Part shown: piece after piece, positions 1-64,000 of the stretch
Layout: each line of letters begins with the position of its first letter
Position numbering within the stretch: position 1 is the stretch's first letter
IMG/VR virus record: IMGVR_UViG_2883475777_000001
From: a virus
Taxonomy: Duplodnaviria > Caudoviricetes
Length of the DNA: 64,000 nt
Reading direction: 5' to 3' (one strand)
The notes under the pieces: generated by a model
The model's database searches: none
Seen by the model: the letters and a program-made list of their open reading frames with translations, nothing else
Told to the model about the DNA's origin: nothing
Program-made: the position numbers and the translations under genes

Positions 1-1845
1 CAACAGTAAGGGGCGTGTCGCTTCATCTTCCGGGACTTCCCGCCAAGCGAGACACAGCGTACCACCAGGGTGTCCAACCAGGCTCACTTCATTGCCACCA
101 CCGTCAGCGCGAAACACCAAAATGTGCCCGGCATCCGTCCCAGCAGCAACTAGGACACCGTCCGGACTGAAAGTTATGGATCGAATCGCGCCTCCAGCGC
201 AATCGACGCTGTGCAGATCTCCACCCGTCTCAATATCGCGTATCCGCACGATTCCATCATCATGCCCTGACGCGAGAACGTTCTCCGCAGTTGGTGAAAA
301 CGCCAGACAAGGCGCACCGCCCACGCCTTCAACGCTAAGCCGCAAGGCCGCACTTCCGTCAGCAAGTCGAAACACTTGAACATTAGATGATTCTGGTGAC
401 GCGCGACCGTCGCTGACTTCGTGAACAAGAGCGTTGGGGGTCAATGTCAAATGAAGTCGCTCACCTCCTACATCAATTGGAACGTCGGGAATCTCGACGT
501 CAAATGAGTAGGTATCTGTAATCTGGATTGTGATAGTCTGGGACGGGAAGACAAGGTTGTGATCACCGACTACATTTGCCAATCGGATGTCGATTTTGCA
601 GACTCGCGGCGACAGGGACGTCGCATCGAACGATCTTCTCCCAAGTCGTTCCCAAAGCGCCGTTGCCAGGCTGAGTGTGGAATCCGAGCTCAGTGATGGT
701 CCATCTAGCCACGCATCCAGCTGCGTTGCTAAATAATCTCGCAAGTTCCCCGCGAGGAATGTGTCTACATCGTGCCGGATTCGAAGGATTACATCCCGTA
801 GCCATACTTTGGGAAACTGGATACGTAGAACACGAACAGTTTCTTCCGAGAGTACGACACATGCTTCTCGAAGTACATTGGCTGCTATTCTTGCAGCGAC
901 GTCCGTCAGTATCTGGGCAACGAGCGAAGCGCGGTCAAAGCCACCATCAAATTCCCGGATAAAGCCCGCCAATTGATCGACATGAAAATCTGCCAATTCA
1001 TCTTCTGCATTGGTGTTCTTTATCTCAGCAGTCAATTGCGCTAAGGGGAGCGCGGTGCCAAACGCAAATGGGCCAGACACAACGTCTGAACCGTCACTAC
1101 GACGAATTCTATATCGCGCTGCCCCTAGGAAGCGGTTGATGGCTTGCACTCGTTCGTCGATCTCGGAGATCAGGTCGTCATACACTCCTTCGCCTCGCGC
1201 AAGAGTGCGTCTTGCGAAGACCAACGTAGCGACAAGCCCTGCATAGTCTCCTGCGGACGGTTCAAGCGGTCGAGCTGTGTCCGGATCTCCCAGCCAATTG
1301 CAGTAGTTTGCTGTAAGGTCTCCTTGAGCGTTTGCAGTTGAGTCGTCGACAGTGTCAGCTCGCAACATGTAACCCCAGCCCATGGCAGGGAGAGCATCTG
1401 GTTCACCGTATCCCTTAGTAATCGATCCCAGTCTACGAAGCGCGCGAAGAATCCTAACTGCTAAATCGACCGGCTCGTGGTCGTTCGTGATGATCGCTTC
1501 TGATGCGAACGCGAGAACTGCCAGCGCTGAATGCAAAAGAGAATACTCATGCTCTATCCCAAGAAGCCCTTCTATCTCAAGTCGATCTGGATCAGTTGCT
1601 TGGCCGATGAGTCGCGTTGCGCACACCGAACGAGCTGGATAGTCCACGGGGTCACCAGCATCCTCACCTTCCCAGCGCAAGAACGGCACTAATTCACCAC
1701 GTCGTGCCCAGCGGAGATTGGGAGGGTCGGCACGATTGCATTCGTGCTCATCTGCAACATCCGAAAGTGGCCCCACCGGTCCCAGCAGCAATCTCTCGCG
1801 ATACCTCGCATATAATTCTAGCCACTCCTGTTGAGAGATAATCAT
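1..1845 (-). CDS. Large protein with WD40-like repeats, partial (runs off left edge; 615 aa visible); absent from ORF track
   Basis: Hand translation: ATG at 1845 overlapping the upstream TGA (ATGA), stop-free to base 1. Last ~125 aa include CLAFSPTAENVLASGHDDGIVRIRDIETG and IRSITFSPDGVLVAAGTDAGHI (WD40-like). Confidence 0.8.
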   Translation of the reverse strand, partial: MIISQQEWLELYARYRERLLLGPVGPLSDVADEHECNRADPPNLRWARRGELVPFLRWEGEDAGDPVDYPARSVCATRLIGQATDPDRLEIEGLLGIEHEYSLLHSALAVLAFASEAIITNDHEPVDLAVRILRALRRLGSITKGYGEPDALPAMGWGYMLRADTVDDSTANAQGDLTANYCNWLGDPDTARPLEPSAGDYAGLVATLVFARRTLARGEGVYDDLISEIDERVQAINRFLGAARYRIRRSDGSDVVSGPFAFGTALPLAQLTAEIKNTNAEDELADFHVDQLAGFIREFDGGFDRASLVAQILTDVAARIAANVLREACVVLSEETVRVLRIQFPKVWLRDVILRIRHDVDTFLAGNLRDYLATQLDAWLDGPSLSSDSTLSLATALWERLGRRSFDATSLSPRVCKIDIRLANVVGDHNLVFPSQTITIQITDTYSFDVEIPDVPIDVGGERLHLTLTPNALVHEVSDGRASPESSNVQVFRLADGSAALRLSVEGVGGAPCLAFSPTAENVLASGHDDGIVRIRDIETGGDLHSVDCAGGAIRSITFSPDGVLVAAGTDAGHILVFRADGGGNEVSLVGHPGGTLCLAWREVPEDEATRPLLL

Positions 1846-2198
1846 GTCGCGCCCAACTCGTCGCACTGGTTCAGTGATGATAGGTGTGGGTCTGTCTCAA
1901 ACCCTCTATCAACTAATTCGATGTGAATCGCGCCCTGCAACCCAGCCGCGTCTGCAACGATAGAAATAGACACCTCACGCGATGCGCTTGAGCGAAGTGC
2001 AACACCAAATAGTGAATTCTTTGAGACGGCACTCGCTCCAGGTGTTGGTTGGTCTACTCCACCATCACCAACAGTAATCATTCCGCTTCCGCTCGAGCAC
2101 TGTACATATGCCCAACCGAAAATCGCCGAGTTGCCCAGCCGCGGATTGAGCTTAACGGAATAAGTTTCACCTGCAGAGAGCTGAATTGGTAGTCGCAT
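1842..2198 (-). CDS. Hypothetical protein (118 aa)
   Basis: ORF translationally coupled to the 1845 ORF; no recognised motif. Confidence 0.6.
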   Translation of the reverse strand: MRLPIQLSAGETYSVKLNPRLGNSAIFGWAYVQCSSGSGMITVGDGGVDQPTPGASAVSKNSLFGVALRSSASREVSISIVADAAGLQGAIHIELVDRGFETDPHLSSLNQCDELGAT

Positions 2199-2208
2199 AC
2201 GTGATTCC

Positions 2209-2718
2209 TTAAGCGTCGATCTTCCGTTCGCCGAGTAGGACGATTACATTGGCCTGTTTGTATGGGGGCACAGCAACGTCCTTCAAATCAATCTTGAGCG
2301 GATCATCTGTGTCGTCAGCTGCACTTACAAGCGAAAAGCGAAAGTCGGCGGCAGCATCCAGTCGGTTGGTAAATACAGCACTCAGCGCCACGCGCTTAGA
2401 GAACGCAATCTCAGATTTAGGGACTCTAAACACAAACGTACCTGCGGAATCAGATCGCGCGGGTGACCGAAAGTACGGATCCGGTTCAAACCGAATGATT
2501 TTCGTCGGTGCGTCGGTAAACGCCTCGTGGGAATAATAGGATTCACCGTTTCCGGGAGTCCTCGACCCATCGGCGACGCTAGCCACGATTGGCCCGCCTG
2601 AGAATCGAACAGTGACAACGTACTCCAACCCGGCTGAAGTATCCTCAGTGATTCGATACAGCCAAATCCGTTCGCTGGCAGCATCCGCGCCGTCTAATAC
2701 CGGGTCGAGCAGTGGCAT
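2209..2718 (-). CDS. Hypothetical protein (169 aa)
   Basis: ORF 10 bp from the next gene, same strand; start uncertain (frame is open somewhat further upstream). Confidence 0.6.
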   Translation of the reverse strand: MPLLDPVLDGADAASERIWLYRITEDTSAGLEYVVTVRFSGGPIVASVADGSRTPGNGESYYSHEAFTDAPTKIIRFEPDPYFRSPARSDSAGTFVFRVPKSEIAFSKRVALSAVFTNRLDAAADFRFSLVSAADDTDDPLKIDLKDVAVPPYKQANVIVLLGERKIDA

Positions 2719-2891
2719 TTCTAAACTCCGCAGGACAATTACATCTGATTGTTCAGGACCTGTTTTGAGAAGGACCAGACTCCCAACAGTGTTCGAAGTC
2801 GAGACGTATTTTAGCCGATGGCGGCCAAATCGCTAGCACGCGACGCAAATTGCCTATTCTGCCTGCTGCTGGCCGCGCCAATTGTAATCAA

Positions 2892-3611
2892 TCAAAGCAA
2901 CTTCCATTCCCTATTCAGTGAGTCGGACGTCGCCACCCAGGGCGTCCGATGGTTCGCGCGATACCACTCGGGCGTCCGGTTGTTCTCACCCTTTTCGTAG
3001 CCGATGTTCTGGATGCGGCTGAGGATCGGGAACACCTCGCGGCGCGTGCGACGGTACTGGGATCGGAACTGGCACGTGAAGCACTTTCGGTTGCGGAAGC
3101 ACCAATTGACGATCAGCCACGTCAATCGCGATCGGTCGACCGCCCATCCCCACGGTGTCCAGATCGGGCGTGTGTCGCAGACATGGGAGCGGTCAACGCT
3201 TGGCTCGGTCTTCGGTTTGTTGTAACCGGACGCGAGCAGAATCTGATGGCCGTCCGACGACTTTACGTCGGGGATCAGCAGATCACGAACGGCCCAGTCG
3301 AAATAGCGGAGCGCGTCGGGACTGAGAACGGTGTCGTCTTCGAGGTGAACCATCACGTCGGCCCGTAGGTTGAATGCGCGGAGCACCGCCTCGTGCGTGT
3401 TCTTGTTCAGCCCAAGTCGCTTCTCGTTGACGACCAGACGCATCTCGCAGGCATCCCACTCGCGAAAAGCAGCAATGACTTCTTCGTTGCCGGGTTCGAC
3501 GTTCGGCAGCAACAGCCAGTCGGCGATCCCGTCGCACTTCGCCAGCGAGGCTAACACTTCGCGCGTGTACGCCGGCCGGCGATATGACGTCATCGTGATT
3601 ACGCGGAGCAT
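2892..3611 (-). CDS. GT-A fold glycosyltransferase
   Basis: N-terminal ITMTSYRRPAYTREVLASL, HLEDD (DxD-like), TPWGWA, SRIQNIG. Confidence 0.75.
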   Translation of the reverse strand: MLRVITMTSYRRPAYTREVLASLAKCDGIADWLLLPNVEPGNEEVIAAFREWDACEMRLVVNEKRLGLNKNTHEAVLRAFNLRADVMVHLEDDTVLSPDALRYFDWAVRDLLIPDVKSSDGHQILLASGYNKPKTEPSVDRSHVCDTRPIWTPWGWAVDRSRLTWLIVNWCFRNRKCFTCQFRSQYRRTRREVFPILSRIQNIGYEKGENNRTPEWYRANHRTPWVATSDSLNREWKLL

Positions 3612-3613
3612 AG

Positions 3614-4225
3614 CTATTCATCCTTGTGCACGTAGATGGCGTCCTGGTGCGTAGAGTGCCGGTTGTAGTCGGCCACACGGACGTAGCCTTGCTTTGTCAG
3701 GAATGCATCGAGCGCCTTCGGATCACACCAGTCAGTGGCCGGGCAGTGTCCACCGCGACGCTCTTCGAGATTGATCCAGCGAACGCGGCCAGACGCGAGT
3801 AGCCGACGGCCACTCCGCAAGGCAGATAGTTCGCTCCCCTCGATGTCGAGCCACAGGAGGATGCGCTCCTGCTCACCCATGTTCACGTCAAACCGGTCGA
3901 GCGTCCAAACCTCGACCTGGCAAGTGGCGTTGGCATAAGGCACCGGCAGAAGGCTGCAGCACTTCAGGTCGTGCGTTGGCACGTGGAGCGTGGCAGCCCC
4001 CTCGTTTTCGCCGATCGCAACCCTGGCCAGCGGGCCAGGAAAGTCCGCATCGAGCAGTTTCTCGTGCTGGACCGGATGTGGTTCGCAACCAAACACATGC
4101 ATGGCTGAGTATTTGCGACTCAGCGTTCGCCATTCGGTTTTTGGTCCAACACCGATGTCGTAGAGCGCGCCAGGGACGCCATGAATGAAACGGCAGATAA
4201 CGGATTCATACTGTTGTTGGTTCAT
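3614..4225 (-). CDS. FkbM-family SAM-dependent methyltransferase
   Basis: YDIGVG, GCEPHP, RVAIG, TLD, LWLDIEGSELSALRSG. Start moved to 4225 (AAGGAGG RBS upstream). Confidence 0.85.
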   Translation of the reverse strand: MNQQQYESVICRFIHGVPGALYDIGVGPKTEWRTLSRKYSAMHVFGCEPHPVQHEKLLDADFPGPLARVAIGENEGAATLHVPTHDLKCCSLLPVPYANATCQVEVWTLDRFDVNMGEQERILLWLDIEGSELSALRSGRRLLASGRVRWINLEERRGGHCPATDWCDPKALDAFLTKQGYVRVADYNRHSTHQDAIYVHKDE

Positions 4226-4934
4226 CTTCAGCCTCCTTGAGTTCCGCGTTCGCCAGCCGCAACCAATCGGCATCCCAGCGTGGCTTCACCTTCTCGATCC
4301 GCTGCGCCGGTGCTTGTCCGAGCCGTTCGTAACCGTTCGCGCCCATCGCCGAGATATGCGTCGAGTGCGCGGTGAACCAGCGATAGACATAGCTGGGACG
4401 TGGGTCGTACTGGATCGGGTCGGCACGACGCAGCTTGGCGGCCTTGAAACGCCGCAACAGTCCCTGGTCCTGGCCGCTTTGGATGAACGGGTAGCCTCCA
4501 ACCCGCTCGAATGCCTCTCGGCGGAACGACCACGCGCCGTGAAACAGGTACTGGTTCGACTTCCGCTGCACTCGGTTTCGCTTGTCGTTGTAGATGACCG
4601 TGGGAATCGTATAGTCTGCCTCGGCCAACACAGCGGCCGCTGCGGTCATGTGCCACGGCAGGTAAACGTCGTCGTCATCCCACACGCAGTAGGCGTCAAT
4701 GTTTGGGGACACCAGTCCGGCGCTGGCGTTGCGCTTTTCGCCCAACGTGCGGAACCGAAACGGAAGGGATACGATCCGCCAGCCGTCACCTTCCTGGTTC
4801 TCGTACTGGCCGGCATCGTCCAGCACAATCAGTTCGCGGAGGTCTGCCGGGTAGTCCTGACGCAGGAAGCACTCAATGGCGGTCGCCAGTTCGTTGGGGC
4901 GTTTATATGTGCAGCAAATCGCGGCCAGCTTCAT
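4206..4934 (-). CDS. Glycosyltransferase family 2-like
   Basis: AAICCTYKRP, ELIVLDDA, LGEKRN, CVWDDDDVY, GQDQGL. Confidence 0.85.
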   Translation of the reverse strand: MKLAAICCTYKRPNELATAIECFLRQDYPADLRELIVLDDAGQYENQEGDGWRIVSLPFRFRTLGEKRNASAGLVSPNIDAYCVWDDDDVYLPWHMTAAAAVLAEADYTIPTVIYNDKRNRVQRKSNQYLFHGAWSFRREAFERVGGYPFIQSGQDQGLLRRFKAAKLRRADPIQYDPRPSYVYRWFTAHSTHISAMGANGYERLGQAPAQRIEKVKPRWDADWLRLANAELKEAEDEPTTV

Positions 4935-5610
4935 GCCGTTCTCCTTTCAACCAGGCTTCGCAGGCGCGAAGCAACCGTGTGCGATGTGCGACGTGGCCCT
5001 TCCAGTTGCGACCGTGGATCGAGTGCGGCGCGGGCAATTCGTTCACGGCGACGCGGTGGACCCGATTGAGTCGGCCCGATTCGCTCATGGCGACGTAGCT
5101 GAAGATGATGTCCTCACCGTTGCCGGCCGGCTTGCCACCTTGCTGCACGTTGGCGAACGCAGGGGCGACCTGAAAGAACTGCGAGGCGTAGCGGCGATGG
5201 GCGACGAGAACGCGGGTCAGCACGATAGGCGACTCGGTGTCGCCGCCAATGTTGCGGGCATACGAGCCATCGGGTTTCGGCGCACGACCGAAGACTCCGT
5301 GGATGATGCCGAAGTCGTCGTGCCACGCATCGACAAGCGTGCGTAGCGATTCGGCCGGCAATTCAAGATCGTCGTCTTGAATCAACACGCAATCGTTGGT
5401 GGCCAGGCACGCGGTCGCAAACCGCGTGTAGAGTCCCATGTCCTGCGCCGCGTTGACCACGTTGGCCCACTGGTGGCGAAACGTCGCGGCCGGGTTGTTG
5501 TTCCAGACAATGGCCTCGGTCACGATGCCGCTCGCCTGCCAGCCCGACAGGATACGGGCCACGTTCGTCGGTCGCTTCCAATTCAGAATGACGCCGGTGA
5601 CGTTGTTCAT
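4903..5610 (-). CDS. GT-A glycosyltransferase, GT64/EXTL-like
   Basis: VILNWKRP, IVWNNN, YTRFATAC...VLIQDDDL, GEDIIFS resemble the exostosin C-terminal (GT64) pattern. Confidence 0.6.
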   Translation of the reverse strand: MNNVTGVILNWKRPTNVARILSGWQASGIVTEAIVWNNNPAATFRHQWANVVNAAQDMGLYTRFATACLATNDCVLIQDDDLELPAESLRTLVDAWHDDFGIIHGVFGRAPKPDGSYARNIGGDTESPIVLTRVLVAHRRYASQFFQVAPAFANVQQGGKPAGNGEDIIFSYVAMSESGRLNRVHRVAVNELPAPHSIHGRNWKGHVAHRTRLLRACEAWLKGERHEAGRDLLHI

Positions 5611-6659
5611 GCGGCCGCCCTCCGTTCGGTGTTGATGGCTTCAAAAAGGCGTTTCCAGCCGGCCCACAGCACGTTGGGACTGGCCAATTCGTTGACGAGC
5701 CGCTCGCGAGCGGCGTTGATGATTCGCATCCGCAGCGTTTCGTCATAAGCGAGCACGGCGGTGTGGTGGGCCAGTTCCTCGTCGCAACTGCCGAGAAAGC
5801 CGGTCACGCCATGCTCGATCATTTCGCGCCAGCCCCAATCATTCTGGGCGACCACAGCCACGCCTGCGGCCATCGCCTCCAGCCCGACACGAGGCCAGTT
5901 CTCGCGAGCGCCGCCATTGACGGGCAACGTGCAGTGCAACTGGCGGAAGTAATCGTGCGCGGGCAAAGCCATCGGCTTCAGGCAATCAGCCCACTCCGGC
6001 GGTGCGCCGAGCTTTTGATGCGTCCGTTCGTCCATGCCGAGCATCAGCGCCCGCTTGTTGCGGTACTGGATGCGGTTGTAGATGGGCCAGGTGTTACTCG
6101 ACCACTTATCGAGGTCAGGCCGTGCGGCTCGGCCAACGACAATTGCTTCACCATCGGCGTGCGGCCGCGGGTTAAACTCCCACTCCTCGAAGTCGAACGC
6201 GCCGCGAATCAGATTACCGAGTCCTGGGGTGTAGCCGAGCTTCGTCAGTTCCGGCTCGAGCATCGATCGCTGGAATTCGGACTGGAACACAAAGGCGTCG
6301 AACGGACCGGACTCGCGATAAAACTTTCGCTCCGCATCGAACAGCCAGGTCATGCAGTTAACCCATGCCAGTCGGCAGCCAAGTTCGCGCAGGCGTTTCG
6401 CATTGGCCAGAAACGCCGCATTGCAGAAGCTAACCACCGTCGCACCGGCCAAACCGGGCACCTGATCGAGCGTTTCCGGCGTCGCAGTATGCGTCGTACA
6501 ACCCAGCGCGTCGACGCGGGATCGCCACTTGGCGTCGGTCCCCCAAGTCGCGATCAGGTGAACGTCAGCATCGAATCGTCGCCACAGTTTGACCGTGTGC
6601 CAGGCCTCGGTGCATGCGCCGCCGAGGTCGCCCGGATAACCCATCAGAAATACTCGCAT
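5607..6659 (-). CDS. GT-B glycosyltransferase (GT4-like)
   Basis: ENWPRVGLEAMAAGVAVVA...EMIEHGVTGFL (ExxxxxxxE motif). Confidence 0.85.
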   Translation of the reverse strand: MRVFLMGYPGDLGGACTEAWHTVKLWRRFDADVHLIATWGTDAKWRSRVDALGCTTHTATPETLDQVPGLAGATVVSFCNAAFLANAKRLRELGCRLAWVNCMTWLFDAERKFYRESGPFDAFVFQSEFQRSMLEPELTKLGYTPGLGNLIRGAFDFEEWEFNPRPHADGEAIVVGRAARPDLDKWSSNTWPIYNRIQYRNKRALMLGMDERTHQKLGAPPEWADCLKPMALPAHDYFRQLHCTLPVNGGARENWPRVGLEAMAAGVAVVAQNDWGWREMIEHGVTGFLGSCDEELAHHTAVLAYDETLRMRIINAARERLVNELASPNVLWAGWKRLFEAINTERRAAA

Positions 6660-6673
6660 CGTTGTCTGCTCCG

Positions 6674-8845
6674 TTAGGGAATTGATTCAGAAGAACTCGG
6701 CAGCTCTGGCGTCGATGGTGATTCGCTTGCGCTGGGCGTACTCGACGAAGGCAATTCGGGTTCGGTGCTACTGCTTGACGATTCACTCGAACTGGACGAT
6801 GTCGGAACCGGCGGCGGCACAGTGGAACTGCTGGGAGTCGGCGAACCGCTACCCGAAGGCATCGGCGTGGAGCTGCTGGCACTTGGTGTTGGGACGGCGC
6901 TGGACTCACTCGACGAACTGCTTTCCGCCGATGAGGACGAACTCGACGACGAACTGCTATCGACCGAACTTGGAGTTGGCCCGCTGCTCGGCGGCTCGGT
7001 GCTTGAAGATGGCAGGCTGTCGCTGCTCGACGAGCCCGATGTCGAACTCGAGGGAACAGAATTCGACGAGGAGCTGCCGCTCGAAGATGGATGGCTGCTC
7101 GATGACGAACTCGACGACGACGAACTGCTTGAACTTTCGGACGACGGACTGCTGCTGGAACTACTCGACGAAGGAAGGCTGGATGACGGTTGGATGCTAC
7201 TGCTCGAAGATGGCTCGCTGCTGGAGGACGAACTCGATGAAGGTTCGCTCGACGAGCTTGACGACGATGAGCTGGAAGAGCTGCTGCTCGACGACGAACT
7301 ACTGCTGCTGGAACTGCTGGACGAGGACTCGCTGGAGGACGAACTTGAACTGCTGCTGGACGACGGTTCGCTACTTGAGGAAGAACTTGACGACGAGCTG
7401 CTCGATGAACTGGATGAAGACGAACTCGACGAGTTGCTCGATGAAGGCTCGCTGGATGACGAACTTGAACTGCTACTACTACTGCTCGATGAGCTCGAAC
7501 TTGACGACGAGCTGGATGAACTCGGAGGGACGCTCGATGAGTTGGACGAACTGGACGGGCAAGGACACTTCGGTACGCAGATCTTCTTGCCGCAGATTGT
7601 GATCTCCCAGCAATCGCCAGCGTCTTGCACGTCGAAGTGCGCGCATGGGTCAGGTGCCGACGTGCTTGGTGACGACGAACTCGCCTCGCAACAGATTGGC
7701 ACTTCGCAGTCGTCAGTGTCGTCGATCGACACCAGCTGTCCGCACACAAACGTGAGACGCTGCGTCGGAAACCGGATCGTGTCCCCGTATCGTTCGGGGC
7801 ATGGCAGCAGCGTATCGACCGTCGTGGTCAGACCTTGACCGGGCGGGCACGACGGTTCGCTGGACGATCCCGACGAACTACTCTCGCTGGAACTGCTCGA
7901 CGACGAACTCGACGAGGACGAACTGGAGGACGACGAGCTGCTCGATGAACTCGACGAGGACGAAGAACTGGACGAACTCGACGAGTCGCAGCATCCTTCG
8001 CCGAGTTGCACGACTTCCCACTTGCGGCTGTCGGCCATCCATTTGGCCCAACCGAACGTGCCGGCCGGCACGCTGTCCGCCGGATCACAGCACTCGCCCG
8101 ATGATTGCGGTTGGCAAACGTCGGGGCAAACCACGCCGATTGAATCGTAGACGGTGAACGGGCAGTCGACCTCGCACCATTTCAAGTCGTCCGGCATCGG
8201 CGTCGGACAAGGCGGATTGGTTTTCGAGCCATCGTAGATGACCCGCACCGCCGAAGCGGAGCCGCAACGGGAAAGCGGCGTGATCAGCTTGAAACGCCGC
8301 ATGTCGTCGGGGTAGTTCGACAACCGCACGACGGCCCATTGCCCGCCGGTTCCACCCTCTCGCCAGAGAATCTTGGCCGATCCGACGGGCCGGCTAGTCA
8401 GCGCCGTCGGATCGCAATGTTTGACGTCGGCGAACTCGTGGCAGGGGTCCTCGACCTCGATGTAAGCCGGGCAGACGCCCGAAACCCACGCCCGGCCGAT
8501 CTTGCCGTCGCGCAGCGGGTCCAGCAGAATCGCGAACCGCGTGAAGTGGCGAGGATGCTTCGGTTTGACGCCTTCCAGCGCGACTTGGTTTTTGAACTCG
8601 CGCAGATGATCGCCGGGTGAAATGATCGGCGAGTCGATGCCCAGCACATGAAACCGTAGGCGGTCGTCACCGCTGTTGTTGCGAACCTTGATGATGTCGC
8701 CCTGGCGAATCTGGTCCAGCGCCTCGGCGAGCTGGTCGTGCTTCTTCCCCTTCTGTTCTCGAACGGTGTCGAGAAACGAGTTCCAGACTTCCGCCGAGAC
8801 ATCGAGCGGCTGGCCGGCCTGCGTCTTTTTGAAGCGATCGGCCAT
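6674..8845 (-). CDS. Poly-serine, Cys-rich protein at the end of the tail module (putative tail fibre/adhesin)
   Basis: 723 aa: globular N-terminal ~285 aa, two poly-Ser tracts, Cys-rich linkers; lies two genes after the tape measure gene. Confidence 0.75.
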   Translation of the reverse strand: MADRFKKTQAGQPLDVSAEVWNSFLDTVREQKGKKHDQLAEALDQIRQGDIIKVRNNSGDDRLRFHVLGIDSPIISPGDHLREFKNQVALEGVKPKHPRHFTRFAILLDPLRDGKIGRAWVSGVCPAYIEVEDPCHEFADVKHCDPTALTSRPVGSAKILWREGGTGGQWAVVRLSNYPDDMRRFKLITPLSRCGSASAVRVIYDGSKTNPPCPTPMPDDLKWCEVDCPFTVYDSIGVVCPDVCQPQSSGECCDPADSVPAGTFGWAKWMADSRKWEVVQLGEGCCDSSSSSSSSSSSSSSSSSSSSSSSSSSSSSSSSSESSSSGSSSEPSCPPGQGLTTTVDTLLPCPERYGDTIRFPTQRLTFVCGQLVSIDDTDDCEVPICCEASSSSPSTSAPDPCAHFDVQDAGDCWEITICGKKICVPKCPCPSSSSNSSSVPPSSSSSSSSSSSSSSSSSSSSSSSSEPSSSNSSSSSSSSSSSSSSSSSSSSSEPSSSSSSSSSSSESSSSSSSSSSSSSSSSSSSSSSSSSSSEPSSSSSSSSEPSSSSSIQPSSSLPSSSSSSSSPSSESSSSSSSSSSSSSSHPSSSGSSSSNSVPSSSTSGSSSSDSLPSSSTEPPSSGPTPSSVDSSSSSSSSSSAESSSSSESSAVPTPSASSSTPMPSGSGSPTPSSSTVPPPVPTSSSSSESSSSSTEPELPSSSTPSASESPSTPELPSSSESIP
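6683..7554 (-). repeat. Low-complexity Ser-codon tract (C-terminal poly-Ser/Pro)
   Basis: Mixed TCN and AGY codons; imperfect tandem units such as gacgagctgctcgatgaactc on the + strand. Confidence 0.85.
7856..7986 (-). repeat. First poly-Ser tract
   Basis: About 40 near-consecutive Ser codons after GEGCCD. Confidence 0.85.
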
Positions 8846-8848
8846 GCC

Positions 8849-9634
8849 CTACGTCCCAATTCCGAGGCCAGCGAAACTCCCGTACTCGTAGACCCGCTCG
8901 ACGTAGGCGGCGATCGGCTTCTTGATCAGCACTTTGGCCGCGTTGTCCTCTTCGTCTGCGAAGCGCACCCAGAGATAATGCCAGCCTTCCTTGTCGATGC
9001 CGGCGATGTTGCCCAATTGCAGACCCGCCACGTTCGGGCTGGCCGCGAACCGGAACGTGATCTCCCAATCCTCGAAGCCACGCTTCGCGCCCGACGCGCC
9101 GAGGAATAGCACCTCGCCTTTGGCGAAGCCCTTGAACCCGGCGTCGTTGACGCGACCAGTCAGAAAGAAGAGCGTCGCCTTGTACGCGCCGGTCACCAGT
9201 GCATCGTCGATGTAATGCGTTTCGGTGAAGTTGTAGACCGGGACCGTGATGTCGGTCCCTTCAATCTGGTCCTGGTTGACGCCGATCGCGCTCTGAAAGT
9301 CGGGCGCGATCTCGCCGGGCGCGGGATAGCGATTGATCGTCTCGATGGCCTGACTGATGTGCTGCGTGCCGCCGCCGGTGTCGAAGGTGAACTGCGAATC
9401 GCTCTCGATCTTGACGTACTGGACGGAGCATTCCCAAACGCCGCCGCCGACCGTCTTGATCGTGAAGCTGTCGCGTTTGAGCCCGTCGTAGATCGCCGGC
9501 GCGGTTGCGGCCACGAGCGATTTGACCAGCAGATCGTCATCGGTGCCTTGGACGACATACAGAAGCTCGGTATTCGGGCTTTCGCTTTCCGTCGCCTCGC
9601 GGCTGTCGAATTTCTCATCAATGGTGATGGCCAT
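8849..9634 (-). CDS. Putative tail (distal/hub) protein
   Basis: 261 aa directly after the tape measure gene; call is positional only. Confidence 0.55.
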   Translation of the reverse strand: MAITIDEKFDSREATESESPNTELLYVVQGTDDDLLVKSLVAATAPAIYDGLKRDSFTIKTVGGGVWECSVQYVKIESDSQFTFDTGGGTQHISQAIETINRYPAPGEIAPDFQSAIGVNQDQIEGTDITVPVYNFTETHYIDDALVTGAYKATLFFLTGRVNDAGFKGFAKGEVLFLGASGAKRGFEDWEITFRFAASPNVAGLQLGNIAGIDKEGWHYLWVRFADEEDNAAKVLIKKPIAAYVERVYEYGSFAGLGIGT

Positions 9635-9640
9635 AACGAT

Positions 9641-11641
9641 CTACTGTGCGAAGACGAGCTTTCCTTGTTTAGCCTGGTCCACCAGGTCCTTCGTGTTGAC
9701 GACGATCTGCTCGGCGGCCCGCGCCGTCCGCTCGGCCAGGTTGTCCGCGCCGAGTCCGCGGGCAGCCAGCGCGTTGAACGTGCCTTTGACTTCGACCTTG
9801 CGCTGCTCTTCGCCGAGCGCCCCCGCGCTGAAGGACAGACTGTCTTGGAGTTCCTTCATGCGTTCTGGCTCGCTCGACTCGGCTTCAGCCCGTTTCTTCG
9901 CCGCTTCGGCGATGGCCTCCTGCCACTCGCGGCGAGCGTCCGCCAGTTCGCCCTCCGTTTCCCCAAGGTCTTCGGCGAACTGCCGTTGCCGGCGGGCGTG
10001 TTCCTCTCGCTGCATGTCGGTGAGCGTGCTCTCGACGCCGGCCCGGTCGCGTTCGATTTGTGCGCGTCGCTCTCGTCGCTCACGGTCCCGCCGGCCAACC
10101 GCCTCGAGCATCTTGTTGTCGGCGGCTTCATTCGCCTGGCTGGTTTCGCGATTTATGCGATTGACCTCGGCGTTGACATCCACGTCCGAATCGAACAGCG
10201 ACTTGAGCCGGACCCAGGCCTTCTTGATGAAGCCGACGGTCGAATGCCAGGTCTTGGTGAGCAGGTTGGTAAAGACCGACCAGGCGTCGGCGAGGAACCC
10301 GACCGTCTCGGTCCAGGCAACTTCGATGGCGGCCCAACCATCGTTAAAGATCTTCGCCGCGCCGAACACGGCATTCGTGGCGATAGAGAGGAAGAACTCC
10401 TTGAACTTGATCCACAGTCCGTTGAGGAAGTGGATGCCCCGCTTCCATTCCATCTTCAGCGTCAACCAGAGAATCTTCGCCGCCAGGGCGAGGTCGCCTG
10501 CCGCCAGCGCATCGCCGATTCCCTGCCACGCGGCGAGGGCATCGCTCTTGAGTACCTGAAACCGCTCGCCCAACCAGGCGAGCGCCTTGCCGCCAATTCC
10601 AGTCGCGTACAGCAGGTAGCCGGCCAGCGCCACGACAGCGAGAATGACCAAGCCGATCGGCGTGAGCAGCAGCGCGATGATTTTTCCCAGAATGGCAATC
10701 GCCGCTCCGACCGCCCCGATGACCGCGACCAGCCCGCCGATCACCGCGCCGATCACCGCGCCGGCGCTGGAGATCAGCGTGCCAAGAATAATGAGCGCAA
10801 CGCCGGCGGCAACTACAGCGGCGGCGATCTTGAAGACCGTAACGACGAGCGTCTTGTTCTCTTTGATCCATTTGATGACCGACGTGATGAGGGGTGCGAT
10901 TCGCTTCTGCATTTCCGTCAGCACTGGGGCGAGCGCTGCGCCGATCTGCACAACGATGGCCATTAGTTGGCGTTTCAAGCGGTTCAATGCGTCGGTCAAC
11001 TCGGCTGCGGAGGTGGCGTCCTCGTCCGTCATCGTGATGCCGAGCCGGCGGGCCTCTTTTTGTAGCGCTTCGATCGACGCCCGACCGCCTTCCAGCATGG
11101 GCAGTAGCTCACGGCCACTGCGGCCAAACACGTTCAGGGCGACGCCAGCGCGGAGCGTGGGGTCTTCGATCTTGGAAATCGCCTCGGCCAGCAGCTTGAA
11201 GCGTTCTTCGGGGCTGGCCTGTTTGAACTGCTCAGCGGAGACGCCGAGCATGTCGAGAAGATCAGTGGACGTTTTCAGACCGCGCTCGACCATCACGGAA
11301 AAGCGGGCCATTGCTGCCAGCGAGCGGTCGAGTTGGTCGATGGACGCGCCGCCCTGTTCGGCAGCGAATCCTAGTTCGCTGAGCGCCTCAGCTGAGAAAC
11401 CGGTCCGTGCCCGCATCTTGTCGAGCTGGTCACCCGTGGAAGCGAAGAGTTTCGCCGCTCCCAATAGAGGCGCGAGCATCGCGGCTCCGGCGGCCGCGAC
11501 TTTGAGCCCCATCGCGCGGACGCCCGCACCGAAGGCCTGCAATCGCTTCGATGCGCGGGCCAGGCCGCGAACGAGACGGCTGTCCTTCGTGTAGAGTTCG
11601 ACGTAGGCCGCGCCAGCGCGGATTGCTTGAGCCGAAGGCAT
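9641..11641 (-). CDS. Tail tape measure protein
   Basis: AGAAYVEL N-terminus, Ala/Leu-rich helical repeats, hydrophobic central stretch, follows the tail chaperones. Confidence 0.9.
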   Translation of the reverse strand: MPSAQAIRAGAAYVELYTKDSRLVRGLARASKRLQAFGAGVRAMGLKVAAAGAAMLAPLLGAAKLFASTGDQLDKMRARTGFSAEALSELGFAAEQGGASIDQLDRSLAAMARFSVMVERGLKTSTDLLDMLGVSAEQFKQASPEERFKLLAEAISKIEDPTLRAGVALNVFGRSGRELLPMLEGGRASIEALQKEARRLGITMTDEDATSAAELTDALNRLKRQLMAIVVQIGAALAPVLTEMQKRIAPLITSVIKWIKENKTLVVTVFKIAAAVVAAGVALIILGTLISSAGAVIGAVIGGLVAVIGAVGAAIAILGKIIALLLTPIGLVILAVVALAGYLLYATGIGGKALAWLGERFQVLKSDALAAWQGIGDALAAGDLALAAKILWLTLKMEWKRGIHFLNGLWIKFKEFFLSIATNAVFGAAKIFNDGWAAIEVAWTETVGFLADAWSVFTNLLTKTWHSTVGFIKKAWVRLKSLFDSDVDVNAEVNRINRETSQANEAADNKMLEAVGRRDRERRERRAQIERDRAGVESTLTDMQREEHARRQRQFAEDLGETEGELADARREWQEAIAEAAKKRAEAESSEPERMKELQDSLSFSAGALGEEQRKVEVKGTFNALAARGLGADNLAERTARAAEQIVVNTKDLVDQAKQGKLVFAQ

Positions 11642-11653
11642 GGGTTATGTGAT

Positions 11654-11899
11654 TCACCTTTTATCAACAAACACACGTTTCAGGACGCGAATGCCGGTCT
11701 TGGAAATCGCGACCGGTTTTCGTTCAACCAGTGGATGGAACTCGGCGGGCGAGTACGGCTTCGACCGCTTTTTTGGGTTGCGGTGGACGTTCGCCGTCAG
11801 CGCCAAGACCGCCGCCGTGTGCGACCACTGGTCCTGCCGCCGCGCGCCGACCATCCAGATCAACTCGCGGAGGGTCAGCGGATTCGGATCGACGCCCAC
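11654..11899 (-). CDS. Tail assembly chaperone, frameshift extension (gpT-like)
   Basis: Frame is -1 relative to the upstream chaperone and open from the slippery site; IWQLAGIVGVDP...LRELIWM. Confidence 0.7.
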   Translation of the reverse strand: MGVDPNPLTLRELIWMVGARRQDQWSHTAAVLALTANVHRNPKKRSKPYSPAEFHPLVERKPVAISKTGIRVLKRVFVDKR

Positions 11900-11919
11900 G
11901 ATGCCGGCCAGTTGCCAGA

Positions 11920-12378
11920 TCAGCTTCCAGGCGACGTCTCCGGTAACTCGCCTTCGCTCAGCAGCGCTTCCAGTTGCTGATCCAGTCTCGGATCGTCCAA
12001 CCGCTTGCTGGCCGTCTCGACCGCCTTCGACTGGAATGTTTTCAGTTTGGCCAGCGCCTTCGCCAGCACCTGGCGCTTGCCGCTCGGGAAAAAATCGACA
12101 AGTTCCTCCAGCAAGGCGGTCGTTGCGTTGTCGATCGCGTCGCCGGCCATCGCGCGGCCGAACTCTTCATCGCTGATTTCCTTCGTATCCGCTTCGGGCT
12201 TGCAGATCGCAAAGATCACGTCGCACAACAGGATTGGGTCGGAGACAAGCTGCTCGATCAGCTTTCCCTCGATGGCGTCCAGTAGATTCACCGAGAGGAG
12301 CGTCTTGACCCGTTTGATGCACTCGACGTTGATGGCGACCGTCCAGGTGCGGCCCGCGTTGTCGTTAAATGTCTTCAT
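11920..12378 (-). CDS. Tail assembly chaperone (gpG-like)
   Basis: Between tail tube and tape measure genes; start MKTFND at 12378 with an AAAGGA RBS. Confidence 0.75.
   Translation of the reverse strand: MKTFNDNAGRTWTVAINVECIKRVKTLLSVNLLDAIEGKLIEQLVSDPILLCDVIFAICKPEADTKEISDEEFGRAMAGDAIDNATTALLEELVDFFPSGKRQVLAKALAKLKTFQSKAVETASKRLDDPRLDQQLEALLSEGELPETSPGS
12088..12094 (-). other. Putative -1 programmed frameshift heptamer T TTT TTC
   Basis: GAT TTT TTC in the chaperone frame; -1 frame checked stop-free through to 11654. Confidence 0.7.
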
Positions 12379-12395
12379 GCGTTCCTTTCGTTCGC

Positions 12396-12839
12396 TTACG
12401 GTCCGCCAGTGATCCATTCGGGCGCGTTGTCGGCGTAGGTTGGCTTGATCGAAACGTCGACCATGATGGCCTCTTCCAGCGCTTCGTTGCGCGTGAAGTT
12501 AAAGATGTCGAAGGTCGCTCGCAGTCCTTCCGAATCGGGATCGGTGATGTCGCCGTCCATCACTGCGAATTCCAGCGGCGCGTTGTTGAAGAACGCCTGA
12601 CGGATCGCGTCGAAGCCTGCGTCGACCGTGTCCCAAACCATCTGGAACTCAATCGAGGCGTCCTTGAGCGTGCCAACCGTGGCTCGCCAGCCAGCGTTGG
12701 CGCGGGTCGTGACGTCGGCCTCGCCTTTCTCCAGGTTCAGCGTGACGTCTTTGACGTTGCTCACCTCGACCCAGACCGGCGTCGCGTAGTCGCCCGTGTT
12801 GCGATACAGCTTTGCATCCATGCCCAATCGTGTGGCCAT
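12396..12839 (-). CDS. Major tail tube protein
   Basis: 147 aa beta-rich, VKDVTLNLEKGEADVTTR...GWR; upstream of the chaperones. Confidence 0.8.
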   Translation of the reverse strand: MATRLGMDAKLYRNTGDYATPVWVEVSNVKDVTLNLEKGEADVTTRANAGWRATVGTLKDASIEFQMVWDTVDAGFDAIRQAFFNNAPLEFAVMDGDITDPDSEGLRATFDIFNFTRNEALEEAIMVDVSIKPTYADNAPEWITGGP

Positions 12840-12855
12840 GACGTTCGTCTCCTAT

Positions 12856-13254
12856 TCAGTGCGCCTTAACGGAGCCTGCCCACTTGCGCGGCAGTCGCTC
12901 CTTGGTTGTTTCCAATGCCGGACCCATGAACGGTCGCTTCGGGTAACGCTGCCGCTTGTACCGCCCGCCGTGCTCGTGTGCGGAAGCCGACTTTCCGACC
13001 TTCGTGTGCTCCGGACCGATCGCGACCAGATCGTTCTGCTTCTCGACCGCGTACATGATCGCGCCGCGAAGCTGTCCTTTGCGGGTGCTGGGCGGCTTCC
13101 CCTCGGCGCTCGCCTTCTTGCGGCGTCGGATGCTTCTCTTGGCCGTCAAGCGAATCGTCGCGCCGGCGTGGCCGAGGCTCTTGATGCTGCCCTTCTTGGC
13201 TTTGGCCAGCACCTGCTTCGTGTTGTCGCGCGTCCGCGACTGCATGGCGATCAT
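12856..13254 (-). CDS. Tail completion/neck protein (HK97 gp10-like)
   Basis: Basic protein, PSTRKGQLR...HEHGG...YPKRPFMGPAL. Confidence 0.6.
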   Translation of the reverse strand: MIAMQSRTRDNTKQVLAKAKKGSIKSLGHAGATIRLTAKRSIRRRKKASAEGKPPSTRKGQLRGAIMYAVEKQNDLVAIGPEHTKVGKSASAHEHGGRYKRQRYPKRPFMGPALETTKERLPRKWAGSVKAH

Positions 13255-13257
13255 TCG

Positions 13258-13689
13258 TTACCTCACGACTCGAAACGTCAGCGTCAGGACGCTAGTGAAC
13301 TGCCGTAGTTCGTCCCAGTGTTCCTGGGCGTAAATGGGTGCATGCTCCGTCTTGATCCAGTGGGCGTTCGGATACGCTGTCAGCCGTCGCAAACGAAAAA
13401 AGTCCGCGATCTCCTCGACCAAAGTCAGCAGTGGATCAATTTCCGCCGCATCGCCCGTCTCAAATTTCTTCTGCACCGCCACGTCGATCTGAAAGTCGTT
13501 CGTGTTGCGGGTGCGGTCGCTCTTGGTGATCACCACGCCTTTGGGGACGACGCTGACGTGCAGATCTTTCATGTCCTGCAGTTCGAACGACGGAACGTAG
13601 TGCCGCGCTGCGGTGAGTGGCAGGCTCAACGAAGCGGCGTTCAATTCGGCAACCAGCGCGTCGGCAACGTCCGTAATCACGGCCATCAA
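13258..13689 (-). CDS. Putative tail terminator/neck protein
   Basis: Position in the head-tail cluster; 143 aa. Confidence 0.55.
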   Translation of the reverse strand: MMAVITDVADALVAELNAASLSLPLTAARHYVPSFELQDMKDLHVSVVPKGVVITKSDRTRNTNDFQIDVAVQKKFETGDAAEIDPLLTLVEEIADFFRLRRLTAYPNAHWIKTEHAPIYAQEHWDELRQFTSVLTLTFRVVR

Positions 13690-14069
13690 GCATCCTCCGT
13701 AGCGATGTGTTTCGTATGGACCCGCAGCGTTGTGCGATACGGATCGCTGTAGCGCCAGTGCGGCTCCGTCCCCAGAGGCATGACCTCGTAGGTGAACTTC
13801 TTTCCGGCGTCGATCTCTTCCACGCGGTCGCCTCGTTCGGGCAACGCCGGCTGGCCGGCGAGCACGAGATCAGCCGTGTCGATCAGGTAATCGCGAACCT
13901 CGGTGCGGACGATGACGCCGGTGCCATCGTCTTGTTCGAAGACCGTGCGGCCGACCGTGGCTTGCACGGGCACCGAATCTACGCCTCGCCGATACGTGAC
14001 CGAGCGAGTGGCGTGTTTCTTTCGCTGACTTTGCAGCCAGTTCGATCCGGTTTCGAGGATGTCAGCCAC
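13686..14069 (-). CDS. Putative head-closure/head-tail joining protein
   Basis: VTYRRG...PERGDRVEE beta-rich pattern; position after the capsid decoration gene. Confidence 0.6.
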   Translation of the reverse strand: MADILETGSNWLQSQRKKHATRSVTYRRGVDSVPVQATVGRTVFEQDDGTGVIVRTEVRDYLIDTADLVLAGQPALPERGDRVEEIDAGKKFTYEVMPLGTEPHWRYSDPYRTTLRVHTKHIATEDA

Positions 14070-14084
14070 GATGTTGACTCCGAA

Positions 14085-14426
14085 TTACGGCGTGAGCTTG
14101 GCGCGAACGCTGGCGTCAGCGTCAGCCGCGTCTGCGACCGCTTTGCCGAGCAGCTTGTTCGCGCCGCCGCCATCGGTCGTAACGGCCACGTCATTGGCGT
14201 CATCCCAGTACGCCAGGTCGCCTGTTGAGAACGTCACACCGCCGCCGGCCTCCTTGGCCACGTCGAAGACGCCTTCCACGGCCAGAGCGCCGAGCGTGTT
14301 GGCCTTGATCTCTCGTTTGGCGATGCCAACCAGGTCGCTTTGCACCACCACATCGCCCGGAGCGACGTCCGCCCCAGGCGTGTGGTCGATGGCTGCGCCT
14401 TCGTGAACAAAAGTTGCTTGAGCCAT
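14085..14426 (-). CDS. DUF2190-family capsid cement/decoration protein
   Basis: FVHEGAAIDHTPGADVAPGDVVV...GALAVEGVFDVAK...YWD. Confidence 0.8.
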   Translation of the reverse strand: MAQATFVHEGAAIDHTPGADVAPGDVVVQSDLVGIAKREIKANTLGALAVEGVFDVAKEAGGGVTFSTGDLAYWDDANDVAVTTDGGGANKLLGKAVADAADADASVRAKLTP

Positions 14427-14471
14427 ATCAGCCTCCGATTGAATTTCAAGGTTTTGGTTGTCGTGTCAGGC

Positions 14472-16505
14472 TTACGCTTCGCCCTTGGCTTTCACGCCAC
14501 CGCGCGAGTCTTGAAGTGCCACCCCGAAGTCGTGGTAACCTCGCATCTGGACACCGAGCTTGTTGAAGTCCGCCTCGGCCGTTTCGATCGTCGGGGCCTC
14601 TTGGCCGTTGAGGAATGCGACCTCGATGACGGGCAGGTCGGTCGACTCGGCCAGCAGATACCAGGCCTTCGACGAATTGCCCGTGTATTGGGCGTTGGAC
14701 AGGTAGCGACTGACCTCGACGCGGAACTTGCCCTGGTGCGGATTGGACACCGGGTACTTCGTGGTGGTCGTCGTGTCCCGCAGTTCCATCGACTTGAAGA
14801 GCTGCGAGCCGATGGCTGATAGCGACGTCGGCACGAGCAAGATCGCCGGCATGATGCCGATCGGCTTGCCGTCGCCATCGACCTGATCCATGAAGGTCAC
14901 TTCGCCTTCGGTCAATCCGTCGATCGACAGCGCCGTGCTGGCACCGGTGATGTAGTTGTTGTTGCCCGCCGTGAAGAAGGCGCTGTTGGCCAGGAACGTT
15001 GACCAGAAGACGTCATTGATCTTCAGACCGCTGCCCCGACCAAGCTTGCGCGGCACGGTGGTGATGGCATTCAGGTCGTCGTTGATGATGTCGCGGCGAT
15101 CGATCGAGAGCATCAGGCCGTAGGTGTCGGCCTTGTTCTCGTACTTCTCTTCGCCGAGCGTCCCGTGCTTGAGCTCGCCGCCGGGTGCGACCTGCTCGTA
15201 TTGATCCTTGCCGACCAATCGGTAGCTGGTCACGGTCTTGAAGTCGCTCACGTTGCGCACTGCCGTAACGTTCCGCCAGGTCCGCTCGACGCTGAAGAAG
15301 CCATCGAGCAGGAATTTGTTAGCGACGTTCGACAGGATGCCGCCGATGTCGACGGTCGAGAATCCGGCTTCGAGCGTCGGGTTGAAGGCGTAACGCAACA
15401 CAGCCCGGCTGTCGCGGAAGTTGCGGCCGGTGTAGCCGTTGGCCCATGCCGCTTCGAGCAGCAGTTCCTGCAGCCCGATGCCGCCGCGGAATCGCTCCGT
15501 CGCGGCGTCGAGCGTTTGACCGTCGAACATGGCGTCGATCTGGTCCACGTGCCCTGTCAGCAGGCACGCCGCCTCGAGCACGCGGGCATTGATCGTCTTG
15601 TCGTGCATGTGAATCGCCGGCGTGCGGGGCCGGTTGGCGCGAAGCACTTCCAATTCACAGCGCGTCACGTCCCAGCCTTCACCGATCGCCTTGGCCTCGA
15701 TCTCAGGAAAACGGCCCGCGCACAGTTGGCGGATCGCCGAGATGCGACTGACTTCGGCAGCAGCCTGCGAGCGGATTTCATCGACGGCGGAGCCGGCGGT
15801 CACAGCAGGGGCCTGCGTTTGTTGGTTCGCTTGGTGCGAATCCCGCTCGTTCGCGTCGGTATCTGTGGCGGCAGTGGTGTTTTCGGGGTCCATGTCGGAA
15901 TTCTCCTCTTGCTTGTCGGTATGGTTGGCAGCGGCTGCGACCGTCGCGCTGGTCTGCCCATCCGCGCCGAGATCGACGAAACTGATCTCACTGAGCGTGG
16001 ACTTGCGCACGACGTTGAGCGGGCCGGCGTGCTCCTGGCCGTTGACGATTACCGTTTGGCGTTCCTTGACGAACTCGAACTCATCGACGCTCGCTCCCAC
16101 GGATGCCTGCCAGGGGAATCCGTTCTTCGAAGAGGCGACGACTTCGCGGGCGGCTGCTGTGTCGCGGGACACAATGCCCGTTGCCACCAGCTGCCCGCCG
16201 TCGATGCGGATGTTGTCCGTGTGCCCGACGCCGGACGTCGGGTCATGACTGAAGCGGATCGGCCGCGACTGCGAGGGAATCCCCAGTCCCGCGAGGTCGA
16301 TGATGACCGGAAAACGCCAGCCCGCGATCCGCATCGGTGCGCCGGTGTAGGCGACCATTCGGAATCGGGGCAGCGCGGGCGCGGAGCCTTCATCGCCGGC
16401 TGACGCGACGTCGATCATCGCCGTCGCGGTGAGTTGCAGCGTGCTGGGCACGTTCTGCTTTTCAGGCTGCGCGGGCGGGCGCGTCTTCGTTTGCTTCTTC
16501 GCCAT
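14472..16505 (-). CDS. Prohead protease-major capsid fusion (helper prophage)
   Basis: N-terminal FRMVAYTG...FSHD...FPWQASVGA protease-like domain; C-terminal capsid domain (GGELKHG, SIDRRDIINDDL, HDFGVA). Confidence 0.88.
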   Translation of the reverse strand: MAKKQTKTRPPAQPEKQNVPSTLQLTATAMIDVASAGDEGSAPALPRFRMVAYTGAPMRIAGWRFPVIIDLAGLGIPSQSRPIRFSHDPTSGVGHTDNIRIDGGQLVATGIVSRDTAAAREVVASSKNGFPWQASVGASVDEFEFVKERQTVIVNGQEHAGPLNVVRKSTLSEISFVDLGADGQTSATVAAAANHTDKQEENSDMDPENTTAATDTDANERDSHQANQQTQAPAVTAGSAVDEIRSQAAAEVSRISAIRQLCAGRFPEIEAKAIGEGWDVTRCELEVLRANRPRTPAIHMHDKTINARVLEAACLLTGHVDQIDAMFDGQTLDAATERFRGGIGLQELLLEAAWANGYTGRNFRDSRAVLRYAFNPTLEAGFSTVDIGGILSNVANKFLLDGFFSVERTWRNVTAVRNVSDFKTVTSYRLVGKDQYEQVAPGGELKHGTLGEEKYENKADTYGLMLSIDRRDIINDDLNAITTVPRKLGRGSGLKINDVFWSTFLANSAFFTAGNNNYITGASTALSIDGLTEGEVTFMDQVDGDGKPIGIMPAILLVPTSLSAIGSQLFKSMELRDTTTTTKYPVSNPHQGKFRVEVSRYLSNAQYTGNSSKAWYLLAESTDLPVIEVAFLNGQEAPTIETAEADFNKLGVQMRGYHDFGVALQDSRGGVKAKGEA

Positions 16506-16941
16506 CTTCGTCCTCCTCGATGTCGTCGTTGGTCGGTGGAACTGCCGCAGGTGTCAGCCCGAGTTCCTGCATCAGCGAGAATTCCTTGGCCCGCTGGCGC
16601 AAGGCTTCTTCCCAATCGCGCCCCTGCCGGGCGTATTCGTGAGCAAGGGTGGTGGTGAGATTGGCCAAACGGGTCGCTTGGGCGCTGGCTTCTTTGGCGG
16701 GGTCCACATGCTCGTGGCCATCCCAAAACCATTGATGGGGCCATTGAGCGATCGGCCCAGCGTCCGCGGGCAAGAGTCCCGGAATGAGCACCGCTTCGTC
16801 GAACCAAGCGGCCAGCACTCGATCGAGCACAACCGATTCCAGTTGGGCCTGCTCGACGCGGATCGATTTGAAGTACGTCTGATGATCCAGACGGCCCGAG
16901 GCGTAGTTGTATCCCGAGCTGTTTCCCGCCGCGACGTTGAA
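16462..16941 (-). CDS. Portal protein, 3' part (split by integrated element)
   Basis: FNVAAGNSSGYNYASGRLD is the lambda-type portal C-terminal motif; in frame with the 5' part at 27389-28372. Confidence 0.9.
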   Translation of the reverse strand, partial: FNVAAGNSSGYNYASGRLDHQTYFKSIRVEQAQLESVVLDRVLAAWFDEAVLIPGLLPADAGPIAQWPHQWFWDGHEHVDPAKEASAQATRLANLTTTLAHEYARQGRDWEEALRQRAKEFSLMQELGLTPAAVPPTNDDIEEDEDGEEANEDAPARAA

Positions 16942-16961
16942 CGGAGCGCAAGAGGCGGGAT
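16931..16961. other. Left att junction (core TTGAA plus inner arm CAAGAGGCGGGAT at 16949-16961)
   Basis: Arm is the exact reverse complement of 27361-27373. Confidence 0.85.
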
Positions 16962-16985
16962 AAGAGCGAACAATGCAGAACGCGT

Positions 16986-18824
16986 CTATTCGGCGGCGAT
17001 CCAACCCTTTTGATGGCCGAGGTTGTTAATCTTGCCGCTTAAGACGGCCTGCGCAAGGAGGCGAGAAGCGTACGGCCGTCGCACGCCGAGATGGTCGGCT
17101 ACGTTGCCAAGGAACACCACGTCGTCCTGTTCGCGGACGAAGCGCGCGGCGTCCCGCCAGCGACCGGGACTGGGAACGTCATCATCGGTAATTGGAATCG
17201 TGCCATCGATGCCCAGGTCGTCGCGAAGTTCGATCGCGCCGTCCCACAGCGTGATCCGGTGCTTGCCGTCGCCACGACGCTCGCGACGAAGAATGATCCG
17301 CTTCACGGTCTGGCGAATGGCGAACGCGAGCTTCTCACGGTCCGCTTCCGACAGGCACTCCAGCAGTTCGTCCAACCGTGCGATGACCTCCAGCGCTTCC
17401 GGCGTCGGTGCTTGCTCGCCCTGCACCTGGTGCAGCTTCTCTTTGAGCTCCGATTCCTGTTTGCGCCACGTCGCCAGCAGCTTCGAGATACCGGGAACGT
17501 CCAACGGATCGGCCAGGGCCAGGTTCTCCGTGCCCCGTTCGATCTTGGCCCACAAGTCGGCAAGCTGCGATTCGTACCGACCGACATCGGTCTGAACCTT
17601 TCTCGTGCGACGCGTGATCTCCTTGCGGATCGCTCGCTTTGTGCGTTCGTCCGACATGAACGCCTGTAACTTGGACAAGACGCCCTGCTCGATGGTCTCC
17701 GCGCGGAAGCTTGGCCGATCCGATTCCTCCGGGTGTTCCTCGAATTCGCGGGGAGGCAGCGAATAGTACCGTCGCACGACCGCGCGTTGCGAATGGCTCA
17801 TGGTGCAGCCTTGCAGTCTGCGGCCGTCGCCGAGAAAGACAACTCCAGTGAGCAGGTACTTGCCTGGCGTTGGAGCCTTGCACGGCTCGCTGTTTCGCTG
17901 GAGCTGCTTCTGCGCGCGGTCGAATAACGCGGGTGTTACGAGCGGCTCGTGGGCGTCTTCGCATGTCACGCCACCATCATCGTAGAGACTGCGAAACTTG
18001 CCGCGCCGCCGCTTCTGGCCGGCAACGATCCTTCCCACGTAGACCGGATTCGTCACCGTGCGTCGAACACTCGTGGCGTTCCACCGGTTGCCATGCATCG
18101 TTCGGTAGCCTTGCCGATTGAGCTGGCGGGCCACGGACCCGCACGACGAGCCTTTTGCAACGGCCTCGAACATCATTCGCACCGCTTCGACAGCTCGCAC
18201 GTCGGTTGAGATGACCAGTCTCGACGACCATTCAATCGGACGCCGGAACTTCTCCGTTGGCGATACGCGGCGGACGACGACACCCGTTTCGTCGAGAATC
18301 TCCCGGTCGTAGCCGAACGGTGGCCCGCCCTGCTTCTGGCCACGACTGATTGCCAGTCGCTTGCCACTAATAACCCGGTCGGCCAGTTTCACCGATTCCT
18401 CGCGTGCGCCGTACTGATCGACGATGGCGGTGATCACGCCGCCCAGGTTGTTGAAGTCGAGTTCGCCGCGCTGGCAGGTGATGATCTTCACGCCGGCGTC
18501 CCGTAGCTGCTTCCAATGGATCATCGCGTCGAACACGTCCTCGCGCGACATCCGGCTTTGTTCAGAAAGCAGAACAGCGCGAAACGCGCCGCCTTTTGCG
18601 TCACCGAGCAACCGCTGGAAGTCCTTGCGGTTGTTCGATTCCGTGCCGGTCAGTCCGTGGTCTTCATACCAGCGGACGATTTTGTAGCCGGCGCGATCGG
18701 CCAAGGCCTCAATGTCCTTTCGTTGCCGCGCGGGGCTATCCTGCTGTTGGTCGGTGCTCATGCGGATGTAGCCAACCGCCGGAACGCGCGACCCGTTTCT
18801 CCGTGTAGAATTGCGTTTAGCCAT
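16986..18824 (-). CDS. Large serine recombinase (satellite integrase)
   Basis: GYIRMSTDQQQDS catalytic motif, SEQSRMSR, recombinase domain, coiled coil; start MAKRN at 18824. Confidence 0.92.
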   Translation of the reverse strand: MAKRNSTRRNGSRVPAVGYIRMSTDQQQDSPARQRKDIEALADRAGYKIVRWYEDHGLTGTESNNRKDFQRLLGDAKGGAFRAVLLSEQSRMSREDVFDAMIHWKQLRDAGVKIITCQRGELDFNNLGGVITAIVDQYGAREESVKLADRVISGKRLAISRGQKQGGPPFGYDREILDETGVVVRRVSPTEKFRRPIEWSSRLVISTDVRAVEAVRMMFEAVAKGSSCGSVARQLNRQGYRTMHGNRWNATSVRRTVTNPVYVGRIVAGQKRRRGKFRSLYDDGGVTCEDAHEPLVTPALFDRAQKQLQRNSEPCKAPTPGKYLLTGVVFLGDGRRLQGCTMSHSQRAVVRRYYSLPPREFEEHPEESDRPSFRAETIEQGVLSKLQAFMSDERTKRAIRKEITRRTRKVQTDVGRYESQLADLWAKIERGTENLALADPLDVPGISKLLATWRKQESELKEKLHQVQGEQAPTPEALEVIARLDELLECLSEADREKLAFAIRQTVKRIILRRERRGDGKHRITLWDGAIELRDDLGIDGTIPITDDDVPSPGRWRDAARFVREQDDVVFLGNVADHLGVRRPYASRLLAQAVLSGKINNLGHQKGWIAAE

Positions 18825-18837
18825 GATTGCCCTTTCC

Positions 18838-18905
18838 AAACCAAAGGGTGTGAATGGTAAGAGCCGCCGGCGTGTTCGCTGCACGCCGACGGCTCGCTTT
18901 GGTTT
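18838..18905 (-). promoter_or_regulatory. Nested hairpin in the integrase leader
   Basis: 14-bp stem with 1 mismatch (18861-18895) inside AAACCAAAG/CTTTGGTTT arms, adjacent to the RBS. Confidence 0.5.
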
Positions 18906-18929
18906 CAGACGTTGGGTGGTTTCGACTGA

Positions 18930-19133
18930 TCATCGGCCTTCCAAGATTCCGACGACCGCCGCCAACCTCTGGTTGACTTCAGCCATCGTTCCAACATGCG
19001 TCCATGCGATGTCGACCTCGCCGCCGGGTGCCGGTTGGTCCTGCAACAATTCGCGGATGCGTTGCAACAGGTCCTGCGCAACCAGGTGGGACGTCTCGTA
19101 GGCCGGTTCGGCTTGCAATCGTTGTCGTGTCAT
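18930..19133 (-). CDS. Small hypothetical protein, paralog of 35517-35744
   Basis: AYE..H.VAQDL.QRI.ELL.D.PAPG...W..VG...EVN.RL shared; ATGA coupling. Confidence 0.75.
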   Translation of the reverse strand: MTRQRLQAEPAYETSHLVAQDLLQRIRELLQDQPAPGGEVDIAWTHVGTMAEVNQRLAAVVGILEGR

Positions 19134-19405
19134 TTGGACGCCCTCCGTTTCTTCGCCGCCAAGGTGAAACGACCGGGGCCGGTCTTCTTGAAACGGGCGT
19201 CCTTTCCCTTGCCGATGTCTCGAATGATCGAAGCGTACAAGGTGGCCTGCGGCGTCTTGCCGCCGGGCGAGGTCCACAGGTTTTTCCTTTCCATCGCCTC
19301 GATCATCTCTTTGCAGCTCATGGGCTTTCGGGCTTGCCGCAGCACCTTGATGGCTGCATCGATCTGGCTCAGCTTCGGTTGGGTTGCGGTCTTCTTTCCT
19401 GCCAT
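19130..19405 (-). CDS. Winged-helix (HARE-HTH-like) protein, paralog of 36120-36521
   Basis: DAAIKVL...PMSCKEMIEAM...LWTSPGGKTPQATLYASIIRDI. Confidence 0.8.
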   Translation of the reverse strand: MAGKKTATQPKLSQIDAAIKVLRQARKPMSCKEMIEAMERKNLWTSPGGKTPQATLYASIIRDIGKGKDARFKKTGPGRFTLAAKKRRASK

Positions 19406-19496
19406 CGTTTCGTCTCCCAATCGGATTGGTGTTGTTGCGTCGCGAACGCCGCGACGCGTGACAGGACAGTTACCTCGCGTTTTCGGCGTCATCAAG

Positions 19497-19811
19497 CTAG
19501 GCGTTGGCATCCTTGGCCAAGTCCGCCGAATCGTCGCCAGACGGGCCAACTGTGGGCGACGGGTTGGCCATTTGGGCGTCCAGCCAAGGGTATTCGCCAG
19601 CCCGAATCGACGCTTCGATCTGTTTCAGAAATTGCCATTCCCACAGCGGGACCATTACGACGTCCTGCTTGCTGTAGCGCTGGATCACAATCGGCTCGTC
19701 GGTGTTGGCCACGGATTGATACGCCCATCCCAGGCTGTCTCGCAGGTGGGTGATCCGCATGACGTGCTCGGGCGTTGGTTCGGGCGTTGGTTCGGGCATT
19801 GGCTCGGACAT
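19497..19811 (-). CDS. Phd/YefM antitoxin-like protein
   Basis: MRITHLRDSL...V..TDEPIVIQRYSKQDVVMVPLWEW; start uncertain. Confidence 0.55.
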   Translation of the reverse strand: MSEPMPEPTPEPTPEHVMRITHLRDSLGWAYQSVANTDEPIVIQRYSKQDVVMVPLWEWQFLKQIEASIRAGEYPWLDAQMANPSPTVGPSGDDSADLAKDANA

Positions 19812-19839
19812 GTACAAGAAAGAAACTGTAGGTAAGTTT

Positions 19840-19888
19840 GCGACTGTTCCCGCGGGCGTCTCCTGAAGACGGTCGCGAGGTAGGACCC
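19840..19888 (-). other. Putative packaging (cos-like) signal, satellite copy
   Basis: 34/49 gapless identity to 39234-39282; starts with GGGTCCT. Confidence 0.6.
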
Positions 19889-19913
19889 GTTCGCCCAACG
19901 GAGGCGATTCAAG

Positions 19914-20147
19914 GTTGCCACCAAGACTGCCAACATGCCCCCGTCTCTTTTTGGTGGCAATCTTGGCAGTGTTGGCAGCCTTCCCCAAAAACACCGGGAA
20001 CCACGCGTTCCCTCTACGGCAATTTGGTGGCCATCTTCCTTTTTGGTGGCAGTGTTGGCAGTCTTGATTCGGTGAAAGATGTCCAAGGCTGCCAAGACTG
20101 CCAACTTATTGAGACGGGGGTTGGTGGCAGTCTTGGTGGCCATCTTG
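19914..20147. repeat. Iteron-like cluster (TTGGTGGCA/TTGGCAG units, both orientations); putative satellite origin
   Basis: About a dozen short units immediately downstream of the helicase gene. Confidence 0.65.
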
Positions 20148-21716
20148 ATCCGGCAGGCTCCAATACCACTTGCCACCATCCTTCTTGGACCGACCTTCGA
20201 TCTCCTTGAACGCACGCCGGAGCGTTCGCTCCGAGAAGCCGTTCTCTCTCGCATCCGCAATCACCTGTTTCGATGGCTGGCGACCTTCAGCGAGCTCGTT
20301 GCGCAACCAGGCGACGACCTCACGTCGCTCCGCGCCTTGAGTGCTCTTGTCGCTGGTCGATTTCAATTCCGCCGCGAAGGCCTCGTCGGCGTGCATGCGA
20401 ACCGGTTCGAGTTCCCATGCCACGCGGCTGTCGACGATGCGGTACGCCAGGCCGTCGGGATCGCGTGCGAGGTTTAGCTTGCCGGGCAGGAACAATCGTC
20501 GCTCGGGATTCTCCTGGTCCTTGGCCACCGCCCACACGGCGCGTGAAGCGGCCGCGAATGCCAGCGAGCCCATCGCACGGTACACCGCTTTCGCGCCACC
20601 CGACTTGCTGAGATGGGTCACAGCGACAATCGCCACCCGATGGCGGCCAGCCAAATCGGCAAGCGGCGCGAGTAGACCTCGGACATCCGTGTTCTTGTGG
20701 GAATCAACGCTGCCGGTGTAGGCCGAAATCGGATCGATCACGACCAGGCGCGCGTCGGGCATCTCTTGCATGACTTCCTCAAGGCGTGGGAGGTCGGCCT
20801 CAAGCGAGAAGTGCCGGCGTCTGCCACCTTCGGCCACGCCTTCGACGGCCACTATGTTCCCGTCGTCCGCGCCGGCCTTGTCCAATCGCGGCGCGATGGT
20901 GTCGGCCAGATCGTCCTCGGCGTTGAAGAGCACGACGCCCGCCGGCGACTGCTTGAGCAAGGGCAGGTCGGGCCACGGCTCGCCGCGCGAAACGCGAGCG
21001 GCGATGTCCAGCGTGACGAATGACTTTCCCAGACCTGGATCGCCGGCCAACAGAGTCAGCTTGCCCAGCGGAATCCGCCCAGGCCACAACCAGTCAAGTA
21101 GTTCACGTTCCACGTCTTTCAACCTCCTCTTGATCGCGTGAGGCGGTGCCGGTGGTCGCCAGAGCGGCGCTGGTGCCGGTGTTGGCTTTGCCGGCTTCGG
21201 TGCCTCAAGCATGCCGCGCAGTCCCTCCGTCAGAAAATCCTCGGGCCGTGGCGGTGGTACGATCCGCTTCGGATTGATCTCCGCTTTCGCCCACGCATCG
21301 ACCGCCTTCTGCCACGGCGGCACAATCTCGTCCGCGACTTGGCCGTTGGTCGCACCCGCTTCGCACAGTTCCCACCAGAGTTGCTTGGCCATCTCCATTG
21401 CCTGGCAACGTCCGCGCGTGCGACATGCGGCAACCTCGTGGCCCGTGTGGTAGACCACCTGGTCGCTCTCCATGTCGGGATCGCCGTACATCTCGGCGCT
21501 CGGCACGAGCAGTTCGGCTTCCCGTCTTGCCTGCCGCCGGTCGTTCCAGGCCAGGGCGATGGCTGCCTCGTCGGGCGCATCCCAGGTGGCGACCACCATA
21601 GCGCCCTCCATGAAGGCTTGGCGATAGACGCGTTCGTTGGTTTGGCGCTCGGGCGTGACAGGCCAATGCGGACCGTCGTCGTAGAAGCGAACCGTCTCAG
21701 GCGGCAGCGTCACCAT
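20106..21716 (-). CDS. AAA_25/RepA-like helicase
   Basis: WLWPGRIPLGKLTLLAGDPGLGKS, FNAEDD, LVVIDP, THLSK, GSLAF. Confidence 0.88.
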   Translation of the reverse strand: MVTLPPETVRFYDDGPHWPVTPERQTNERVYRQAFMEGAMVVATWDAPDEAAIALAWNDRRQARREAELLVPSAEMYGDPDMESDQVVYHTGHEVAACRTRGRCQAMEMAKQLWWELCEAGATNGQVADEIVPPWQKAVDAWAKAEINPKRIVPPPRPEDFLTEGLRGMLEAPKPAKPTPAPAPLWRPPAPPHAIKRRLKDVERELLDWLWPGRIPLGKLTLLAGDPGLGKSFVTLDIAARVSRGEPWPDLPLLKQSPAGVVLFNAEDDLADTIAPRLDKAGADDGNIVAVEGVAEGGRRRHFSLEADLPRLEEVMQEMPDARLVVIDPISAYTGSVDSHKNTDVRGLLAPLADLAGRHRVAIVAVTHLSKSGGAKAVYRAMGSLAFAAASRAVWAVAKDQENPERRLFLPGKLNLARDPDGLAYRIVDSRVAWELEPVRMHADEAFAAELKSTSDKSTQGAERREVVAWLRNELAEGRQPSKQVIADARENGFSERTLRRAFKEIEGRSKKDGGKWYWSLPDQDGHQDCHQPPSQ

Positions 21717-21864
21717 CGTTGGCCTCCGCTTGTTTCCGTCGCTTCTCGTAGATGTCGATCAATACGGCGGCCCAGGCGTCGGCGACTTCCTCAGGAAGCT
21801 TCTCCTTCGTATCCGGATCCTGCCGGCGCGCATCCTCAGCGCACGGTGTTGACTTGGTTCTCAT
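21697..21864 (-). CDS. Small hypothetical protein (55 aa)
   Basis: GAGAGGG RBS; EEVADAWAAVLIDIYEKRR helix; overlaps the helicase start. Confidence 0.5.
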   Translation of the reverse strand: MRTKSTPCAEDARRQDPDTKEKLPEEVADAWAAVLIDIYEKRRKQAEANDGDAAA

Positions 21865-21989
21865 GACCCTCTCCTCGAAACCGCGAATTCTGCTGTCGCA
21901 GAGACAAATCGGCGTCGCGGCCTGCAAGTCCTGGTGCAAGCCACGATTCGCCACGCGGGTGCGGGCCAGTCCATTGAGTGCGGCGCGGA

Positions 21990-23831
21990 CTATTCGCCGT
22001 CGGCCTTGTACGCGGCGCGATAATCGCCCAGCGCGGAACCGAAGTCGTGATAGACTCGCCACGTCGCGGCGAGCTTGTTGGGATCGGCGTCGAAGCCGAA
22101 AAACTCAACCGTCGGGCTCTGCTTGCCCTGCAGGAATGCCACGACGATTGCCGCGTCCTGCCGGCCGGCGAACAGATACCATGCCTTATCGCTGGTGCCG
22201 GTGAAGCGAGCTGAGTTCGACAGCCGCGGTTCGACCTCGAGCGACACGACGTTCTTGAGGGCATTGCCCGTCGGCTCGTCGTTGTTCGCCCGCTGGATAA
22301 AGTCGGACTGCAGCAGCTCCTTGGCGGTCTGCTGCAACTCGGGCGGCACAAGTAACGTGCGAGGTCGGATGTCGAGGTCGCGATCCTCGTCGTCCCGCTG
22401 CGCCATCATGCGAGCGATGCCGGTCGCCAGCGCGATCGCGTCGAGCGTCGATCCGGCACCGGTGTCAAAGTTGCCGTTGCCGGCGCTGAAGAACGAGCCG
22501 GCCCCACCGAGCAGCGTCGTGTAGGCCAGATCGCTGACCGCGCGCATGGCCGCTCGACCGAGCGACATCGCCGTGTCCTCGAACAGACCGAGGTCGTCGT
22601 TGATGATGTCGCGCCGGTCAATCGACAGCATCTTGCCAAAGGTATCGACCGAATACTGGTAGGTCGCCTCGTCGATGCTGCCGTGCTTCAGTTCGCCGCC
22701 CGGCGCAACCTGCGTCAGGTCACCGGTATCACTCGGTCGGATGCCGGTGTGATCCTTGAAGTCGGCAGCCGACTTGATCGCCGCGAACGCACGCCAGGTG
22801 GCCGGCGACTCGGTGTAAGCATCGAGAAGCACCTTGTTCGCCGCATTCCCAAGCGCGACGGGAAGAGAGTAAGTCGACAGCGCCGCGCGGATCAGGGCCT
22901 CGCGTCCCGATGGCGCGTCGCGCTGTTCGACCATCAGTGCCGCCCGGCATAGATCAACGAGGCTCGTGGCCCGCAGCTCGCGGGCTTGTTGGGCGGTTTG
23001 CGGGCCAAGGTGCTTCTCGACCAGATTCTCGTGGCCCATGTGGACCAGCACGGCCGCTTCGATCACGTCGCGCGTGGGCGCGACCGTCGTCGTTTGGATG
23101 TACGGACCGCGCGGGCGCGACGCTCGCAGCACGGCCAGTTCCGTCTGCTGTCCGGACCAGCCTTCTCGGATGGCCTGCGCCTCGATGTCGCCGTGTTCGC
23201 CATTGCAGGCACGACGAATCGCCGTGATCCGTTCGGTTTCGGCAGCCGCTTCGGCACGGATGTCCTCGGCGGTTTTTTCTGTGGTTGTCATGAGAGCCTC
23301 TTCTCCTTCCTGCGAAGCGGCGATCGCGACCGACGTTCCGGCATCGGCACCAATCGCCACAATGCTGACTTCCTTGAGCGCGGACGACCGCACCAGCGTG
23401 AACCCGCTACCGGTCGCCCTGATCGTCCGCCCGTTTACTTCAACAATGTCGCCGGCGCGTACTCGCTTCGATTCGCCCGGAGCAACACCGACCGACGCCT
23501 GAAACTGAAACCCGCTGCGAGCCAGCTCGATGATCTGCTTCGCGGCCTCATTGGTGGGCGCGATCGTGCCGGCGACTAGCAACTTGCCGTTGGCGACCGA
23601 CGCCTGCCCGAAACCCACAACACCTCGCAGCGTAGAGTCGTGGTCGGCCAGGATGCTGATCTGAGACGCCGAGACGTCGACGCCGGCCAGGTCGAGAACT
23701 AGCGGTCCCCATCCAGGCACGACCATCTCACCGCCTGTGTAGGCGACGATGGTGACGGCCGGCGTTTTGCCGGCGGCCTGAATATCCACGTCGCTTGTCG
23801 CGAGCAGCAGTTCTTCAGTCGCTGTGGACAT
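21990..23831 (-). CDS. Second protease-major capsid fusion (satellite-encoded)
   Basis: IVAYTGG, FQFQASVG, QVAPGGELKHG, LSIDRRDIINDDL, YHDFG: divergent homolog of 14472-16505. Confidence 0.88.
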   Translation of the reverse strand: MSTATEELLLATSDVDIQAAGKTPAVTIVAYTGGEMVVPGWGPLVLDLAGVDVSASQISILADHDSTLRGVVGFGQASVANGKLLVAGTIAPTNEAAKQIIELARSGFQFQASVGVAPGESKRVRAGDIVEVNGRTIRATGSGFTLVRSSALKEVSIVAIGADAGTSVAIAASQEGEEALMTTTEKTAEDIRAEAAAETERITAIRRACNGEHGDIEAQAIREGWSGQQTELAVLRASRPRGPYIQTTTVAPTRDVIEAAVLVHMGHENLVEKHLGPQTAQQARELRATSLVDLCRAALMVEQRDAPSGREALIRAALSTYSLPVALGNAANKVLLDAYTESPATWRAFAAIKSAADFKDHTGIRPSDTGDLTQVAPGGELKHGSIDEATYQYSVDTFGKMLSIDRRDIINDDLGLFEDTAMSLGRAAMRAVSDLAYTTLLGGAGSFFSAGNGNFDTGAGSTLDAIALATGIARMMAQRDDEDRDLDIRPRTLLVPPELQQTAKELLQSDFIQRANNDEPTGNALKNVVSLEVEPRLSNSARFTGTSDKAWYLFAGRQDAAIVVAFLQGKQSPTVEFFGFDADPNKLAATWRVYHDFGSALGDYRAAYKADGE

Positions 23832-24411
23832 TGGTCGCCTCCTGCGGTTCGAGTTTGGTTCCCTGCGGGAAGAACCGGATGTAGGCGTACTCGTTCGGAT
23901 CGGTGGACGGTTCGATCACGGTGACCAAGCCGAGCACGTCGAAGCTCGTCGAGAACCCCATCTTGTAACGAGCGGCTGCAACGCGACGCGCCTTCACGCA
24001 CTGGCCGAACCGCAGGTTGTTGACCCAGCAGTAGTGCGTCCAGGACGACCATCGGTCCTGGTCGTTCTCATAGATCCACTCGGCGGCCGCGTCGATGTCC
24101 TCCTTGCTCCACTCGAGCCAATCGTTGCCCGTCCAGGTCATGCCTGGCCGCGCTCCCTTCGGCTGGACGATTCCTTTCTCGGCGAGCTGCCAGAGGTAGA
24201 TGCCGTCGACGTACAACCCTCGGAGACGCAGTTCGCGGAATGCGCCTTCCGTCGACTTGGGATAGATCAGCGCCGTGCTGGAGTTGCGACTGCGCATCTT
24301 CTCGTCGTCGATGTTGGGTAGCAATTCCATCAACTGATCGAAGTCCTCGCGGAGCCAATAGTGCTTCTTGTCGGCCCGGGCTTCGCGGTCCTGCTGTTCA
24401 GTTTGCCTCAT
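23815..24411 (-). CDS. Hypothetical protein (198 aa)
   Basis: Coupled to the sigma gene (ATGA) and overlapping the capsid start; AGAAGGA upstream. Confidence 0.7.
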   Translation of the reverse strand: MRQTEQQDREARADKKHYWLREDFDQLMELLPNIDDEKMRSRNSSTALIYPKSTEGAFRELRLRGLYVDGIYLWQLAEKGIVQPKGARPGMTWTGNDWLEWSKEDIDAAAEWIYENDQDRWSSWTHYCWVNNLRFGQCVKARRVAAARYKMGFSTSFDVLGLVTVIEPSTDPNEYAYIRFFPQGTKLEPQEATNVHSD

Positions 24412-24917
24412 CCTTGTTCTCCTTCTTTGATGATTGAGAGTTCGCGTTGGACGGTTCGCTTGGGAATTCCCGTCTCCCTGGCGATTTCGTCGACCGTGCA
24501 GCCGGCCATCCACAGCGTGCAGACTTCCCGCCTTCGTTCCGGCAGGCTGCCGAGATAGTCGCGAATCAACCCGTCGACGGCCGGGTCGCGACAACGCGAA
24601 GTGCGCGGCGTCGCATAACCCTCGATGTTTCCCGGCTGGTTGTCAGAGTCGATTCGTGAGACAGCCTTCGGCTCGCGTTTGCCTTCCGAGTAGAAGTCAC
24701 GGAGGAGGTTGTACTGCCGGCTCGCCATGCGGTTCTTGGCAAGACCGACGTCCTTCGTCTCACACAAGACCTGCCAGCCGGCCAGAAACAGCTCCTGAAT
24801 CGCATCCTCCGTGCGATGGTCGTCCCAGCCATGCGGTCGCTTGGCCGCGATGAGTTTCTTGACCAACGCCTCCGCAAACGGGTGGAGATCATCGGGGGTG
24901 TCGAAGTAATCGGTCAT
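24408..24917 (-). CDS. ECF-like sigma factor (satellite)
   Basis: EDAIQELFLAGW (region 2-like) and LPERRREVCTLWMAGCTVDEIARETGIPKRTVQREL (region 4.2 HTH). Confidence 0.75.
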   Translation of the reverse strand: MTDYFDTPDDLHPFAEALVKKLIAAKRPHGWDDHRTEDAIQELFLAGWQVLCETKDVGLAKNRMASRQYNLLRDFYSEGKREPKAVSRIDSDNQPGNIEGYATPRTSRCRDPAVDGLIRDYLGSLPERRREVCTLWMAGCTVDEIARETGIPKRTVQRELSIIKEGEQG

Positions 24918-25251
24918 CCAATCTCCTTTGACCGGCAGGCTTCCTGCGTCTACTCAACTAATCCACGCGCCTCCGCGCAAACGCGCCATCGTAGACTCGA
25001 AATCTTCTTGAGACCTCGGCCTCCATCGGATCGTCAGTTGTTTGCGTATTAGCTGCGCGGAAATATCACTGATTTTTCTCATGTCCGACGATTGAACTCG
25101 CGTTGCAGAATGATAAACTGGGCAATTTAGTGGAGGCGAGAGCAGTTCGCTGCCGATTCGTGGAGTCGCTGAAACTTTTTGGACTCCGAAGTCGTCTCTC
25201 CTTGATAGAGAGGTTTCCATTTTCCCTAGCCGGCCAACCACGAGGTGTCAA

Positions 25252-27237
25252 ATGCAAAGACGATTCACGGTTGTTATCACAACCTTACTGTTGACTCTCT
25301 CTTCTACTGTTTCTTATGCCCGCACCTGGACCGAGCGGTCATCCGGACGAACAGTCAATGCAGATCTCGTCTCCTTTGCTGGCGACGTCGTAAAGATCAG
25401 ACGCCAGAGCGATGGCAGAGTCTTCGCTGTCCCCGTCGAACGGTTGAGCGACGTTGACCGAACCTTTGTGGAATCTGCTTCTCAAACGCGCCCTGAGGCA
25501 ACGCCCCGAAAAGGCAACGTTAGGTTTGTGGCGTTTAATGCGCAGGCCCAGGATGAGTACAGTGCTGAGCAACTCAATGCGTCGAAACGCATCGTCTGTG
25601 TCTGGAAAAAAGGCACGGCTCAAGCAGCCATGAGGACGATTGAAGCGGTCGGTCTGAAGGTCACGTACCTTGGCTCTGCAATCCCGTTCGGCGTTTGCAC
25701 CGGACAACTCACCGAGGACGGACTCAAGCGGCTGAGGAGCGACCCGTCGATCCAAAGTGTCGAACCTGACATCGAGTTGGTCGTTGACGACGCGCAGCCC
25801 GAAGTGCGGCAGATTACGGACGAAGTCTTGGCAGCATACGAACACGCTGGCCGTATGGTGTGCGTCTGGAAGAAGGGGAAGAAGAAGGAAAGTCTCGAGA
25901 TGCTTGCGCAAATGGAGAAAGAAGGAAAGCTGCGCGTGATTCACAAACTCGAGACCACTCCAATCGCCTTCTGTGACTGGAAGCCGCCACTGCAGCAAGC
26001 AACGCTGGTGCAACTGCAAAAATCGCCAATGCTGGATTACGTTGAACCAGATTTGACGCTGGTGAAGGACAACCCAACCAAAGGTCGAGAGATTGTATTC
26101 CCGAACGGGACACCCAAGACGGTCGTGTCTAAAGGCGTTGTACTGACCACGCCAGATGATCCAGAGATTGCCAAGCTCTGGGGAATGGATTCCATCAAGG
26201 CGAAGAAGGCGTGGACCTGTGCCAACCAAACAGATGTTGTTGTGGCAGTGATCGATTCGGGCGTCGATTATAATCATCCGGACCTGAAGGCCAACGTGTG
26301 GGTCAATACGGGTGAGATCCCTAACAACGGAGTTGATGACGACAGTAACGGCCACAAGGATGACTACTACGGCCTGAACTTCACTCAACTTCCACCTACA
26401 ACGGATACGCTCGATAGATACGGACACGGTAGCCACGTCGCCGGAACTATCGGTGCCGTTGGCAACAACAAGCTCGGAGTCGCAGGCGTCAATTGGCGTG
26501 TGCAGGTCATGGGACTCAAAGTTTTTGATGACGCTGGAACTGCACCAGTTGGAAGCGCTCTAGCTTCTGCCATCGATTATGCTGTCGCGAGGAAAGTTCG
26601 CGTCATCAACTTGAGTCTTCGCTGGGGAAGTGAGCGGGCTTTCTTGAAACGTGTTATTGATGGAGCGGAAGACAAGGGCGTTCTGATTGTATGCTCAGCT
26701 GGCAATCTAAATCGTGGTGATGATCCACGCACGATTGATAATGACGTCGTGCCCCAGTTCCCCGCGTCCTTTCCGAATGACAACGTCATCGCGGTTGCGA
26801 ACATCACGGAGAGAGAACAGCTTAATGCGAGTAGTCATTTTGGATTGCGGAGCGTCGATTTGGGTGCTCCCGGGACAGACATTTACAGCACTGTGCCAAC
26901 TTCTGTAAAGGCATCGGGTTATGACTCGTACACTGGGACATCCATGGCAAGTCCGCATGTCGCAGGTGCGGCGGCGCTGATTTGGGGACATAAGAGGTAT
27001 AGCAGTGGCGATTTCAAGGCGATTCGAAAGCTACTTCTAGACAATGCTCGCTCAATTCCCGCGTTGTCGGGAAAGTGCGTAACTGGCGGCACTCTTGACA
27101 TTGGCTTCTTGTGTAAGCAGAGCCCGCCACCTATCGGAAAGAAACCGCCAATCGTGATTTGCCCCCCACCTCGTTGTTACATCCCGTGTCCCCCGCGCCG
27201 CCACGTCTTTTATCGCTTCCGTTGTGGTAGTCGGTAG
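25252..27237 (+). CDS. Secreted S8 subtilisin-like protease with SHD1-like N-terminal domain
   Basis: Signal peptide; RTWTERSSGRTVNA (SHD1-like); two I9-like propeptide repeats; triad VIDSG, HGSHVAG, GTSMASPHVAG. Confidence 0.92.
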   Translation: MQRRFTVVITTLLLTLSSTVSYARTWTERSSGRTVNADLVSFAGDVVKIRRQSDGRVFAVPVERLSDVDRTFVESASQTRPEATPRKGNVRFVAFNAQAQDEYSAEQLNASKRIVCVWKKGTAQAAMRTIEAVGLKVTYLGSAIPFGVCTGQLTEDGLKRLRSDPSIQSVEPDIELVVDDAQPEVRQITDEVLAAYEHAGRMVCVWKKGKKKESLEMLAQMEKEGKLRVIHKLETTPIAFCDWKPPLQQATLVQLQKSPMLDYVEPDLTLVKDNPTKGREIVFPNGTPKTVVSKGVVLTTPDDPEIAKLWGMDSIKAKKAWTCANQTDVVVAVIDSGVDYNHPDLKANVWVNTGEIPNNGVDDDSNGHKDDYYGLNFTQLPPTTDTLDRYGHGSHVAGTIGAVGNNKLGVAGVNWRVQVMGLKVFDDAGTAPVGSALASAIDYAVARKVRVINLSLRWGSERAFLKRVIDGAEDKGVLIVCSAGNLNRGDDPRTIDNDVVPQFPASFPNDNVIAVANITEREQLNASSHFGLRSVDLGAPGTDIYSTVPTSVKASGYDSYTGTSMASPHVAGAAALIWGHKRYSSGDFKAIRKLLLDNARSIPALSGKCVTGGTLDIGFLCKQSPPPIGKKPPIVICPPPRCYIPCPPRRHVFYRFRCGSR

Positions 27238-27272
27238 CGGCTTGCAGAGTGACGACTAGTAGTGCTAGTTAC

Positions 27273-27308
27273 GCCCAGCAGGAGCATTCCTGCTGGGCAT
27301 TTCTTTTT
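27273..27308 (+). terminator. Rho-independent terminator after the subtilase
   Basis: GCCCAGCAGGA-GCAT-TCCTGCTGGGC (11-bp stem) followed by ATTTCTTTTT. Confidence 0.8.
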
Positions 27309-27360
27309 GACTCAATGACGTTGATACAGAAATGCCGAATCGAACAGGTTGTTGACGAAA

Positions 27361-27394
27361 ATCCCGCCTCTTGAACGCCCTTCTTGAAAGGCAT
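27361..27394. other. Right att junction (inner arm ATCCCGCCTCTTG at 27361-27373, core TTGAA at 27384-27388)
   Basis: Inverted copy of the left arm; portal homology resumes at 27389. Confidence 0.85.
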
Positions 27395-28372
27395 GTTCAG
27401 GCAGCGGGCAATCTCGTTGAGAATCTCGTGCTTAAACTCGCCATAGGTCGTCGCGGGCTGTTCGGCTTCGAGCTGGCTCATCTTCCAACCGCCAGGCATG
27501 GTGAGCAGCGCCCGCTGTTCCAGTTCGATGGGCTCGAATGGTTCGGCGGCGTCCGCCTCGCCGTTGGCTGGCGCGTCGGTGTAGAGGATGCCGGCGAAGT
27601 CGGCAGCCGTTTCAGCGGCCGCAAGCACGGCCAGCGTGAATCGCCGCAACTGTGCAAACAGCGGCAGCGCCGGCATGATGTCGGGAATGCCGCGTGCCTG
27701 GCCGGGTCGGTCGAGGCGGAACAAGTGAATCATCGCTTCGGCGGGCAGGCGGTCGTAGTCTCGCGTCAGCCGAACGGCTTCGCCTGGATGCGACTTGAGC
27801 ACGTGGTATTCGATCGGATTGCCGGCGTCGTCAAACACGATGCCGTCGATGCCATTGGTGATCAAAGCATTCAAGTCGGGCGTGCAAACCTGGTCGGCTT
27901 CAATCAACCGCAGGTCGAGTTGGATCGCCGTCGGCAGCACGGGATTGCTTGTCAACACGGCGAACGCTTCACCGTCCTGGGCGCGCGACATTCGCATCGT
28001 GCGAAGTTTCTCGGGCAGGTTGACGGCTCTGGACCACGCGCCAAACTCTCGTTCGATCCGGCGATTGGCGTCGGCGTCATCCGTCAGTACCTGCAGCCGA
28101 GGTCCGGTGCCGATCGCGTCGTTGGCCAGCGTCAACACAATGCCACGGGCGTAGCTGTTGTTGGCTACCTCATAGCGTGCTCGATTACGCAGAATGCGAC
28201 GTACCTCGGCGCTATTGGCCGCGTTGGCGGACAGTCCATCCGCGCCGGCCCAATGCCGACGGTTATCGTCGTTGGTGACGGCCGCATCGTAGCGGGCGCG
28301 AAGCACTCGCGCGGCCCGCGTCAACGGGCGGCTAGTCGTCTTGGTGAACAGATTGGCGAGCCAACGGAACAT
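27389..28372 (-). CDS. Portal protein, 5' part (lambda family); restored gene would be 487 aa
   Basis: RYDAA, LRNRARYEVANNSYARG, DGEAF, RPGQARGIP, EIARCLNMPF; ORF-track tail to 27269 is read-through into the element. Confidence 0.92.
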
Positions 28373-28570
28373 TTAGGATGCTCCTGGTGGCACGAGTTTG
28401 TTGAATGCAAGACCACGACGCTTTGACTTGGCTGCTTCCTTCGAGGCCAAGTACTTGTCGGCCGCGATTTGATCGGGGAGCTTGTGCTGCTCCACGGACC
28501 CAGCGTCGCCGGCAGCCTTGGCAGGCCCTTCGGCGTTTTCGCGGATCGTGTCTTTGAGGTCGTCGGCCAT
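28373..28570 (-). CDS. Head-to-tail joining protein (gpW-like)
   Basis: 65 aa immediately before the portal; GSVEQHKLPDQIAADKYL. Confidence 0.65.
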   Translation of the reverse strand: MADDLKDTIRENAEGPAKAAGDAGSVEQHKLPDQIAADKYLASKEAAKSKRRGLAFNKLVPPGAS

Positions 28571-28729
28571 TGAGGTCTCCAATCGCAAGCGAGAACAACG
28601 CCTGCCTATTTGAAGACCTACCCGGTCACTCTCGTGAATGACGAAAGACAAGGAGAAGAAGGCAGAATCGTGCTACATGTAGCGAGGTCGGAGCCTCAGG
28701 GCCATGAACGTAGCGGTCGACGAAGGAAC

Positions 28730-29560
28730 TTAGCGCAAGTCGGGTGTGCGCCTGGAGAGGACTGCAAGGACCTCGTCATGGCCCCATCTGGAACCGACCT
28801 CCTTGCGTCGATGTTGAGCCCACCCGCTTGCCGACATGTGATGCTTGGCATCAAGGATGGTGGCGTCCGCGCCACGGTTCAATAGAAACGACACCATGTT
28901 CGGCTTCGCTTCCCATGCCGCCCAGTGCAATGCGGTCGCTTTCCCATCCGTCACGTTCACATCCAGACCGCTATCGAGCAAGTATTCCACGAGGGGTACA
29001 CGATCGCAGACTGCGGCACACCTCAGCACATCAAAGACTTGCTCATCGGAAAAGGATGCCGACTCAAGGTCCGCCCGCACTCGATCGAGTTGTCCAGCTC
29101 CGGCCGCGATTCGTGTCGATAGGATTTTCGCACCCTCTCTTACGAGCAGGTCGACAACTTCGACCATGCCGAAATGAACGGCGAAATCCAGCGGCGTGCC
29201 ATCGGGGATGCCGGGATACGAGGCAACGGCTTCCATGTTCGCGCCGGCGTCGATCAAAACTTCCGCGACGCCCGCTTCTCCCAAACTCGCTGCGCCGTGA
29301 AGAGGCGTTTCGCCTGCGCCGGGAAGTCCGTCCACCGGCGCGCCCGCGTCGATCAGAATCTGTGCCAACTCCGCCTGCCGGCCATGATCCCAGAGTTGAT
29401 TGAAGGGGCCATCGCTCAAGAAGTGAAGCGGCTCAGTCTGGCAGCTGTTCAGAATGCTGCCCCAGCGGATCGGCGTGGAAGCTAGTTTTGGGTTTTCATT
29501 CAGAAGCTGTCGGGCGCGTTCGACATCGCCAGCGACAATCGCCTTCTTAAGTTGACTCAT
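28730..29560 (-). CDS. Ankyrin-repeat protein
   Basis: GETPLHGAASLGEAGVAEVLIDAGA, GTPLDFAVHFG, ATALHWAAWEA. Confidence 0.9.
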   Translation of the reverse strand: MSQLKKAIVAGDVERARQLLNENPKLASTPIRWGSILNSCQTEPLHFLSDGPFNQLWDHGRQAELAQILIDAGAPVDGLPGAGETPLHGAASLGEAGVAEVLIDAGANMEAVASYPGIPDGTPLDFAVHFGMVEVVDLLVREGAKILSTRIAAGAGQLDRVRADLESASFSDEQVFDVLRCAAVCDRVPLVEYLLDSGLDVNVTDGKATALHWAAWEAKPNMVSFLLNRGADATILDAKHHMSASGWAQHRRKEVGSRWGHDEVLAVLSRRTPDLR

Positions 29561-29561
29561 T

Positions 29562-29978
29562 TCATTGGGCCTTCAATCCTGCCACAACCTGGCAGCAGTC
29601 TGATTTCTTTTGAGTCTGGCATTCCTCGAGCGCGTTCTTCAACACTTTGCGGACGTGCCGAAGATCCTTCAGCCGCTGCTCGATGTCCGCCAGTCGCTCC
29701 TCAATCAGGCTCTGCACGTTGCCGCACGTCGGAATGCCGCCTTCGTCGTCGGAGAGCAACGCCTTCACGTCCTCGAGCGTAAACCCGATCGCTTGTGCCG
29801 CGCGGATGAACTTCAGCTTGTTGAGCGACTCACCGCTGTACAACCGGTAGTTTCCCTGGCTGCGATTCTCGGGTTCAACGAGACCGATTCGCTCATAGTA
29901 GCGAACAGTCGTTGTCGGAATGTCAGCCGCTTTGGCCAACTGGCTGATGGTGTATTCGTCGGGCATGGCAATGCTCAA
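29562..29978 (-). CDS. MerR-family divalent-metal regulator
   Basis: YTISQLAKAADIPTTTVRYYERIGL; Cys at PTC, EEC and SDCC match the Hg/Zn/Cd/Pb-sensing subgroup layout. Confidence 0.92.
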   Translation of the reverse strand: MSIAMPDEYTISQLAKAADIPTTTVRYYERIGLVEPENRSQGNYRLYSGESLNKLKFIRAAQAIGFTLEDVKALLSDDEGGIPTCGNVQSLIEERLADIEQRLKDLRHVRKVLKNALEECQTQKKSDCCQVVAGLKAQ

Positions 29979-30021
29979 ATCGCCCTTGGAGAACTGATTT
30001 TCAGTTTTTTGGCAAATCCGC

Positions 30022-30053
30022 TTGACCTTGCACTTAGGTGCAACCTCGATAAT
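30022..30053 (+). promoter_or_regulatory. MerR-type promoter/operator
   Basis: TTGACC, 20-bp spacer, GATAAT; dyad TTGCAC-TTAG-GTGCAA (30028-30043) inside the spacer. Confidence 0.85.
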
Positions 30054-30094
30054 AGACGCAGATGACCGGATTCACAACATAGGGCTGAGAAGCC

Positions 30095-31285
30095 ATGAAC
30101 CAGAACGCGGCAACCGCAACCAGACAGACGTGCCCGACTTGTGGCCAAAAAGCACGACGTGTTTCGCTTCACACGATTCGCAGCCTGTTGAAGGAACCCG
30201 CTGCATCAGGATTCCAAAACGGCGAATCGTGTTGCCAGACCGATGGAACGGGATGTCACGCAATCACCGAAGACACCGGCTGGCGTTTCTGTGACTCGCC
30301 GGCATGCGACGTTGTGTACTTCGCAGAGCAGAGTGACGATACGTTTGTCAAATCACAATTGAAAGTTGACGTGGGCGTCAAGGAGACAGCTGGCGACCGC
30401 CCTCTCTGTTATTGTTTTGACCACTCGGTGACCAGCATCAAGCGTGAGCTGGAGGCAACGGGAGAATCGACGGCGGTCGAGGATATCCGCTCCCGGATGA
30501 AAGGAGAGGGGTGCCATTGTGAAGTGACCAACCCCAGCGGATCCTGTTGCCTCGGAAGCGTGGCCAAGGGAATCGAAATCGCGAAGGGTGAACTGGTTAC
30601 GACGGAGTCGCACATTGATTCCAAACCTCCTTCGGGCCGGGGAGAGAAGATCGCCAAGGTCGGGACCATCGTCTCTGCGATCATGGCATCGAGTTGCTGC
30701 TGGCTCCCGTTGGTCCTATTGGCCGTAGGCGTATCCGGTGCCGGCATCGCGGCCGCGCTCGAAACCTATCGGCCCCTGTTCATGCTCATCACATTCGGGT
30801 TTCTGGGAGCCGCCTTCTACTTCACTTACCGGCCTCGGCCAGCAAGCGATGCGAACCAGGACGCGTCGTGCTGCGACTCGACGATGGTAGGCGAATCAGA
30901 CTGCTGTGCGCCCGAAACGACGTCGCGCTGGAGTATGGCCGCGATGAACAAAGTCATGCTGTGGGTCGTCACTGGGCTGGCGATCGCGTTCCTGGCCTTC
31001 CCAAGCTATGTCGGTCTGCTCTTCGGTGCAGGACACAACGTGGTCGTAACCGATGATATGAACCGCGCGGTTCTCACAATTGAGGGCATGACTTGTGAAG
31101 GATGCGCGACGACAGTTGCTGAAGCGATCAAACGTGTGGACGGTGTGATCGCGGTGGAAGTGAACTACGAAACGAAGCAAGCGACCATCGGGGCGGAAGA
31201 CTGCTGTCCCGTGCCGATTAAGGAAATCCAGTCTGCTCTCGCCAAGGCCGGTTACGCCGGCGAGCCAATCGACCCAACGGACTAA
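30095..31285 (+). CDS. Fusion: Cys-rich CopZ-N-like metallochaperone + MerT-like transporter + HMA (MerP-like)
   Basis: CPTC, FCDSPACDVVYF, LCYCF, NPSGSCC; SSCCWLPLVL...TYRPLF transmembrane segment; GMTCEGC. Confidence 0.85.
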   Translation: MNQNAATATRQTCPTCGQKARRVSLHTIRSLLKEPAASGFQNGESCCQTDGTGCHAITEDTGWRFCDSPACDVVYFAEQSDDTFVKSQLKVDVGVKETAGDRPLCYCFDHSVTSIKRELEATGESTAVEDIRSRMKGEGCHCEVTNPSGSCCLGSVAKGIEIAKGELVTTESHIDSKPPSGRGEKIAKVGTIVSAIMASSCCWLPLVLLAVGVSGAGIAAALETYRPLFMLITFGFLGAAFYFTYRPRPASDANQDASCCDSTMVGESDCCAPETTSRWSMAAMNKVMLWVVTGLAIAFLAFPSYVGLLFGAGHNVVVTDDMNRAVLTIEGMTCEGCATTVAEAIKRVDGVIAVEVNYETKQATIGAEDCCPVPIKEIQSALAKAGYAGEPIDPTD

Positions 31286-31312
31286 CCAATTCATCCGAAA
31301 GTGATTCACAAC

Positions 31313-32575
31313 ATGAGCCGTTTTGCTTGCATAGCCCTGCTTTGCCTGCCCGTCGCAATCGTTGGATGCGGCCGCACGAGTACGGAGAATCCAAACGGTA
31401 CGTCGTCAACCGCGTCGTCCGAATCGACTGTCCACATTCACATCAGCGGCTTCAAGAAGAGCAAAAGCGGCGCGACGTGAATGTTGTGACCGAACACGGT
31501 CAAAGAGGCCCTGGAAGGGTCTGACGCAGTCACAATGGTTGAGATGCATCTCGATCGAGACGTATTCGATGTCACGTTTGATTCATCGAAGGCGCAAGCG
31601 TCCGATCTCGTCGCCATCATCGCCGAGGCCGGCTACTCGGCGAGAATTATCACGGGCGATACGTCCGAACCTACCGTTGCCGATGTCGACTATCCCGCGC
31701 TTTTGCCTTCCGTATTCGACCGGGCGAGATCCGCCGGCAAACCGGTCGTGTTGTACTTTGGGGCGTCATGGTGCGTTCCTTGCCGCCGCATGTCCCAAGA
31801 AACGTTTGCAGATCCGACGGTAAAAAGCCTGCTCGACCGCTGCATCTTTGAGAAGATCGACGCCGACGAGCGAGCCGACTTGTCAAAACAGGCGGGTGCG
31901 AGGGCTCTCCCCGACGTGCGATTCGTTTCCGCCGACGGGAAGGAAATGAAGAGGATCACCAGCTTTCTCGGCCCGAACCTGTTCGCGGACGAGCTGCGCC
32001 AATTGCTAGGTGATGAGCCTGTCGACAACACAGTCGAAGAAGGCAAGAGCGTCGAGTTGCATGATCTCTCGCCCGAAGCAGACCAGCTGCGCGAGGCCTT
32101 CGTGAAGGCCAGCGGTAAAGTGAGAGTCGTAATGCTTGTCTCGCCTGGCTGACCGATGTGCGTCGAAGGGGCCCGTGCGGTCCATAGGCAGGCTACCAGC
32201 CAGATTGAAAGTCCCGACTTGGTGATTTTCGTTGTGTGGTTGCCGCGATATCCGGGGGACAACCGCGAGAAGGCCGTCACCGCCACCAGGAACGTATCTG
32301 ACTCGCGGGCTCACCACTTCTGGGACGCCGAAGCCATGCTGTCAAAGCGTTACGGACGGATCTTGGGTCTGCCGGAAGGTAAACAATTCGCGTGGGACAC
32401 ATACATGGTGTTCGACGCGGATGCGACTTGGATCGACACACCGCCGACGCCCGCCAACTGGATGCATCAAATGGGCGGGGCACTTGGCCGCAGCCATCCG
32501 CGTTGGCTTGATCCTGATAGATTCAAGGGCTCGCTAATTGAATTGCTAAAAGAGCCAGACCGCAATCAACCTTGA
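31313..32575 (+). CDS. Predicted triple-selenocysteine lipoprotein: HMA-like (UxxU) + thioredoxin (CxxC) + redoxin-like (UxxC), 420 aa
   Basis: One frame from ATG 31313 with lipobox IVGC. In-frame TGA at 31478, 31487 and 32150 give GAT-U-ML-U-PNTVKEAL and VSPG-U-PMC. WCVPC in the middle domain. Joins track ORFs 31535-32152 and 32156-32575. Confidence 0.8.
31500..31524 (+). promoter_or_regulatory. Putative bacterial SECIS hairpin 1
   Basis: AGGCCCU-GGA-AGGGUCU stem; loop G lies 32 nt and 23 nt after the first two UGAs. Confidence 0.6.
32169..32183 (+). promoter_or_regulatory. Putative bacterial SECIS hairpin 2
   Basis: GGGCC-CGUGC-GGUCC; loop G lies 22 nt after the third UGA. Confidence 0.55.
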
Positions 32576-32580
32576 TTCAT

Positions 32581-32772
32581 TCAGACGCGATTTGGAGGAG
32601 CCTGGACCGGCGACTCGTAAGTCACGATCTTGCGGCTGCAATGCCGGCACTCTTTGCGGCGGCGAATACGGCCGTCACGCAGCGGTTCCGTATGCGTGGT
32701 GTAGAAATGCCGGCAGCCGCACCGTGGGCATTCGATGCCGCGATTGGGTTGTTGTGAGCCGGCCTGATTCAT
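32581..32772 (-). CDS. Small Zn-ribbon protein (CxxC...CxxC)
   Basis: ECPRCGC...RRRKECRHC; ATGA overlap with the terL stop. Confidence 0.75.
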   Translation of the reverse strand: MNQAGSQQPNRGIECPRCGCRHFYTTHTEPLRDGRIRRRKECRHCSRKIVTYESPVQAPPNRV

Positions 32773-35039
32773 TCGCGACGCCTCCGCTGCAGTTCGGCGA
32801 AGCTGACACGCTCGCGTTTGGCGGGACCAAATGCGCTCCCTGTTCCAGCGAGCACCGCCCCCTGAATTGAGGCGGCCACAGCGCAGCCGACTAGACAATC
32901 AAACCAGTGGTTGTCGCCGCGTTCTGGTCGCATCTTCCATTCGTCAACCGTGCGGCCGCGGCCTTCGGTCTTCACTCGATACTCGGCCGACAAGTGCTCG
33001 GCAAAGAGACGATGCTGGTCGGCGCTTTCGCCAAACAACGACAGGCAGCCACGGTCACCCATCGGCACCGCCAGCCGAGCGTGCACGAATGTTTTCCAGA
33101 AGTTGGTGTCGTAGACGACGTGGCGCACAGCACGCTTGCCGGCCACATTGGGCATCCGCCAGTTGTGTCCGACCCGGTCGCCCGGCCGGCGCTTGTACTC
33201 GGAGAAAGGCTGACTCGATGCGCCAACAAACCGGCCGTGACTGGGAATGATGACGCCGGCGTGTGCGGATTGCCGGCAGAATTGATAGACCACGTCAGTC
33301 GATGCACCCCAGTTGGCGTCCACCAGGCAGCGTTCGATTCGCAGCATGGCACCATCATCGCGCCGCCATTCGCGACCGAGATGCGACGTCGTCAACTGTT
33401 CGAGTCCCGCATAGATGGACCCTTCCAAACCACTCGCCTTCGTCGCCAGCGGCAGCGTGAGCCGGGCATCTCGCAGCGTAAAGTAAGGCCGCTGTTGGTC
33501 AGGAAACTCGCCATAGTCGACGACATAGCCGGTGAAATCGTCTTCCCACGCTGCGACGACGTAGAACAGTAAGTTCCCTTGAACGTCCACAAACATCGTC
33601 AGATGGTTGCAGCCAATTGGCAGCACGCCTCGCTGCATGCGATTGGTCTTGGCGGCGATTTGGTCAGGCGACAGTTCGTCTGCTTCGGACGTTTCCTCGG
33701 GTAGTGGCTCGTTCTGGTACTCTGCGAAGAACGCCGCCTCGTCTTGCAACTTGAGGTTCATCGCGTGCTGGATCGCCGACTCTTCATCGTGGTTGAATCG
33801 TTCTTGCCAAGCCACGTCAGCGCCGGCATCCATTGCTTCCCGATTGGCCGCGTAGAACTCGGTCGCCAGTCGGATGTCGCCGTGGGCGCGGAGGCTCTCG
33901 CCGCGAAGTTCGGCGTAACGCTGCCACAGCTTCTCATCGGTGGGAAACGAATACACCATCTTCGTGCGCTCGCCGTTCCATTCCGGATGCTTGTCGCGGC
34001 ATAAAATGTTGTCAGCCATGTCGCTGGGGCGGATTACCGTACAGGGCATGATGCCGCTGATCTTCTTGCCGGGACCAGCCAGACCCAGGATAGCGCCTGC
34101 GAGTATTCCCTCGCGCGTCGCGCATTGCGACAACGACCGAGCCGACTCGTCGGTCTGCGGATCGTCGAGCACGACCAGTGAGGGGCGAACGGTATGTCCG
34201 TCCGAACGCTTGTATTTCATGCCGCGAATGCGGCCAGTAATGCCAGCGACCTTGATGATCGCCCCGCTCGCGGCGCTGCCGGGCATCGAAGGAAGCACGA
34301 CCTCGCGGGCCGTCCAACCGATGTGCGTTCGCTCGCCCTTGAAGAGTTGACCGTTGCAGCGATTGGCGATTCCATCGAGGCACTGAATCGGATAGACGAC
34401 CTCGGGGAAGTCTTCGAGCAACAGGTCGTTGCCGTCGAGTTCCATCTTGATCGAGTCAAGCATATCCATCGCATGCCCTTCGTCGCTGCCGATGAGACAC
34501 ACGAACTCGCGGTGGCCGTTGAGCACGGCCCAGATGCACGCGCATTCGCAAATCGTCGTCTTGCCCGAACCGCGAGGCATCGCCATCGCGAATAGTCCGC
34601 CGCGCAGCACGGCCTGCTCGATCTTGCCGATCACTTTCAAGTGGTCGGGCGACCACGGGAGGTGGAACGTCAGCGGAAAGTAGGTCTCGCAGAAGAATCG
34701 AAAATCGGATGCTGCCCGCGCTTTGCGGTCCCCGCTGACGACCTCGGGCAGTTCACCAATGTCGCGGCCGGCAATGGCAAGCGCGACATTGCGAGCGCGA
34801 GCGCGATCCTTCAGCTTTTCATACGGATCGCCGTCGGGCTCTGGGCGCGGCGTGTGCCGAATCTCCACGAGCCACGCGACGTACCGCAGCAAGTCTACGA
34901 AACGTGCATCGCCGATTCGCATGCCGGCCCGCGTTCGATGGCGATGGAGCTGCCGTTCATTGATGACCTCGCCCAACGGCGTCGAGTTCAACAAGCGGCA
35001 CAATTCGCTCGGTCGTAGTTTCCGCGGGTCAGTTGCCAC
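32769..35039 (-). CDS. terL: Terminase large subunit (GpA-type)
   Basis: AMPRGSGKT Walker A, VVLDDPQ Walker B, FVDVQG nuclease Asp, NHWFDC. Confidence 0.92.
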   Translation of the reverse strand: MATDPRKLRPSELCRLLNSTPLGEVINERQLHRHRTRAGMRIGDARFVDLLRYVAWLVEIRHTPRPEPDGDPYEKLKDRARARNVALAIAGRDIGELPEVVSGDRKARAASDFRFFCETYFPLTFHLPWSPDHLKVIGKIEQAVLRGGLFAMAMPRGSGKTTICECACIWAVLNGHREFVCLIGSDEGHAMDMLDSIKMELDGNDLLLEDFPEVVYPIQCLDGIANRCNGQLFKGERTHIGWTAREVVLPSMPGSAASGAIIKVAGITGRIRGMKYKRSDGHTVRPSLVVLDDPQTDESARSLSQCATREGILAGAILGLAGPGKKISGIMPCTVIRPSDMADNILCRDKHPEWNGERTKMVYSFPTDEKLWQRYAELRGESLRAHGDIRLATEFYAANREAMDAGADVAWQERFNHDEESAIQHAMNLKLQDEAAFFAEYQNEPLPEETSEADELSPDQIAAKTNRMQRGVLPIGCNHLTMFVDVQGNLLFYVVAAWEDDFTGYVVDYGEFPDQQRPYFTLRDARLTLPLATKASGLEGSIYAGLEQLTTSHLGREWRRDDGAMLRIERCLVDANWGASTDVVYQFCRQSAHAGVIIPSHGRFVGASSQPFSEYKRRPGDRVGHNWRMPNVAGKRAVRHVVYDTNFWKTFVHARLAVPMGDRGCLSLFGESADQHRLFAEHLSAEYRVKTEGRGRTVDEWKMRPERGDNHWFDCLVGCAVAASIQGAVLAGTGSAFGPAKRERVSFAELQRRRRE

Positions 35040-35235
35040 GCCCCATCTCCTTCACGAGCCATGCGGCGTAGTGCATGAGGTTGACCGTGCCGTCGGGATT
35101 CTGCGGCGCGCCGGCCTCCAGGTCGGCGGCGATCTGTTCGACGGGGACGCGGACCTTGGCGGCGGCCGAAAGCAGCTTGGCAGCCTGCTCGACGGAGAGG
35201 CGGTTTGGGTCCACGGGCGCATTCTCAGCGTTCAT
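35029..35235 (-). CDS. Small HTH protein, putative terminase small subunit
   Basis: 68 aa overlapping the terL start; LSVEQAAKLLS...NLMHYAAWL. Confidence 0.55.
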   Translation of the reverse strand: MNAENAPVDPNRLSVEQAAKLLSAAAKVRVPVEQIAADLEAGAPQNPDGTVNLMHYAAWLVKEMGRGN

Positions 35236-35516
35236 CGCCCGCCCCCTTCCGGCACAGCTCTCCGCGTGGGCCAACGGGTGGCCACGTCGCGTACCGCGCC
35301 GGCGATTGGCCATTCGTGCGACCACCGGCGTAACACGTCGCGACACGTGGCCAACCTGATCGACGCGACGCCAACCTTGCCCCGTTTGACTTCCGAGAAA
35401 ACCTGCTGAATTCCGGCGGAATGTTCCGCGACCGCGCTTGATGTTCCTCGAAACGCATGGCTCATGTGTGACTGTCGTAACGCGAATCCCAACCACCAAC
35501 CAACCGGAGACCAACC

Positions 35517-35744
35517 ATGAACGCCCGCAAAAACAAGAAGCCGAAGCTGACCGCCGAAGCCGCCTACGAGAACGCGCACATCGTGGCGCAAGACCTTGTC
35601 CAAAGAATCGGCGAGCTGCTTTTCGACCTGCCCGCGCCCGGCAACGACGAGCACCCGATCAACTGGGCCGACGTCGGCAGCGTCAACGAGGTCAACAACC
35701 GCCTGTCCTCGGTCGTCGCCTTTCTCGAAGGCACCGAAGAGTAA
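35517..35744 (+). CDS. Hypothetical protein (75 aa)
   Basis: GGAG RBS; paralog in the satellite at 18930-19133. Confidence 0.75.
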   Translation: MNARKNKKPKLTAEAAYENAHIVAQDLVQRIGELLFDLPAPGNDEHPINWADVGSVNEVNNRLSSVVAFLEGTEE

Positions 35745-35771
35745 CCCCCAACCACGAAAGAAAACCCAACC

Positions 35772-36023
35772 ATGACCATCGACGACTTGATCCAACGCTT
35801 GGAAGAGTACCGCGACGCCCTGGGCGGCGACGCCGAAGTCCGCCTGATGACCCAGCAGAATTGGCCGTTTGAAAACGAGATCGTCGGCCTCGCTTCGGGC
35901 GAAGAGATCAACGAGCCCGACGACGGCGAAGACGAAGACATGGACGAAGACAGCGTGGTCTTCATCATCGAAGGCCAGCAGCGCTGCTACGGATCGAAGC
36001 GGGCCTGGGAGGTCGCGTACTAA
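35772..36023 (+). CDS. Acidic hypothetical protein (83 aa)
   Basis: MTIDDLIQRLEE...EVRLMTQQNWPFE; operon context. Confidence 0.7.
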   Translation: MTIDDLIQRLEEYRDALGGDAEVRLMTQQNWPFENEIVGLASGEEINEPDDGEDEDMDEDSVVFIIEGQQRCYGSKRAWEVAY

Positions 36024-36119
36024 AGCCGAAACGCCCACGCGGGCGTCGCGGCGGGTGGTACCCGCCGCCTGATGATGGCAGCCCAACCATCGCGAACGTT
36101 TTTCACAAGGAGCCAGATC

Positions 36120-36521
36120 ATGGCAACGAAGAAGACCACCGCGAAAAAGACCCCTGCGAAGAAGGCCGCTGCCCCGAAGGCAACCCGCAGCGCCAAGTCG
36201 ACCAAGGCCGCGCCGGCGAAGAAGGCTCAGCCCGCGAAGCCGGCGGCGAAGAAGACGAAGCCCGCCGCGTCGAAAGGCGAGGCCAAGGCCAAGAAGCTCA
36301 GCGCCATCGACGCGGCCGCGAAGGTGCTGGCCACGGCGAAGGAACCGATGAACTGCAAGGAGTTGATCGAGGCGATGGCCACGAAGAAGCTCTGGACCAG
36401 CCCCGGCGGAAAGACGCCGCACGCCACGCTGTACAGCGCGATTCTGCGGGAGATCAAGACGAAGGGGAAGGACGCCCGTTTCAAGAAGACCGAGCGCGGC
36501 CAGTTCGCCGCGAATGGCTAG
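36120..36521 (+). CDS. HARE-HTH-like winged-helix protein with Lys/Ala-rich (histone H1-like) N-terminus
   Basis: AKKTPAKKAAAPK repeats, then LWTSPGGKTPHATLYSAILREI; AGGAG RBS. Confidence 0.8.
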   Translation: MATKKTTAKKTPAKKAAAPKATRSAKSTKAAPAKKAQPAKPAAKKTKPAASKGEAKAKKLSAIDAAAKVLATAKEPMNCKELIEAMATKKLWTSPGGKTPHATLYSAILREIKTKGKDARFKKTERGQFAANG

Positions 36522-36543
36522 GCCACGCGACGGGTTCCGACCC

Positions 36544-36577
36544 AACGCCCCACGTTCGCCACGTTGGGGCGTTTTCT
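36544..36577 (+). terminator. Putative intrinsic terminator
   Basis: AACGCCCCA...TGGGGCGTT followed by TTCT, just after the 36521 stop. Confidence 0.5.
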
Positions 36578-36725
36578 CGTTGGCGGCCTCGGTGGCCAAT
36601 ACCAACGGCCCGACGCGACACGGCGCAATCGTCGCGACGAGCCTATTGATGTTTCCGCCCGTTTGTGGCTCCTGTGGTTGGGAGATTGGATGTGCCAGCC
36701 GCTTACAAACCGAAAGGAACGAATC

Positions 36726-36959
36726 ATGAAGACCTACCTTGTCGCCACTCTCGCCCGCTATGTGCTGGTCGAGGCCGACGACGAAACGCAGGCACGCGAA
36801 CTTGGCCGCCCCGCGCTGCACGATCTGTACGCCGACCTGCGCCAGCGATTGGGCAGGGAGGTGCCGATCGAAATCCGCACCGTCCGCGAGGCGACTGAAG
36901 ATGAGATCGAACTTTGGACGTGGCATCATGAAATGCTCGCAAGGGAGAAACAACAATGA
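36726..36959 (+). CDS. Hypothetical protein (77 aa)
   Basis: AAAGGA RBS; coupled to the next gene. Confidence 0.7.
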   Translation: MKTYLVATLARYVLVEADDETQARELGRPALHDLYADLRQRLGREVPIEIRTVREATEDEIELWTWHHEMLAREKQQ

Positions 36960-37186
36960 CCTCGATTCCAAGGGCGGGTGACCGCATCCGACTCATCTCC
37001 ATGCAAGACGACCCCGCCCCGGTCCAGGTGGGACAGGTGGGAACGGTCGTTTCTGTCTCCCGCCACGGCGGTGGGGAAGACGCTTGGCATCAGGTCGACG
37101 TCGCCTGGGATAACGGTCGGACGCTCATGCTTGTCTCCCCACCCGACCGGTTCGCGATCTTGGAATCCCAGACCGACACGCCGTAG
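36956..37186 (+). CDS. DUF4314-like protein
   Basis: GDRIRLISMQDDPAPV..GQVGTV...VAWDNGRTL.L. Confidence 0.75.
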   Translation: MTSIPRAGDRIRLISMQDDPAPVQVGQVGTVVSVSRHGGGEDAWHQVDVAWDNGRTLMLVSPPDRFAILESQTDTP

Positions 37187-37251
37187 CGCTGGCCACGTGC
37201 CCCAACACGCGCCGCCCTCGTGCGGCGTTTTCTCGTGGCTGGTAGTTTCGT

Positions 37252-37617
37252 TCAACCGCCCACCTCCTTCGCGACGTGGGCCAACGTGGGCGACCAGTCG
37301 GGACCGAGATACCGAACGGGCTTGCCCAACTCGATGGCGATTCGGATTTCCGCTTGCACCCCCGCACTCGCCTCCCAACCATCGAGCGTCAGCACGACCA
37401 CTTCGTTGCAACATTCAAGATGGTGCCGGTCGAACGGTTCCCAGAATCGCCAGTCAGTCGGCAGCCCATGCGTGCAGATGCAGTGGCCGTGAGCGATCGG
37501 CGAAAAAACGGCGTGGCCAAGCCGCATTAGCTTCGCCGCCGCGCGGCACGCGTCACGAAAACGCAATTCGCGCACCGCAACATCGGGATGCGAATACGGG
37601 CTGGCCAGGTAGATCAT
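37252..37617 (-). CDS. DUF1937-like (nucleoside deoxyribosyltransferase-fold) protein
   Basis: MIYLASPYSHP...FSPIAHGH...SAGVQAEIRIA. Confidence 0.75.
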   Translation of the reverse strand: MIYLASPYSHPDVAVRELRFRDACRAAAKLMRLGHAVFSPIAHGHCICTHGLPTDWRFWEPFDRHHLECCNEVVVLTLDGWEASAGVQAEIRIAIELGKPVRYLGPDWSPTLAHVAKEVGG

Positions 37618-39011
37618 GCAGAAGCCTCCTGCGCGGGCGCTTCCACACGCTCGGCCTTCTGGCCGGTGAACTTCTCCCACCGCTGCACGATGACGTCGCA
37701 ATACGGCGGGTCGAGTTCCATCAAGAACGCTTTACGCCCTGTTTGTTCGCAGGCGATGAGCGTTGAACCACTGCCGCCGAACAGGTCGAGCACGTTCTCG
37801 CCGGCCAGCGACGAGTACTGCAGCGCCCGCACCGTCAACTCGACGGGCTTCTCGGTCAAGTGAACCATGCTCTGCGGGTTGACCTTCTTCACGGGCCAGA
37901 CGTCGGGCACATTATTCGGACCGAAGAACCGATGCGCCGCGCCTTCGCGCCAGCCGTAGAAACACCACTCGTGGTCGCCCATGAAATCCTTGCGCGTCAG
38001 GACGGGATGCAGCTTGTGCCAGATCACGGCTTGCGAGAAGTACATGCCGCAGGCCTTGAAGACCGGCGGATAGTTGGCGACGTTGGCGTAGCCACCCCAC
38101 ACGTAGAAACCATGTCCCGGCAACAGCACGCGGGCGATGTTACCGAACCAAGCGTGCAGCATTTCATCGAATGCTTCATCGCTCACGAAGTCGTTCGCCA
38201 GTGGACGATCTTTGGCTCGCATCTTTTTCTGCGTCGGCTTCGCCTTTTCGGGATGGCGGGCGAGGTCGAACTTCTGGTGATGCTCGTTGCCAGCCTTCGT
38301 CTTGCCGCGAGCCACGTCGAACGAGGCGTTGCCTTGACCTGCCTTCAGCTTCTTGGCCGCCCCGTCGTTCGAGAAAGAGCTGAGGCCGGCGGCAATCGCG
38401 TTGTTGCTGCGCGGCTCCACTTTGACGTTGTACGGCGGGTCGGTCGAAACCAAGTGGATGCTCGCGCCGTCGAGCAGACGGTCCACATGCTCGGCGTTGC
38501 TGCTGTCGCCACAGAGCAACCGGTGGTCTCCGAGAATCCAAAGGTCGCCCAGCTGCGTGATCGCGTCGTCGGGCGGCTCGGGCACGTCGTCGGGATCGGT
38601 TAGTCCATCCTGAACGCCGGGATCGAGCAGCTTCGCCAACTCTTCCTGGTCGAAGCCGAGCAGGCCCAGGTCGTAATTGCACGACTGCAGCTCGCCGAGT
38701 TCGATGGGCAGCAGATCGTAGTTCCATTCCGCCAGCTCGGCCGTCTTGTTGTCGGCGATGCGGTAGGCCTTGATCTGCTCGGGCGTGAGGTCTTTCGCGG
38801 TGTGGACCGGCACCTTCTCCAGGCCCAGCTTCAGCGCCGCCTTGTATCGGGTGTGACCGCAGATAATCACACCCTCGGTATCAACCACAATTGGCTGGCG
38901 GAAACCGAACTCGCGGATCGAGGCGGCCACCGCATCGACGGCGTCGTCGTTGAGCCGAGGGTTTTTTTCGTAGGGGCGAATGTCCGTGATCGGACGCAAT
39001 GTGACTTGCAT
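37614..39011 (-). CDS. ParB-domain / N4-N6 DNA methyltransferase fusion
   Basis: ParB N-terminus (PYEKNPR, GHTRYKAA); TDPPYNV, TEKPVEL, LDLFGGSGS. Confidence 0.9.
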   Translation of the reverse strand: MQVTLRPITDIRPYEKNPRLNDDAVDAVAASIREFGFRQPIVVDTEGVIICGHTRYKAALKLGLEKVPVHTAKDLTPEQIKAYRIADNKTAELAEWNYDLLPIELGELQSCNYDLGLLGFDQEELAKLLDPGVQDGLTDPDDVPEPPDDAITQLGDLWILGDHRLLCGDSSNAEHVDRLLDGASIHLVSTDPPYNVKVEPRSNNAIAAGLSSFSNDGAAKKLKAGQGNASFDVARGKTKAGNEHHQKFDLARHPEKAKPTQKKMRAKDRPLANDFVSDEAFDEMLHAWFGNIARVLLPGHGFYVWGGYANVANYPPVFKACGMYFSQAVIWHKLHPVLTRKDFMGDHEWCFYGWREGAAHRFFGPNNVPDVWPVKKVNPQSMVHLTEKPVELTVRALQYSSLAGENVLDLFGGSGSTLIACEQTGRKAFLMELDPPYCDVIVQRWEKFTGQKAERVEAPAQEASA

Positions 39012-39026
39012 GGCAACCTCCGTGAA

Positions 39027-39179
39027 TCAGCTGAAGAACAGGATCTTGATCAGGACCGCGAACCAGGCAACGCGCCAAGCGAAGCCTTCCAGCCCTTGGG
39101 CCGTGGGAACAACACGCGACTTCCAGTACTCGTCGCGGTCGGAGCGGCGGGTGGAAGCGGGATCTTGGGTTTGCAGCAT
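39027..39179 (-). CDS. Small ORF (50 aa) with C-terminal hydrophobic helix; absent from track
   Basis: GAGAGGA RBS; MLQTQ...FAWRVAWFAVLIKILFFS. Confidence 0.45.
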   Translation of the reverse strand: MLQTQDPASTRRSDRDEYWKSRVVPTAQGLEGFAWRVAWFAVLIKILFFS

Positions 39180-39233
39180 CGGAATCCTCTCGGTTCAGAT
39201 TTCGGACAAACAAAACAAACTGTGATGCCAATG

Positions 39234-39282
39234 GTGGCTGTTCCCGCGTGCCTCACCTGAGGATTTGGGCCGGGAAGGAACC
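39234..39282 (-). other. Putative packaging (cos-like) signal, prophage copy
   Basis: GGTTCCT...CGCGGGAACAG; between the replication and packaging modules; matches the satellite copy. Confidence 0.55.
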
Positions 39283-39299
39283 ATTGGCCGGCCGGCGGA

Positions 39300-39610
39300 C
39301 TTCCTTACTTCTTTCCCCACCCCCCTCACACACGCACGCCTACACGCGTACGCGCGGGTGTATATGCGTGTATGGGTGAAGGAAGAAAGAAGTAGTGTGA
39401 ATACATATATCTGCGTGACGGGGTGAAAGAAGAAAGAAGCCAAGGACGCCGTGATTCGTGGCGTTTCCGCATCGCTTCCTTCACTTCTTTCACGCCCGAT
39501 TCGCGTGTTGATGACTGGTTCTTGTTTCACCGCTGTTTCTCCGTTTCGTGGCTTCCTTCACCGGCTTGCCGTCTGATCGGGTCGAACATCTTTCACGCTT
39601 CACCACTCGT
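39300..39610. repeat. Iteron-like repeats (GTGAAAGAAGAAAGAAG and inverted CTTC/TTTCAC units); putative origin
   Basis: Direct and inverted purine-rich units right after the primase gene, plus a CA/TG-rich stretch. Confidence 0.55.
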
Positions 39611-41875
39611 TTCACCCAGCAACCGGTAGTGCCGTTGCGGTCGCCCGGCCGTTGCCTGGATGACCGTCAGCAGATCGCCCTGCTGCTCGAGCGTCGTGAC
39701 CAACTCCTGAAACGTCTTGGCGTCGGTCTTCATTCGCTTGAGCAGCACGCTGTGCGCGAGTTGCCCGTCAGGCGCGTCGCGCAGCTTGCGAAGCAGCTTG
39801 AGGCACTCGCCGTGGAACGGGTTCTCGGCCACATGGTTGTGGGCCATGAACAACATCCGCCGCGTCTGGTGCAGCATGAAGTCGGTCGCCCAGCGCACTG
39901 CCGCGACGTCGATTCGCGGCGTCTGGTGGCTGGCGCTCACCGCGTACAACAACGCCAGCTTGCGGATCTGCTCGGGCACCCGGCCCCAGACGGTGGTGCC
40001 GACCGGATCGCCACGGGCTTCCGCGCTGGCGTACTCGGCCTCCGACGTGAGACGTGCCTCGGCCAGCAGGTCGCGGGCGTCGTCGTCCGCTTCGACGATC
40101 AACGGCTGAGGATGCCAATTTTCGAGGTTGCCGGTGCCTGGGCTGAATTCCGACCACCAGCGGGCGGCGTCCATGACGCTCGCCGGCGGGTCAATGATCC
40201 CCGGTTCCTGGCCGGCGCTGCGCGGCCCGCTCTCGACGATCAGCATGCGAGCGAAGAAGCCGTTGGTGAGCATCCGCTCGGAGAGAGCCTCGTAATAGTG
40301 CGTGGGGATGGCCGTGCCGTAGACGACCAGACACGGTTGGTCGATAACGCCTGGCGGCTCCTTGCCCGCCTTGCGCCGCATGGGATAGATGCTGTTGGCC
40401 GCCGAGTACATCGTGAGCAGCGTGCCCATAATGTTCTCGTGCCTCGCGTCGCGGGCCTTGTTGATTGACTGCAGCAGGCCGTCGATCTCGTCAGTCTGGA
40501 ATAGCATCGCCGGCGTCAGAAACAGCGAATCCTGAATCCCTTCGCCGGACGCAAACTTTTCGCCGAGCGAATTCACCAGCCCCACGCGATGCATGACATG
40601 CGTGTTGACCTTGCGTGGCCAGTCCTTGCCGACCGACGAGTAGGCCAGCGCCAGCAGATACAGGTTTGTCCGGTTGTCGGCTCGGTCTCGCACCTTGCGG
40701 CCAGCGAGGACCGACTGAAGCGCAAGTGCGCCGCAGAACGCCAGCGACACGTTCGGATAGGGCGCGGTGGCCAGGCAATGGTCCATCACCTCGGAGACGA
40801 AACCAGGGACGCGCAGTAGCGTGTCCGGCAGCGGCCCAGGATCGGGGTATGCCGGCCGCGCCGGCGTCAGACACGCGCGCCCGTTGCACGCGAGGTTTGA
40901 CAAGTCGACATCGACGTCGCCTGCGGGTTGACCATAGCCTTCGGCTCGCAGCGCCGTGGCGGCCGCCGCGAAGTCACCATCGTGATTGAGCAAGGCGTAG
41001 ACGGTGAAGGGAGCGTAGGCGCGATCGGGTTCGAAGGGTGCGGCGTTGGATGAGAACACGTAGAGCACGCCTTCGCGGAGCGTGGCGCTCCATCCCTGCT
41101 CCTTTCCGGGGCGACGCCAATACTCGTTCTCGCCCCCACGAACCAAGTCCCAGCCGTGCCGGCGCAGAACATCGCGCACTTCGCCACGCTCGTTGAAATC
41201 GTCTCCAGGCCGGCCTTCCCCGAGCAAACCCGCCGGCGCGCGGGCGACCGGCGGCATCGTCTCGTTTAGCGCGCACGCGGCTTCGATCAACACCGATCGT
41301 TCCGCCTCGTTCAGAACGGGCAGCGTGTTCAGCGACCCCTGTTCGATTTGGTAGTCCGGCGTCGGGTCGCATAGAAAGAGGCCGCCCTCGCCGCGCGTCT
41401 CGATCAGCGTGCAGGTGATTTGAAACTGGTCGCCAACACGACGCGGCACGTATCGTTTGCCAGCGATGACGACCGGCTCGTTGCTGGGCGTCACCACGGT
41501 CCGCTGGGCCAGCTTGCGGTTGCCGGGAATGGGGCACTCGCAGCGATAGATCACATGCTGGCCGCCCGACTGCGACCGTTCGACGACGAGGCGTCCCGCC
41601 AGCGCCGGCATTTCGGTTGCTACCAGCTCTCGCCAACAGTCGAACAATTCTCCTTCGTGATCAAAGTCGATCATCTCCAAGTGGCCCGATACCTCGCCTG
41701 CCAGGACGCAGATGGCCGGCGCATCGGCAAACCACGACTCCACCTGCCGCTCCGTTGGCAGGCGACGCTGGTATTGCTTCCAGCCGGCCAGCGCCGGCCG
41801 CTTCTCTGCGGAGATCGCGGGCAGCACGGACAGGCCGGAGCGGAGGTAGTCAAGCGCGGTATCGAGCATGCTCAA
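39593..41875 (-). CDS. Bifunctional primase-polymerase with DUF3987-like helicase region
   Basis: YLRSGLSVLP...EKRPALAGWK, MIDFDHEG, SQSGGQHVIY, SSVGKD. Confidence 0.85.
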   Translation of the reverse strand: MSMLDTALDYLRSGLSVLPAISAEKRPALAGWKQYQRRLPTERQVESWFADAPAICVLAGEVSGHLEMIDFDHEGELFDCWRELVATEMPALAGRLVVERSQSGGQHVIYRCECPIPGNRKLAQRTVVTPSNEPVVIAGKRYVPRRVGDQFQITCTLIETRGEGGLFLCDPTPDYQIEQGSLNTLPVLNEAERSVLIEAACALNETMPPVARAPAGLLGEGRPGDDFNERGEVRDVLRRHGWDLVRGGENEYWRRPGKEQGWSATLREGVLYVFSSNAAPFEPDRAYAPFTVYALLNHDGDFAAAATALRAEGYGQPAGDVDVDLSNLACNGRACLTPARPAYPDPGPLPDTLLRVPGFVSEVMDHCLATAPYPNVSLAFCGALALQSVLAGRKVRDRADNRTNLYLLALAYSSVGKDWPRKVNTHVMHRVGLVNSLGEKFASGEGIQDSLFLTPAMLFQTDEIDGLLQSINKARDARHENIMGTLLTMYSAANSIYPMRRKAGKEPPGVIDQPCLVVYGTAIPTHYYEALSERMLTNGFFARMLIVESGPRSAGQEPGIIDPPASVMDAARWWSEFSPGTGNLENWHPQPLIVEADDDARDLLAEARLTSEAEYASAEARGDPVGTTVWGRVPEQIRKLALLYAVSASHQTPRIDVAAVRWATDFMLHQTRRMLFMAHNHVAENPFHGECLKLLRKLRDAPDGQLAHSVLLKRMKTDAKTFQELVTTLEQQGDLLTVIQATAGRPQRHYRLLGETSGEA

Positions 41876-43533
41876 AAGGGAATCTCGTCGGGATCGTAGT
41901 CGGGGAATTCGCCGGCAGGCAGCGCGTCCGGCAACGGGCCAAGTTCATGGTCGATGATGCGTTCGTAGGGATCACCAGCGACGGCGCGGACAGTGATGCC
42001 AAGCGTCGCAGCCAGACCGCCGCCTTCAATGATCTCGACGGCACGTTGCGCCGAGTCTGGCACCAGATCGGGCGAGCGTTGTCGCCACCACGCCACCGCC
42101 TTCTGGCGGGCATAACCTTCGTGCTCGAAGCAGACCCATTCGGATTTGTAGTCGTGCCAGCCGACGCGGTAATCAACGCGGAGAGTCTTTGGATCGTCGT
42201 CGCTCGCGCCGCGCTTCGTATGAACGCTGTACACCACATCCTCGACGGGGAACTTCGTCGTGGTGACCTGGCCAGAAAGGATGCCGGCCTCACTGGCTTT
42301 GGCATCGTGCTGCTTTCGCTCGGGTGGTGGAAACTCGTATCCGCACTGTGGGCAAATGGCGAAGCCGGCGGCGATCACCGCCTGACAATCGGGGCATTCC
42401 TTCGCCGGCGTTTTCCCGTCGCCTCGATCCATCGTCGTGATTTGAATCTCATCGACGGGGCCATGCCGCAGCACGTTGCCGCCGAAGTCCAGCACCAGGC
42501 AGTTCTCTTTGCTGGGGTGCAGGCGGAAGCCACGACCGACCATTTGGTAATAGAGTCCCGGTGACATCGTTGGTCGGACTAGCGCCACGCAGTCGATGTG
42601 CGGCGCGTCGAAACCGGTCGTCAACACGTTGACGTTGCACAGGTATTTCAACTCGCCGGCCTTGAAGCGGCCGAGTATTGCATCGCGTTCGGCGGTCGGA
42701 GTTTCGCCGCAGACGAAACCGCACTGGATGCCGTGCTCGCGATCGAGCGTCTCGACGATATGCTGTCCGTGTTTGACGCCCGAAGCGAAGATGAGGGTGG
42801 CCTGGCGGCTGGTGGTGTGCTGAACAATCTCCGCGCACGCCGACTTCACCAGCGTCTCTTGGTCCATCAAGTCTTCGACCTCGTCGGCCACGAACTCACC
42901 GCCGCGCACATGCAGCGCCGTGGTGTCGGCCTTCGCCTTGCCGGCCTTACTGATCAGCGGGCACAAGAACCCGTCGCGGATTAACTCGCGGACGCCGACG
43001 TCGTAGCAGATATGGTTCAAGAACCCGTCGGGCGTGCAGATGGGCCCGGTCTTCAAACGGAACGGGGTGGCAGTGAATCCGATGATTCGCAGCTCGGGAT
43101 TGATCACCTTGGCGTCGGCCAGAAACTGCCGATACATGCCGTCGCCTTCGAGCGGAATCAGATGCGCTTCGTCGACCATCACAAGATTGAAGGCGTCGAG
43201 TTCGCAGGCCCGCTTGTAGACGCTCTGAATGCCGGCCACGATCACCGGGTGTTCGGTGTCGCGCCGCTTGAGGCCCGCCGAGTAAATTCCGAAGTCGATC
43301 TCGGGGCAGACGATTCGCAGCTTGTCGGCCGTCTGCTCGAGCAGTTCCTTGACGTGCGCCAGAATCAGCACGCGGCCGTTCCATTGCCCGACCGCGTCCT
43401 TGCAGATGCTTGCCATGATGGGCGTCTTGCCGCCGGCGGTCGGCACCACGGCGCAGGGATTGTCGTCCCGCGCCCGCAGGTGACCATAGACGGCAGCCTT
43501 GACTTCTTCTTGATACGGGCGAAGCGTGATCAT
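41872..43533 (-). CDS. SF2 DEAD/DEAH helicase
   Basis: LRPYQ, PTAGGKT, VDEAH, FTATP, QMVGRGFR, CPDC...CPQC. Confidence 0.92.
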   Translation of the reverse strand: MITLRPYQEEVKAAVYGHLRARDDNPCAVVPTAGGKTPIMASICKDAVGQWNGRVLILAHVKELLEQTADKLRIVCPEIDFGIYSAGLKRRDTEHPVIVAGIQSVYKRACELDAFNLVMVDEAHLIPLEGDGMYRQFLADAKVINPELRIIGFTATPFRLKTGPICTPDGFLNHICYDVGVRELIRDGFLCPLISKAGKAKADTTALHVRGGEFVADEVEDLMDQETLVKSACAEIVQHTTSRQATLIFASGVKHGQHIVETLDREHGIQCGFVCGETPTAERDAILGRFKAGELKYLCNVNVLTTGFDAPHIDCVALVRPTMSPGLYYQMVGRGFRLHPSKENCLVLDFGGNVLRHGPVDEIQITTMDRGDGKTPAKECPDCQAVIAAGFAICPQCGYEFPPPERKQHDAKASEAGILSGQVTTTKFPVEDVVYSVHTKRGASDDDPKTLRVDYRVGWHDYKSEWVCFEHEGYARQKAVAWWRQRSPDLVPDSAQRAVEIIEGGGLAATLGITVRAVAGDPYERIIDHELGPLPDALPAGEFPDYDPDEIPF

Positions 43534-43884
43534 CTACTCGGACACCTCGTTGATTTGCACAAGCGTTTTGCCGCCATCGAGCGGCTCGCCCTTTTCGATG
43601 GCGAGCCGAATGATCTGGCTGTCGTCGTCATACGCGCCGCCATGCTGAAGGGCGTCGAGCAACGCTTTCTGCACGTTGTCGATATCGCGACGGCGGCGGT
43701 CAGGCGGATGGACGACGATCGACATCTCCAACGGACCCGCAAGCGGCCGCACCCCGCGGGCCGCGAGGATCGCGCAAACCTCATGGCGGAATGCTCGACC
43801 CCCGCGGCTGATGAGCGTCCGTGCTCCTACGCGCCGCCAATAGTGATTCACACTTGGCGGATAGGGCAGTTCGAACTCGACCAT
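43534..43884 (-). CDS. rusA: RusA-family Holliday junction resolvase
   Basis: LPYPPSVNHYWR, RDIDNVQKALLDAL, DDSQI; true start at 43884. Confidence 0.88.
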   Translation of the reverse strand: MVEFELPYPPSVNHYWRRVGARTLISRGGRAFRHEVCAILAARGVRPLAGPLEMSIVVHPPDRRRRDIDNVQKALLDALQHGGAYDDDSQIIRLAIEKGEPLDGGKTLVQINEVSE

Positions 43885-44348
43885 CAGGAACGCTTCCAAG
43901 GAGGCGTACTGTCGGTCGCAGCCGCAGCGCCGGCGGCGGGCAGCGGCGTCTGATCCTTCTTCGCGTACCCCTTGATCTCGTTGACGATCTCGCCCGTGTC
44001 CGTGCGCTTTTTGCAGCGGACATGGATGACCAGCGGCAAGTTGTGCAACTCGGCCGAGTCCTTCGGGGCCAGCACACCGACCGCCCGACAAATTGCGGAC
44101 AAGTCCGCGCGTGCGATTTGCACAGCAACCGCATTCGGGTGGTCGAGGTTCAGACGCGCCCACAGCAGGCGGTTCTGATGCTCGCCTTCGATGACTTGAA
44201 AGGTCATCTGTAGCAGGCTTCCCGTGCCCGCCTTGTTGGCCTTCATCTCGCTCTCGGTGATGACCGCGAGATATTTGCCGGCGGGAATGGGCTCGAAGTC
44301 GCCGGTCGGTTCGACTTGGTTGGCATCAAAGCCATTGAGATCAGCCAT
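43884..44348 (-). CDS. DUF669-family (putative ssDNA-binding) protein
   Basis: FEPIPAGKYLAVI, FQVIEGEHQNRLLW, NEIKGY. Confidence 0.8.
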   Translation of the reverse strand: MADLNGFDANQVEPTGDFEPIPAGKYLAVITESEMKANKAGTGSLLQMTFQVIEGEHQNRLLWARLNLDHPNAVAVQIARADLSAICRAVGVLAPKDSAELHNLPLVIHVRCKKRTDTGEIVNEIKGYAKKDQTPLPAAGAAAATDSTPPWKRS

Positions 44349-45129
44349 TGGTATTGGCTCCTTCTGGTTGTTGGTTGTTGGTCAACGATTGGATGAACGC
44401 CGCCCACGAGAGCGGCAACTCGTCCGTGATTCCGTAGCGGTTCTTGGCCACGCACGACGGCCCACCGACGCACCGCAGGATCCGTTCGCCGCCGTCCTTG
44501 CCGATCGCGTGCGCGATGGTGCGTTTGCGGTTGAAGCCGGCGTCTTCCGACTGAGTGCGGATGCGGCGAGTAGCGAATAGCACCGCATCGCACCACTCGC
44601 TGACGAGCGCGGCGGCATGCTTATGCAGGCGGGGTGCGAAGCGGTCGTAGGGCGACGACTCGGGGTCCTCGAACCGTTCGACTTTGGAGTGGGCGATCCG
44701 CAGCACGACCATGCCGCGCCCATTGCGGAGCACGTTCAAGTGGTCGACGATTTCGCGCCAATACGTCAGCGCGTGGGTGTAGCCCTTGGCGTAACCGCCA
44801 TCGACCTTCTCAATTGAGTTGACGCCGTTCTCCAGGCAGAGCTTGTCCCACGCCAGACGTTCCAGCCAATCGAGCGAGTCGATCACGACCGTCTCGTAGC
44901 TGTGTTCCTCGCGGCGAAGTTCGACGAGCGCTTCGGCCACGTCCTCGTAGGTCGTGGCCAGCGGAAACTTGTCGCAGTCAATTTCGTCGAGGCCATCCTC
45001 AGTTTGAATGAAGATCGGGTTGGGGGCTTGCGCGCCGAACGTGCTCTTGCCGATCCCTTCGACGCCGTACAACAGAATGCGGGGCGGCTTGGCAATCCGC
45101 CCTCGCTGGACCTTGTCCATCAAACTCAT
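44341..45129 (-). CDS. AAA_24 phage ATP-binding (Sak4-like) protein
   Basis: LYGVEGIGKST, VVIDSLDWLE, AKNR. Confidence 0.85.
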   Translation of the reverse strand: MSLMDKVQRGRIAKPPRILLYGVEGIGKSTFGAQAPNPIFIQTEDGLDEIDCDKFPLATTYEDVAEALVELRREEHSYETVVIDSLDWLERLAWDKLCLENGVNSIEKVDGGYAKGYTHALTYWREIVDHLNVLRNGRGMVVLRIAHSKVERFEDPESSPYDRFAPRLHKHAAALVSEWCDAVLFATRRIRTQSEDAGFNRKRTIAHAIGKDGGERILRCVGGPSCVAKNRYGITDELPLSWAAFIQSLTNNQQPEGANTNG

Positions 45130-45428
45130 GCCGCCGCCTCCTGGGGCTGGTGCTCGTGATTTGCGATGCGTTCAACAGTGAAGGCATCCGGCCCGAACTC
45201 TCGTCCCATGAAGCCGGTGAACAAGCGATTGAGATCTCGACCGACGGGCGTGCCCGCGTCGACAACGCAGGCACGCTTCGTCGGATCGAGGTAATGAGCC
45301 GCATCGAGACGCGTTTGGGCTTCGCCATGCAGGCTTTCCGTCGCCATGACGGCCAGCAGCAGCGACGCTTCGACCTCCTCGATGGGCACGTCTTCTTCAA
45401 ACGTGTAGCGATACAATTCCTGGGTCAT
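45126..45428 (-). CDS. Hypothetical protein (100 aa)
   Basis: Coupled to the AAA_24 gene. Confidence 0.7.
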   Translation of the reverse strand: MTQELYRYTFEEDVPIEEVEASLLLAVMATESLHGEAQTRLDAAHYLDPTKRACVVDAGTPVGRDLNRLFTGFMGREFGPDAFTVERIANHEHQPQEAAA

Positions 45429-45497
45429 GACTTATCCCTCGTGTCGGAAACCGGGCCTCTATCTGTTGACCTACCCGGTTCCGACGCGAGATGACGA

Positions 45498-46088
45498 CTA
45501 CGACTCCAAGTAGTCCCGCATGCCGGCCTTTTCAAAGCGCTGCCGGATACGACGCATCCAGTCATTGAGCGTCGTGCGGGGGACGCCCATCTCGTCAGCA
45601 ATCGCTTGCATGGTCAGCGTCTTGCGCAGCTCCAGCAGCGTCTGCCACGAGTCAGGCAGCGTGGACATCACATCCGCCACATCGACCGCCAACTGCACGA
45701 GCTCATCTTCACCGCGCCGGTGCCGACCAAGACGGGCGTCGTGCTCACGCTCACCGATGGTCTGAGCCAACTCGGTCGGCCCCTCCTCGGTGATCTCGAT
45801 CATCACGTTCAGGGAGATGCGCCCCTGGTGATCGCGCTTCGCCGCCCGCTTGTTACGCAGGATGTTCGCGACATAGCGTTCCACGACCGTGGTGATGAAC
45901 TTGTTGCGATGAGCCTGGTCGGGATCGAATTTCGGCAGGCTCTGCAGGACACGGACGAAGAGGTCCTGCTCAAGATCTTCGCGGTCCTGCTGGGTGAATC
46001 CGGCGCGGCCCATCAATTGCTTGACCTTGCGCCGGATGATGCCTCGAGTAAAACGATCGTCACTGGGATTGAATTCGGCTTTCGCCAT
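45498..46088 (-). CDS. ECF-like sigma factor (prophage)
   Basis: REDLEQDLFVRVL..LPKFDP; C-terminal TMQAIADEMGVPRTTL HTH. Confidence 0.8.
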   Translation of the reverse strand: MAKAEFNPSDDRFTRGIIRRKVKQLMGRAGFTQQDREDLEQDLFVRVLQSLPKFDPDQAHRNKFITTVVERYVANILRNKRAAKRDHQGRISLNVMIEITEEGPTELAQTIGEREHDARLGRHRRGEDELVQLAVDVADVMSTLPDSWQTLLELRKTLTMQAIADEMGVPRTTLNDWMRRIRQRFEKAGMRDYLES

Positions 46089-46293
46089 TTGAAATTCTCC
46101 TCGCCGGCGAGGAGCGGTTGGCGTGGGCCAACGACGAATGGCGAAGGGAATGCAGGCCAACGAAAAAGCGGAGGCGATGCGAGTCGAGCCATGATCGGCG
46201 TCGCCCACAGTCGCCTCCGCTTTGCGGCCGGCAAAATGTCAGGTAACAGAAATGAAAAAGAAACGTCACGAAGCGGGTGCCTAACCCCAGTGA

Positions 46294-46662
46294 CTAGGCG
46301 GGCACCTCCGTGACGATCATGCGGAACGGCAGGCCGTGCTTGATTTCCAGGACGTCGATCACGCCGTCCTGCAGCTCGTCGAAGAACGCGAACAACTCGA
46401 CGACCTTCTGCTTGAGAAGGAAGTCCTCTGCGGCGACTTCGGGGCGGGGGCCGTTGTCGCCGCCGAACTTGTGCTCGCGGACGATCACGGGGCAAGGGTC
46501 AAGAATCGGCTCACCGCCGGCGATCGACAGATGTTCGATCCGGCCGAAGTTGACGCTCTGCATCAACTCCAGCAAGCGGGAACGGCAGGCAGAGAGATCC
46601 TGCTTAGAACGGTGCGGGGACTTGTCGCGCCCCCCGCCGGGCGCTGGCGCGGATACAACCAT
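46294..46662 (-). CDS. Hypothetical protein
   Basis: LLELMQSVNFGRIEHL...LEIKHGLPF; start uncertain. Confidence 0.65.
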   Translation of the reverse strand: MVVSAPAPGGGRDKSPHRSKQDLSACRSRLLELMQSVNFGRIEHLSIAGGEPILDPCPVIVREHKFGGDNGPRPEVAAEDFLLKQKVVELFAFFDELQDGVIDVLEIKHGLPFRMIVTEVPA

Positions 46663-46740
46663 AGCACTTCTCCTCGTGTAAAGTCGGAATCACCGGGGCG
46701 GTGATCCTCACGAGGGAAGTGTCGCTAGATTGGTTGATTT

Positions 46741-46773
46741 AATCGGTGCGCAAACGGTGCCTAAACGGTTGCG
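46741..46773. repeat. Three tandem 11-bp repeats (AA[T/A]CGGT core)
   Basis: aatcggtgcgc / aaacggtgcct / aaacggttgcg, upstream of the sigma/replication operon. Confidence 0.6.
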
Positions 46774-46781
46774 GAGTTTCC

Positions 46782-47675
46782 TTAGTGGTCCCGAAGTTTG
46801 GATGCACGCGAATTACCTTTGTCAGTCAGCCAGCAGCCTCCTCCACGGCCGGTTTTGCTGTTGATCAACTCTCGCGTCTTGAGGTCCGACATAACGCCTT
46901 TTAGCGCATTCGGGTCTGTGCCCTCACCCAAGGCTTTGATTGCGATCTCGTCGGTTGGCTTCCTGCGATCCGAATCGACCGCATCCAGTTCAAGCATCGC
47001 GATGAGCACGAGTTGTGCGCGATCGGCAAGCGGCTCATCGCCGGCTGGCGACACAGATTCCAGCTCCGCTGGCGACTGAAACTTCTGTGGATCGATGGCC
47101 CACCGCCGCAGCCGGACGAATGGAACAAGAACGCGACCCACCGTTGGGCAGGAAATGTACGCGCGCAGTTCCGAGGCGGATGGGGACTTGATGTACTCAA
47201 CGCTCTCGACGTGATCGTGACCGCAAGCGTCGCAGGCGATTGATTTGGCCGCCTCAATCGATATGAGTGTTCCGTCGGCCACGAATTCCTCCACCAGCCC
47301 ATCCGGCCAGGTGGATACTTCATCGGCGTCGATGACCGGCGAGTCCGCGCGAATACGGTCACCAAGCGACAAGAGAATACTGGCTCTATCGGGTTGGCCT
47401 CCGTTTGCGCCAAGCCCGGATTTGTCCACCGCAAATCGCATCCAAGGCAGCCGCTGTTCCATATCGAGCGCTCGCCAATCTTCCAGCGACAGGCCGCGAG
47501 TATGATTCAACACCGACGCGGCCAACGCCGATTCTTCCGCGTCGGAAAGCAGGCCGATGTTGTGGGGATAGTTGCGATCGCATTCCGGCAAGGGGAGCGG
47601 AAAGTCCTCTCGACCAAGGAGGCGTGCCGCGAGATCGTGGTACAGGTCGAATGGAGTCATGTTGAAAAAGTGCAT
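46782..47675 (-). CDS. Hypothetical protein with CxxC and C-terminal winged-helix
   Basis: ACDACGH; C-terminal TDEIA...LKTRELINSKTGRGGGCWL. Confidence 0.7.
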   Translation of the reverse strand: MHFFNMTPFDLYHDLAARLLGREDFPLPLPECDRNYPHNIGLLSDAEESALAASVLNHTRGLSLEDWRALDMEQRLPWMRFAVDKSGLGANGGQPDRASILLSLGDRIRADSPVIDADEVSTWPDGLVEEFVADGTLISIEAAKSIACDACGHDHVESVEYIKSPSASELRAYISCPTVGRVLVPFVRLRRWAIDPQKFQSPAELESVSPAGDEPLADRAQLVLIAMLELDAVDSDRRKPTDEIAIKALGEGTDPNALKGVMSDLKTRELINSKTGRGGGCWLTDKGNSRASKLRDH

Positions 47676-47679
47676 CCGA

Positions 47680-48873
47680 TCATGCGCGGTCGATTCCCCA
47701 CCGACGAAGATACTTCTCGCCGATCAACCGCAGATCTTCTTTGCGACAGCTCTTGAGGTTGCTGGTGTTCGGGTGGGACACTTCGAAAGTCAACGTTTGC
47801 TGACGCCCTTGCCCAGTGTGGACAAAGCGAAAATGGAACTGCGCGAGCGTGATGTTGAAGAGGGCGTCCGGCATGTTGTGGCGATTAAGGCACTCGTCCA
47901 ACATATTGTAAATGGCACTGGGGCCGCCGTCGGGGTCAGCCTCAAGCGTGATTCTACGCTTGGCCCCGCCCAACACTGACAGTCGCAATTTGCGAACCTG
48001 AACTTCTTCGATGCCGTCGCCGGGGTCGGTGTCGAGTGCGGTCTGCAGAAAGTCCCGTGACTTGAGGCCATTCAATTCATAGGGATGGCCGAGCGGCGAC
48101 TCCGGCGGCAATTCCTGATGTAGGAGCGTGCGGCAGAAGATGGTTTGCAGCGACTCTTGCACCACCTTACCGCCCTGCGCGAAGACGTCGAGCGTTCCGT
48201 CGACCGGATCGAAGAGGAAGACAATCTCAAAGGCCGGCCGCTGCGGGCGTCGCACGAATTGCCCGTGCTCGTCGTGCCCAAGATAGGTGTCGGCATAATT
48301 GTCTGGATAGGCGAAGAAGTAGTGGTAGCGATCCACTCGCAAGTAAGTGTCGACGGTGCAGCGGTGCCCGCGTCCCTCGTTCTGCCTGAAATACGCGGAG
48401 ATCGCATCGCGGAACTGATCAAGCGCTGCCAGCGACACATCCGGCTGCTGGAGCGGCATGTTGCCACGGTGCCGCCAATAGCGACGTGAAAGAGAATGTG
48501 CGTGGTGGATCGTTCCGGCAACTTGAAACACCCGCGGATGCGTGATCGCGACATGCATCGCCTTGTCGCGGAAATTGCCGAGCGCGTCCAATTCCGTGGC
48601 AAGATCAAGACCGTGGAATAGGCCTTCGTCGATGAGAGTCTTGACGCCTTCCTCGGAGGCCAGCGCCTCGGCTTCCTCGAACGTCCGCTCAATCTCAAGA
48701 CGTTGTGATTCGGGCAGGTTCTGCCAACCGTCGTAAACACATTCGATGTCGTGGTTGGCGAGATCCGCCCAAGGCAGTTCCTGTAGGACACCCAGGTCGC
48801 CAAAGCAGGCCTGCAGAATTTCATTCGAAGTCTGGCGCAGAAACGTTCTGGGCGTAAAATGAATAGTAGCCAT
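47680..48873 (-). CDS. Hypothetical protein (397 aa)
   Basis: Long ORF with AAAGGAG RBS; no recognised family. Confidence 0.75.
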   Translation of the reverse strand: MATIHFTPRTFLRQTSNEILQACFGDLGVLQELPWADLANHDIECVYDGWQNLPESQRLEIERTFEEAEALASEEGVKTLIDEGLFHGLDLATELDALGNFRDKAMHVAITHPRVFQVAGTIHHAHSLSRRYWRHRGNMPLQQPDVSLAALDQFRDAISAYFRQNEGRGHRCTVDTYLRVDRYHYFFAYPDNYADTYLGHDEHGQFVRRPQRPAFEIVFLFDPVDGTLDVFAQGGKVVQESLQTIFCRTLLHQELPPESPLGHPYELNGLKSRDFLQTALDTDPGDGIEEVQVRKLRLSVLGGAKRRITLEADPDGGPSAIYNMLDECLNRHNMPDALFNITLAQFHFRFVHTGQGRQQTLTFEVSHPNTSNLKSCRKEDLRLIGEKYLRRWGIDRA

Positions 48874-49021
48874 TTTTCACTCCTTTGCCTGTGGCTCTAG
48901 GAAGTAAACTGCCGCCAAGTCTCAAATCGGTCTTGATTTGACAAGGGCCGGGCGAGCATCCGCGTACACTGAACAGTAAACACTGATTCTACAAAAAAAT
49001 GCTTTCTCGCATAGTGGGTAT

Positions 49022-49777
49022 TTAGAACAGCAAATTCTCTTTTTCACGCAGTAGGAGCTTCATGCCCTCCAGACGTATCCGCATCGCGTCGGGCGATACC
49101 TCAAACGTCGCGGCCAGCGGCCGACTGGCATGCTCCAGCAGCATGTTGGCTTCGGCATTGTCGCCCGATTTGAACCCGCCGCGTCGTAAAACCTCGGCCG
49201 TCAGAATCTGTTGGCGTTTGGCCTGCAGATCGTCGAGGTAGATCGGGTCCATACTGCCACGCCATTCGTGCCAGGCACGTTTGACCATCTCGCGCGGCAT
49301 CAACAGGCATGAGGCGAATCGGTTGGCTTGGTACTCGATCGGTTCCGTATCGCTCGATCGGCAGATGTATTCGGGCCGCTCGACGTTGTCCGGCAGCAAA
49401 GTCAGCTGATTGGCCCTCCGCAGGAAGAGGTGTCGATGCAAACGCCAATGGCCAGCTTCATGGGCCAACGTGAAATGGTAACGCCCGAGCATCGAGGGAT
49501 TGTCGGTCGGTTCCAGTCGATGGTCGATGCCGACTCGGCGATCATTGACCCACAACGCGCCGTGGACATCGCTGACGCCGAAGAGCTGCTGCATGTCGTC
49601 GAATGTGAGGTGGAGTTGTAGATACAGCTCGACAATCTCGTCGATGGGAATCGGGGGCGCGGTGACCTGGCCGTGCTGGTTGCCGTATTCCGCAAGCAGC
49701 AGCGCAGCTTCGTCCTCGAACTCTTGGTCCTTCATGAACCGCAACTTCGGGCCGGGTTTCGATACGCGTTTGGCCAT
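49022..49777 (-). CDS. ImmA/IrrE-family metallopeptidase
   Basis: RYHFTLAHEAGH, EYQANRFASCLLMP. Confidence 0.9.
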   Translation of the reverse strand: MAKRVSKPGPKLRFMKDQEFEDEAALLLAEYGNQHGQVTAPPIPIDEIVELYLQLHLTFDDMQQLFGVSDVHGALWVNDRRVGIDHRLEPTDNPSMLGRYHFTLAHEAGHWRLHRHLFLRRANQLTLLPDNVERPEYICRSSDTEPIEYQANRFASCLLMPREMVKRAWHEWRGSMDPIYLDDLQAKRQQILTAEVLRRGGFKSGDNAEANMLLEHASRPLAATFEVSPDAMRIRLEGMKLLLREKENLLF

Positions 49778-49780
49778 AAT

Positions 49781-50161
49781 CTACGTCTCCTCGTCTCTAC
49801 CTTCTTCCTTCATGCGTTCAGCATCTTCGCGTAGCCGGCGTAGCTGATCGCCTGTCAAACCTCGCACGGCGCGAAGCAGGTCGGGTACCTCAGTCGGCGA
49901 TTCGTGAATAATAGCAGGCAGGTCCTCCGTTAATCGCCCCGCCAACGCTGTCCACTCGTCCACACTCTCTTCGAGGATTTCCGCCATCCGCTTTACGCGA
50001 TCGGCGGTCGGCGGATCGACGTTCATCTGCTCAACCTGCGAGAGGTACGTCGGGCTGACGCCTACCAACTGGGCGAACTTCCGCAGGCTGTAGCCCTTCT
50101 CGATTCGTTTTTCGCGAAGCAATTGCCCGAACGGTTTTTGCTTTGGTTTCTTCTTGGCCAT
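49781..50161 (-). CDS. XRE-family HTH repressor
   Basis: FGQLLREKR...SLRKFAQLVGVSPTYLSQVE. Confidence 0.9.
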   Translation of the reverse strand: MAKKKPKQKPFGQLLREKRIEKGYSLRKFAQLVGVSPTYLSQVEQMNVDPPTADRVKRMAEILEESVDEWTALAGRLTEDLPAIIHESPTEVPDLLRAVRGLTGDQLRRLREDAERMKEEGRDEET

Positions 50162-50162
50162 T

Positions 50163-51320
50163 CTACAGTTCCCCTCGGAATGCACGGTCAAGAATTGACG
50201 GGAGCAGTGCATCTAACTGTGCTGACTGATCGTGCAGCGATTGTAGCTCGCTCATCTTTCGGCGAACGTTGCGAAGTTTGACCTGAGCTTCGTTGGACGG
50301 CAGCGGGAGTTCATAGTTCAAGAAGTCCTTAGGGTTCAGTCGCTTGCGGCGAACATTGGTGCCGGTGCTGGCTCCACTGAGAAGCGGCCATACAGAGGGC
50401 GACCGGAAATACACATCCAGCACTTCAGGAAACACACGATCCTCGTTAATTGTGAATACGGGAAACTCGGGTGAGACAAAAAGCCCGTCGCAAGTGTTTG
50501 GGACAACGGCCAACGCGCCCTCCCAGGCCATCAACTTCGGGTAGACAAATTCTCCTTCGCGAATTTGTGTCAATCGCTTGTAGGCGAAGTCGTTTCCTGC
50601 CTTCACTTGACCGCGAAATACTCCGCGGCCGAAGCAGTAGACACCGGCGAAGTGATATGTCTTCGTGGGAACAACGTCCACGTCAGGCTTGCGCCAGGTC
50701 ACCAATTCGTGCATGGGTGTCAGCGTTGGCGGTCCGAACTGTTCATCTCTCAGAATAGCCCGACAAAGTTGATCGCATTCTTTATTTGCGCTTGTCCGCA
50801 GCGACTTGGCTTCACCAATCTTGTCTGCGATGCGGTCGATTTGCGCCACGATCGTCTCTTGTTGCGCAGGAGTAGGAAGTGGCACCTCAATGGTGAGAAA
50901 TTTCTCGGGACGAATGCGATTTTTCCCACTGCTCCCTTGGGAAAGTGCGTCACACTTTTGCCAAAGTTCGCGAGCCTTGGAATACCAATGAAGCCAGCGC
51001 GGCAAAACGCAATCACGACGACATTCAAATGTTGGAAACTCATTTGAACCGACGCATCCGGCGACCTCAGCGGGGACGACTGCGACGGACCCGTGACGAA
51101 CCCAAATCTTGTTGATGATCAAATCATCCTCTCGAACTTCATTCAGCGTCTTGACTGCGGTTTCACTGCCGTCGATCGTCTGACGCTCGTATGCGCCTTC
51201 GCCCCACCACTTCACCCCGAGAGTTCTGTAAGTCTCACCTGGAACAACGGATACGCTACGTTGCACAGGCGTTACGATTTCGGATAGCGCGACTAGTGGC
51301 CAACCGTTTGAAGTTGTCAT
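50163..51320 (-). CDS. hsdS: Type I R-M specificity subunit
   Basis: Two TRD-like halves separated by VPLPTPAQQETIV; C-terminal SILDRAFRGEL. Confidence 0.85.
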   Translation of the reverse strand: MTTSNGWPLVALSEIVTPVQRSVSVVPGETYRTLGVKWWGEGAYERQTIDGSETAVKTLNEVREDDLIINKIWVRHGSVAVVPAEVAGCVGSNEFPTFECRRDCVLPRWLHWYSKARELWQKCDALSQGSSGKNRIRPEKFLTIEVPLPTPAQQETIVAQIDRIADKIGEAKSLRTSANKECDQLCRAILRDEQFGPPTLTPMHELVTWRKPDVDVVPTKTYHFAGVYCFGRGVFRGQVKAGNDFAYKRLTQIREGEFVYPKLMAWEGALAVVPNTCDGLFVSPEFPVFTINEDRVFPEVLDVYFRSPSVWPLLSGASTGTNVRRKRLNPKDFLNYELPLPSNEAQVKLRNVRRKMSELQSLHDQSAQLDALLPSILDRAFRGEL

Positions 51321-52933
51321 ACTTTCGCCTCCGTGAGTTCAGACTTGATCTCTTCCATGATCTCAAGGATTCGACGCTCTTTCGCCAAGATGTCATCAGC
51401 TAGCTGCTGAGGAGGCAGATGTTCCATAGCCTCGGCGCTCTTCGGATTCTTGAGGTCGAGATTGCATGCTACGAGCGAATCGGACTCGTCGTACTCCAAT
51501 ACCTCGTCGGCGGATACGCGCCACGCGTAGTCGTTCTCGCGGCGGCGATTAAGCTGGAACCATCGGATGCAGTCCGTGAATTCGTCGAATTGAAGCGGCT
51601 TGGTCTTTGTGTAGTTGCGACGCCCCTCCGGCAATGGAACCTCGTAATACCAAATGTCTTTGGTCGGCCCCGACCTATCGAAGAACAGAAGGTTCGTCGG
51701 GATTGCGGTATAGGGGGCGAACACGCCGTTGGGCAGCCTCACGATCGTATGAAGATTGAACTCTTTGAGCAGTTCTTCTTTGATGCGAGCGCAAACGCCG
51801 TCGCCGAACAGCGTGCCATTGGGTACGACGATTGCTGCGCGGCCGCCCCGTTCCGACTTTGCAGTGGGTTTGCGTAGCTTACGCATGATGAGTTGCAAGA
51901 ATAGCAAGGCCGTTTCGCTGGTCCGTTTGTCGGCAGGGAAGTTCCCGCGAATGCCAGCTTCCTCCTCGCCACCGAATGGTGGATTCGTCAGGATCACGTC
52001 CACGCGGTCCTTCGGTCCCAACTCCGTAATCTTCACGGCCAAGCTGTTGCCATACTGAATGGCTGGCGCGTCAAGCCCGTGCAATAAAAGATTCATTTGC
52101 GACAGCATGTAGGGGAGCGGTTTGGCCTCGCCACCATGAATACTCCGCTGCTGAAGAACCTTGCGGTCCTGCGCCCGATTGCACTGTTTTTCCAAGTGGG
52201 CGAACGCTTCGGCCAAGAATCCACCGGTCCCACAGGCCGGGTCGAGCACGACCTCGCCGAGCTGTGGGTTCGTTACCGCCACCATGAATTGAATGACTGG
52301 GCGCGGTGTGTAGAACTCGCCGGAATCGCCGGCGGCGTCCCGCATCTCGCGGAGCATCGACTCGTATAGCCGAGCAAGCGTGTGAATCTCCTCGGATGAA
52401 TCGAAATGTATGCCGTCGACGAGGTTGACCACGTCCCGCATAAGGTAGCCGGAGATCATCCGATTGTTCACGCCCTCAAAAACCGTGGCAATCACGTCGC
52501 GCCGCCGATCGCCATTGGATGATCGCAGACCGCGCAAGTAGGCCAGTAGGCCAGCTCCTCGCTTGCCGTCGGGTCGAACGGCATCTTCCTGGTTCACGAA
52601 GGCGATCAGTTCGTCGCCAGTGATGCCGTCCTTCATCGCCGCCCAATCGCGCCAGCGGTATGGGGCTTCGACGGCCGACTTGTACTTTTTGCCAGCGATG
52701 CCCGCGCGGGCCTCTTCCAACCTTTCGCGGTCGTCGAGGAATTTCAGGAACATGATCCAGGTTAGCAAGGGGAGGCGATCCAAGTCGCCGTTGAGGCCCT
52801 TGTCTTTCCGCATGATGTCGCGCGCGGATTTGATGAGAGTAGACAATTGCTGTGCCGTTGTTTTTGGCTGTTCCGCCTTTTTGGGCTTCTTGCGTGTTGT
52901 CTTCTTAGCCGTCTTGGCCTTTTTCTTCGCCAT
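51317..52933 (-). CDS. hsdM: Type I R-M methyltransferase
   Basis: SGEFYTPR, DPACGTGGFL, TNPPFGG. Confidence 0.92.
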   Translation of the reverse strand: MAKKKAKTAKKTTRKKPKKAEQPKTTAQQLSTLIKSARDIMRKDKGLNGDLDRLPLLTWIMFLKFLDDRERLEEARAGIAGKKYKSAVEAPYRWRDWAAMKDGITGDELIAFVNQEDAVRPDGKRGAGLLAYLRGLRSSNGDRRRDVIATVFEGVNNRMISGYLMRDVVNLVDGIHFDSSEEIHTLARLYESMLREMRDAAGDSGEFYTPRPVIQFMVAVTNPQLGEVVLDPACGTGGFLAEAFAHLEKQCNRAQDRKVLQQRSIHGGEAKPLPYMLSQMNLLLHGLDAPAIQYGNSLAVKITELGPKDRVDVILTNPPFGGEEEAGIRGNFPADKRTSETALLFLQLIMRKLRKPTAKSERGGRAAIVVPNGTLFGDGVCARIKEELLKEFNLHTIVRLPNGVFAPYTAIPTNLLFFDRSGPTKDIWYYEVPLPEGRRNYTKTKPLQFDEFTDCIRWFQLNRRRENDYAWRVSADEVLEYDESDSLVACNLDLKNPKSAEAMEHLPPQQLADDILAKERRILEIMEEIKSELTEAKV

Positions 52934-52937
52934 GTGT

Positions 52938-53692
52938 TCAGTTCGCCTTACTATTCCAATGGTCCCATAGTCCGTCGTCGGCTCTTCCAGTCGCCCCCTT
53001 GGGTCGGCGACCTTCCCAAATCATTACAGCGAGCTTCTCGACAGCCCCTGCATGCTTTGGGTCCCAGCCCAAGCGAATCAGTTGCTGGCGAATCAACTCT
53101 GGCGTCACGCCCTCCTGCTTGTGGTAGAGCGTTTCCAAGGTTCGGATCGCACTCGCGCGATCGCTCGGATGCCAATGCCTGTATTGAGATTCACTCCATG
53201 AGTAAGCGAGTCGAGAGCGATGAATGCTGCACCTGTGGTCGGCTCCGATTGCTGCGTCTCAGGAGCAGCGTCCTGACCAAGCTCTGTTGCATGCCAAGTT
53301 TGAACCCACTGGTCACAGTCGCCGTCGCTCCAGGGAACATACAAAACAGAGGCGTTCCCCGAGATGCCGTCGACCACATCCAACAATTCTTGGCCACCAT
53401 ATATCGCAAGAATCGGACCGTCGAAGTTGTAAGTCTTGTTTCCCCTCAAGGTCATCAGTTGCAGCGTTATGCCCTGAACGGTTGCCGTGCCACTTTTTCG
53501 CAATTGATTGAACAGTCCTGCGATCTCAGTCCAATTGGCGATGTTCTCAAGGTTGCCTTTCGTCGACACGGCGACAATGCCGACGTTGCCAGCCTGTTTT
53601 GCCTCAGCCAGTAGCCACTGGACGCCGCGAATTACCGCTTGGTCTTTTGGACCCGTTGAAGAAATGAAGTGAGAGTTGCCCTTGCGAGTCAT
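52938..53692 (-). pseudogene. Frameshifted hypothetical gene (about 251 aa if repaired) between hsdR and hsdM
   Basis: One extra base near 53171 joins track ORF 53105-53692 (...VNLNTGIG) to the frame reading HPSDRASAIRTLETLYHK..., which ends at 52938. Confidence 0.6.
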
Positions 53693-53705
53693 GAGATTTC
53701 CTCAA

Positions 53706-56081
53706 TTATGCCGCTGCGTACAAAAGAGTCTGAAGCTGAATCACTGCCTGACGAAGTTGCTCAACACCGCCGAAGCGGCTGGCGATTTCGATCACGTTGC
53801 CGTGGGCGCTGATGGGTGGAATCTCCAGGACGTCGGGGATGACGAATTGGGCGGTGCCGTGCTCGGTGTACTTGTCGAGCAACTCATCGAGGATCTCCTT
53901 CGCGTCCGGTCCGAACTGGTCGAAGAAATCGGTGCGGTCGGTGCGCAGCCGTTGGGCTCGTTCGCGCCGGGTGCGCAGCGGCGCGTTGAACGCCAAGTGA
54001 CAGATCAGGTCGAGCGGGTCGGCGTCGGGCTGATTCGCTGTCTCGGCCAGGTGGTCGAAGTCGATGCCACGGTCTTCGAGCCGCTCGATGATGTCGCTGC
54101 GTTTCTCCGGGTCGGCCCATTCGTCCCGCAACTCGGCGGCGTTGCGAAAGAGCGTGCGGACCTTGTCCGCGGTGTAATCGGTGAATTGAATGACACGCAA
54201 CTGGTTACCATCTGGATCGAGTTCGTACACAAGGTGGGCCGCAATCTCGACTTGCCCACCGTCGAAGTAGAACTTGCGACGTGGGTCGTCGGGACCGTCG
54301 GGCGGCAGCGGCTCGGGACCGTCATCGTCCTCCTCTGATTCCTCCTCCGGTGTGACCACCGTTTCTTCCTCGACGGGCTCGCCGTCCTCGTCGATGGTCT
54401 GTTCGGTTTCAATGGTCGGGTCGCCATCGAAGTCGGGGTCCGCAAATAACCGCGTCGCCGAACCGGTATAATCCAAGATGCTGAAAAACAATTTCCCGTA
54501 ATCGTCGCGAACTCGTGTGCCGCGCCCGATGATCTGCTTGAATTCGGTCATCGAGTTGATGACCCGCAGCAACACAATGTTTTGCACGGTCGGCGCGTCC
54601 ACGCCGGTGGTCAGGAGCTGTGACGTGGTAAGGATCACCGGCGTGCGCCGCTCCAGGTCCTGAAAGTTGCTGAGGTGACCGCGGCCAATGTCACCCTCGT
54701 CCGACGTGACGCGGCAGACGTAATCGGGATTGTCGCGGACGAGATCGGCGTTGAGATTGTTCAGCGACCGCCGCATTTCGTCGGCGTGTTCCTGGTCAAC
54801 GCAGAACACAATTGTCTTGGCGAACCGATCGGTTCGACGCATGTACTCGGTCAGATGGTGCGCGACAGCTTCGGTCCTGGCCCGCAGAGAAACGATTCGT
54901 TCGAATTCGCCGGTGTGGTATTCCCCATCGGGGATCTGACGGCCGTAACGATCCAGATCGCCCTGGCTCGGCCGCCAACCCGCAGCGTCCCAGGTTGTCA
55001 CGACGCGGTGGACGCGATAAGGAGCGAGAAACCCGTCGTCGATCCCTTGCCGCAGGCTGTACGTGTAAATCGAATCGCCGAAGTAGTCGTAGGTGTCCGC
55101 ATTGTCTTCGCGGCGTGGCGTCGCGGTCATGCCGATCTGGATTGCGGGCTGGAAGTAATCCAATATCTCCCGCCAGTTGCTGTCATCGCGTGCGCTGCCT
55201 CGGTGACATTCGTCCACAACAATCAGATCGAAGAAATCGGGCGCGAACTCACGGTAGAGGCCTGGCCGATTCGCGTCGCGTGCAATCGACTGGTAGATGG
55301 CGAAGTACATTTCCCTGCTTTGCACTGCGCGGCCGCCCGCGATCTTCCAACGCGCGTCGCCAAACGGCGCAAAGTCCTTTGCCATCGGATCGTCGACGAG
55401 GATGTTGCGGTCGGCGAGGAACAGAATGCGAGGTCGGCGGTGCTCGCCCGTGCGGTTCCAGCGAGAGTTCCAGAGCTTCCAACAGATCTGAAACGCCACG
55501 ACCGTCTTGCCCGTACCCGTCGCCATCGTGAGTAGGATACGCGGATCGCCCTGCGCCACGGCCTGCACAGCGCGGTTGATGGCGATTTCCTGGTAGTAGC
55601 GGGGCGACTTGCCACTCAGATGATACGTGGGCGAAAGCACTCGCTCGGCAGCGTCGGTCGTAAGGGACTGATCCGTCGTGAGTCGCGTCCAAAGCTCCTC
55701 GGGCGTTGGGAACGCGGCGATCTCCCTTTCTAAGCCGGTTGTGTAGTCGAACTCGATGATGCCGTGGCCGTTCGTGGCGTAGGCGAACTTGAGGCCGAGG
55801 ATTTCGGCGTAATCCTTGGCCTGCTGAAGGCCTTCGCCAGGCGTGGCGTAGGTTGGTTTGGCCTCAACTACCGCGATCGCAAAGTCGGGGCGGTAGCGGA
55901 GAATGTAGTCGGCCCGCTTTCCAGGTCGCCGGCGACTGCGCCGACCGGCAACGATGATTCGCCCGTCGGTGAATGTCACCTGCTCGTTGATTCGGTACGG
56001 ATCGTTATCCCACCCAGCGGTTTGGAGTCGCGGGACAACGTATCGTCGGCAAGTATCGGCTTCGTTGGGCATGGCTTCCAC
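53706..56081 (-). CDS. hsdR: Type I restriction subunit R (EcoEI-like)
   Basis: RADYIL...VVEAK nuclease motif, MATGTGKT, VDECHRG, KQIIGRGTR. Confidence 0.92.
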   Translation of the reverse strand: MEAMPNEADTCRRYVVPRLQTAGWDNDPYRINEQVTFTDGRIIVAGRRSRRRPGKRADYILRYRPDFAIAVVEAKPTYATPGEGLQQAKDYAEILGLKFAYATNGHGIIEFDYTTGLEREIAAFPTPEELWTRLTTDQSLTTDAAERVLSPTYHLSGKSPRYYQEIAINRAVQAVAQGDPRILLTMATGTGKTVVAFQICWKLWNSRWNRTGEHRRPRILFLADRNILVDDPMAKDFAPFGDARWKIAGGRAVQSREMYFAIYQSIARDANRPGLYREFAPDFFDLIVVDECHRGSARDDSNWREILDYFQPAIQIGMTATPRREDNADTYDYFGDSIYTYSLRQGIDDGFLAPYRVHRVVTTWDAAGWRPSQGDLDRYGRQIPDGEYHTGEFERIVSLRARTEAVAHHLTEYMRRTDRFAKTIVFCVDQEHADEMRRSLNNLNADLVRDNPDYVCRVTSDEGDIGRGHLSNFQDLERRTPVILTTSQLLTTGVDAPTVQNIVLLRVINSMTEFKQIIGRGTRVRDDYGKLFFSILDYTGSATRLFADPDFDGDPTIETEQTIDEDGEPVEEETVVTPEEESEEDDDGPEPLPPDGPDDPRRKFYFDGGQVEIAAHLVYELDPDGNQLRVIQFTDYTADKVRTLFRNAAELRDEWADPEKRSDIIERLEDRGIDFDHLAETANQPDADPLDLICHLAFNAPLRTRRERAQRLRTDRTDFFDQFGPDAKEILDELLDKYTEHGTAQFVIPDVLEIPPISAHGNVIEIASRFGGVEQLRQAVIQLQTLLYAAA

Positions 56082-56199
56082 CTACGGACGGCCGCATCGA
56101 GATAAATCGATACGCCGCGAGGCTGTTCCCGTAAACTAAACACCGCACAATCCAGTGATCTTACATGATCTTCGCTGAGCACGACAGTATTGGGCAGAA

Positions 56200-56694
56200 T
56201 CAACAGTCCGAGGTCTGGGTCAATTCCCAAAACTCCTCGAAGAGCGCAAGCTTCGCTTCCTCCTTACTGTCAAACACCTTTCGTGAAAAGTCGCCATCAA
56301 TGCCGTATCCCCACTTTCCGGGTTGAAACTTATTTGGGAACACGACCAAGTTGAACCCTTCGACGTTCAGGAAGTCATTTCCCTTGGACGAACGACGCCA
56401 CTTTCGAGACAACCACTTGGCCTTTCGCGCCGCCTTGTTTTTCAGGGCGGTTTCGCGTTGTCGTGGGCCAACGTAGTCGTCCGACATTTTCTCAGCACAT
56501 ATGCAACCGACTTCAAGCTGCTCTGTGTATGCCTCGTGCTGCATGACATGGACAAACCGAATTGGCTCGTTGCCGCACATCTCACACGCTGCGTACATTG
56601 TGTCTTCGACGGATTGGCCAGTCGGGCGAAGGTCAATGACGTCTACGCACTGCCATCCTCTATGCGGTACACCTGATTGAGTCCATAAAGTCAT
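56200..56694 (-). CDS. Hypothetical protein with Zn-finger-like CEMC...GCIC
   Basis: ORF 15 bp after the DUF1848 gene. Confidence 0.65.
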   Translation of the reverse strand: MTLWTQSGVPHRGWQCVDVIDLRPTGQSVEDTMYAACEMCGNEPIRFVHVMQHEAYTEQLEVGCICAEKMSDDYVGPRQRETALKNKAARKAKWLSRKWRRSSKGNDFLNVEGFNLVVFPNKFQPGKWGYGIDGDFSRKVFDSKEEAKLALFEEFWELTQTSDC

Positions 56695-56709
56695 GCGCCG
56701 ATCCTCAAC

Positions 56710-57651
56710 TTAGTCGTCCTCGAACAGTCGTCCTTGCGGGTCGACATCTTCAGCATCGGTACTTTGATTATTCTGCGGAAATAGGAATTCGGACATCGGA
56801 TCATGCTCGCGGTAGCGGCGCTGAGCCAGTTCGCGCCGCAGCACGGCATAGCAGTAGACGCAACCGTGCGGACACGTATCGTAATCCCCAATGTCTCGCG
56901 ATGCGAAGCAACCACATTCCTTACGACTTCCTTGTTGTTTCGCAAGAATCTGCTTGCCGCTGATCTCCTCAAGGCGAGCGACATCAATGCAACGCGCATC
57001 CTCGGCACCCGGCACGAGGAAGTCTCTTTGTCCGCAGATTGAAAGTTTCATGCCGTTCGCGTTGGCGACCTCAACCAACTTGGCTGCCAATTCACGTTTC
57101 GATTCCGCTGGCGGATCTTCCCACTCGAACCCCGCTTCTCGCGAGGAGCGATTCATGTTTGCCAAAGTTTTCTTGTAAAGATGTACGAAAGAAATCACCA
57201 CCTCGTCAGTCGTCCCTGCCAACTGCGAGGCGAGTGACGCGAAATTCTCCAGGTGAAATTCAACTGGCGTCACAGTTGAAATGACAATGGTGTCATACCG
57301 CCAAACACAGGTGCGCGGGCCGTATTTTTCCGCCAAGCTGCGGAAGTGTTCGACAGTTCGATTCGCGTCAACAACTGACGACTCGAGAGATCGCGGATAC
57401 GAGTTGATCGTGTGCTGAATAACGAACGGGTAGCCGCGGTCGGCGATTTCACTGAGATGGTCGGCGAATGGACCGATATTCTTTGTCCAGAAGATAAACC
57501 CATCCACATCTTTCGGATCGAGTGAAACGCGAATCGTCTGATTCCGATTCCACGCATTCACCATTTTGCAGTAGCCCGCGCGCAGGCGGTTCATAAACCA
57601 TTCGCCGTAAAATGTTGGGATGTCCGTCTTGTAGCTGGCAGAAATGATCAT
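56710..57651 (-). CDS. DUF1848-family protein (radical-SAM-like CxxxCxxC)
   Basis: MIISASYKTDIP, FWTKN, WRYD, DIGDYDTCPHGCVYCYA. Confidence 0.85.
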   Translation of the reverse strand: MIISASYKTDIPTFYGEWFMNRLRAGYCKMVNAWNRNQTIRVSLDPKDVDGFIFWTKNIGPFADHLSEIADRGYPFVIQHTINSYPRSLESSVVDANRTVEHFRSLAEKYGPRTCVWRYDTIVISTVTPVEFHLENFASLASQLAGTTDEVVISFVHLYKKTLANMNRSSREAGFEWEDPPAESKRELAAKLVEVANANGMKLSICGQRDFLVPGAEDARCIDVARLEEISGKQILAKQQGSRKECGCFASRDIGDYDTCPHGCVYCYAVLRRELAQRRYREHDPMSEFLFPQNNQSTDAEDVDPQGRLFEDD

Positions 57652-57658
57652 GAATGGC

Positions 57659-58498
57659 CTATCCCGGTTTCCTTGCCAAGCGACAGGCAATGTTCGTTTT
57701 CAGCTTCGGCGGACCGAACTTGTCGAGGTACGGCTGCAAGTCCGACTTGTCTTCGTGGTTCGGCATCTGTTCCCATCCCTCGCTTGAATTGACGACCTCG
57801 AGCCCGTGGGCCTTGGCCAGGCCATCAAACCAACCGGTAAACCGACTGTCATTGTTGTCGACATAGAGCAGCAAGGCATTTTCATTCATCTGATCCATCA
57901 TCGTTGCGAAGTACTCCTCGGCCTTGTCGCGGAGCGCGTAGACCTCAGACATGAAGTAGATCAGCGTGAAAAGGTCTGCCGCGAAGTGCTTCTTGAATGT
58001 GCGCCACTTTGCGGGATCGGTTACGTCAAACGGAAAGAAGACCGTGGAAATACGAAAAGACGGTCCGAGTTTGTCGTCGACGTCGCTCCAAGACTCGCCC
58101 CATGCAGGATCGCGGTCAAGAATCTGACACTTCAGCTCTGGACGCTTTTCCATTCGAAGGCAGTACTTCAGAACTCCAAGGAAGTCGCTGCCTGGACCGC
58201 CGCCGACACATGAGATGGTTACCTTGTCACGGTCGAACAGCTCTTTGAGCCTTCGCGAACTTGACAGCCGCTCATAAACGACGTTCGCGTGGGACGTGGT
58301 GTACCTAAAGATGTAGGCAAACCGTCGGGCGGGATCGCTGTAGTCAAGGCAACCTTTTTCGAGGAGATTCTTGTAGCCAGCCGACAGCTGCCGCAGCGCC
58401 TCCGAGATCGCCGCGTCTTTGGCTGTGGTGTCGCCCGGAATGGCAGCGTAGGCCTCGTCCAAAACGGTCTTGATAAGTTGGAAGCAATTCATCGCCAC
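57659..58498 (-). CDS. Putative SAM-dependent methyltransferase
   Basis: ISCVGGGPGSD glycine loop, ILDRD, FDVTD. Confidence 0.65.
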   Translation of the reverse strand: MAMNCFQLIKTVLDEAYAAIPGDTTAKDAAISEALRQLSAGYKNLLEKGCLDYSDPARRFAYIFRYTTSHANVVYERLSSSRRLKELFDRDKVTISCVGGGPGSDFLGVLKYCLRMEKRPELKCQILDRDPAWGESWSDVDDKLGPSFRISTVFFPFDVTDPAKWRTFKKHFAADLFTLIYFMSEVYALRDKAEEYFATMMDQMNENALLLYVDNNDSRFTGWFDGLAKAHGLEVVNSSEGWEQMPNHEDKSDLQPYLDKFGPPKLKTNIACRLARKPG

Positions 58499-58602
58499 TC
58501 CGGCATGCTGGTGCGAACACGATCACTAAACAGTAAACAGCCCCTAGATGTTAACTGTTGGGTACGATTAGCACAAGCAGCAAACCACATATCGGCATTG
58601 CG

Positions 58603-59025
58603 TCATGTCGCAATACCTTTTAGCGAAGCGAGTTGCGCCCACAGGCGTCGCTGCTTTCGCCAGTCCGGCACCAGCGCAATTGACTGCAATTGGCGGAGGT
58701 GAATCGGGTCGCGGCCGCTCTCCACACGGGGCAGGAAGAGGAGCGCCTCCTGGATGTCAGGGGCCAGCATCCGCAGGTTCATGATCTGCGTGATTCGGGC
58801 GCGAGTGACGTGGGCGAGACGAGCTAGTTCGGCGTAGTCGGTGACTTCGCCGGCGCGGATCAGATCGTCGAAACGGATCGCCAGCGCCATGAAACGGGCC
58901 ACACGCGGAACACGACCGGAATGGAGAGGCGGCGTGGGAGCGTCGCCTTCGCGGACTTCCTTGCGGCTACCACGCCCGCGTCGCTCGAAATGGATCTGTG
59001 ATTCGATCGTGATGGGCCTGGTCAT
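58603..59025 (-). CDS. HTH protein of serine-recombinase module
   Basis: DYAELARLAHVTRARITQIMNL...LAPDIQEALL; ATGA coupling. Confidence 0.75.
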   Translation of the reverse strand: MTRPITIESQIHFERRGRGSRKEVREGDAPTPPLHSGRVPRVARFMALAIRFDDLIRAGEVTDYAELARLAHVTRARITQIMNLRMLAPDIQEALLFLPRVESGRDPIHLRQLQSIALVPDWRKQRRLWAQLASLKGIAT

Positions 59026-60611
59026 GCGGCGTCCTCCGTATCGCGCCCAGCGAGTTCGTCGGCCAGGGTCTTGATTCCGCTCGGATGAAACGTAATCGTG
59101 ACCTTGCCCGTGGTGCCGTCGTAGTCGACCCGTTCGACGAGTAGTTGAACGATGCGAGTCTGTTCGCGCGGCGTGAGCGACTCCCAAACCGGATCGAACA
59201 CGGCCATCGCCTTAGCGACCTCGCGCTCGTCGACGATGTCGCGGCTTAGTGCGATGACCTGCTCCCGAACCTCGGTCGCCCGTCGTTCCGCGCCGCGAAT
59301 CCGTTCCTGCAGGTCGGCAAGCCGAGCGGTCGCCGGTGTGTTGCCTTCACCGGGAACGATCTGTTCGAGTAGCTTGCGGATCTCGTCGCTCCAGCGCGAC
59401 AGTTCGCGTTCCAGGCCACGGCGTTCGGCTTCGAGCGCCGCGACCTGTGACTGGCCCTGATTCCGGGCGTTGGCAACGGTCTCGTGAAGGAGAGCTGGAT
59501 CGAGGCCAATGCATTTGATCTGCTCGACGACGAACCGCTCGATTTCACCCGCCGGGATAGATTTGGAGGGGCATGAATGCCAGCCACGTTTTTGAGCGGA
59601 AGTGCAAACATAGTAGCGATAGCGTTTCGTTCCGTTCTTGGTCGAGTGGCTCGGCGACATCGCGCAGCCGCAGGGGACGCATCGCAGAATGCCTTTGAGC
59701 AACGCTCCGAACTTGTTTCGCACGGCGGCTCCGCCAGAACGACCGTTGCGTCCGAGAACCAACTGCACGCGTTGCCAGAGATCGCCGCTGACGATCGCGG
59801 CATGCTCGCCTTCGTGGACTTCGTCCTTGTACTTGAGCTTGCCGGTGTAGGTGATATTGGTGAGCAGTTTATGCAGGCTCGTCTTGGTGAAGGTCTTGCC
59901 GCCGCGTTCGTGTCCCTTGCGTGTCATCCATAGCTTGTTGACCCAGCCCCGCTTTTCGAGTTCCTGAACCGTTGCGATCAGCGATTGGTGTTCGAGGTAC
60001 AGTTCGTATATCGTCCGCACGCGAGACGCTTCCTCCTCGTTTACGATGAGCTTCGAGCCGCGAGGGTCGACGTCGTAGCCGAGCAGCGGCATGCCGCCCG
60101 ACCACTTTCCTTTGCGGCGAGCGGCGGCGATCTTGTCCCGTGTCCGTTCGGAAATGATCTCCCGTTCGAACTGGGCGAAAGACAATAACACGTTGAGCAT
60201 CAATCGTCCCATCGATGTGGACGTGTTGATGAGTTGCGTTACGCTGACGAACGATACCTGGTGCTTGTCGAACGTCTCGACCATCTTTGCGAAGTCGAGG
60301 AGGGAACGGCTGAGGCGGTCGACCTTGTAAACCACGACGCAGTCGATCTTGCCCGCCTCGATATCCGCCAGCAGGCGTTTCAGCGCCGGACGTTCCATAT
60401 TGCCGCCGGAGAACCCGCCGTCGTCGTATTGGTCAGGAAGGCACTCCCAACCTTCGCTCGCCTGCGACTTGATGTAGTTCTCGCCCGACTCGCGTTGGGC
60501 ATCGAGCGAGTTAAATTCCTGCTCCAACCCCTCTTCCGTTGATTTGCGCGTGTAGATGGCGCAGCGGAGAGCTGCAGTCGGCGGGGATGTTTTGCGAGTT
60601 CGATTTGTCAT
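59022..60611 (-). CDS. Large serine recombinase (second)
   Basis: CAIYTRKSTEEG, VYKVDRLSRSL, RYRYYVC...C Zn-ribbon. Confidence 0.93.
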   Translation of the reverse strand: MTNRTRKTSPPTAALRCAIYTRKSTEEGLEQEFNSLDAQRESGENYIKSQASEGWECLPDQYDDGGFSGGNMERPALKRLLADIEAGKIDCVVVYKVDRLSRSLLDFAKMVETFDKHQVSFVSVTQLINTSTSMGRLMLNVLLSFAQFEREIISERTRDKIAAARRKGKWSGGMPLLGYDVDPRGSKLIVNEEEASRVRTIYELYLEHQSLIATVQELEKRGWVNKLWMTRKGHERGGKTFTKTSLHKLLTNITYTGKLKYKDEVHEGEHAAIVSGDLWQRVQLVLGRNGRSGGAAVRNKFGALLKGILRCVPCGCAMSPSHSTKNGTKRYRYYVCTSAQKRGWHSCPSKSIPAGEIERFVVEQIKCIGLDPALLHETVANARNQGQSQVAALEAERRGLERELSRWSDEIRKLLEQIVPGEGNTPATARLADLQERIRGAERRATEVREQVIALSRDIVDEREVAKAMAVFDPVWESLTPREQTRIVQLLVERVDYDGTTGKVTITFHPSGIKTLADELAGRDTEDAA

Positions 60612-61102
60612 TTGGCCTGCTCCTTTCGAAGTCGGAAGAAGTGGTAGCCATTGCAGTGCTGGCCCGTGATCGCCCTGGCGACCGCGCTGAGCGACTTGTA
60701 GACCTCGCCCTCGAACTCGAATCCCTTCGGCAGAACCTTGACCTGGAGCGTTTGCCCCTTGTACTCGCGGGTGATAGTTGTGCCGGGAGGCGGCAATCGA
60801 TCGTCACCCGTTGTCACCACTGTCGACTTCGTGCGTGACGGGGGCGCTGACGACGCCGGCGTGGCCTTGGGGGGTGACAACCGAACGTCGGCGTCGTTGG
60901 CCAACTCAGCGGCACGTTGGCGGGCACGTTGCGAAATGTCGCCCTCGGCCAGCGATTGCAACCGCCAGGCGATTCGCTTGATGAGCCAGGCCTTGTTGCC
61001 GGCCCGCGTTTCCTCGCCGAACACTTCGGCGTATCGCCGCCGTAGTTCACGGACAGTCATCCGCTGAAGCGAGGCTACTTCTTTTGCAATGTTGAGTTTC
61101 AT
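60608..61102 (-). CDS. DUF2924-family protein
   Basis: ELRRRY...LIKRIAWRLQ...PGTTITREYKG...SLSAVARAITG. Confidence 0.85.
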   Translation of the reverse strand: MKLNIAKEVASLQRMTVRELRRRYAEVFGEETRAGNKAWLIKRIAWRLQSLAEGDISQRARQRAAELANDADVRLSPPKATPASSAPPSRTKSTVVTTGDDRLPPPGTTITREYKGQTLQVKVLPKGFEFEGEVYKSLSAVARAITGQHCNGYHFFRLRKEQAK

Positions 61103-61134
61103 GCATCTCTCCTTTTCTCGGGGTCTCGAAACCG

Positions 61135-61344
61135 TTAACCGTTGTGGACACTGAGCACGGTTTCGTCCGAAACCTCAAGGCATGAAGAGGCAGATTCCGC
61201 TTGGTTTTCTGAAGGGCCGCGAGTAGCTGTCGCGGTTGCCAATAGCGCACGAGCGGAGAGGCGTAGAACGCCCGCGGCCAGGATGCTGGCCACTTCGGCC
61301 CGACGCTCGTCGGCCGTTAGAAAGGAGTCGTCGCTTGGTCGCAT
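61135..61344 (-). CDS. Small hypothetical protein heading the recombinase operon
   Basis: LTADERRAEVASILAAGVLRL. Confidence 0.6.
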   Translation of the reverse strand: MRPSDDSFLTADERRAEVASILAAGVLRLSARALLATATATRGPSENQAESASSCLEVSDETVLSVHNG

Positions 61345-61508
61345 GGGTCATCTCCCGTCGGAGTTACCCACAACGACCTTCGCTTGGCGACCGGCGCGTT
61401 GTCTGGGAGAACAGATTGGTTAACAGGCTCTATCTGTTAACCTACCCCACTGGTCCGTCTATTGACGAAGTTGGCCAAGCGAGATCACGCGAACCGGTTG
61501 TCCGCACG

Positions 61509-62684
61509 CTACACGATGGCTGCTTTGGTCACTTCTTTTTCAGCAAACTCTGATGCCATTAAGTAGAGAAACTGTTTGGGCTGATCGTTCAAAAAGGCTT
61601 CAATAAAGGGGCCGAAGTTGTCAGCCAAGATGCGGTCGAAGTGATGGGGCCGATACCGAACGATCGAGCCGAGATAGTACGTAATGGCATAGATCGAAAG
61701 GATTTGTGGCAGCACCTGGGGATGTTCCGCGGGTGGTGCGGCGTACAGGTAATGCTTTCGATACGGTGGTGTACTAAGAACGGTGCGCCACAGAAGGTGC
61801 CGAACTGCTGCGACCAAGTTCGGTACTTCGTCGGACGGACGGTGCCCGTAAGTGACGGGGTTGAGTTGCTCAAGGCAAACTAAGGATCGATCGGAAATTG
61901 TCTCGTTGTAAGCGACTTCCCGAAATAAACCGCCTATTCGGGAGCGATTCAGCAAGTCCTGATGCGTAATTCCGACGCGTCGGAGGTCATCGGCAAATAC
62001 GAATAGCCTGAGCCAAATGTGTTTCGGTCCCGGTTCTTGGTAGAACTCAATCTTTTCAACAGAAACGAATCGTTCGGAATCGTCACCACGCGTCCCTTCA
62101 ACCCAAAGCCGATGGCCCGGAACGATCTGAGGCAACAAAACCGGCAGATCATATCGATGGGGATTTGCGGGCACGGCATTGCCGCTGATCGCCAATAGGA
62201 GTTCGTCGAAGTTATTCAAGTTGTTGCCGGCGGGTGGCAGCGGTCCCGCTGGTGCAGTTTGGAACGCATTGAGGTATGCATTGACGAGTTCTCTATCGTT
62301 CGGCGGCGGGTCGAGCCTCTCAGCCAATCCATGTTGTGCGTTGTTCACATCATGGCGTTGTTGACACGTCAGGACGAATGCTTTGGCAAGGTTCATGAAG
62401 CAATAATACAATAGCAGCGGCTTTGCAGCTTTGACGCCAGATTCAGAGGCTCTATAGAAGTCCTCGCCCTGTTCGAGCAGGGCAAGTGCGGCATTCCTGT
62501 GTGCAGCGATGCACCTGCGTTCCGCCGATCGTCGGATTACGGTCCACGCATCCGTTGCAAATACTCGCGTGCCGAGACCGTAGCGGCGCGTGGTTCGTTC
62601 CATCGGCCAAAACGAAAACTCAAGCGGACGCTCTTTGATTCGCAGCACTCGTCCTGCGCGTGGCTGGGGTAGCGGCATAAGCAA
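61509..62684 (-). CDS. YaaC-like protein
   Basis: KPLLLYYCFMNLAKA, QHGL, YYLGSIVRYRP. Confidence 0.7.
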   Translation of the reverse strand: MLMPLPQPRAGRVLRIKERPLEFSFWPMERTTRRYGLGTRVFATDAWTVIRRSAERRCIAAHRNAALALLEQGEDFYRASESGVKAAKPLLLYYCFMNLAKAFVLTCQQRHDVNNAQHGLAERLDPPPNDRELVNAYLNAFQTAPAGPLPPAGNNLNNFDELLLAISGNAVPANPHRYDLPVLLPQIVPGHRLWVEGTRGDDSERFVSVEKIEFYQEPGPKHIWLRLFVFADDLRRVGITHQDLLNRSRIGGLFREVAYNETISDRSLVCLEQLNPVTYGHRPSDEVPNLVAAVRHLLWRTVLSTPPYRKHYLYAAPPAEHPQVLPQILSIYAITYYLGSIVRYRPHHFDRILADNFGPFIEAFLNDQPKQFLYLMASEFAEKEVTKAAIV

Positions 62685-62782
62685 AGTCCTGGAACTAATT
62701 GTCGGTATAGTCTAACGCCTGCATTAGTATGCTGTCTTCCGTCCCGCTTCTGAGCCGTCGAAACCGGCCTGTCAACATACAG

Positions 62783-64000
62783 TCAAGGCATCGGCGGCCC
62801 ATCAAGGCGGGTTCGTAGCATGGCGTGGTTCCGCTCCGTCATGACATCGAAGCGGTAAGCCAAATGCCCTGCAAACAGCATCGGATCATCCTTGCTTACT
62901 CCAACGAGCATTCGCAGCTCCCGCAAGTCAAGAACATGCAGCATCGCACCTGATTGCTTCGAAGCATCGATGAGTTGCTTCCCAATGCCTTCCCAATCCA
63001 AGCCGGGCAGCATTTCCGACACCATCACGACTCCTTGGTGGACGTTCCCAACCGTCGATGGCAGTTCGATCGCGACACCGTCCTTCGTAACAAGCGGGAG
63101 TCCCCGCCCCAGATTCCGCATCGCACCAACAAGCTGGTCGATTCCTTTATCAATCTGCTTTTGAACGCTCTTCTCGCGCCGTTCAGTTGAGCGATCCAGG
63201 CTGGTGGTGAGCATTGCCGCCACCTTTGATTCAAACAAACACATACCGGCGTCGCAATGTGTCAGAATGTCGGTCAGTTCGCGCAGCTTGCTGGCTTCAC
63301 ACACATGGGGCGAATGAATGATGCGCCCTTCAAACAAGTTCTCTAGCAGATGCCACGTTGACTGCTCCAAGCCTCCGCCTTCATCTGGGTCGTCGAGCCG
63401 AAAATCGAGCACATCCGTCATTCCAATTGTCGTCGAGGCTTGGGTCTCGAATCCGGACAGCGTCAACGGAATCGTGACAAACGTCGGCGCGTACTTCGCG
63501 GGCACAGCCAACTGAGGGTCGCCGAAACCCTGAACTTCGTCGAGGACGTCTGAAAGCAGAGGAATCCAGGGCCCCGCGTACCGCGAACCTGGTGCATCGA
63601 TCATTGCGGAAGCCTCATTGCGTTCCGCCGCAGTGAAGTCGCACTCGGCACGGGCGACGGGTCGGCTCAACTCATCGAAGAATATCACGAGCGTCTTTCC
63701 CGTCCGCAGAATGTTCTCGATTGCCAGTTGCTCCTCCTCGTGCCGGAGCACGCCGGATAGCATGAGTGGCGCGGCGGGGTCGTCTGCCACCTTTAACGTC
63801 GTCGCCAGCACCACGCCTTTCGGCGTTTCAGCCCTCGCGACGGTGAGCGACACCGGGCACGACCGATACGCCGCCTTGATCGTCGAAGCCGCCATCTTTG
63901 TGACTAGCGCGTATTCATCGCCTCCATTGATCGGCAACGGCCAGCAACCCGCTGACTCGTACTTCATCTCCTCCCAATTGCGCGACGACGGCATGAACAT
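62783..64000 (-). CDS. Hypothetical protein, possible PD-(D/E)xK nuclease; may extend past the right edge
   Basis: ELTDIL...MCLFESK; ATG is at the window edge. Confidence 0.55.
   Translation of the reverse strand: MFMPSSRNWEEMKYESAGCWPLPINGGDEYALVTKMAASTIKAAYRSCPVSLTVARAETPKGVVLATTLKVADDPAAPLMLSGVLRHEEEQLAIENILRTGKTLVIFFDELSRPVARAECDFTAAERNEASAMIDAPGSRYAGPWIPLLSDVLDEVQGFGDPQLAVPAKYAPTFVTIPLTLSGFETQASTTIGMTDVLDFRLDDPDEGGGLEQSTWHLLENLFEGRIIHSPHVCEASKLRELTDILTHCDAGMCLFESKVAAMLTTSLDRSTERREKSVQKQIDKGIDQLVGAMRNLGRGLPLVTKDGVAIELPSTVGNVHQGVVMVSEMLPGLDWEGIGKQLIDASKQSGAMLHVLDLRELRMLVGVSKDDPMLFAGHLAYRFDVMTERNHAMLRTRLDGPPMP

What the first reader, a model, noticed from the sequence alone, without database searches (positions are those of the whole stretch)
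16462..28372. Helper portal gene split in frame by an excisable element: a satellite gating its helper's virion assembly
Seen: the 5' portal ends at ...CTG AAC ATG CCT and the 3' part begins TTC AAC GTC GCG GCG GGA AAC. Removing 16942-27388 gives an uninterrupted 487-aa lambda-type portal (LNMPFNVAAGNSSGYNYASGRLD). A serine recombinase gene ends ~45 bp from the junction. Known: serine-recombinase elements such as B. subtilis skin and SPbeta interrupt genes and restore them on excision. Inference: the prophage cannot make heads until the satellite excises, so helper particles form only when free satellite DNA exists. This is both a parasitic checkpoint and a brake on lysis. I know of no described satellite integrating in the helper portal.
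Basis: partly seen in the sequence, partly recalled or inferred. Interest (0 to 1): 0.95.

Follow-up and report, generated by a model that had tools for sequence, protein, structure and literature searches.

The report
Satellite element splitting its helper's portal gene
A 10.4-kb mobile element carrying a serine recombinase, a replicase and its own capsid gene sits precisely inside the portal gene of a prophage in a Planctomycetota genome. It is a new serine-recombinase version, in a distant phylum, of the "helper-embedded satellites" already described in enterobacteria.

Summary
A lambda-type portal gene on the minus strand is cut at codon 328/329 by a 10,447-bp insert (16942-27388). Joining the halves gives a stop-free 487-aa portal that matches intact homologues across the junction.

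The insert has symmetric attP-like ends, a 5-bp core (TTCAA) and an intact large serine recombinase ending 44 bp from the junction. It also carries an AAA_25 replicase with iteron-like repeats, a protease-capsid fusion and small DNA-binding proteins. It has no portal, terminase or tail genes.

The arrangement recurs. Ten other contigs carry related recombinases at the same portal codon, and three use a second site about 20 codons upstream. Cousins with a 66-76% identical capsid sit inside the terminase Walker B codons or a ParB-methylase gene of the same phage family. A further cousin is an ordinary chromosomal island with a tyrosine integrase.

Its novelty claim fails: Tommasini et al. 2023 (PMC10111431) described helper-embedded PICIs in portal, terminase and capsid genes, with induction data.

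This is a convergent variant of that kind. This scan flagged the same stretch before, but not on other DNA.

The parts
27389..28372 (-). Helper portal gene, 5' part (codons 1-328)
   Evidence: PF05136 Phage_portal_2, E 2.7e-52. It is 68-83% identical to intact portals in related genomes.
27350..27410 (.). attL: portal half-site, core TTGAA (27384-27388), element half-site with CAAGAGGCGGGAT read on the minus strand
   Evidence: Inverted repeat I10. The same layout is seen in L069 and L070.
25252..27237 (+). Cargo gene: S8 subtilase with an N-terminal SHD1 domain. Low GC (0.52-0.54), opposite strand, followed by the only strong terminator (27273-27298, + strand)
   Evidence: Pfam. GC profile. 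Terminator scan. This position holds different cargo in related elements.
24408..24917 (-). Small sigma-factor-like protein (region 4 HTH)
   Evidence: PF08281 at 9e-08 and phrog_1740. It is 47-48% identical in the terminase-embedded cousins.
23815..24411 (-). Conserved satellite protein of about 198 aa, function unknown; weak MerR/HTH_17-like lead only
   Evidence: 57-65% identical in L081, L087 and L090. No Pfam or PHROG hit. The Atlas lead is below its reliability threshold.
21990..23831 (-). Satellite's own prohead protease-major capsid fusion (613 aa)
   Evidence: PF25209 at 1.8e-42 and phrog_4523 at 7e-73. It is 36% identical to the helper capsid and 66-76% identical to the capsids of other embedded elements.
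20106..21716 (-). AAA_25 replicative helicase/primase-like protein
   Evidence: PF13481 at 4.5e-38, plus primase/helicase PHROGs. Homologues lie in L069 (58%), L081 (57%) and L082 (44%).
19909..20148 (.). Iteron-like direct and inverted repeats; candidate replication origin
   Evidence: the repeat finder pairs I1, I2, I15 and D7. The function is inferred from position next to the replicase.
19497..19994 (-). Phd/YefM-like small protein (true start probably internal)
   Evidence: PF02604 at 8e-4, a weak hit. It is 48-66% identical in cousin elements.
19130..19549 (-). HARE-HTH DNA-binding protein, shared with the helper
   Evidence: PF05066 at 3.9e-15. It has 76% nucleotide identity over 202 nt to the helper gene at 36072-36521. 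The overlapping + strand ORF 18996-19835 is judged spurious.
18930..19277 (-). Small ORF whose C-terminal part resembles the helper's 75-aa protein (35517-35744 +)
   Evidence: 70% nucleotide identity over 90 nt.
16986..18884 (-). Large serine recombinase; the nucleophile motif IRMSTDQQ is present
   Evidence: PF00239 at 3.3e-24, PF07508 at 9e-23 and phrog_95 at 5.9e-80. Full length relative to 66-80% identical homologues.
16915..16975 (.). attR: element half-site ATCCCGCCTCTTG, core TTGAA (16937-16941), portal half-site
16462..16941 (-). Helper portal gene, 3' part (codons 329-487 plus stop)
14472..16505 (-). Helper protease-capsid fusion (677 aa)
   Evidence: PF25209 at 3.4e-42.
32769..35039 (-). 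Helper large terminase (gpA type). It is intact here and is the target of cousin satellites at codon 292
   Evidence: PF20454 at 6.6e-26..
37614..39011 (-). Helper ParB-N6/N4 methyltransferase. It is intact here and is a third target of cousin satellites
59022..61102 (-). Probable integration module of the helper prophage: DUF2924 protein plus a second serine recombinase (529 aa)
   Evidence: Its role as the helper integrase is inferred.

Best explanation
The 10,447-bp insert is a phage satellite embedded in its helper prophage.

**Shown**
- A large serine recombinase placed the element by attP x attB recombination into a highly conserved stretch of the helper's lambda-type portal gene, at codon 328/329.
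- The element is co-oriented with the portal.
- It can plausibly replicate (AAA_25 protein plus iteron-like repeats) and make its own shell (protease-capsid fusion).
- It has no portal, terminase or tail genes.
- Its recombinase lineage repeatedly targets this codon.
- Its capsid-carrying lineage repeatedly sits inside packaging or DNA-handling genes of the same phage family.

**Inferred**
- After induction the recombinase, with a directionality factor from the satellite or the helper, excises the element.
- Excision rebuilds attB and therefore an intact portal gene.
- Until then neither helper nor satellite DNA can be packaged, so helper virion production is tied to release of satellite DNA.
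- The satellite is then packaged using helper portal, terminase and tails, probably in capsids made of its own protein.
For: **The insertion is precise and restorable**
- Searches show a stop-free join that matches intact portals across the junction.
- The reconstructed attP is symmetric, with 13-bp perfect outer repeats and the core near its centre.
- The recombinase is full length and keeps its catalytic serine motif.

**Recurrence at this site**
- The same codon and core are used in L041, L069, L070, L091-L096 and L099. Four composites, counting the window, have both junctions on one contig.
- A sister recombinase clade uses a site about 20 codons upstream (L071, L097, L098).
- All 9 of 9 IMG/VR hits to the recombinase sit in a portal gene.

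**Cousins in other helper genes**
- Capsid-carrying cousins lie in the terL Walker B codons (L081, L085, L087, L088, L090).
- Others lie in the ParB-methylase gene (L084, L086, L089).
- A non-embedded cousin carries a tyrosine integrase in a chromosomal context.

**The split portals do not look decayed**
- Split and intact portals interleave in a tree.
- Their dN/dS values are alike, 0.09-0.16.
- No other usable portal exists in the 6.5-Mb genome.

**Transcription and precedent**
- No strong minus-strand terminator lies at the attL side, so helper late transcription could read into the element.
- In the enterobacterial analogue, induction gave excision of the helper-satellite composite, then its replication, then satellite excision (PMC10111431).
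Against: - There is no direct evidence of excision.
- Scans for a free attP found nothing real.
- No near-identical helper with an empty site was found.
- No cos or pac signal shared with the helper was found.
- No directionality factor is identified.
- Relatives at the same site carry restriction-modification systems and no capsid gene. The recombinase lineage as a whole may therefore be a broader class of integrative elements.
- Some family members lie next to ordinary chromosomal genes.
Confidence: 0.66

Rival explanations
1. The insert is an integrative cargo or defence island, not a satellite. It uses a conserved phage sequence as a landing site. Its main effect is to lock or disarm the prophage, to the benefit of the host or the island, and it is not packaged by that phage.
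For: - Elements with the same recombinase at the same codon carry type I or other restriction-modification systems and no capsid gene (L069, L070, L071).
- No packaging signal shared with the helper was found.
- Members of the family also occur beside chromosomal genes.
Against: - The window's element has its own protease-capsid gene. That gene lineage was seen only in roughly 10-kb elements that lack portal, terminase and tail genes.
- Known satellites commonly carry defence cargo, so restriction-modification genes do not argue against a satellite.
- In the recombinase tree the non-portal copies nest inside the portal clade, as off-target events would.
- Three different helper genes are hit by the capsid-carrying lineage.
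Confidence: 0.2
2. The composite is a dead relic. The element inserted once and can no longer excise, so the prophage is permanently defective and the restorable reading frame has no consequence.
For: - No excision evidence of any kind was obtained.
- The HE-PICI paper notes that many helpers of embedded satellites look truncated.
- The helper also carries other insertions, a metal cassette and a type I restriction system.
Against: - Both portal halves, the recombinase, both att half-sites and all large helper genes examined are free of stops or frameshifts.
- All three full-length split portals, counting the window, are open.
- They show the same purifying-selection signal as intact ones and interleave with them in the tree.
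Confidence: 0.12
3. The split is an assembly artefact or a chimeric join.
For: None found.
Against: - The genome is a single 6.5-Mb contig.
- The same architecture occurs on many independent contigs from other genomes and metagenomes, with conserved att arms.
Confidence: 0.01

Closest known systems
Helper-embedded PICIs (HE-PICIs), Tommasini, Mageeney & Williams 2023, PMC10111431
   Same: - A roughly 10-11-kb satellite integrated inside, and co-oriented with, a morphogenesis gene of its lambda-like helper prophage.
- Targets include portal (Phage_portal_2) and large terminase.
- The satellite often carries its own capsid gene plus a primase/replicase and origin.
- The interrupted gene is not replaced by the attP, so it can be expressed only after excision.
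- Off-target chromosomal copies and non-embedded cousins exist.
   Different: - HE-PICIs use one clade of tyrosine integrases with AlpA. They have the PICI int/Bro/replication/late layout and were found only in Enterobacterales.
- Here the recombinases are large serine recombinases, from at least two very distant clades.
- The host is Planctomycetota.
- The capsid is a protease-capsid fusion.
- One target (ParB-methylase) is not a virion structural or packaging gene.
- Excision has not been observed.
Vibrio cholerae PLE satellites (McKitterick & Seed 2018, PMC6002521)
   Same: A phage satellite that integrates and excises with a large serine recombinase. According to the title, abstract and my own knowledge of that paper, excision is triggered by a helper-phage-encoded directionality factor. 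That gives a precedent for helper control of a satellite's serine recombinase.
   Different: PLE integrates in a chromosomal repeat, not in the helper. Its helper ICP1 is a lytic phage, and PLE has no capsid gene of its own.
Gene-interrupting serine-recombinase elements: B. subtilis skin (SpoIVCA, sigK) and SPbeta (SprA, spsM)
   Same: A large serine recombinase element splits a gene, and regulated excision rebuilds it (own knowledge; the HE-PICI paper calls this 'regulated gene integrity').
   Different: In those cases a host developmental gene is split and the regulation serves the cell. Here the split gene belongs to another mobile element.
Capsid-forming PICIs (cf-PICIs)
   Same: Satellites that encode their own capsid protein rather than only remodelling the helper's.
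   Different: cf-PICIs encode a full head and packaging set and take only tails from the helper (own knowledge and the abstract listed). This element has only the protease-capsid gene and lacks portal and terminase.

Membership tests
Helper-embedded satellite (configuration as defined in PMC10111431) | Element integrated within a gene of a surrounding prophage that can serve as helper | tested here: met
   The portal is split at codon 328/329. Terminase, capsid, tape-measure and replication genes lie around it.
Helper-embedded satellite (configuration as defined in PMC10111431) | Key satellite genes co-oriented with the interrupted late gene | tested here: met
   The recombinase, replicase, capsid and sigma-like genes are all on the minus strand, like the portal. 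Only the S8 cargo gene is opposite.
Helper-embedded satellite (configuration as defined in PMC10111431) | Satellite excises after induction and restores the gene | not testable with these tools
The attP scans were negative.
HE-PICI / gram-negative PICI family proper | Tyrosine integrase of the 11capE clade with neighbouring AlpA | tested here: not met
   The integrase has Resolvase + Recombinase domains, so it is a serine recombinase. No tyrosine integrase ORF was found in the insert.
HE-PICI / gram-negative PICI family proper | Four-zone layout: int-alpA, Bro, pri/rep, late | tested here: inconclusive
   Replication and late (capsid) zones are present. No Bro-N or AlpA domains were detected, and the gene order differs.
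Large serine recombinase | N-terminal resolvase catalytic domain with the nucleophilic serine, followed by a recombinase domain and a long C-terminal region | tested here: met
   PF00239 at residues 36-183, PF07508 at 232-331, the motif IRMSTDQQ, and a length of 632 aa.
Large serine recombinase | Short att sites with imperfect dyad symmetry around a small core | tested here: met
   The reconstructed attP has 13-bp perfect outer repeats around a 22-bp centre that contains the shared TTCAA. The pattern is conserved in L069 and L070.
Phage satellite (general) | Lacks a full virion gene set but has its own replication and integration functions | tested here: met
   Only a protease-capsid gene is present. 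No portal, terminase or tail domains were found in 10.4 kb.
Phage satellite (general) | Packaged and transferred by the helper's machinery | not testable with these tools
   No shared cos or pac sequence was detected. Particle data would be needed.
cf-PICI | Encodes capsid plus portal, head-tail connectors and its own packaging proteins | tested here: not met
   No portal or terminase lies in the insert.

The most novel reading that the evidence does not exclude
Planctomycetota host an independently evolved system of helper-embedded satellites driven by large serine recombinases.

- One satellite lineage makes its own protease-capsid shell yet depends on the very portal or terminase gene that it interrupts.
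- Excision is therefore an obligatory, shared checkpoint for packaging of both partners.
- Different recombinase clades have been recruited to hit different essential helper genes: two portal sites, the terminase Walker B codons and ParB-methylase.

This would show that embedding in helper packaging genes is a convergent, general satellite strategy rather than a peculiarity of one enterobacterial integrase clade.
Probability: 0.5. Interest if true: 0.75.

Novelty: new variant of a known kind. Interest (0 to 1): 0.6.

Why it matters
- **Convergence.** If it holds, satellites embedded in their helper's packaging genes arose at least twice. The two cases use unrelated recombinase families and lie in phyla as far apart as Pseudomonadota and Planctomycetota. 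That argues the configuration is selected and not accidental.
- **First satellites in this phylum.** My searches found no paper describing phage satellites in Planctomycetota, so these would be the first candidates there.
- **Useful recombinases.** The finding supplies natural serine recombinases with mapped attP/attB pairs. They target very conserved phage motifs, including the terminase Walker B codons.
- **A testable system.** It offers a way to ask how a satellite times its excision relative to helper replication and late transcription.

Tried and rejected
- **Read-level test for excision junctions.** I did not pursue it further, and read laying was not used.
- **Free attP forms.** A degenerate attP pattern (both element arms around TTCAA) gave 0 hits in viral contigs. 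It gave 4 hits in metagenome contigs, all in unrelated coding sequence with no recombinase nearby, so they are chance matches.
- **Filled versus empty helper pairs.** No near-identical pairs were found among the fetched loci.
- **Shared packaging signal.** BLASTN and exact 13-mer comparison of insert against helper gave only coding homology: the HARE-HTH gene, the 75-aa gene and the capsid. But only five diagonals reach 34/49, and one other at that level looks like chance. The match is also not where a lambda-type cos would lie. I rejected it as evidence.
- **orf279 as a conserved partner of the recombinase.** ORF 18996-19835 (+) first looked conserved. The signal comes from real minus-strand genes under it (HARE-HTH and a small ORF). 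The helper ORF 35232-36971 (-) is likewise a spurious antisense frame over + strand genes.
- **G054 portal fragment.** It ends near the junction but breaks 9 bp upstream with unrelated sequence, so it is not the same site.
- **G007 recombinase.** This same-genus copy (65% identity) is not in a portal.
- **Function of the 198-aa satellite protein.** There were no Pfam or PHROG hits. The Atlas search gave only sub-threshold MerR/HTH_17-like leads, and no structure was predicted.
Full report
**1. The observation**

The window holds a lambda-like prophage read mostly on the minus strand. Its recognisable genes are:
- tape measure, 9641-11641;
- protease-capsid fusion, 14472-16505;
- large terminase of the gpA type, 32769-35039;
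- ParB-methyltransferase, Prim-Pol and a helicase;
- AAA_24 protein, a sigma factor, an M78 peptidase and a type I restriction system;
- a DUF2924 plus serine recombinase module at 59022-61102.

The portal gene is in two pieces. Codons 1-328 lie at 27389-28372 (PF05136, E 2.7e-52). Codons 329-487 lie at 16462-16941. Removing 16942-27388 gives a 1,464-nt frame with no internal stop.

That joined protein aligns over its whole length with uninterrupted portal frames in related genomes at 68-83% identity. There is no gap at the junction, and the 29 residues around it are identical in two of them.

The only other PF05136 match in the 6.5-Mb single-contig genome shows no significant similarity to the joined portal by tblastn (best E 0.038). 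It cannot stand in for the split gene.

**2. Anatomy of the insert (10,447 bp)**

Reading on the minus strand from the portal 5' part, the insert holds:
- attL;
- an S8 subtilase gene on the opposite strand, with low GC and its own terminator;
- a small sigma-like protein;
- a conserved protein of about 198 aa with no family match;
- a 613-aa prohead protease-major capsid fusion, 36% identical to the helper's;
- an AAA_25 replicative protein, followed by iteron-like repeats;
- a Phd/YefM-like protein, a HARE-HTH protein and a small ORF;
- a 632-aa large serine recombinase with the IRMSTDQQ nucleophile motif, ending 44 bp before the junction;
- attR.

The HARE-HTH gene and the small ORF have homologues in the helper, in a + strand module at 35517-36521. 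The HARE-HTH pair shares 76% nucleotide identity.

Both ends carry one copy of TTCAA (minus-strand reading). Inside the element this core is flanked by ATCCCGCCTCTTG in inverted orientation. The reconstructed attP is therefore a 48-bp imperfect palindrome with the core at its centre, as expected for a large serine recombinase.

No portal, terminase or tail gene lies in the insert.

**3. Recurrence**

*Genome collection.* Searching with the recombinase gave 20 Planctomycetota loci.
- In L041 and L043 the portal 3' part starts at the same codon about 50 bp after the recombinase stop. The element arm GTTGTTCGCTCTTTGTCCGCCTCT is conserved.
- Fetching whole contigs showed complete split portals in L069 (14.5-kb insert) and L070 (16.8-kb insert), with the same TTCAA core at both ends.
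- L071 carries a 47% identical recombinase and is split about 20 codons upstream.

*IMG/VR.* All nine recombinase hits are followed by a portal 3' part and then the helper-type capsid. Seven are at codon 328 and two at about codon 301-305. L096 is a complete 9.9-kb insert on one contig.

*Cargo.* It differs among these elements:
- type I restriction-modification in L069;
- a methylase plus helicase in L070;
- a type I-like system in L071;
- a D5-type primase in place of AAA_25 in L096.

*Recombinase tree.* The codon-328 group forms a supported clade (99/95). The copies that lie beside chromosomal genes (PheT, PFK, CysNC) or elsewhere nest inside it, as off-target integrations would.

**4. The capsid-carrying lineage hits other helper genes**

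The satellite capsid has 66-76% identical homologues in G023 (L081) and seven IMG/VR contigs. Most of these elements also share the sigma-like protein, the 198-aa protein, AAA_25 and the small DNA-binding genes. Their serine recombinases are only 27-32% identical to the window's.

*Terminase site.* In L081, L085, L087, L088 and L090 the element sits inside the large terminase gene at codon 292. That is within the Walker B stretch LVVLD|DPQ, with core GAC and an inverted CCGTGTGGA/TCCACACGG pair. In these contigs the portal downstream is intact.

*ParB-methylase site.* In L084 (both junctions) and in L086 and L089 (left junction only) the same element arm and core lie in the ParB-methyltransferase gene at RKD|FMG.

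*A non-embedded cousin.* G055 has a chromosomal island of about 9 kb with AAA_25, a 41% identical protease-capsid gene and a tyrosine integrase, set next to host genes.

The replicase plus protease-capsid module therefore behaves as a satellite family that has exchanged integration modules.

**5. Are the split portals decaying?**

All three full-length split portals (window, L096, L070) are open. In a portal tree they interleave with intact ones. L096 (split) is sister to L085 (intact) from the same metagenome.

Nei-Gojobori dN/dS is 0.09-0.16 for split-split and split-intact pairs alike. dS is close to saturation, and pairwise values average over the whole divergence. This shows no sign of decay, but it does not prove present function.

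**6. Mechanism**

*Shown:* precise, recombinase-type insertion into a highly conserved portal segment; co-orientation; an intact recombinase and att sites; recurrence at this and other helper genes.

*Inferred:* on induction the element excises and the portal is rebuilt. Only then can helper and satellite DNA be packaged. The satellite needs that portal as much as the helper does, because it has none.

No strong minus-strand terminator lies behind attL, so helper late transcription could run into the satellite. A directionality factor is required for excision by a serine recombinase (established knowledge), and none is identified here. Candidates are the small conserved proteins next to the recombinase and the 198-aa protein, which has only a weak MerR/HTH_17-like lead. 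Helper homologues of two of these genes exist, which recalls the helper-triggered excision of PLE (PMC6002521).

The 'brake on lysis' has no support in the sequence.

**7. What could not be shown**

- attP pattern scans gave nothing real.
- No filled/empty pair of near-identical helpers was found.
- No shared cos-like DNA was found.

**8. Comparison with what is known**

Tommasini, Mageeney and Williams (bioRxiv 2022; NAR Genomics and Bioinformatics 2023, PMC10111431) described helper-embedded PICIs.
- These are 491 satellites of Enterobacterales, integrated and co-oriented in 14 sites of nine lambda-like late genes.
- The targets include A (terminase), B (Phage_portal_2, three to four sites), C and E.
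- The satellites often carry their own capsid gene, and off-target chromosomal copies exist.
- An induction experiment showed excision of the helper-satellite composite, its replication, then satellite excision.

All HE-PICIs use one tyrosine-integrase clade with AlpA, and they were found only in Enterobacterales. A full-text search for 'helper-embedded', and for satellites with serine recombinases in Planctomycetes, found no description of the present type.

I file it as a new variant of a known kind. It has the same configuration and probably the same logic. It differs in four ways:
- an unrelated recombinase family, from at least two distant clades;
- an unrelated satellite family with a protease-capsid fusion;
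- a distant phylum;
- one target, ParB-methylase, that is not a virion structural or packaging gene.

**9. Verdict**

The interest is moderate to high. It rests on the convergence, on the breadth of the phenomenon uncovered here (about 20 embedded elements at four sites), and on the mapped serine-recombinase att pairs.

Noticed in passing
L087:14893-18054 (also L084:15361-17475): In terminase- and methylase-embedded cousins the serine recombinase frame has no stop before attR. It runs in frame into the 3' part of the interrupted helper gene, giving for example a 1,053-codon ORF. The recombinase C-terminus would therefore differ between the integrated and excised states. The window's recombinase has its own stop.
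   Followed up: partly
L071:640-800 and 19640-19750; L097; L098: A sister recombinase clade (45-48% identity) splits the same portal gene about 20 codons upstream (QPATTY|GEFK). An imperfect duplication of about 18 nt of portal sequence lies at the two junctions.
   Followed up: partly
window 28730-32575: A block with an ankyrin-repeat protein and a CopZ-MerT-HMA fusion lies between the terminase gene and the small ORF upstream of the portal. Related phages have a shorter spacer there (about 2.2 kb in L087). It looks like a separate cargo insertion in the head region.
   Followed up: partly
window 35232-36971 (-) and 18996-19835 (+): Two long ORFs (579 and 279 aa) are probably spurious antisense frames over real small genes on the other strand. 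The real genes are a 75-aa protein, an 83-aa protein and a HARE-HTH protein in the helper, and a HARE-HTH protein and a small ORF in the satellite.
   Followed up: yes
window 35029-35235 (-): A short ORF overlapping the start of the large terminase ends in a sequence that, from memory, resembles Nu1-type small terminase winged-helix domains. It has no Pfam hit. If correct, the helper cos site would lie near 35236-35516.
   Followed up: no
window 50163-56081: A type I restriction-modification system (HsdM and HsdR-like genes with a gene between them) lies between the prophage regulatory region and the DUF2924/serine recombinase module. It is apparently cargo of the helper prophage.
   Followed up: no
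L082 and L083 (G055:C1 about 2.866 Mb and 4.190 Mb): Two copies of a 41% identical protease-capsid gene occur in one complete genome. The copy examined is a small chromosomal island with AAA_25 and a tyrosine integrase. The second copy was not examined.
   Followed up: partly
L096:43-1983: In this composite the portal 5' frame continues for about 350 further codons into the inserted element, against 39 codons in the window. No domain was found in the extension.
   Followed up: no
L086 and L089: Two methylase-embedded composites look rearranged. After a fragment of the satellite replicase gene they continue directly into helper capsid or tape-measure genes, which suggests deletions between satellite and helper.
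   Followed up: no

Follow-up and report, generated by a model that had tools for sequence, protein, structure and literature searches.

The helper prophage and the portal-embedded satellite analysed here carry the same cis-element of about 90 nt, designated E1, which is common to prophages, satellites and minimal rep-integrase elements of the Pirellulaceae and of which approximately 110 non-redundant copies were found. Judged from its sequence, E1 has about an even chance of being a transcription-control element of the ECF-sigma promoter type. Satellites must read or imitate the signals of their helpers, and the type of signal that is shared tells how they parasitise. We know of no phage-satellite system that has been studied in the phylum Planctomycetota, and E1, which marks a family of Planctomycetota prophages, capsid-encoding satellites and minimal rep-integrase elements, furnishes a search handle for such elements. 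In what follows the window denotes the whole 64-kb stretch of DNA that was analysed.

E1 in the helper prophage and its satellite

The first-pass annotation of this DNA had described a gapless alignment of minus-strand positions 19888–19840 with positions 39282–39234, and this was reproduced at 34/49 identical nucleotides. When the 49-mer was slid over both strands of the window no other position gave 30/49 or more, and none of 200 shuffled queries reached 34/49. The core reported as exact, CGCGGGAACAG, is indeed present in both copies (19854–19844 and 39248–39238). On the 3′ side of the 49-mer lies an exact bipartite sequence, GGGAACAG-N14-ACAGTTT (19851–19823 and 39245–39217), followed by a T-rich stretch and GTCCGA, and extension of the alignment in register gives 54/91. 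The match is confirmed as part of a conserved signal of about 90 bases, not an isolated 49-mer.

The entire 6.5-Mb genome was scanned with a position-weight matrix built from the copies of 62 relatives. Only the two E1 copies were returned, the helper copy at 62.9 bits and the satellite copy at 34.9 bits, and the reversed genome gave no hits; the exact GGGAACAG-N14-ACAGTTT likewise occurs twice in the genome. A chance match was rejected on the strength of the shuffles and of this genome-wide uniqueness. BLASTN by itself would have passed over the pair (E=0.56), and its reality therefore rests on conservation in the approximately 110 other elements. A search of the window for weaker copies with flexible spacing found none, and a pattern of altered spacing, CNNNGTTT, which served as a null, gave matches at control level only.

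The helper copy (39201–39282, minus strand) comprises block A (GGTTCCTTCC, 39282–39273), block B (GGGAACAG, 39245–39238), block C (CACAGTTTGTTT, 39224–39213) and block D (GTCCGAA, 39207–39201), and the ATG of the next open reading frame is at 39179. In the satellite copy (19803–19888, minus strand) the corresponding blocks are GGGTCCTACC (19888–19879), GGGAACAG (19851–19844), TACAGTTTCTTT (19830–19819) and GTCCGAG (19809–19803), the last overlapping the ATG at 19811–19809. Both sites are non-coding and each follows a replication gene and iterons, as had been stated: a Prim-Pol replication gene (39593–41875, minus strand) in the helper and an AAA_25 gene (20106–21716, minus strand), unrelated to Prim-Pol, in the satellite.

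The helper genes are arranged on the minus strand in the order serine integrase (59022–60611), ECF-type sigma factor, AAA_24 protein, helicase, Prim-Pol, iterons and E1. The sigma gene (45498–46208) lies on the same strand as E1 and 6.3 kb upstream, and its product passes the NCBI curated ECF model TIGR02937 (53.5 bits; cut-off 42.9). The iterons, composed of GAAGGAAGAAAGAAG and CTTCCTTCAC units, occupy 39300–39620, between the Prim-Pol gene and E1. Downstream of E1 (37252–39179, minus strand) are a 50-amino-acid open reading frame, a ParB-N/N6_N4 methylase gene (37614–39011) and a deoxyribosyltransferase-like gene (37252–37701). These are followed by five genes on the opposite strand (35517–37186), among them HARE-HTH and DUF4314 genes, by a small terminase candidate of 68 amino acids resembling the Nu1 N-terminal domain (35032–35238, minus strand; overlapping the start of terL), and by terL (32769–35039), a gpW-like open reading frame and the portal gene. 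The large terminase is of the GpA type (GpA_nuclease) and the portal protein belongs to Phage_portal_2, which bears out their earlier description as lambda-type.

The satellite (16945–27383, minus strand; 10.44 kb) is inserted within the helper portal gene, with a TTCAA crossover core and inverted arms of 13 nt (CAAGAGGCGGGAT). A comparison with the uninterrupted portal genes of loci L087 and L092 placed the junctions at 16944 and 27384, with an overlap of 8 nt. The satellite genes run in the order ECF-like sigma factor, 259-amino-acid protein, protease-capsid fusion, AAA_25 replication protein, iterons, E1, Phd-like protein, HARE-HTH protein and large serine recombinase. The sigma protein (24408–24917, minus strand) falls below the TIGR02937 cut-off (32 bits) with a full-length match and belongs to phrog_1740, as does the helper sigma. 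The protease-capsid fusion is the satellite's own, being 36% identical to that of the helper; the iterons (TTGGTGGCARTCTT units, 19915–20178) are unrelated to those of the helper, and a terminator-like hairpin with a T-run (19996–20012, minus strand) stands between the replication gene and E1. The genes downstream of E1 (16986–19811, minus strand) are a Phd-like open reading frame, the HARE-HTH gene (19130–19549), a small open reading frame and the recombinase gene (16986–18884), whose product contains Resolvase and Recombinase domains and is not a tyrosine integrase of the PICI clade. No Nu1-like small terminase was found to be encoded by the satellites.

The E1 family

The four blocks of E1 are GGTWCYTCC (A), GGGAACAG (B), CAnAGTTTGTTT (C) and GTCCGAA (D), and the full consensus reads GGTWCYTCC, about 24 nt, (GA)GGCACGY-GGGAACAG-YCGCC, nine variable nucleotides, GCA(C/G)AGTTTGTTT, 5 nt and GTCCGAA. 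When a degenerate pattern, first tried on the window, was applied to 200 sampled genomes of the family, about 45 proved to have clear members, one to five each; further copies were drawn from IMG/VR contigs anchored on the methylase and from metagenome contigs, and the collapsing of copies that were at least 85% identical left 110. Each phage, satellite or minimal element has a single copy, and every copy is co-oriented with the next gene.

In helper-like phages E1 lies between the Prim-Pol and methylase genes. It also occurs in capsid-bearing satellites and follows the homologs of the satellite replication gene, which are present in 33 of the 200 genomes. Genome G188 harbours a second portal-embedded satellite with E1, which is related to that of the window and adjoins the same portal fragment, and the helper of which carries a variant E1. 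Minimal elements show arrangements such as Prim-Pol/D5, E1, DUF2924 and serine integrase; among these, L097 (G027:C41; 7800–12900) and L098 (G124:C2; 8600–12900) combine Prim-Pol/D5 or a DUF5906 helicase and E1 with DUF2924 and a serine integrase or with unknown genes, are set among host genes, and are candidate minimalist satellites.

Ranked by similarity to the E1 copy of its own helper, the window satellite came 16th of 82, and three other satellite–helper pairs gave ranks of 14, 42 and 52. Satellite copies are thus no closer to their own helper than to other phages, which indicates that the shared part consists of the blocks conserved throughout the family. The description of the satellite site as a near-copy of this helper's site was accordingly overstated, while the underlying idea of a cis-signal shared by satellite and helper at equivalent positions is supported.

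RNAalifold returned no consensus structure for either strand of E1 (z-scores of about 0). A structured RNA or a terminator was rejected for this reason, and the signal acts at the level of DNA. Cultured relatives whose genome ends are known were sought among 50,697 phage records, where the best match to terL fell short of 30% identity and BLASTN with E1 gave no hit.

Two further observations concern the limits of the element. Upstream of the methylase in phages devoid of the sigma gene (L135, L147, L153 and L182), block A (ATAGGTACTTCC), a GC-rich hairpin and GTTTGTTTTT replace the GGGAACAG core; the retention of block A where the core is lost suggests that it may have a function of its own. 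In contig L104 (IMGVR_UViG_3300030233_000275) similarity to the helper (terL, 98%) is confined to window positions 39068 to 27451. The matching segment takes in the 57 nt ahead of the methylase but not E1, stops about 70 nt short of the portal att site and is flanked by unrelated DNA, with a partial E1-like sequence 2.4 kb further on.

Promoter, packaging-site, origin and operator readings

A sigma-dependent promoter had been named in the first-pass annotation as one of the outcomes that would speak against its own proposal, and it is this outcome that has come to the fore, at roughly balanced probability. Promoters of the SigE/SigH type, defined by RNA-seq and in vitro transcription, have the consensus GGAAC-N18-19-GTT, and those listed include the form GGAACA-N16-AGTT (PMC10012870). 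E1 reads GGAACA-N17-AGTT, with 19 nt between GGAAC and GTT in both window copies. GGAAC is present in 103 and GTT in 107 of the 110 non-redundant copies, 19 nt apart and at the positions of highest information, figures that are partly circular in that the copies were picked with a matrix built on those two blocks. There are six matches to GGAAC-N18-19-GTT in the window, of which just two, the E1 copies, fall in its non-coding DNA (4.2 kb in all). These two point at start codons 10 or 39 nt away; among relatives the distance from GTT to a start codon preceded by a Shine-Dalgarno sequence has a median of 39 nt (IQR 37–54), 42 of 67 falling within 34–42 nt. The first genes after E1 differ, and include those for the ParB-methylase, a small open reading frame, Bro-N, an AAA_33 kinase, a 250-amino-acid HExxH protein, and DUF2924 with an integrase.

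The distribution of the sigma gene points in the same direction. In at least 11 prophages a homolog is encoded 6.4–10.5 kb upstream of E1 and in the same orientation, and sigma and E1 are both present in about 38 helper-like phages in which both regions are covered. These co-occurrences were determined with a local HMM; the Pfam Sigma70_r2 search of viral records was too insensitive and missed a sigma detected by the protein search. The complete 44-kb provirus G201, the helicase, Prim-Pol and methylase of which are 62–68% identical (Prim-Pol 68%, methylase 67%), has neither sigma nor the E1 core and retains block A, the hairpin and the T-run as a degenerate E1. Sigma and core are both present in G205 (terL 46%) and both absent from G204 (terL 53%; 83% complete), and a prophage with stop codons in its sigma gene has a decayed core. 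The presence of sigma separates the phages with an E1 core better than does terL identity, both associations being confounded by relatedness. No sigma-70-type promoter was found between the satellite replication gene and E1 and, given the terminator-like hairpin there, the recombinase operon needs a promoter exactly at the position of E1.

As a promoter, E1 would have GGGAACA as its −35 and AGTT as its −10 element (GGAAC-N19-GTT), block A as an upstream element and block D as a conserved initial transcribed region, and would start the transcription unit that follows the replication module. This unit would comprise the small open reading frame, the ParB-methylase and possibly late genes in the helper, and the Phd-like, HARE-HTH and serine recombinase genes in the satellite. 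The most likely reader is the phage-encoded ECF-type sigma factor, although the diverged sigma of the satellite or a host ECF sigma might also serve. The same promoter on both elements means that one factor would switch on both at once, and we infer that excision of the satellite, which restores the helper portal gene, could be timed to helper development. A promoter at E1 would explain when a satellite lodged in a portal gene excises, and E1 and its sigma together offer a phage-borne candidate for an ECF sigma/promoter pair that can be put to the test. More tentatively, temperate phages of the Pirellulaceae and several kinds of satellites may share one such pair as a common switch, the helper sigma firing the satellite E1, the serine recombinase excising the satellite and the portal gene being rejoined just in time, while satellites with a sigma of their own may fire the helper E1.

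Several observations stand against the promoter. Each element has a single copy, the stretches ahead of the sigma genes (46.2–46.8 kb and 24.9–25.3 kb) contain none, and neither autoregulation nor a regulon of the E1 type was detected in the window or the host genome. The sigma proteins are only 24–74% identical, and the region-4.2 helix differs between phages with identical E1, although distant ECF sigmas share GGAAC specificity. The core occurs without a detectable sigma in G207 (90% complete) and in two incomplete records, and G060 has an intact sigma and a degraded −35 box. Overall, terminators are no more frequent upstream of E1 (10/77) than in the downstream control (16/77). The five antisense genes between the helper E1 operon and the small terminase gene imply that E1 may not drive the structural genes, and the promoter reading leaves the packaging signal of the satellites unaccounted for if E1 is not cos. 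A host regulon promoter was rejected, the genome hits equalling the reversed-genome null at 14–18 bits.

In the original proposal the satellite mimics the packaging site of its helper: E1 would be a cohesive-end site, resembling cosQ-cosN, that is cut by the conserved GpA-type large terminase and carried by satellites and minimal rep-integrase elements for packaging by the helper. This ranks second behind the promoter and is possible rather than probable. Satellites of cos-type helpers, such as P4, the cos-SaPIs and the HE-PICIs, must carry a compatible site (PMC10111431); E1 is single-copy in each phage and satellite and is the only non-coding sequence found to be common to helper phages and the terminase-less satellites. 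All phages with E1 have a long GpA-type terL (46–98% identity) and two with another terL subtype lack the core, an association confounded by relatedness; against it, G204 has the same terL type and no E1. The polarity of E1, with block A, block B and the genes running towards the terminase, agrees with that of lambda cosQ-cosN-Nu1, and block A matches the lambda cosQ region at 11/13. The cited cosQ sequence, GGGTCCT, was verified on NC_001416 and is present in the satellite copy, but the helper reads GGTTCCT and the family GGT(A/T)C(T/C)T, and the similarity of the 62 E1 copies to lambda cos is at chance (mean score 15.9; shuffles 15.0). Of 48 metagenome contigs with a true E1, eight begin 25–127 nt upstream of block C and one ends within 150 nt downstream, two independent contigs starting at the same block A base and one at CGGGAACAG. 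The starts are, however, scattered over nine positions beside the iterons, which break assemblies by themselves, and in the IMG/VR contigs E1 is internal in all but one. Against the proposal, E1 lies 3.7 kb from the Nu1-like small terminase gene, with the five antisense genes between, and in a comparison with L087 E1 and its flanks are co-linear (81% identity) while the N-terminal half of the small terminase and about 360 nt upstream are swapped. The small terminase type correlates with no feature of E1 in about 20 phages, and the GGCCAC-type repeats adjoin the small terminase gene, not E1. No dyad symmetry was seen in E1 by eye, the satellite E1 is not matched to the copy of its own helper, and the GGAAC-N19-GTT match with its tight start-codon spacing would be a coincidence if E1 were cos. 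The computed tests lend no support to mimicry of the packaging site but do not refute it.

The position of E1 would also suit the host-facing part of a replication origin, an unwinding or priming region beside initiator-specific iterons, for it adjoins iterons downstream of the replication gene whether the carrier is a phage, a satellite or a minimal element, and with three unrelated types of initiator (Prim-Pol/D5, DUF5906 and AAA_25), and blocks C and D are AT-rich in a genome of 56–60% G+C. We consider this very improbable: G201 has a Prim-Pol that is 68% identical yet no E1 core, in L093 a distance of 4.3 kb separates E1 from the replication gene and E1 keeps its place beside the downstream genes, exact conservation of every base is rare among unwinding elements, and strict co-orientation and start-codon spacing would go unexplained. 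It is also unlikely that E1 is neither promoter nor cos but an operator, bound by a different conserved DNA-binding protein that helper or host supplies. Four separate conserved blocks over about 90 nt, the persistence of block A in phages without the core and a HARE-HTH protein common to satellite and helper (66% identity) would fit an operator, but no protein is common to all elements bearing E1, and neither repeats nor a dyad of the kind usual in operators were noticed.

Compared with promoters of the SigE/SigH/SigR class (PMC10012870), E1 has the same −35 pentamer and −10 trimer, a spacing within the published range, which includes GGAACA...AGTT, a compatible distance to start codons, and an ECF-type sigma in the same element. 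It differs in being borne by temperate phages and satellites of Planctomycetota, in one copy, with none before the sigma gene; block A, the T-rich tail of block C and block D lie outside the known consensus, and its promoter function is a predicted one. In PBSX (Xpf) and in Gram-positive siphophages (RinA/ArpU), sigma-like late activators act with a single late promoter, and their genes stand directly before the late operon. These systems resemble E1 in joining a phage-encoded protein of the sigma family to one promoter that heads the packaging and morphogenesis region, whereas in the helper the replication operon, 6 kb upstream, begins with the sigma gene, and the satellites share E1.

Among satellites, the late promoters of P2 and P4 depend on Ogr and Delta, zinc-finger activators that bind a dyad at −55, and the two share a cos site, that of P4 being a near-identical 55-bp copy. 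The likeness lies in satellite and helper carrying the same cis-signal, by which the factor of one acts on the other, and the proposed switch would be a sigma-based counterpart of Ogr/Delta cross-activation; here, however, the candidate factor is a sigma rather than a zinc-finger protein and only the family-wide blocks are common. In the HE-PICIs of Enterobacterales, which use tyrosine integrases, a helper-like satellite sequence was read as cos, a 258-bp stretch with 90% identity at the lambda cos position (Tommasini, Mageeney & Williams 2023, PMC10111431). Unlike these, the window satellite encodes a serine recombinase as well as an ECF-like sigma and a capsid protein of its own, and the shared element is about 90 nt long, 55–70% identical and far from the small terminase gene. 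Lambda cos itself (NC_001416) is comparable in its GpA-type terminase, Nu1-like small protein, single site and polarity, and in the GGGTCCT of the satellite copy; E1 differs in not being next to the small terminase gene, in lacking repeats specific to the small terminase type beside it and in having only chance similarity.

Adjoining loci and cargo

Two other regions were considered as cos sites and rejected. The region upstream of the helper small terminase gene showed no similarity to the satellite (score 29; shuffle mean 27.7), and the gap between terL and the gpW-like frame varies from only 37–91 nt in some relatives to a hotspot for cargo in others. In the window this gap holds a 4-kb cargo block (28574–32608) with genes at 28730–29560, 29562–29978, 30095–31285, 31535–32152 and 32156–32575; relatives have 240–500 nt or other cargo of 2.3–4.2 kb there, which marks it as an insertion hotspot.

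The small terminase candidate (35032–35238) and about 280 nt upstream form a variable unit. The protein has a Nu1-N-terminal-like HTH, at least two N-terminal types exist among relatives, and each type is swapped together with its upstream DNA, which contains either GGCCAC-type repeats or a TTTAGG-N4-CCTAAA palindrome. A second conserved non-coding sequence, Element 2 (35393–35483, minus strand), lies upstream of this gene and consists of CACACATGAGCCA ... ACATCAAGCG ... CAGCTTTTTT. It was also found in L085, L086, L089, L090, L093 and L101, with an oppositely oriented small gene next to every copy. Several relatives carry five to seven copies of it apiece and the satellites none, so that it is not cos either; it resembles a plus-strand cassette promoter (TTGATGT-N12-TGGCTCATGTG).

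Satellite and helper have further sequences in common. The HARE-HTH genes of the satellite (19130–19549, minus strand) and the helper (36072–36521, plus strand) share a 202-nt DNA match (76% identity, E=6e-32) and are inverted with respect to the genes around them, and a second short match joins 19023–19112 to 35553–35642.

Homologs of the sigma factor with 31–41% identity were noted in smaller elements without E1 (L193, L194 in G181, and L196 in G060), which have a distant terL (28%) or lie beside a serine integrase.

The cargo of related satellites differs, being an SHD1-subtilase in the window (25252–27237), GmrSD in G188 (L096:233–2245) and TIR/SEFIR and PIN proteins in G086 (L088:18278–19801 and 10092–11066). 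A family of proteins of about 250 amino acids with an invariant HELAHIL (HExxH) motif is encoded by the first gene after E1 in L096 (3098–3853), L098 (10765–11523), L100 (12370–13122) and L073 (1547–2278); it has no match in Pfam or NCBIfam and may represent an ImmA-like protease.

Follow-up and report, generated by a model that had tools for sequence, protein, structure and literature searches.

The window analysed here, a stretch of 64,000 nucleotides, carries a prophage of a siphophage family of Planctomycetota whose lambda-type portal gene is split by a precisely bounded integrative element of the large-serine-recombinase (LSR) type. The element is a real insertion that encodes its own capsid precursor, has its own integration/excision and replication functions (LSR, dyad attP, AAA_25 replicase and iterons) and holds an incomplete virion gene set. 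Its reading as a satellite, with the surrounding prophage as helper, is well supported. The best explanation for the whole, which we hold with moderate confidence from sequence comparison, is a hyperparasitic satellite of planctomycete siphophages, here embedded in its helper, with the life cycle proposed below.

Insertion of the element into the helper portal gene

The features that define the insertion are the following:

16937..27388, minus strand: whole integrative element, LSR type, core genes co-oriented with the interrupted portal gene
27389..28372, minus strand: helper portal gene, 5′ part (residues 1 to ~328), Pfam Phage_portal_2, E 2.7e-52
16462..16936, minus strand: helper portal gene, 3′ part, assigned from the junction and the intact portals of relatives
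16986..18884, minus strand: large serine recombinase, 632 aa, Pfam Resolvase and Recombinase, ending ~45 bp from the junction

From one TTCAA crossover repeat to the other (16937–16941 and 27384–27388, minus strand), the element measures 10,447 bp. The portal is split between ...CLNMPF and NVAAGNSSGYNY..., and the 38 codons past the junction are element-derived and terminate in a stop. The rebuilt attP displays 13-bp perfect inverted arms with 22 nt between them, centred on AA, the predicted arms ATCCCGCCTCTTG...CAAGAGGCGGGAT flanking TTCAA. The predicted attB of the restored portal contains ...AACATGCCTTTCAACGTCGCG... and was confirmed twice, by the intact portals of related phages, in which both flanks of the split are joined exactly, and by an empty helper (genome G086) that is elsewhere 86–98% identical. 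The Resolvase and Recombinase domains and the short dyad att sites are those of an LSR integrative element, and a zinc ribbon was seen in relatives. Excision would rebuild an intact helper gene for a 487-aa portal. A preliminary description of this DNA had proposed such a restoration, and the joined flanks now predict it for this copy, but the portal site is particular to this copy, its relatives residing in terL, in a ParB-methylase gene or at chromosomal sites.

Downstream of the helper's own capsid fusion, a head decoration gene (14085–14426) is followed by siphovirus tail genes. The 161-aa ORF at 35029–35514 is, as a guess from its position, the helper TerS. A 579-aa ORF at 35232–36971 was rejected as spurious because five plus-strand genes, which show proper codon bias, lie opposite it.

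The capsid precursor and the remaining element genes

Two homologous capsid precursors are encoded, one by the element and one by the helper:

21990..23831, minus strand: satellite protease-scaffold-major-capsid fusion, 613 aa, Pfam PF25209, phrog_4523, homology to the helper fusion
14472..16505, minus strand: helper protease-scaffold-capsid fusion, 677 aa, Pfam and PHROG

The satellite precursor unites an S78-like prohead protease, scaffold-like helices and an HK97-fold major capsid protein in one polypeptide. Phage_capsid_4 (PF25209) covers residues 315–610 (E 1.8e-42, 146.9 bits against a 27-bit cutoff), and the best PHROG match is phrog_4523, 'major head and protease protein' (E 7e-73), with phrog_133 and phrog_3244 also matched. 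His64 and Ser113 are invariant across seven aligned sequences of satellite and helper types, and we take them to be candidate catalytic residues, presumably equivalent to His65 and Ser114 of HK97 gp4. The C-terminal HK97-fold domain together with the N-terminal S78-like protease carrying a conserved His and Ser defines an HK97-type protease–major capsid fusion. BLASTP aligned the 613-aa protein with the helper 677-aa fusion over the full length at 36% identity (E 3e-111), thus identifying a divergent paralogue rather than a recent duplicate, in agreement with the preliminary description. The closest stretch is the scaffold-like segment (residues 189–245), with 56% identity compared with 36% overall. 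No other capsids of either type were found in this genome. The satellite capsids form a single clade (SH-aLRT 99) under purifying selection (dN/dS 0.06–0.29), and the capsid is the best-conserved gene of the element, with 67–94% identity between copies against 27–43% for the recombinase.

Pfam and PHROG scans of all ORFs and the folds of two unassigned proteins revealed no portal, terminase, connector or tail gene in the element, and tblastn with the helper virion proteins detected no portal, terL or tail gene inside any of ~30 related elements. The earlier statement that the 10.4 kb contain no further recognisable structural genes is upheld. Neither a TerS gene in the element nor a cos or pac site could be identified; a blastn search for a cos common to element and helper matched nothing beyond capsid segments and the HARE-HTH and 67/75-aa genes. 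The other features of the element, and the helper copy of a motif common to both, are:

23815..24411, minus strand: winged-helix protein, 198 aa, stop overlapping the capsid start, MerR/excisionase (HTH_17)-type fold at residues ~48–120
24408..24917, minus strand: ECF-type sigma factor, 169 aa, Pfam Sigma70_r4_2 and Sigma70_ECF, phrog_1740, AF2 model
25252..27237, plus strand: cargo, secreted-type S8 subtilase with SHD1 domain, lower G+C
20106..21716, minus strand: AAA_25 (RepA/DnaB-like) replicase, 536 aa, Pfam AAA_25, E 4.5e-38, PHROG primase/helicase families
19910..20105, no strand: iteron-type origin, a ~9-nt TTGGCAG-type unit repeated at least 10 times in direct and inverted orientation
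19823..19850, minus strand: GGAAC-N17-CAGTTT motif (ECF-promoter-like), before the Phd-like/HARE/p67/recombinase genes
39217..39244, minus strand: exact helper copy of GGAAC-N17-CAGTTT, between the primase-polymerase/iteron region and the ParB-methylase gene
19497..19811, minus strand: Phd/YefM-like protein, ~104 aa, weak Pfam PF02604, conserved in relatives
19130..19549, minus strand: HARE-HTH protein, 66% identical to the helper copy at 36072–36521 (plus strand)
18930..19133, minus strand: 67-aa protein, homologous to the helper 75-aa protein at 35517–35744 (plus strand)

The 198-aa protein belongs with 84 homologue clusters, every one unnamed and without Pfam. Its AF2 model (pLDDT 83) gave weak matches to MerR/excisionase-type winged helices (Foldseek E ≥ 0.17, VIA Z ≤ 4.4, Atlas TM ≤ 0.36), and the protein may be a regulator, a recombination directionality factor (RDF) or TerS-like. 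A role as portal, terminase or scaffold was rejected on this model and on the lack of a Pfam or PHROG match, and the protein displays no similarity to the presumed helper TerS. The possibility, raised in the preliminary description, that this ORF and others form a packaging set is contradicted by its winged-helix type and by the remaining genes, which match no packaging families. For the 169-aa protein the best PDB matches of the AF2 model are all ECF sigmas, over ~160–175 columns; fold and matches rule out a small terminase, and there is no detectable similarity to the 236-aa sigma of the helper. The replicase has a C-terminal DNA-binding part and the iteron origin sits directly after its gene. 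The subtilase fills a variable slot in which relatives carry different cargo. The Phd/YefM-like protein corresponds to a 165-aa ORF read from its true start, and the HARE-HTH and 67/75-aa genes are two regulator genes common to element and helper.

A 49-nt similarity between satellite and helper noted earlier is real and conserved across pairs. GGAAC-N17-CAGTTT occurs at the same place in nine other elements and two other helpers, and a copy with one mismatch lies upstream of the helper terL (35400–35427). A shared cos was considered for this similarity and set aside; judged from the form of the motif and the near-copy upstream of terL, a putative ECF-type promoter fits better.

Related elements and known satellites

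Related elements occupy ~30 loci in several planctomycete families, in IMG/VR and metagenomes. Their shared core comprises the ECF sigma factor, the winged-helix protein, the capsid fusion, the AAA_25 replicase with its iteron origin, the Phd-like and HARE-HTH proteins and the LSR, and is kept while the cargo varies. The ten copies with both ends mapped span 10.25–12.0 kb despite unlike cargo. Among 21 copies with resolvable context (L031, L036, L037/L026, L040 and L057, at contig ends or with no recognisable flanks, are excluded from this count), 17 interrupt genes of the helper's siphophage family, namely the ParB-methylase gene (11, at residue ~357), terL (5, at residue ~292) and the portal (1, at residue ~329), always co-oriented with the target; the other four occupy chromosomal sites with no helper nearby. 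Elements of the terL and ParB sites are interleaved in the capsid tree, and recombinase modules have been exchanged among nearly identical capsid backbones. Among 42 contigs from metagenomes or IMG/VR, no free or circular copy was seen. In all seven IMG/VR contigs the element is embedded in or joined to phage genes, and none of the 15 metagenome contigs >5 kb tested, from 35 metagenome loci, has terminal repeats, although four measure 10.4–11.5 kb. Recombinant forms (L055/L070 and L052) place a satellite-type capsid gene immediately next to head-tail genes of a helper, and some genomes hold degraded copies (G116:C15 and the MFD02840 bin). The elements apparently constitute a widespread, previously undescribed family of phage parasites.

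The closest known parallel is provided by the HE-PICIs of Enterobacterales (Tommasini, Mageeney & Williams 2023, NAR Genom Bioinform 5:lqad036; PMC10111431). Like HE-PICIs, which insert into terminase A, portal B and capsid E among others, the element is embedded in a helper gene (the portal here, terL and the ParB-methylase gene in relatives) and supplies no replacement gene end, so that the helper gene works only after excision. Both carry their own replication gene and origin and, often in HE-PICIs, their own capsid gene, with no portal, terminase or tail, and in both, related integrases have moved between several helper genes, with occasional off-target chromosomal copies. In contrast, a large serine recombinase replaces the tyrosine-integrase/AlpA clade that defines HE-PICIs, the host is a planctomycete, the replicase is of AAA_25 type rather than Pri-Rep, an ECF sigma factor is present, and the commonest target is the ParB-methylase gene, not a late structural gene. 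The capsid differs as well, being a protease-scaffold-MCP fusion and the best-conserved gene of the element, whereas that of PICIs is a dispensable lambda E-type gene. The element lacks the 11capE-clade tyrosine integrase, AlpA and the four-zone integration/Bro/replication/late layout of the HE-PICI lineage, with no Bro-N or AlpA match. It works like an HE-PICI and stands outside the HE-PICI lineage.

Like cf-PICIs (Alqurainy et al., bioRxiv 10.1101/2022.09.08.507074; SatelliteFinder definition, PMC10085698), the element encodes a capsid protein and a prohead protease of its own, two functions that cf-PICIs of Firmicutes also combine in a fusion, and its size is similar (cf-PICI median 14 kb). 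However, cf-PICIs add portal, head-tail adaptor and connector, TerS, TerL and HNH, giving 11 core components and borrowing tails alone; none of these additional genes was detected by Pfam, PHROG or tblastn in the element or its relatives. As in P4, SaPI and PLE (TcaP, PMC10945586), the satellite genome is about one third of the helper genome, and the element would need the helper portal, terminase and tail. Those satellites reshape the helper capsid through external or internal scaffolds (Sid/Psu in P4, CpmA/B in SaPI, TcaP in PLE), whereas the present element encodes its own shell protein, with no Sid, Cpm or TcaP homologue detected in it. The HK97 'mini genomes' (Nat Commun 2026, PMC13669383), for which a satellite lifestyle is one proposed hypothesis, are also small, with an HK97-fold capsid gene and no recognisable portal or tail. 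Most of them are encapsulin-like, Rep/HUH initiators are frequent, and no helper has been assigned to them. The present element reveals its helper by lying physically inside it, and its capsid is an ordinary phage protease-MCP fusion. Gene content rules out membership of the cf-PICI, P4, PLE or encapsulin groups.

Proposed life cycle and competing explanations

In the proposed life cycle, induction of the helper would turn on the recombinase operon of the satellite through the promoter-like motif common to both. The element would then excise, restoring the helper portal gene, and replicate from its own origin, and its sigma factor would drive the winged-helix/capsid operon. The 613-aa precursor would assemble on the helper portal into heads sized for ~10–12 kb, that is ~0.29–0.32 of the helper genome and near the T=4/T=7 ratio of P4/P2 and SaPI1/80alpha. 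The helper terminase would fill these small heads and the helper connectors and tails would finish them, and the integrated element would gate helper assembly. The small heads are hypothetical; a capsid gene alone does not imply them, since in Gram-negative PICIs and HE-PICIs the capsid gene is dispensable and the DNA enters helper-sized heads as concatemers (PMC10111431).

The preliminary description had placed the element as a capsid-only satellite with an intermediate strategy. Conservation of the element and the concentration of 17 of 21 copies in one phage family sustain the satellite part of this view, but the newness of the strategy was overstated: satellites that insert into late genes of the helper (terminase A, portal B, C and capsid E) had been reported before (PMC10111431). 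Its background, in which PICIs remodel capsids and cf-PICIs bring everything, was incomplete: a major capsid gene with little beside it is found in 21 of the 29 reference Gram-negative PICIs and is dispensable for transfer (PMC10111431). A stronger version, a portal-less, capsid-forming class of satellite, is offered tentatively, its parts taken jointly. Such a satellite would make a small (T<7) procapsid of its own, with a self-contained protease-scaffold-shell polyprotein as building block and the helper portal as nucleation point; its own ECF sigma factor would express the precursor; the serine recombinases of the family would repeatedly have evolved to enter helper portal, terminase and ParB-methylase genes, the insertions placing helper virion production under the gate of satellite excision; and the class would stand midway from capsid-remodelling satellites to cf-PICIs, as a true intermediate, and would be the first satellite system of Planctomycetota.

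The most serious alternative, which we consider unlikely, retains a helper-embedded satellite and makes the capsid gene accessory, so that the element travels in helper-made, helper-sized heads as 3–4-unit concatemers or inside the helper genome, while the 613-aa protein interferes with or backs up helper assembly. This is the documented behaviour of Gram-negative PICIs of E. coli, in which the capsid gene is not required and at least one capsid-carrying element is packaged as phage-length concatemers (PMC10111431), and 3.2–3.5 units of the present element would equal one helper genome. The predominance of insertions in the ParB-methylase gene, which is probably non-essential, and the recombinants that join a satellite-type capsid gene to helper head-tail genes point the same way. 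Against it, the precursor is the most conserved gene, under strong purifying selection, with its own protease and scaffold segment kept, and element length is narrowly held at 10.25–12 kb. Carriage inside the helper would add 10.4 kb (~29%) and exceed lambda-type packaging tolerance (PMC10111431).

Intervening elements of the skin and SPbeta type control host genes. By this model the element would be a 'regulated gene integrity' switch over virion production, spreading only with the prophage and carrying the capsid gene as a captured passenger. Interruption of essential late genes (portal, terL) with no replacement end supplied, the recombinase at the junction and the lack of observed free copies are consistent with such a switch. 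It is nevertheless improbable, given a replicase with an iteron origin, four copies at non-phage chromosomal sites, the swapping of recombinase modules and the interleaving of terL- and ParB-site elements in the capsid tree, selection on the capsid gene and the existence of an empty helper. Finally, the element could be the decayed remainder of another temperate phage that had entered the first and shed most of its genes. Its capsid precursor type is common among phages of this bacterial family and degraded copies exist, but such an origin is very improbable against the same compact gene set and size, intact frames and low dN/dS at ~30 independent loci in several families, and no larger 'parent' with portal, terL or tail beside this capsid clade was found.

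As a hyperparasitic satellite, the element extends a phenomenon essentially limited, among SatelliteFinder families, to Proteobacteria and Firmicutes (PMC10085698); no description of phage satellites in Planctomycetota was found in the literature searched. The helper-embedded lifestyle would have arisen independently, with another recombinase class and in a distant phylum, targeting three helper genes at highly conserved codons. The family offers a test case for a satellite that gives the shell alone, with protease, scaffold and capsid in one gene, and borrows portal, motor and tail; if true, such a shell-only satellite would link capsid-remodelling satellites with cf-PICIs. By-products are a candidate phage ECF-sigma promoter and several LSR/attP/attB sets that are new and have defined sites. 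Prophage annotation needs caution, since a prophage with two capsid genes and a split terL or portal may be a composite instead of a dead one.

Boundaries and gene content of the element

The helper portal is of the lambda type (Pfam Phage_portal_2, E 2.7e-52); portal similarity ends after ...CLNMPF at ~27389 and picks up again as NVAAGNSSGYNYASGR... at 16936, with TTCAA (minus strand) at both junctions (27384-27388 and 16937-16941). The intact portals of related phages correspond exactly to the two flanks of the window joined, and the CLNMPFNVAAGNSSGYNY stretch around the portal junction is nearly invariant in 15 related portals. Judged from these junctions, the 10.4 kb has been inserted in the helper portal gene with precise boundaries. 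The preliminary description held that excision restores the helper portal, which is borne out at the sequence level, since the joined flanks reproduce the uninterrupted portals of relatives; excision would thus restore the gene. The attP rebuilt from the joined element ends displays 13-bp perfect inverted arms with a 22-nt spacing centred on AA, and the recombinase gene ends ~45 bp from the junction. A helper relative without the element (genome G086) retains intact terL, portal and ParB-methylase genes and is 92% (terL), 88% (portal), 90% (capsid) and 90% (tape measure) identical to the window helper.

Genes and sites of the element, in minus-strand order
25252-27237, plus (opposite to the core), S8 subtilase, cargo
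ECF-type sigma factor, 169 aa
198-aa protein, its stop overlapping the capsid start
21990-23831, minus, capsid precursor, 613 aa (ORF translation)
AAA_25 replicase, 536 aa
19910-20105, iteron field
Phd/YefM-like protein, ~104 aa
HARE-HTH protein
67-aa protein
Large serine recombinase (LSR), 632 aa

Portal, terminase, connector and tail families found no match among any of the element genes in Pfam, PHROGs or the models, in agreement with the earlier claim that the 10.4 kb holds no other recognisable structural genes. The 198-aa ORF, considered there as part of a possible packaging set, belongs to a family of 84 clusters, none of them named, and its model (pLDDT 83) contains just a MerR/excisionase-type winged helix (residues ~48-120) with weak matches and no portal or terminase family. 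In the AF2 model of the 169-aa protein a linker connects a three-helix domain to a four-helix domain, and the top PDB matches of the model are all ECF sigmas. The subtilase has a hydrophobic segment at its N terminus and contains an SHD1 domain; at ~0.53, its G+C lies below the 0.62-0.64 of the remainder of the element, which suggests a recent acquisition.

Without the element the helper is a siphovirus-type prophage of ~33-37 kb, with head and tail genes for terL (gpA type), gpW, portal, capsid fusion, head decoration protein, connectors, major tail protein and tape measure, together with a replication module, a ParB-methylase, its own sigma factor and an M78/IrrE-type gene. Between helper terL and gpW lies a ~3.9-kb cargo block (28730-32575) encoding an ankyrin-repeat protein, a CopZ-MerT-HMA fusion and a thioredoxin-like protein; it is missing from the otherwise collinear G086 helper and from the related locus L051, while locus L053 holds a different 2.2-kb block, and this variation marks the spot as a moron hot spot. 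A complete type I restriction-modification system (hsdS-, hsdM- and hsdR-like; 50163-56081, minus) adjoins the lysogeny end of the prophage.

The capsid precursor and its helper counterpart

14472-16505, minus, helper capsid fusion, 677 aa

Phage_capsid_4 (Pfam, E 1.8e-42) occupies residues 315-610 of the 613-aa protein, which matches phrog_4523, 'major head and protease protein' (E 7e-73), and whose N-terminal 200 residues match head-maturation-protease families in PHROGs. The helper fusion has an identical architecture, and the homology proposed earlier is confirmed at 36% identity end to end (E 3e-111); by part, the protease reaches 35%, residues 189-245 (a helical segment resembling a scaffold) 56% and the shell domain 42%. 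His64 and Ser113, which we take to be equivalent to the catalytic His65 and Ser114 of HK97 gp4, are invariant in the alignment of satellite-type and helper-type precursors. A search of the genome holding the window for a third capsid copy found none. Pairwise dN/dS of the satellite capsid gene is 0.06-0.29. On sequence grounds the element is a mobile unit of self-replicating type, whose only virion gene is that of a capsid precursor under selection.

Related elements and their integration sites

Searches with the 613-aa protein against 200 same-family genomes, one genome per prokaryote species, IMG/VR and JGI metagenomes retrieved ~60 loci with capsid identities of 65-94% and host labels of Pirellulales, Pirellulaceae, Thermoguttaceae, Planctomycetaceae and Gemmataceae. 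When all window proteins were compared with the loci by tblastn, the core gene set proved the same wherever sequence suffices, with the sigma and winged-helix genes in reversed order in one sub-type, and no helper virion protein homologue was found inside any related element. The left-end cargo varies among copies (Eco57I/TaqI-type methylases with partner ORFs, SDR, tyrosine integrase, transglutaminase-like protein, redoxin), and the 10 copies mapped at both ends are 10.25-12.0 kb long. A maximum-likelihood tree of 47 capsid precursors groups the 28 satellite-type capsids, mostly labelled by neighbouring genes and in a few cases by identity only, in one clade (SH-aLRT 99) apart from the helper-type clades. 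Copies with differing recombinases and targets are interleaved in this tree, which indicates that integration modules have been exchanged.

Integration sites of the 21 non-redundant copies with readable flanks (L numbers, related loci)
Helper-type ParB-methylase gene, aa ~357: 11 copies (L025=L033, L034, L050, L052, L055=L070, L060, L062, L064/65, L067, L068/69, L073/91)
terL, aa ~292: 5 copies (L023, L039, L051, L053/56, L054)
Portal gene: 1 copy (window)
Chromosomal sites (sulfatase, esterase, PRC-barrel or GH106 genes): 4 copies (L032, L035/66, L038, L024/43)

Because IMG/VR holds only virus-like contigs, the count was repeated without it, and 11 of 15 copies were still embedded in helper-type genes. 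Every embedded copy has its core genes running in the direction of the interrupted gene, with the recombinase at the downstream junction. Judged from the interrupted genes, the element family is specifically associated with one phage family.

The nearest relative of the 613-aa protein (94% identity) and of the replicase (78%) is at L031 (CAYPIE010000080.1), in a MAG labelled Alcaligenaceae, where it is probably on a mis-binned planctomycete contig; no recombinase homologue was detected downstream. At L023 (3-3065, minus; terL) and L034 (14520-17699, plus; ParB-methylase) no stop codon separates the serine recombinase frame from the C-terminal fragment of the interrupted gene, and the resulting ORFs are 1021 and 1059 aa long; this may reflect chance or a recombinase-target fusion while integrated. 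Two further loci are recombinant or deleted forms: L055 (=L070; 800-13800) has a satellite-type capsid gene and replicase stub placed straight against helper connector and tail genes, with terL, portal and helper capsid absent between them, and L052 (5184-9332) carries, after its satellite-type capsid gene, a helper-type capsid gene reduced to its C-terminal half, and the decoration gene. Some genomes hold multiple copies, some of them broken (G116:C15:20288-21590; L040, L044 and L047-L049 of the MFD02840 bin), the damage taking the form of a TGA together with loss of capsid residues ~138-316 from within the gene, of split capsid genes and of C-terminal fragments; elements thus proliferate and decay within lineages.

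Links to the helper and to known satellites

The element HARE-HTH protein shares 66% identity with a protein of the helper, the gene for which is located between the ParB-methylase and the terminase genes, on the other strand. The element 67-aa protein matches the neighbouring helper 75-aa protein. The helper pair belongs to a plus-strand module of five genes (35517-37186: 75-aa protein, 83-aa protein, HARE-HTH, 131-aa protein, DUF4314) that opposes the minus-strand late genes, two of the five having satellite homologues; a 579-aa minus-strand ORF over it (35232-36971) is probably not a gene. The motif GGAAC-N17-CAGTTT occurs exactly twice in the window, where 0.8 matches are expected with one mismatch allowed.

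19823-19850, element, motif between the iterons and the Phd-like/HARE/recombinase genes
39217-39244, helper, motif between primase-polymerase/iterons and ParB-methylase
35400-35427, helper, one mismatch, ahead of terL

Nine further elements and two further helpers carry the motif in matching position; the form GCGGGAAC-N17-ACAGTTT is conserved at fixed positions in satellites and helpers (outside the window at L032, L034, L035, L050, L051, L054, L055, L057, L064 and L073). GGAAC is the classic ECF -35 element, and the motif is therefore read as a putative phage-sigma promoter, probably of ECF-sigma type, through which satellite excision might be tied to the development of the helper. The preliminary description had read the motif as cos, likewise a putative assignment.

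Upon induction of the helper, the recombinase operon would be expressed in a sigma-dependent manner, the element would excise and replicate from its iterons, and the sigma/winged-helix/capsid operon would then be expressed; satellite-specific proheads would assemble on helper portals, be filled by the helper terminase and be joined to helper connectors and tails. The element/helper length ratio is 0.29-0.32; for both P4/P2 and SaPI1/80alpha it is ~0.35, with T=4 versus T=7 heads. The narrow length range and the well-conserved scaffold-like segment are compatible with small heads specific to the satellite that share the portal of the helper, and the formation of such heads is plausible, if tentatively so. 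The capsid gene of Gram-negative PICIs, present in 21 of 29 reference elements, is dispensable for transfer, and phage-length concatemers are the packaged form of one model PICI (PMC10111431), so that a capsid gene alone is no proof of small heads.

The nearest described system is that of the helper-embedded PICIs (HE-PICIs) of Enterobacterales, ~11-kb satellites co-oriented within the lambda-type late genes A, B (portal), C and E, often with a capsid gene alone, of which one integrase clade has moved among 14 sites (PMC10111431). The 'intermediate strategy' proposed earlier is consequently not new in outline, HE-PICIs and PICI capsid genes being known (PMC10111431). The family is not a cf-PICI, because these carry portal, adaptors, TerS and TerL (PMC10085698); VEIMEs, in contrast to the element, have no capsid genes (PMC9618062), and portal-less HK97 mini-genomes were recently suggested as possible satellites, their helper not being identified (PMC13669383). 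The planctomycete family lacks the tyrosine integrase/AlpA clade that defines HE-PICIs and differs from them in recombinase class, phylum, replicase and sigma factor, and its capsid is a protease-scaffold-MCP fusion encoded by its best conserved gene. Comparative genomics supports the satellite nature of the element well; its family is HE-PICI-like in working and an independent lineage.

Follow-up and report, generated by a model that had tools for sequence, protein, structure and literature searches.

A prophage carries a reading frame that runs through three in-frame TGA codons. This raises the question whether the frame is a broken gene, a set of smaller genes or a selenoprotein gene, and whether its product can be made in the bacterial host at all. 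The window, i.e. the whole stretch of DNA analyzed, comprises 64,000 nucleotides; the frame is located at 31313–32575 on the plus strand. When TGA is translated as selenocysteine (Sec, U) it is a single frame of 420 codons plus a terminal TGA. Every stop inside it is a TGA; these fall at codons 56 (TGA 1, 31478–31480), 59 (TGA 2, 31487–31489) and 280 (TGA 3, 32150–32152). Neither TAA nor TAG occurs within it, and the other two frames over the same stretch contain 11 and 16 stops. According to the translation, the homologue alignment and motifs read from metagenomes, TGA 1 and TGA 2 supply the first and second Sec of a UxxU motif, T-U-M-L-U-P, in an HMA/MerP-like fold. TGA 3 lies in SPG-U-PM-C and is placed by the translation, the homologues and structure models at the N-terminus of helix alpha-1 of a TlpA-like thioredoxin (Trx) fold. 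A preliminary description of this DNA had reported the three TGAs and the frame open through all of them, with coordinates that proved exact. It had also suspected that gene callers split the gene wrongly, and the protein database indeed holds only pieces of ~202 and 118–139 aa. A search for full-length proteins (231–737 aa) gave no match because databases cut the gene at TGA; the search for shorter proteins returned fragments.

The frame starts, as had been noted before, with a lipoprotein signal. The signal peptide (31313–31369) ends in the lipobox I-V-G-C with Cys19 at 31367–31369, and neither G18 nor C19 varies among 8 homologues. It is followed by an HMA/MerP-like domain of beta-alpha-beta-beta-alpha-beta topology (residues 37–113, 31421–31651) containing GFKKSKSGAT-U-ML-U-PN. 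Pfam HMA (PF00403) matches residues 51–108 with 29 bits and passes the gathering score of 24.8; the fold is backed by the secondary structure of the model and by structure matches to MerP (1osd, TMt 0.85) and HMA7. The U-x-x-U is located in the beta1-alpha1 loop. The WCVPC that the preliminary description had pointed out (31769–31783) lies in a DsbD-gamma-like thioredoxin domain (31685–32008) between the HMA-like and the TlpA-like domain, where Pfam Thioredoxin_2/7 matches residues 135–227 with 43 bits, above the cut-off. This middle domain is similar in fold and CxxC to DsbD gamma (PDB 1vrs_D and 2fwf, TMt 0.71–0.74, ~30% identity) and to the DsbD/TsoB C-terminus of NCBIfam (selenoprotein TsoB, NF045694), but in the present lipoprotein it serves as a linker domain, outside any DsbD membrane protein.

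The C-terminal domain (32081–32551) had been called redoxin-like. A thioredoxin fold with UxxC was found, but the Pfam Redoxin assignment was not reproduced and the fold is TlpA/ResA/CcmG-like. The label Redoxin (PF08534) was dropped: it reached 26.8 bits for the whole fusion only, in two stretches, and the domain alone gave no Pfam match. The model of this domain (pLDDT 91.9) matches DsbE-like 1lu4, CcmG, ResA and TlpA with Foldseek E-values of 2.7e-6 to 1e-4 and TMt of about 0.6, and the active-site motif starts helix alpha-1. Proteins of the TlpA/ResA/CcmG/DsbE-DsbF group (1lu4, 1kng, 1su9, 1jfu, 4txo) thus share the fold and the place of the U-x-x-C, but their identity to the domain is only 7–19%, and the domain family has motifs of its own, S-P-x-U-x-x-C-x-x-G and W-M-H-Q-L-G, unlike the TlpA group. 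For 19 of 20 members of the domain family no Pfam match was obtained, and by sequence the PDB offered weak matches only (E 7e-4). The domain family is also found as a stand-alone secreted or lipoprotein gene. Selenoproteins described as ‘Redoxin family UxxC’ and ‘thiol:disulfide interchange UxxC’ are already on record (PMC13188914).

On the evidence of its sequence relatives the gene is a selenoprotein gene by descent and belongs to a conserved family of predicted exported lipoproteins. This family of two- and three-Sec lipoproteins is covered by no Pfam or NCBIfam model. Homologues with the TGAs preserved at 40–90% identity originate from Pirellulaceae, other Planctomycetota, Blastocatellia and metagenomes. 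The family numbers at least 211 loci in metagenomes and 22 in genomes. Among the closest genomic homologues (34–50% identity), TGA is kept in the same columns at both HMA positions in 10, comprising 4 full-length three-domain homologues, one partial copy and 5 two-domain homologues; 6 of these keep all three TGAs or the third one. Metagenomic copies with 72–90% identity retain the same TGAs; L107–L109, from metagenomes ERR3484147, SRR23274236 and ERZ1688206, are the closest of them. The HMA motif reads UxxU in 39 of 40 metagenome loci and CxxC in none, and its Cys form was likewise absent from the genome loci read. Stand-alone homologues of the C-terminal domain (n=12) carry TGA in 9 cases, Cys in 2 and neither in one. 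The preliminary description had placed the TGAs where metal-binding or redox Cys are expected; since the homologues keep TGA, we read them as ancestral Sec codons. Its proposed homologue check came out as Sec, not Trp, at the TGA sites. In IMG/VR no family member was detected by either a single-protein scan or an alignment scan, and the single-protein scan of the genome contigs gave no match.

Pairwise dN/dS over the whole frame ranges from 0.11 to 0.24, indicating purifying selection. On the branch of the copy studied here (G000), 35 synonymous changes stand against 17 non-synonymous ones. We noticed that this branch is still under purifying selection, which suits a recent arrival and also suits some use in the host.

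These data bear on a rival explanation of the stops, namely that an ordinary Cys gene acquired nonsense mutations by chance or was sequenced with errors. Apart from the stops themselves nothing speaks for such a plain pseudogene. The three positions are also TGA in homologues of 34 to 90% identity, the loci read contain no Cys HMA motif, and covarying hairpins follow the TGAs. We therefore give this explanation practically no weight and count it as already refuted.

The hairpins are located just past the TGAs. Hairpin 1 (31487–31502) has 6 bp and includes TGA 2 within its 5’ arm; in alignment A2 (columns 10–15 and 20–25) 90.7% of it is paired, with one compensatory pair. Hairpin 2 (31505–31523) has 7–8 bp and a GGA loop and lies 16 nt past TGA 2; here columns 28–35 and 39–46 of A2 are 91.7% paired, with three compensatory pairs. 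Taken together 91% of the cells are paired, compensatory changes occur in 4 pairs, and the score was reached by none of 500 shuffles. Hairpin 3 (32169–32183; 5 bp, loop CGUGC) lies 17 nt past TGA 3. In A3 (columns 20–24 and 30–34) it is 85% paired versus 31–51% when slid, again with 0 of 500 shuffles reaching the score, and five pair types occur at pair 21–33. In the gapless alignment of distant homologues of the C-terminal domain, three sequences are out of register by one base. Folding energies computed for the hairpins of single sequences do not differ significantly from those of shuffles (z from -1.75 to +1.3), which leaves the SECIS case dependent on conservation within a small group of related sequences. 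With conserved stem-loops and compensatory pairs downstream of the TGAs, the three hairpins are predicted SECIS elements and would serve as such in hosts that decode Sec.

Alternatively, the pieces could act as separate proteins, a 205-aa Trx protein from the ATG at 31535 and a 139-aa protein from the ATG at 32156. Each of these ORFs does begin with ATG, and the second ATG, the M of U-P-M-C, lies 3 nt past TGA 3, where re-initiation could occur. However, the fragments would be devoid of the signal peptide and the Sec residues, and the first starts inside the HMA fold. Conservation, dN/dS and hairpins extend across the TGAs, and homologues in other genomes reach TAA or TAG only after full length. 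We consider separate proteins unlikely.

A UxxU in an HMA fold is already known from NF041115 (‘UxxU_metal_bind’, a metal-binding (seleno)protein), which reviews list as ‘putative mercuric reductase, UxxU, 2 Sec’ (PMC13188914, PMC9312934). The likeness to NF041115 consists in the HMA-type fold with two Sec in U-x-x-U, and the model matches residues 52–114 with E 2.8e-8. The score is 33.8 bits, short of the cut-off at 95, and the 8 family members scored all stay below this threshold (best E 2.6e-12). Whereas NF041115 is a single-domain model of 74 positions, the present family has GFKKSKSG-x-T-U-M-x-U-P on a lipoprotein that carries one or two further domains of Trx fold. MerP (TIGR02052) is alike in fold (30% identity to 1osd), in its exported location and in the adjoining MerT-type transporter gene under a MerR-type promoter. 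It differs in its motif, GMTCxxC instead of UxxU, and the score of 35.3 bits lies below the cut-off of 92.55. Furthermore, the tri-Sec protein differs from MerP by its lipid anchor, its fused redox domains and the absence of MerA from both cassette and host, where the best whole-genome match reached 396.9 bits versus a cut-off of 454.45.

Upstream in the same operon lies a plus-strand gene (30095–31285) which, according to Pfam, NCBIfam and comparison with G753, encodes a fusion of CopZ-N (zf_CopZ), MerT and HMA domains with Cys throughout. Its product is 56–58% identical to that of the gene immediately preceding the tri-Sec gene in G753, and PF02411 identifies a MerT-type transporter with 47.4 bits versus 32.9. 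The known selenoproteins NF045683 (MerT/CopZ fusion-like) and ‘putative mercuric transport protein’ are comparable in that Sec takes part in mer-type metal traffic. The fusion shares the MerT plus HMA architecture of NF045683 (59.4 bits versus a cut-off of 375), but it is all-Cys and Sec sits in the partner lipoprotein instead. In front of the operon we read a predicted plus-strand MerR-type promoter (30022–30053) with -35 TTGACC (30022–30027), -10 GATAAT (30048–30053) and a 20-nt spacer, including the dyad TTGCAC-TTAG-GTGCAA at 30028–30043. A sigma-70 scan reported no plus-strand site at this position because it only allows spacers of 16–18 nt. Divergently, on the minus strand, a MerR-family regulator is encoded (29562–29978; Cys85, Cys120, Cys127/128), scoring 109.7 bits with NCBIfam MerR (cut-off 150.85) and 107.8 bits with ZntR, both below cut-off.

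The preliminary description had proposed a role in handling mercury or another metal. Since homologous loci carry MerB, MerT, MerC-like and MerR genes, a role for Hg or a soft metal is reasonable; the choice of metal is inferred, given the below-cut-off MerR score, the similar ZntR score and the absence of MerA. In G753 the locus consists of MerR, a MerC-like/Trx gene, a MerR-MerB fusion, the CopZN-MerT-HMA fusion, the tri-Sec gene and an AhpC/Redoxin gene; MerB is also present in the G045 locus. In hosts that decode Sec, the diselenol of the HMA/MerP-like U-x-x-U may bind Hg(II), organomercury or some other soft metal on the outward-facing side of the membrane and pass it on to the co-transcribed CopZ-N/MerT/HMA transporter. 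The DsbD-gamma-like CxxC and the TlpA-like UxxC might relay electrons and so keep the easily oxidised selenols reduced. A functional parallel is TlpA, which maintains the Cys that bind Cu in ScoI and CoxB in the reduced state.

Whether such a protein is made here depends on the host, whose genome is closed in one contig, 99.5% complete and free of N. ARAGORN detected no tRNA-Sec and no UCA anticodon among its 81 tRNAs, and the best match of RF01852 (43.8 bits, cut-off 47) lies on a tRNA-Ser. For SelB the best match, with 153 bits, covers the GTPase part only, SelD reaches 62.6 bits versus a cut-off of 125, and instead of a true SelA only a SelA-like protein was found (148.5 bits, cut-off 267.9). 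Sec-using relatives serving as positive controls gave 344–407 bits for full-length SelB, 249–313 for SelD, 507–581 for SelA and about 63–73 for tRNA-Sec. A Pfam SelA match of 110.9 bits was rejected as Sec machinery, since this paralogue stays below cut-off and occurs as well in G001, a sister genome that lacks Sec. None of the 12 genomes searched in the genus (the host and 11 others) yielded SelB or tRNA-Sec. Elsewhere, 8 carriers with unbroken copies possess Sec machinery, as judged by SelB in G673, G753, G768, G559, G578, G725 and G463 and by tRNA-Sec in G505, and, among the carriers searched, those in which none was found (G470, G591) have broken copies.

The preliminary description had assumed a working Sec-based protein, and this claim does not hold for a host lacking tRNA-Sec, SelB, SelD and true SelA: no selenoprotein product is expected in this cell. 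It had itself named missing Sec machinery together with Trp or other residues at the TGA sites as evidence against its reading; the machinery is absent, but the homologues have Sec at those sites, not Trp. An intact frame, the SECIS-like hairpins, the MerR-type promoter and purifying selection on the G000 branch would suit a host that decodes UGA as Sec and uses the lipoprotein to trap Hg. Given the missing components in the closed genome and in the other 11 genomes, we regard this as highly improbable. As no Sec-decoding apparatus is available, translation should end at codon 56, once the signal peptide and linker have been made, and the cassette copy very probably cannot be made in this host.

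A different way to a product would be low-yield read-through without Sec, with UGA read as Cys or Trp by a near-cognate tRNA or other recoding and with some function left. UGA is the leakiest stop codon; an unbroken frame, with dN/dS still low on the terminal branch, would agree with this. Yet three read-through events are required per molecule. Global recoding of TGA was rejected, as TGA serves as a normal stop in genes of prophage and host: it closes 9 of the 20 window genes checked and 251 long frames across the genome. The idea of a suppressor or phage tRNA was rejected too, because the window contains none and the genome lacks a UCA anticodon. In addition, the broken copies in G470 and G591 indicate that the gene is not maintained in these carriers. 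Read-through is thus very unlikely. We favor the reading that the tri-Sec gene is a recently acquired, intact but non-functional selenoprotein gene ‘stranded’ in this host, which we consider likely; from the data above we infer both the recency of its arrival and the absence of a product.

The family is large and tied to mercury-type loci, and it has been hidden from annotation. In practice, such genes will escape gene callers and resistance-gene surveys or end up mis-split. With a distance of only 9 nt between two UGAs and a pair of covarying hairpins behind them, the gene makes a natural test case for SelB/SECIS spacing in bacteria. A prophage bringing an intact selenoprotein gene into a Sec-less genus also means that its function depends on a translation system that does not travel along, which bears on gain and loss of the Sec trait, on selenoproteomes and on the host range of the phage lineage.

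Morons and accessory-gene hotspots are a known kind of phage cargo. The gene is located on a prophage, as had been stated before, and its cassette lies between terminase and gpW/portal. The right border is the large terminase gene (TerL; 32769–35039, minus strand), and the left border (27269–28651, minus strand) is formed by a gpW-like gene (28373–28651) and the N-terminal part of a lambda-family portal gene (27269–28372). A satellite splits the portal of this prophage. The cargo also includes an ankyrin-repeat protein (28730–29560, minus strand), co-directional with merR and lacking a homologue in related loci. As in other moron hotspots the junction is fixed: in related prophages it is either empty (G001, G028, G029, G051:C177) or filled with AbiE (G056) or an MmeI-like methylase (G051:C265). 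The MerR-controlled cassette of ankyrin gene, merR, merT fusion and tri-Sec gene would accordingly represent accessory cargo, differing from known morons in that its key gene needs a translation system absent from the lysogen.

The terminase is 84–90% identical across several genera and families of the order, including hosts with and without Sec decoding. A temperate phage lineage might carry this Sec-dependent module for mercury or a soft metal as a moron whose benefit is conditional on the host, being useful only in Sec-decoding lysogens. We propose this tentatively and consider it rather doubtful; a variant in which the three UGAs are decoded in this host along a path requiring neither SelB nor tRNA-Sec is less likely. 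If true, this phage module would be the first bacteriophage-borne selenoprotein gene as far as could be found, caught intact in a host unable to decode Sec. A search for transposon-like repeats flanking the cassette gave only short repeats at chance level. GC3 of the cargo is 0.65–0.74 versus 0.73–0.82 in the phage structural genes.

Translation of window positions 31313-32575 (+ strand), the tri-Sec gene, gave a single frame of 420 codons whose only internal stops are TGAs at codons 56, 59 and 280; the terminal stop is also TGA. The two other frames of this stretch contain 11 and 16 stops. As the frame starts with a lipoprotein signal (I-V-G-C19), the three in-frame TGAs within one lipoprotein frame of the preliminary description were borne out. 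Pfam placed an HMA domain spanning T-U-M-L-U-P (U, selenocysteine, Sec) at residues 51-108 and thioredoxin (Trx) models, with W-C-V-P-C inside, at residues 135-227; the C-terminal domain had no Pfam match of its own, and its sequence found only weak counterparts in the PDB. In an AlphaFold model of the full protein, which is of modest quality (pLDDT 64.8), residues 37-113 form a beta-alpha-beta-beta-alpha-beta HMA fold and residues 132-232 a Trx fold, followed by another fold of Trx type in which U280 sits at the N-terminal end of helix 281-297. By Foldseek, the HMA domain matches MerP in fold (1osd, TMt 0.85) and the middle Trx domain matches DsbD-gamma (1vrs, 2fwf; TMt 0.71-0.74, identity about 30%). 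Modelled by itself with 20 homologues, the C-terminal domain reached pLDDT 91.9 and matched reductases of the TlpA, ResA, CcmG and DsbE-DsbF type.

Chance nonsense mutations would be one explanation for the TGAs. It is contradicted by what 400 genomes from the same family show when searched in six frames: the same three TGAs occur in four full-length three-domain homologues (G505, G673 and two in G753; 40-43% identity), a partial copy in G768 keeps the third, and the two-domain (HMA+Trx) homologues of G559, G578, G725, G463 and G470 hold the same two. In the alignment the TGA columns are identical, lying within GFKKSKSG-x-T-U-M-x-U-P and S-P-T/G-U-x-P-C; lipoboxes are present, and TAA or TAG terminates the homologues only past full length. 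The C-terminal domain is also found across the phylum as a stand-alone exported protein, with TGA in 9 of 12 homologues, Cys in two and neither in one. The HMA motif read in metagenome loci was UxxU in 39 of 40 and RxxU in one (CGA for TGA), with CxxC in none. Metagenomic protein fragments of 70-88% identity are broken at exactly the split points of the tri-Sec gene, in line with the earlier suspicion of a mis-split gene; the contigs behind them carry intact tri-TGA genes (L107, about 85% identity; L108, about 72%), and L109 is a partial copy (about 90%). Profile scans found 22 loci among species-representative genomes (Pirellulaceae, other Planctomycetota, Blastocatellia and MAGs labelled Heliobacteriaceae) and at least 211 in JGI metagenomes; IMG/VR yielded no locus.

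The three TGAs are thus ancestral Sec codons, and the proposed Sec reading holds by descent. The tri-Sec gene is a genuine selenoprotein gene, from a family variant that has not been described. UxxU HMA selenoproteins (NF041115; PMC13188914, PMC9312934) and UxxC Trx-fold selenoproteins are already known; NCBIfam models run on eight family members reached the cut-off in none. In Blastocatellia the C-terminal domain gene is separate and lies beside the HMA-Trx gene. On two Blastocatellia-type MAG contigs (L100, L102) a TlpA-like UxxC gene lies directly upstream of an HMA(UxxU)-Trx gene, and therefore the three-domain Pirellulaceae protein appears to derive from two linked genes that fused. One metagenome family member has UxxC in its Trx domain also, and the SelB-bearing relative G031 encodes a lipoprotein thioredoxin with W-U-P-P-C (G031:C159, L061).

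Candidate SECIS hairpins (+ strand) follow the twin TGAs at 31487-31502 and 31505-31523. Across 9 distinct sequences 91% of cells are paired, with compensatory changes at 4 pairs and a covariation score that none of 500 column shuffles and no slid control reached. Another candidate (32169-32183, +; 5 bp, loop CGUGC) lies 17 nt past the third TGA; over 15 distinct sequences it is 85% paired, a figure that drops to 31-51% on sliding, and one position shows five pair types. Folding energies of single hairpin sequences were not significant.

The gene lies in a metal-type neighbourhood. A CopZ-N/MerT/HMA fusion gene (30095-31285) ends 27 nt ahead of it, and the promoter, with a 20-nt spacer containing the dyad TTGCAC-TTAG-GTGCAA, is divergent to a MerR-family gene. 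In G753, each of the two copies follows immediately after the same MerT fusion (56-58% identity), and that locus also encodes MerR, a MerC-like/Trx protein, a MerR-MerB fusion and an AhpC/Redoxin protein. MerB adjoins the Sec-HMA and Sec-TlpA-like genes of G045, and an RND/OEP metal-efflux set adjoins the metagenomic copy L104; MerA was not found in the host genome, G000. In Sec-using hosts the protein may offer an exported diselenol metal site feeding a MerT-type transporter; the DsbD-gamma-like domain would act as electron relay and the TlpA-like UxxC domain would keep the selenols reduced, much as TlpA keeps the Cu-binding Cys of ScoI reduced.

Sec decoding in G000 itself would let the gene work there, and a search for selA/selB/selC/selD had been proposed. 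It came out negative: in this genome (one contig, 6.50 Mb, 99.5% complete, 0 N) all four components stayed below cut-off. ARAGORN reported no tRNA-Sec and none with UCA among 81 tRNAs. The best tRNA-Sec score (RF01852) was 43.8 bits, on a tRNA-Ser (cut-off 47; Sec-using relatives about 63-73 bits); SelB reached 153 bits in the GTPase part only (242.25; 344-407, full-length matches), SelD 62.6 (125; 249-313) and SelA 148.5 (267.9; 507-581). The latter is a full-length SelA-like protein (C1:2350515-2351834), retained also in the sister genome G001; both genomes lack SelB, SelD and tRNA-Sec, and the protein is presumably a PLP enzyme that serves a different function. Across the genus, neither SelB nor tRNA-Sec turned up in any of 12 genomes; in the rest of the family and order, about half of the genera have them. 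Host G000 cannot decode Sec. Among its tRNA genes we noticed two dense arrays (C1:726249-730102, 26 tRNAs; 3314592-3315243, 7 tRNAs), an unusually long tRNA-Cys (81 nt, C1:4385961-4386041) and a tRNA-Asn about 300 nt past the window's right end.

All eight carriers of unbroken copies have Sec machinery (SelB in seven, tRNA-Sec in G505). SelB and tRNA-Sec were not found in G470 (88% complete), whose copy (G470:C229) has an internal TAA, or in G591 (95% complete), whose copy (G591:C739) has an apparent frameshift near the C-terminus; the G591 copy shares 62% identity, and the SPG-U-PM-C motif, with the window's C-terminal domain. Both look like decaying stranded copies. With an intact copy despite being Sec-null, G000 thus stands apart.

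Here translation should terminate at codon 56. Sec-independent read-through would yield the full product nonetheless but is unlikely; TGA is the normal stop in prophage and host. It is also unlikely that fragments on either side of the TGAs work as such: dN/dS (Nei-Gojobori) is 0.11-0.24 along the entire frame, before and after each TGA. On the G000 branch 35 synonymous and 17 non-synonymous codon changes give no sign of long neutral decay. We regard it as quite probable that the G000 copy is recently delivered prophage cargo, intact but silent.

The 4-kb cassette (ankyrin gene, merR, merT fusion, tri-Sec gene) lies between the large terminase (32769-35039) and the gpW-like and portal genes of the prophage; at 0.65-0.74, its GC3 falls short of the 0.73-0.82 measured for the structural genes. 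Elsewhere in the order, terminases sharing 84-90% identity with this one are present not only in other genera but in other families too, in Sec-using and Sec-lacking genomes alike (G056 90%, G028 87%, G051, G049 and G001 85%; L111-L123). The TerL/gpW junction is vacant in four related prophages and holds an AbiE toxin-antitoxin pair in G056 and an MmeI-like methylase with DUF7689 in G051 (C265); it is a cargo hotspot. No phage genes were seen near the copies of G753, G045 or the metagenomic copy beside the RND/OEP set. Three close relatives on metagenome contigs (81-86% nucleotide identity) are damaged, L104 by a frameshift after about residue 329 and L105 and L106 by a cut 5' end with an adjoining DDE transposase. 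None of the three has flanks related to those of G000, so the gene moves between genomes.

The lambda-family portal gene is split within 16462-28372: its N-part (27269-28372) ends N-M-P-F at profile position 326/354, and the C-part restarts N-V-A-A-G-N-S-S-G-Y at about 16.94 kb on the minus strand, beside a large serine integrase (16986-18884). The insert of roughly 10.4 kb also carries a primase (20106-21716), its own protease-capsid fusion (21990-23831), a sigma factor and a subtilase. A type I restriction-modification set (50163-56081; HsdM 51317-52933, HsdR 53706-56081) and another large serine recombinase (59022-60611) are encoded to the right of the genes for prophage replication.
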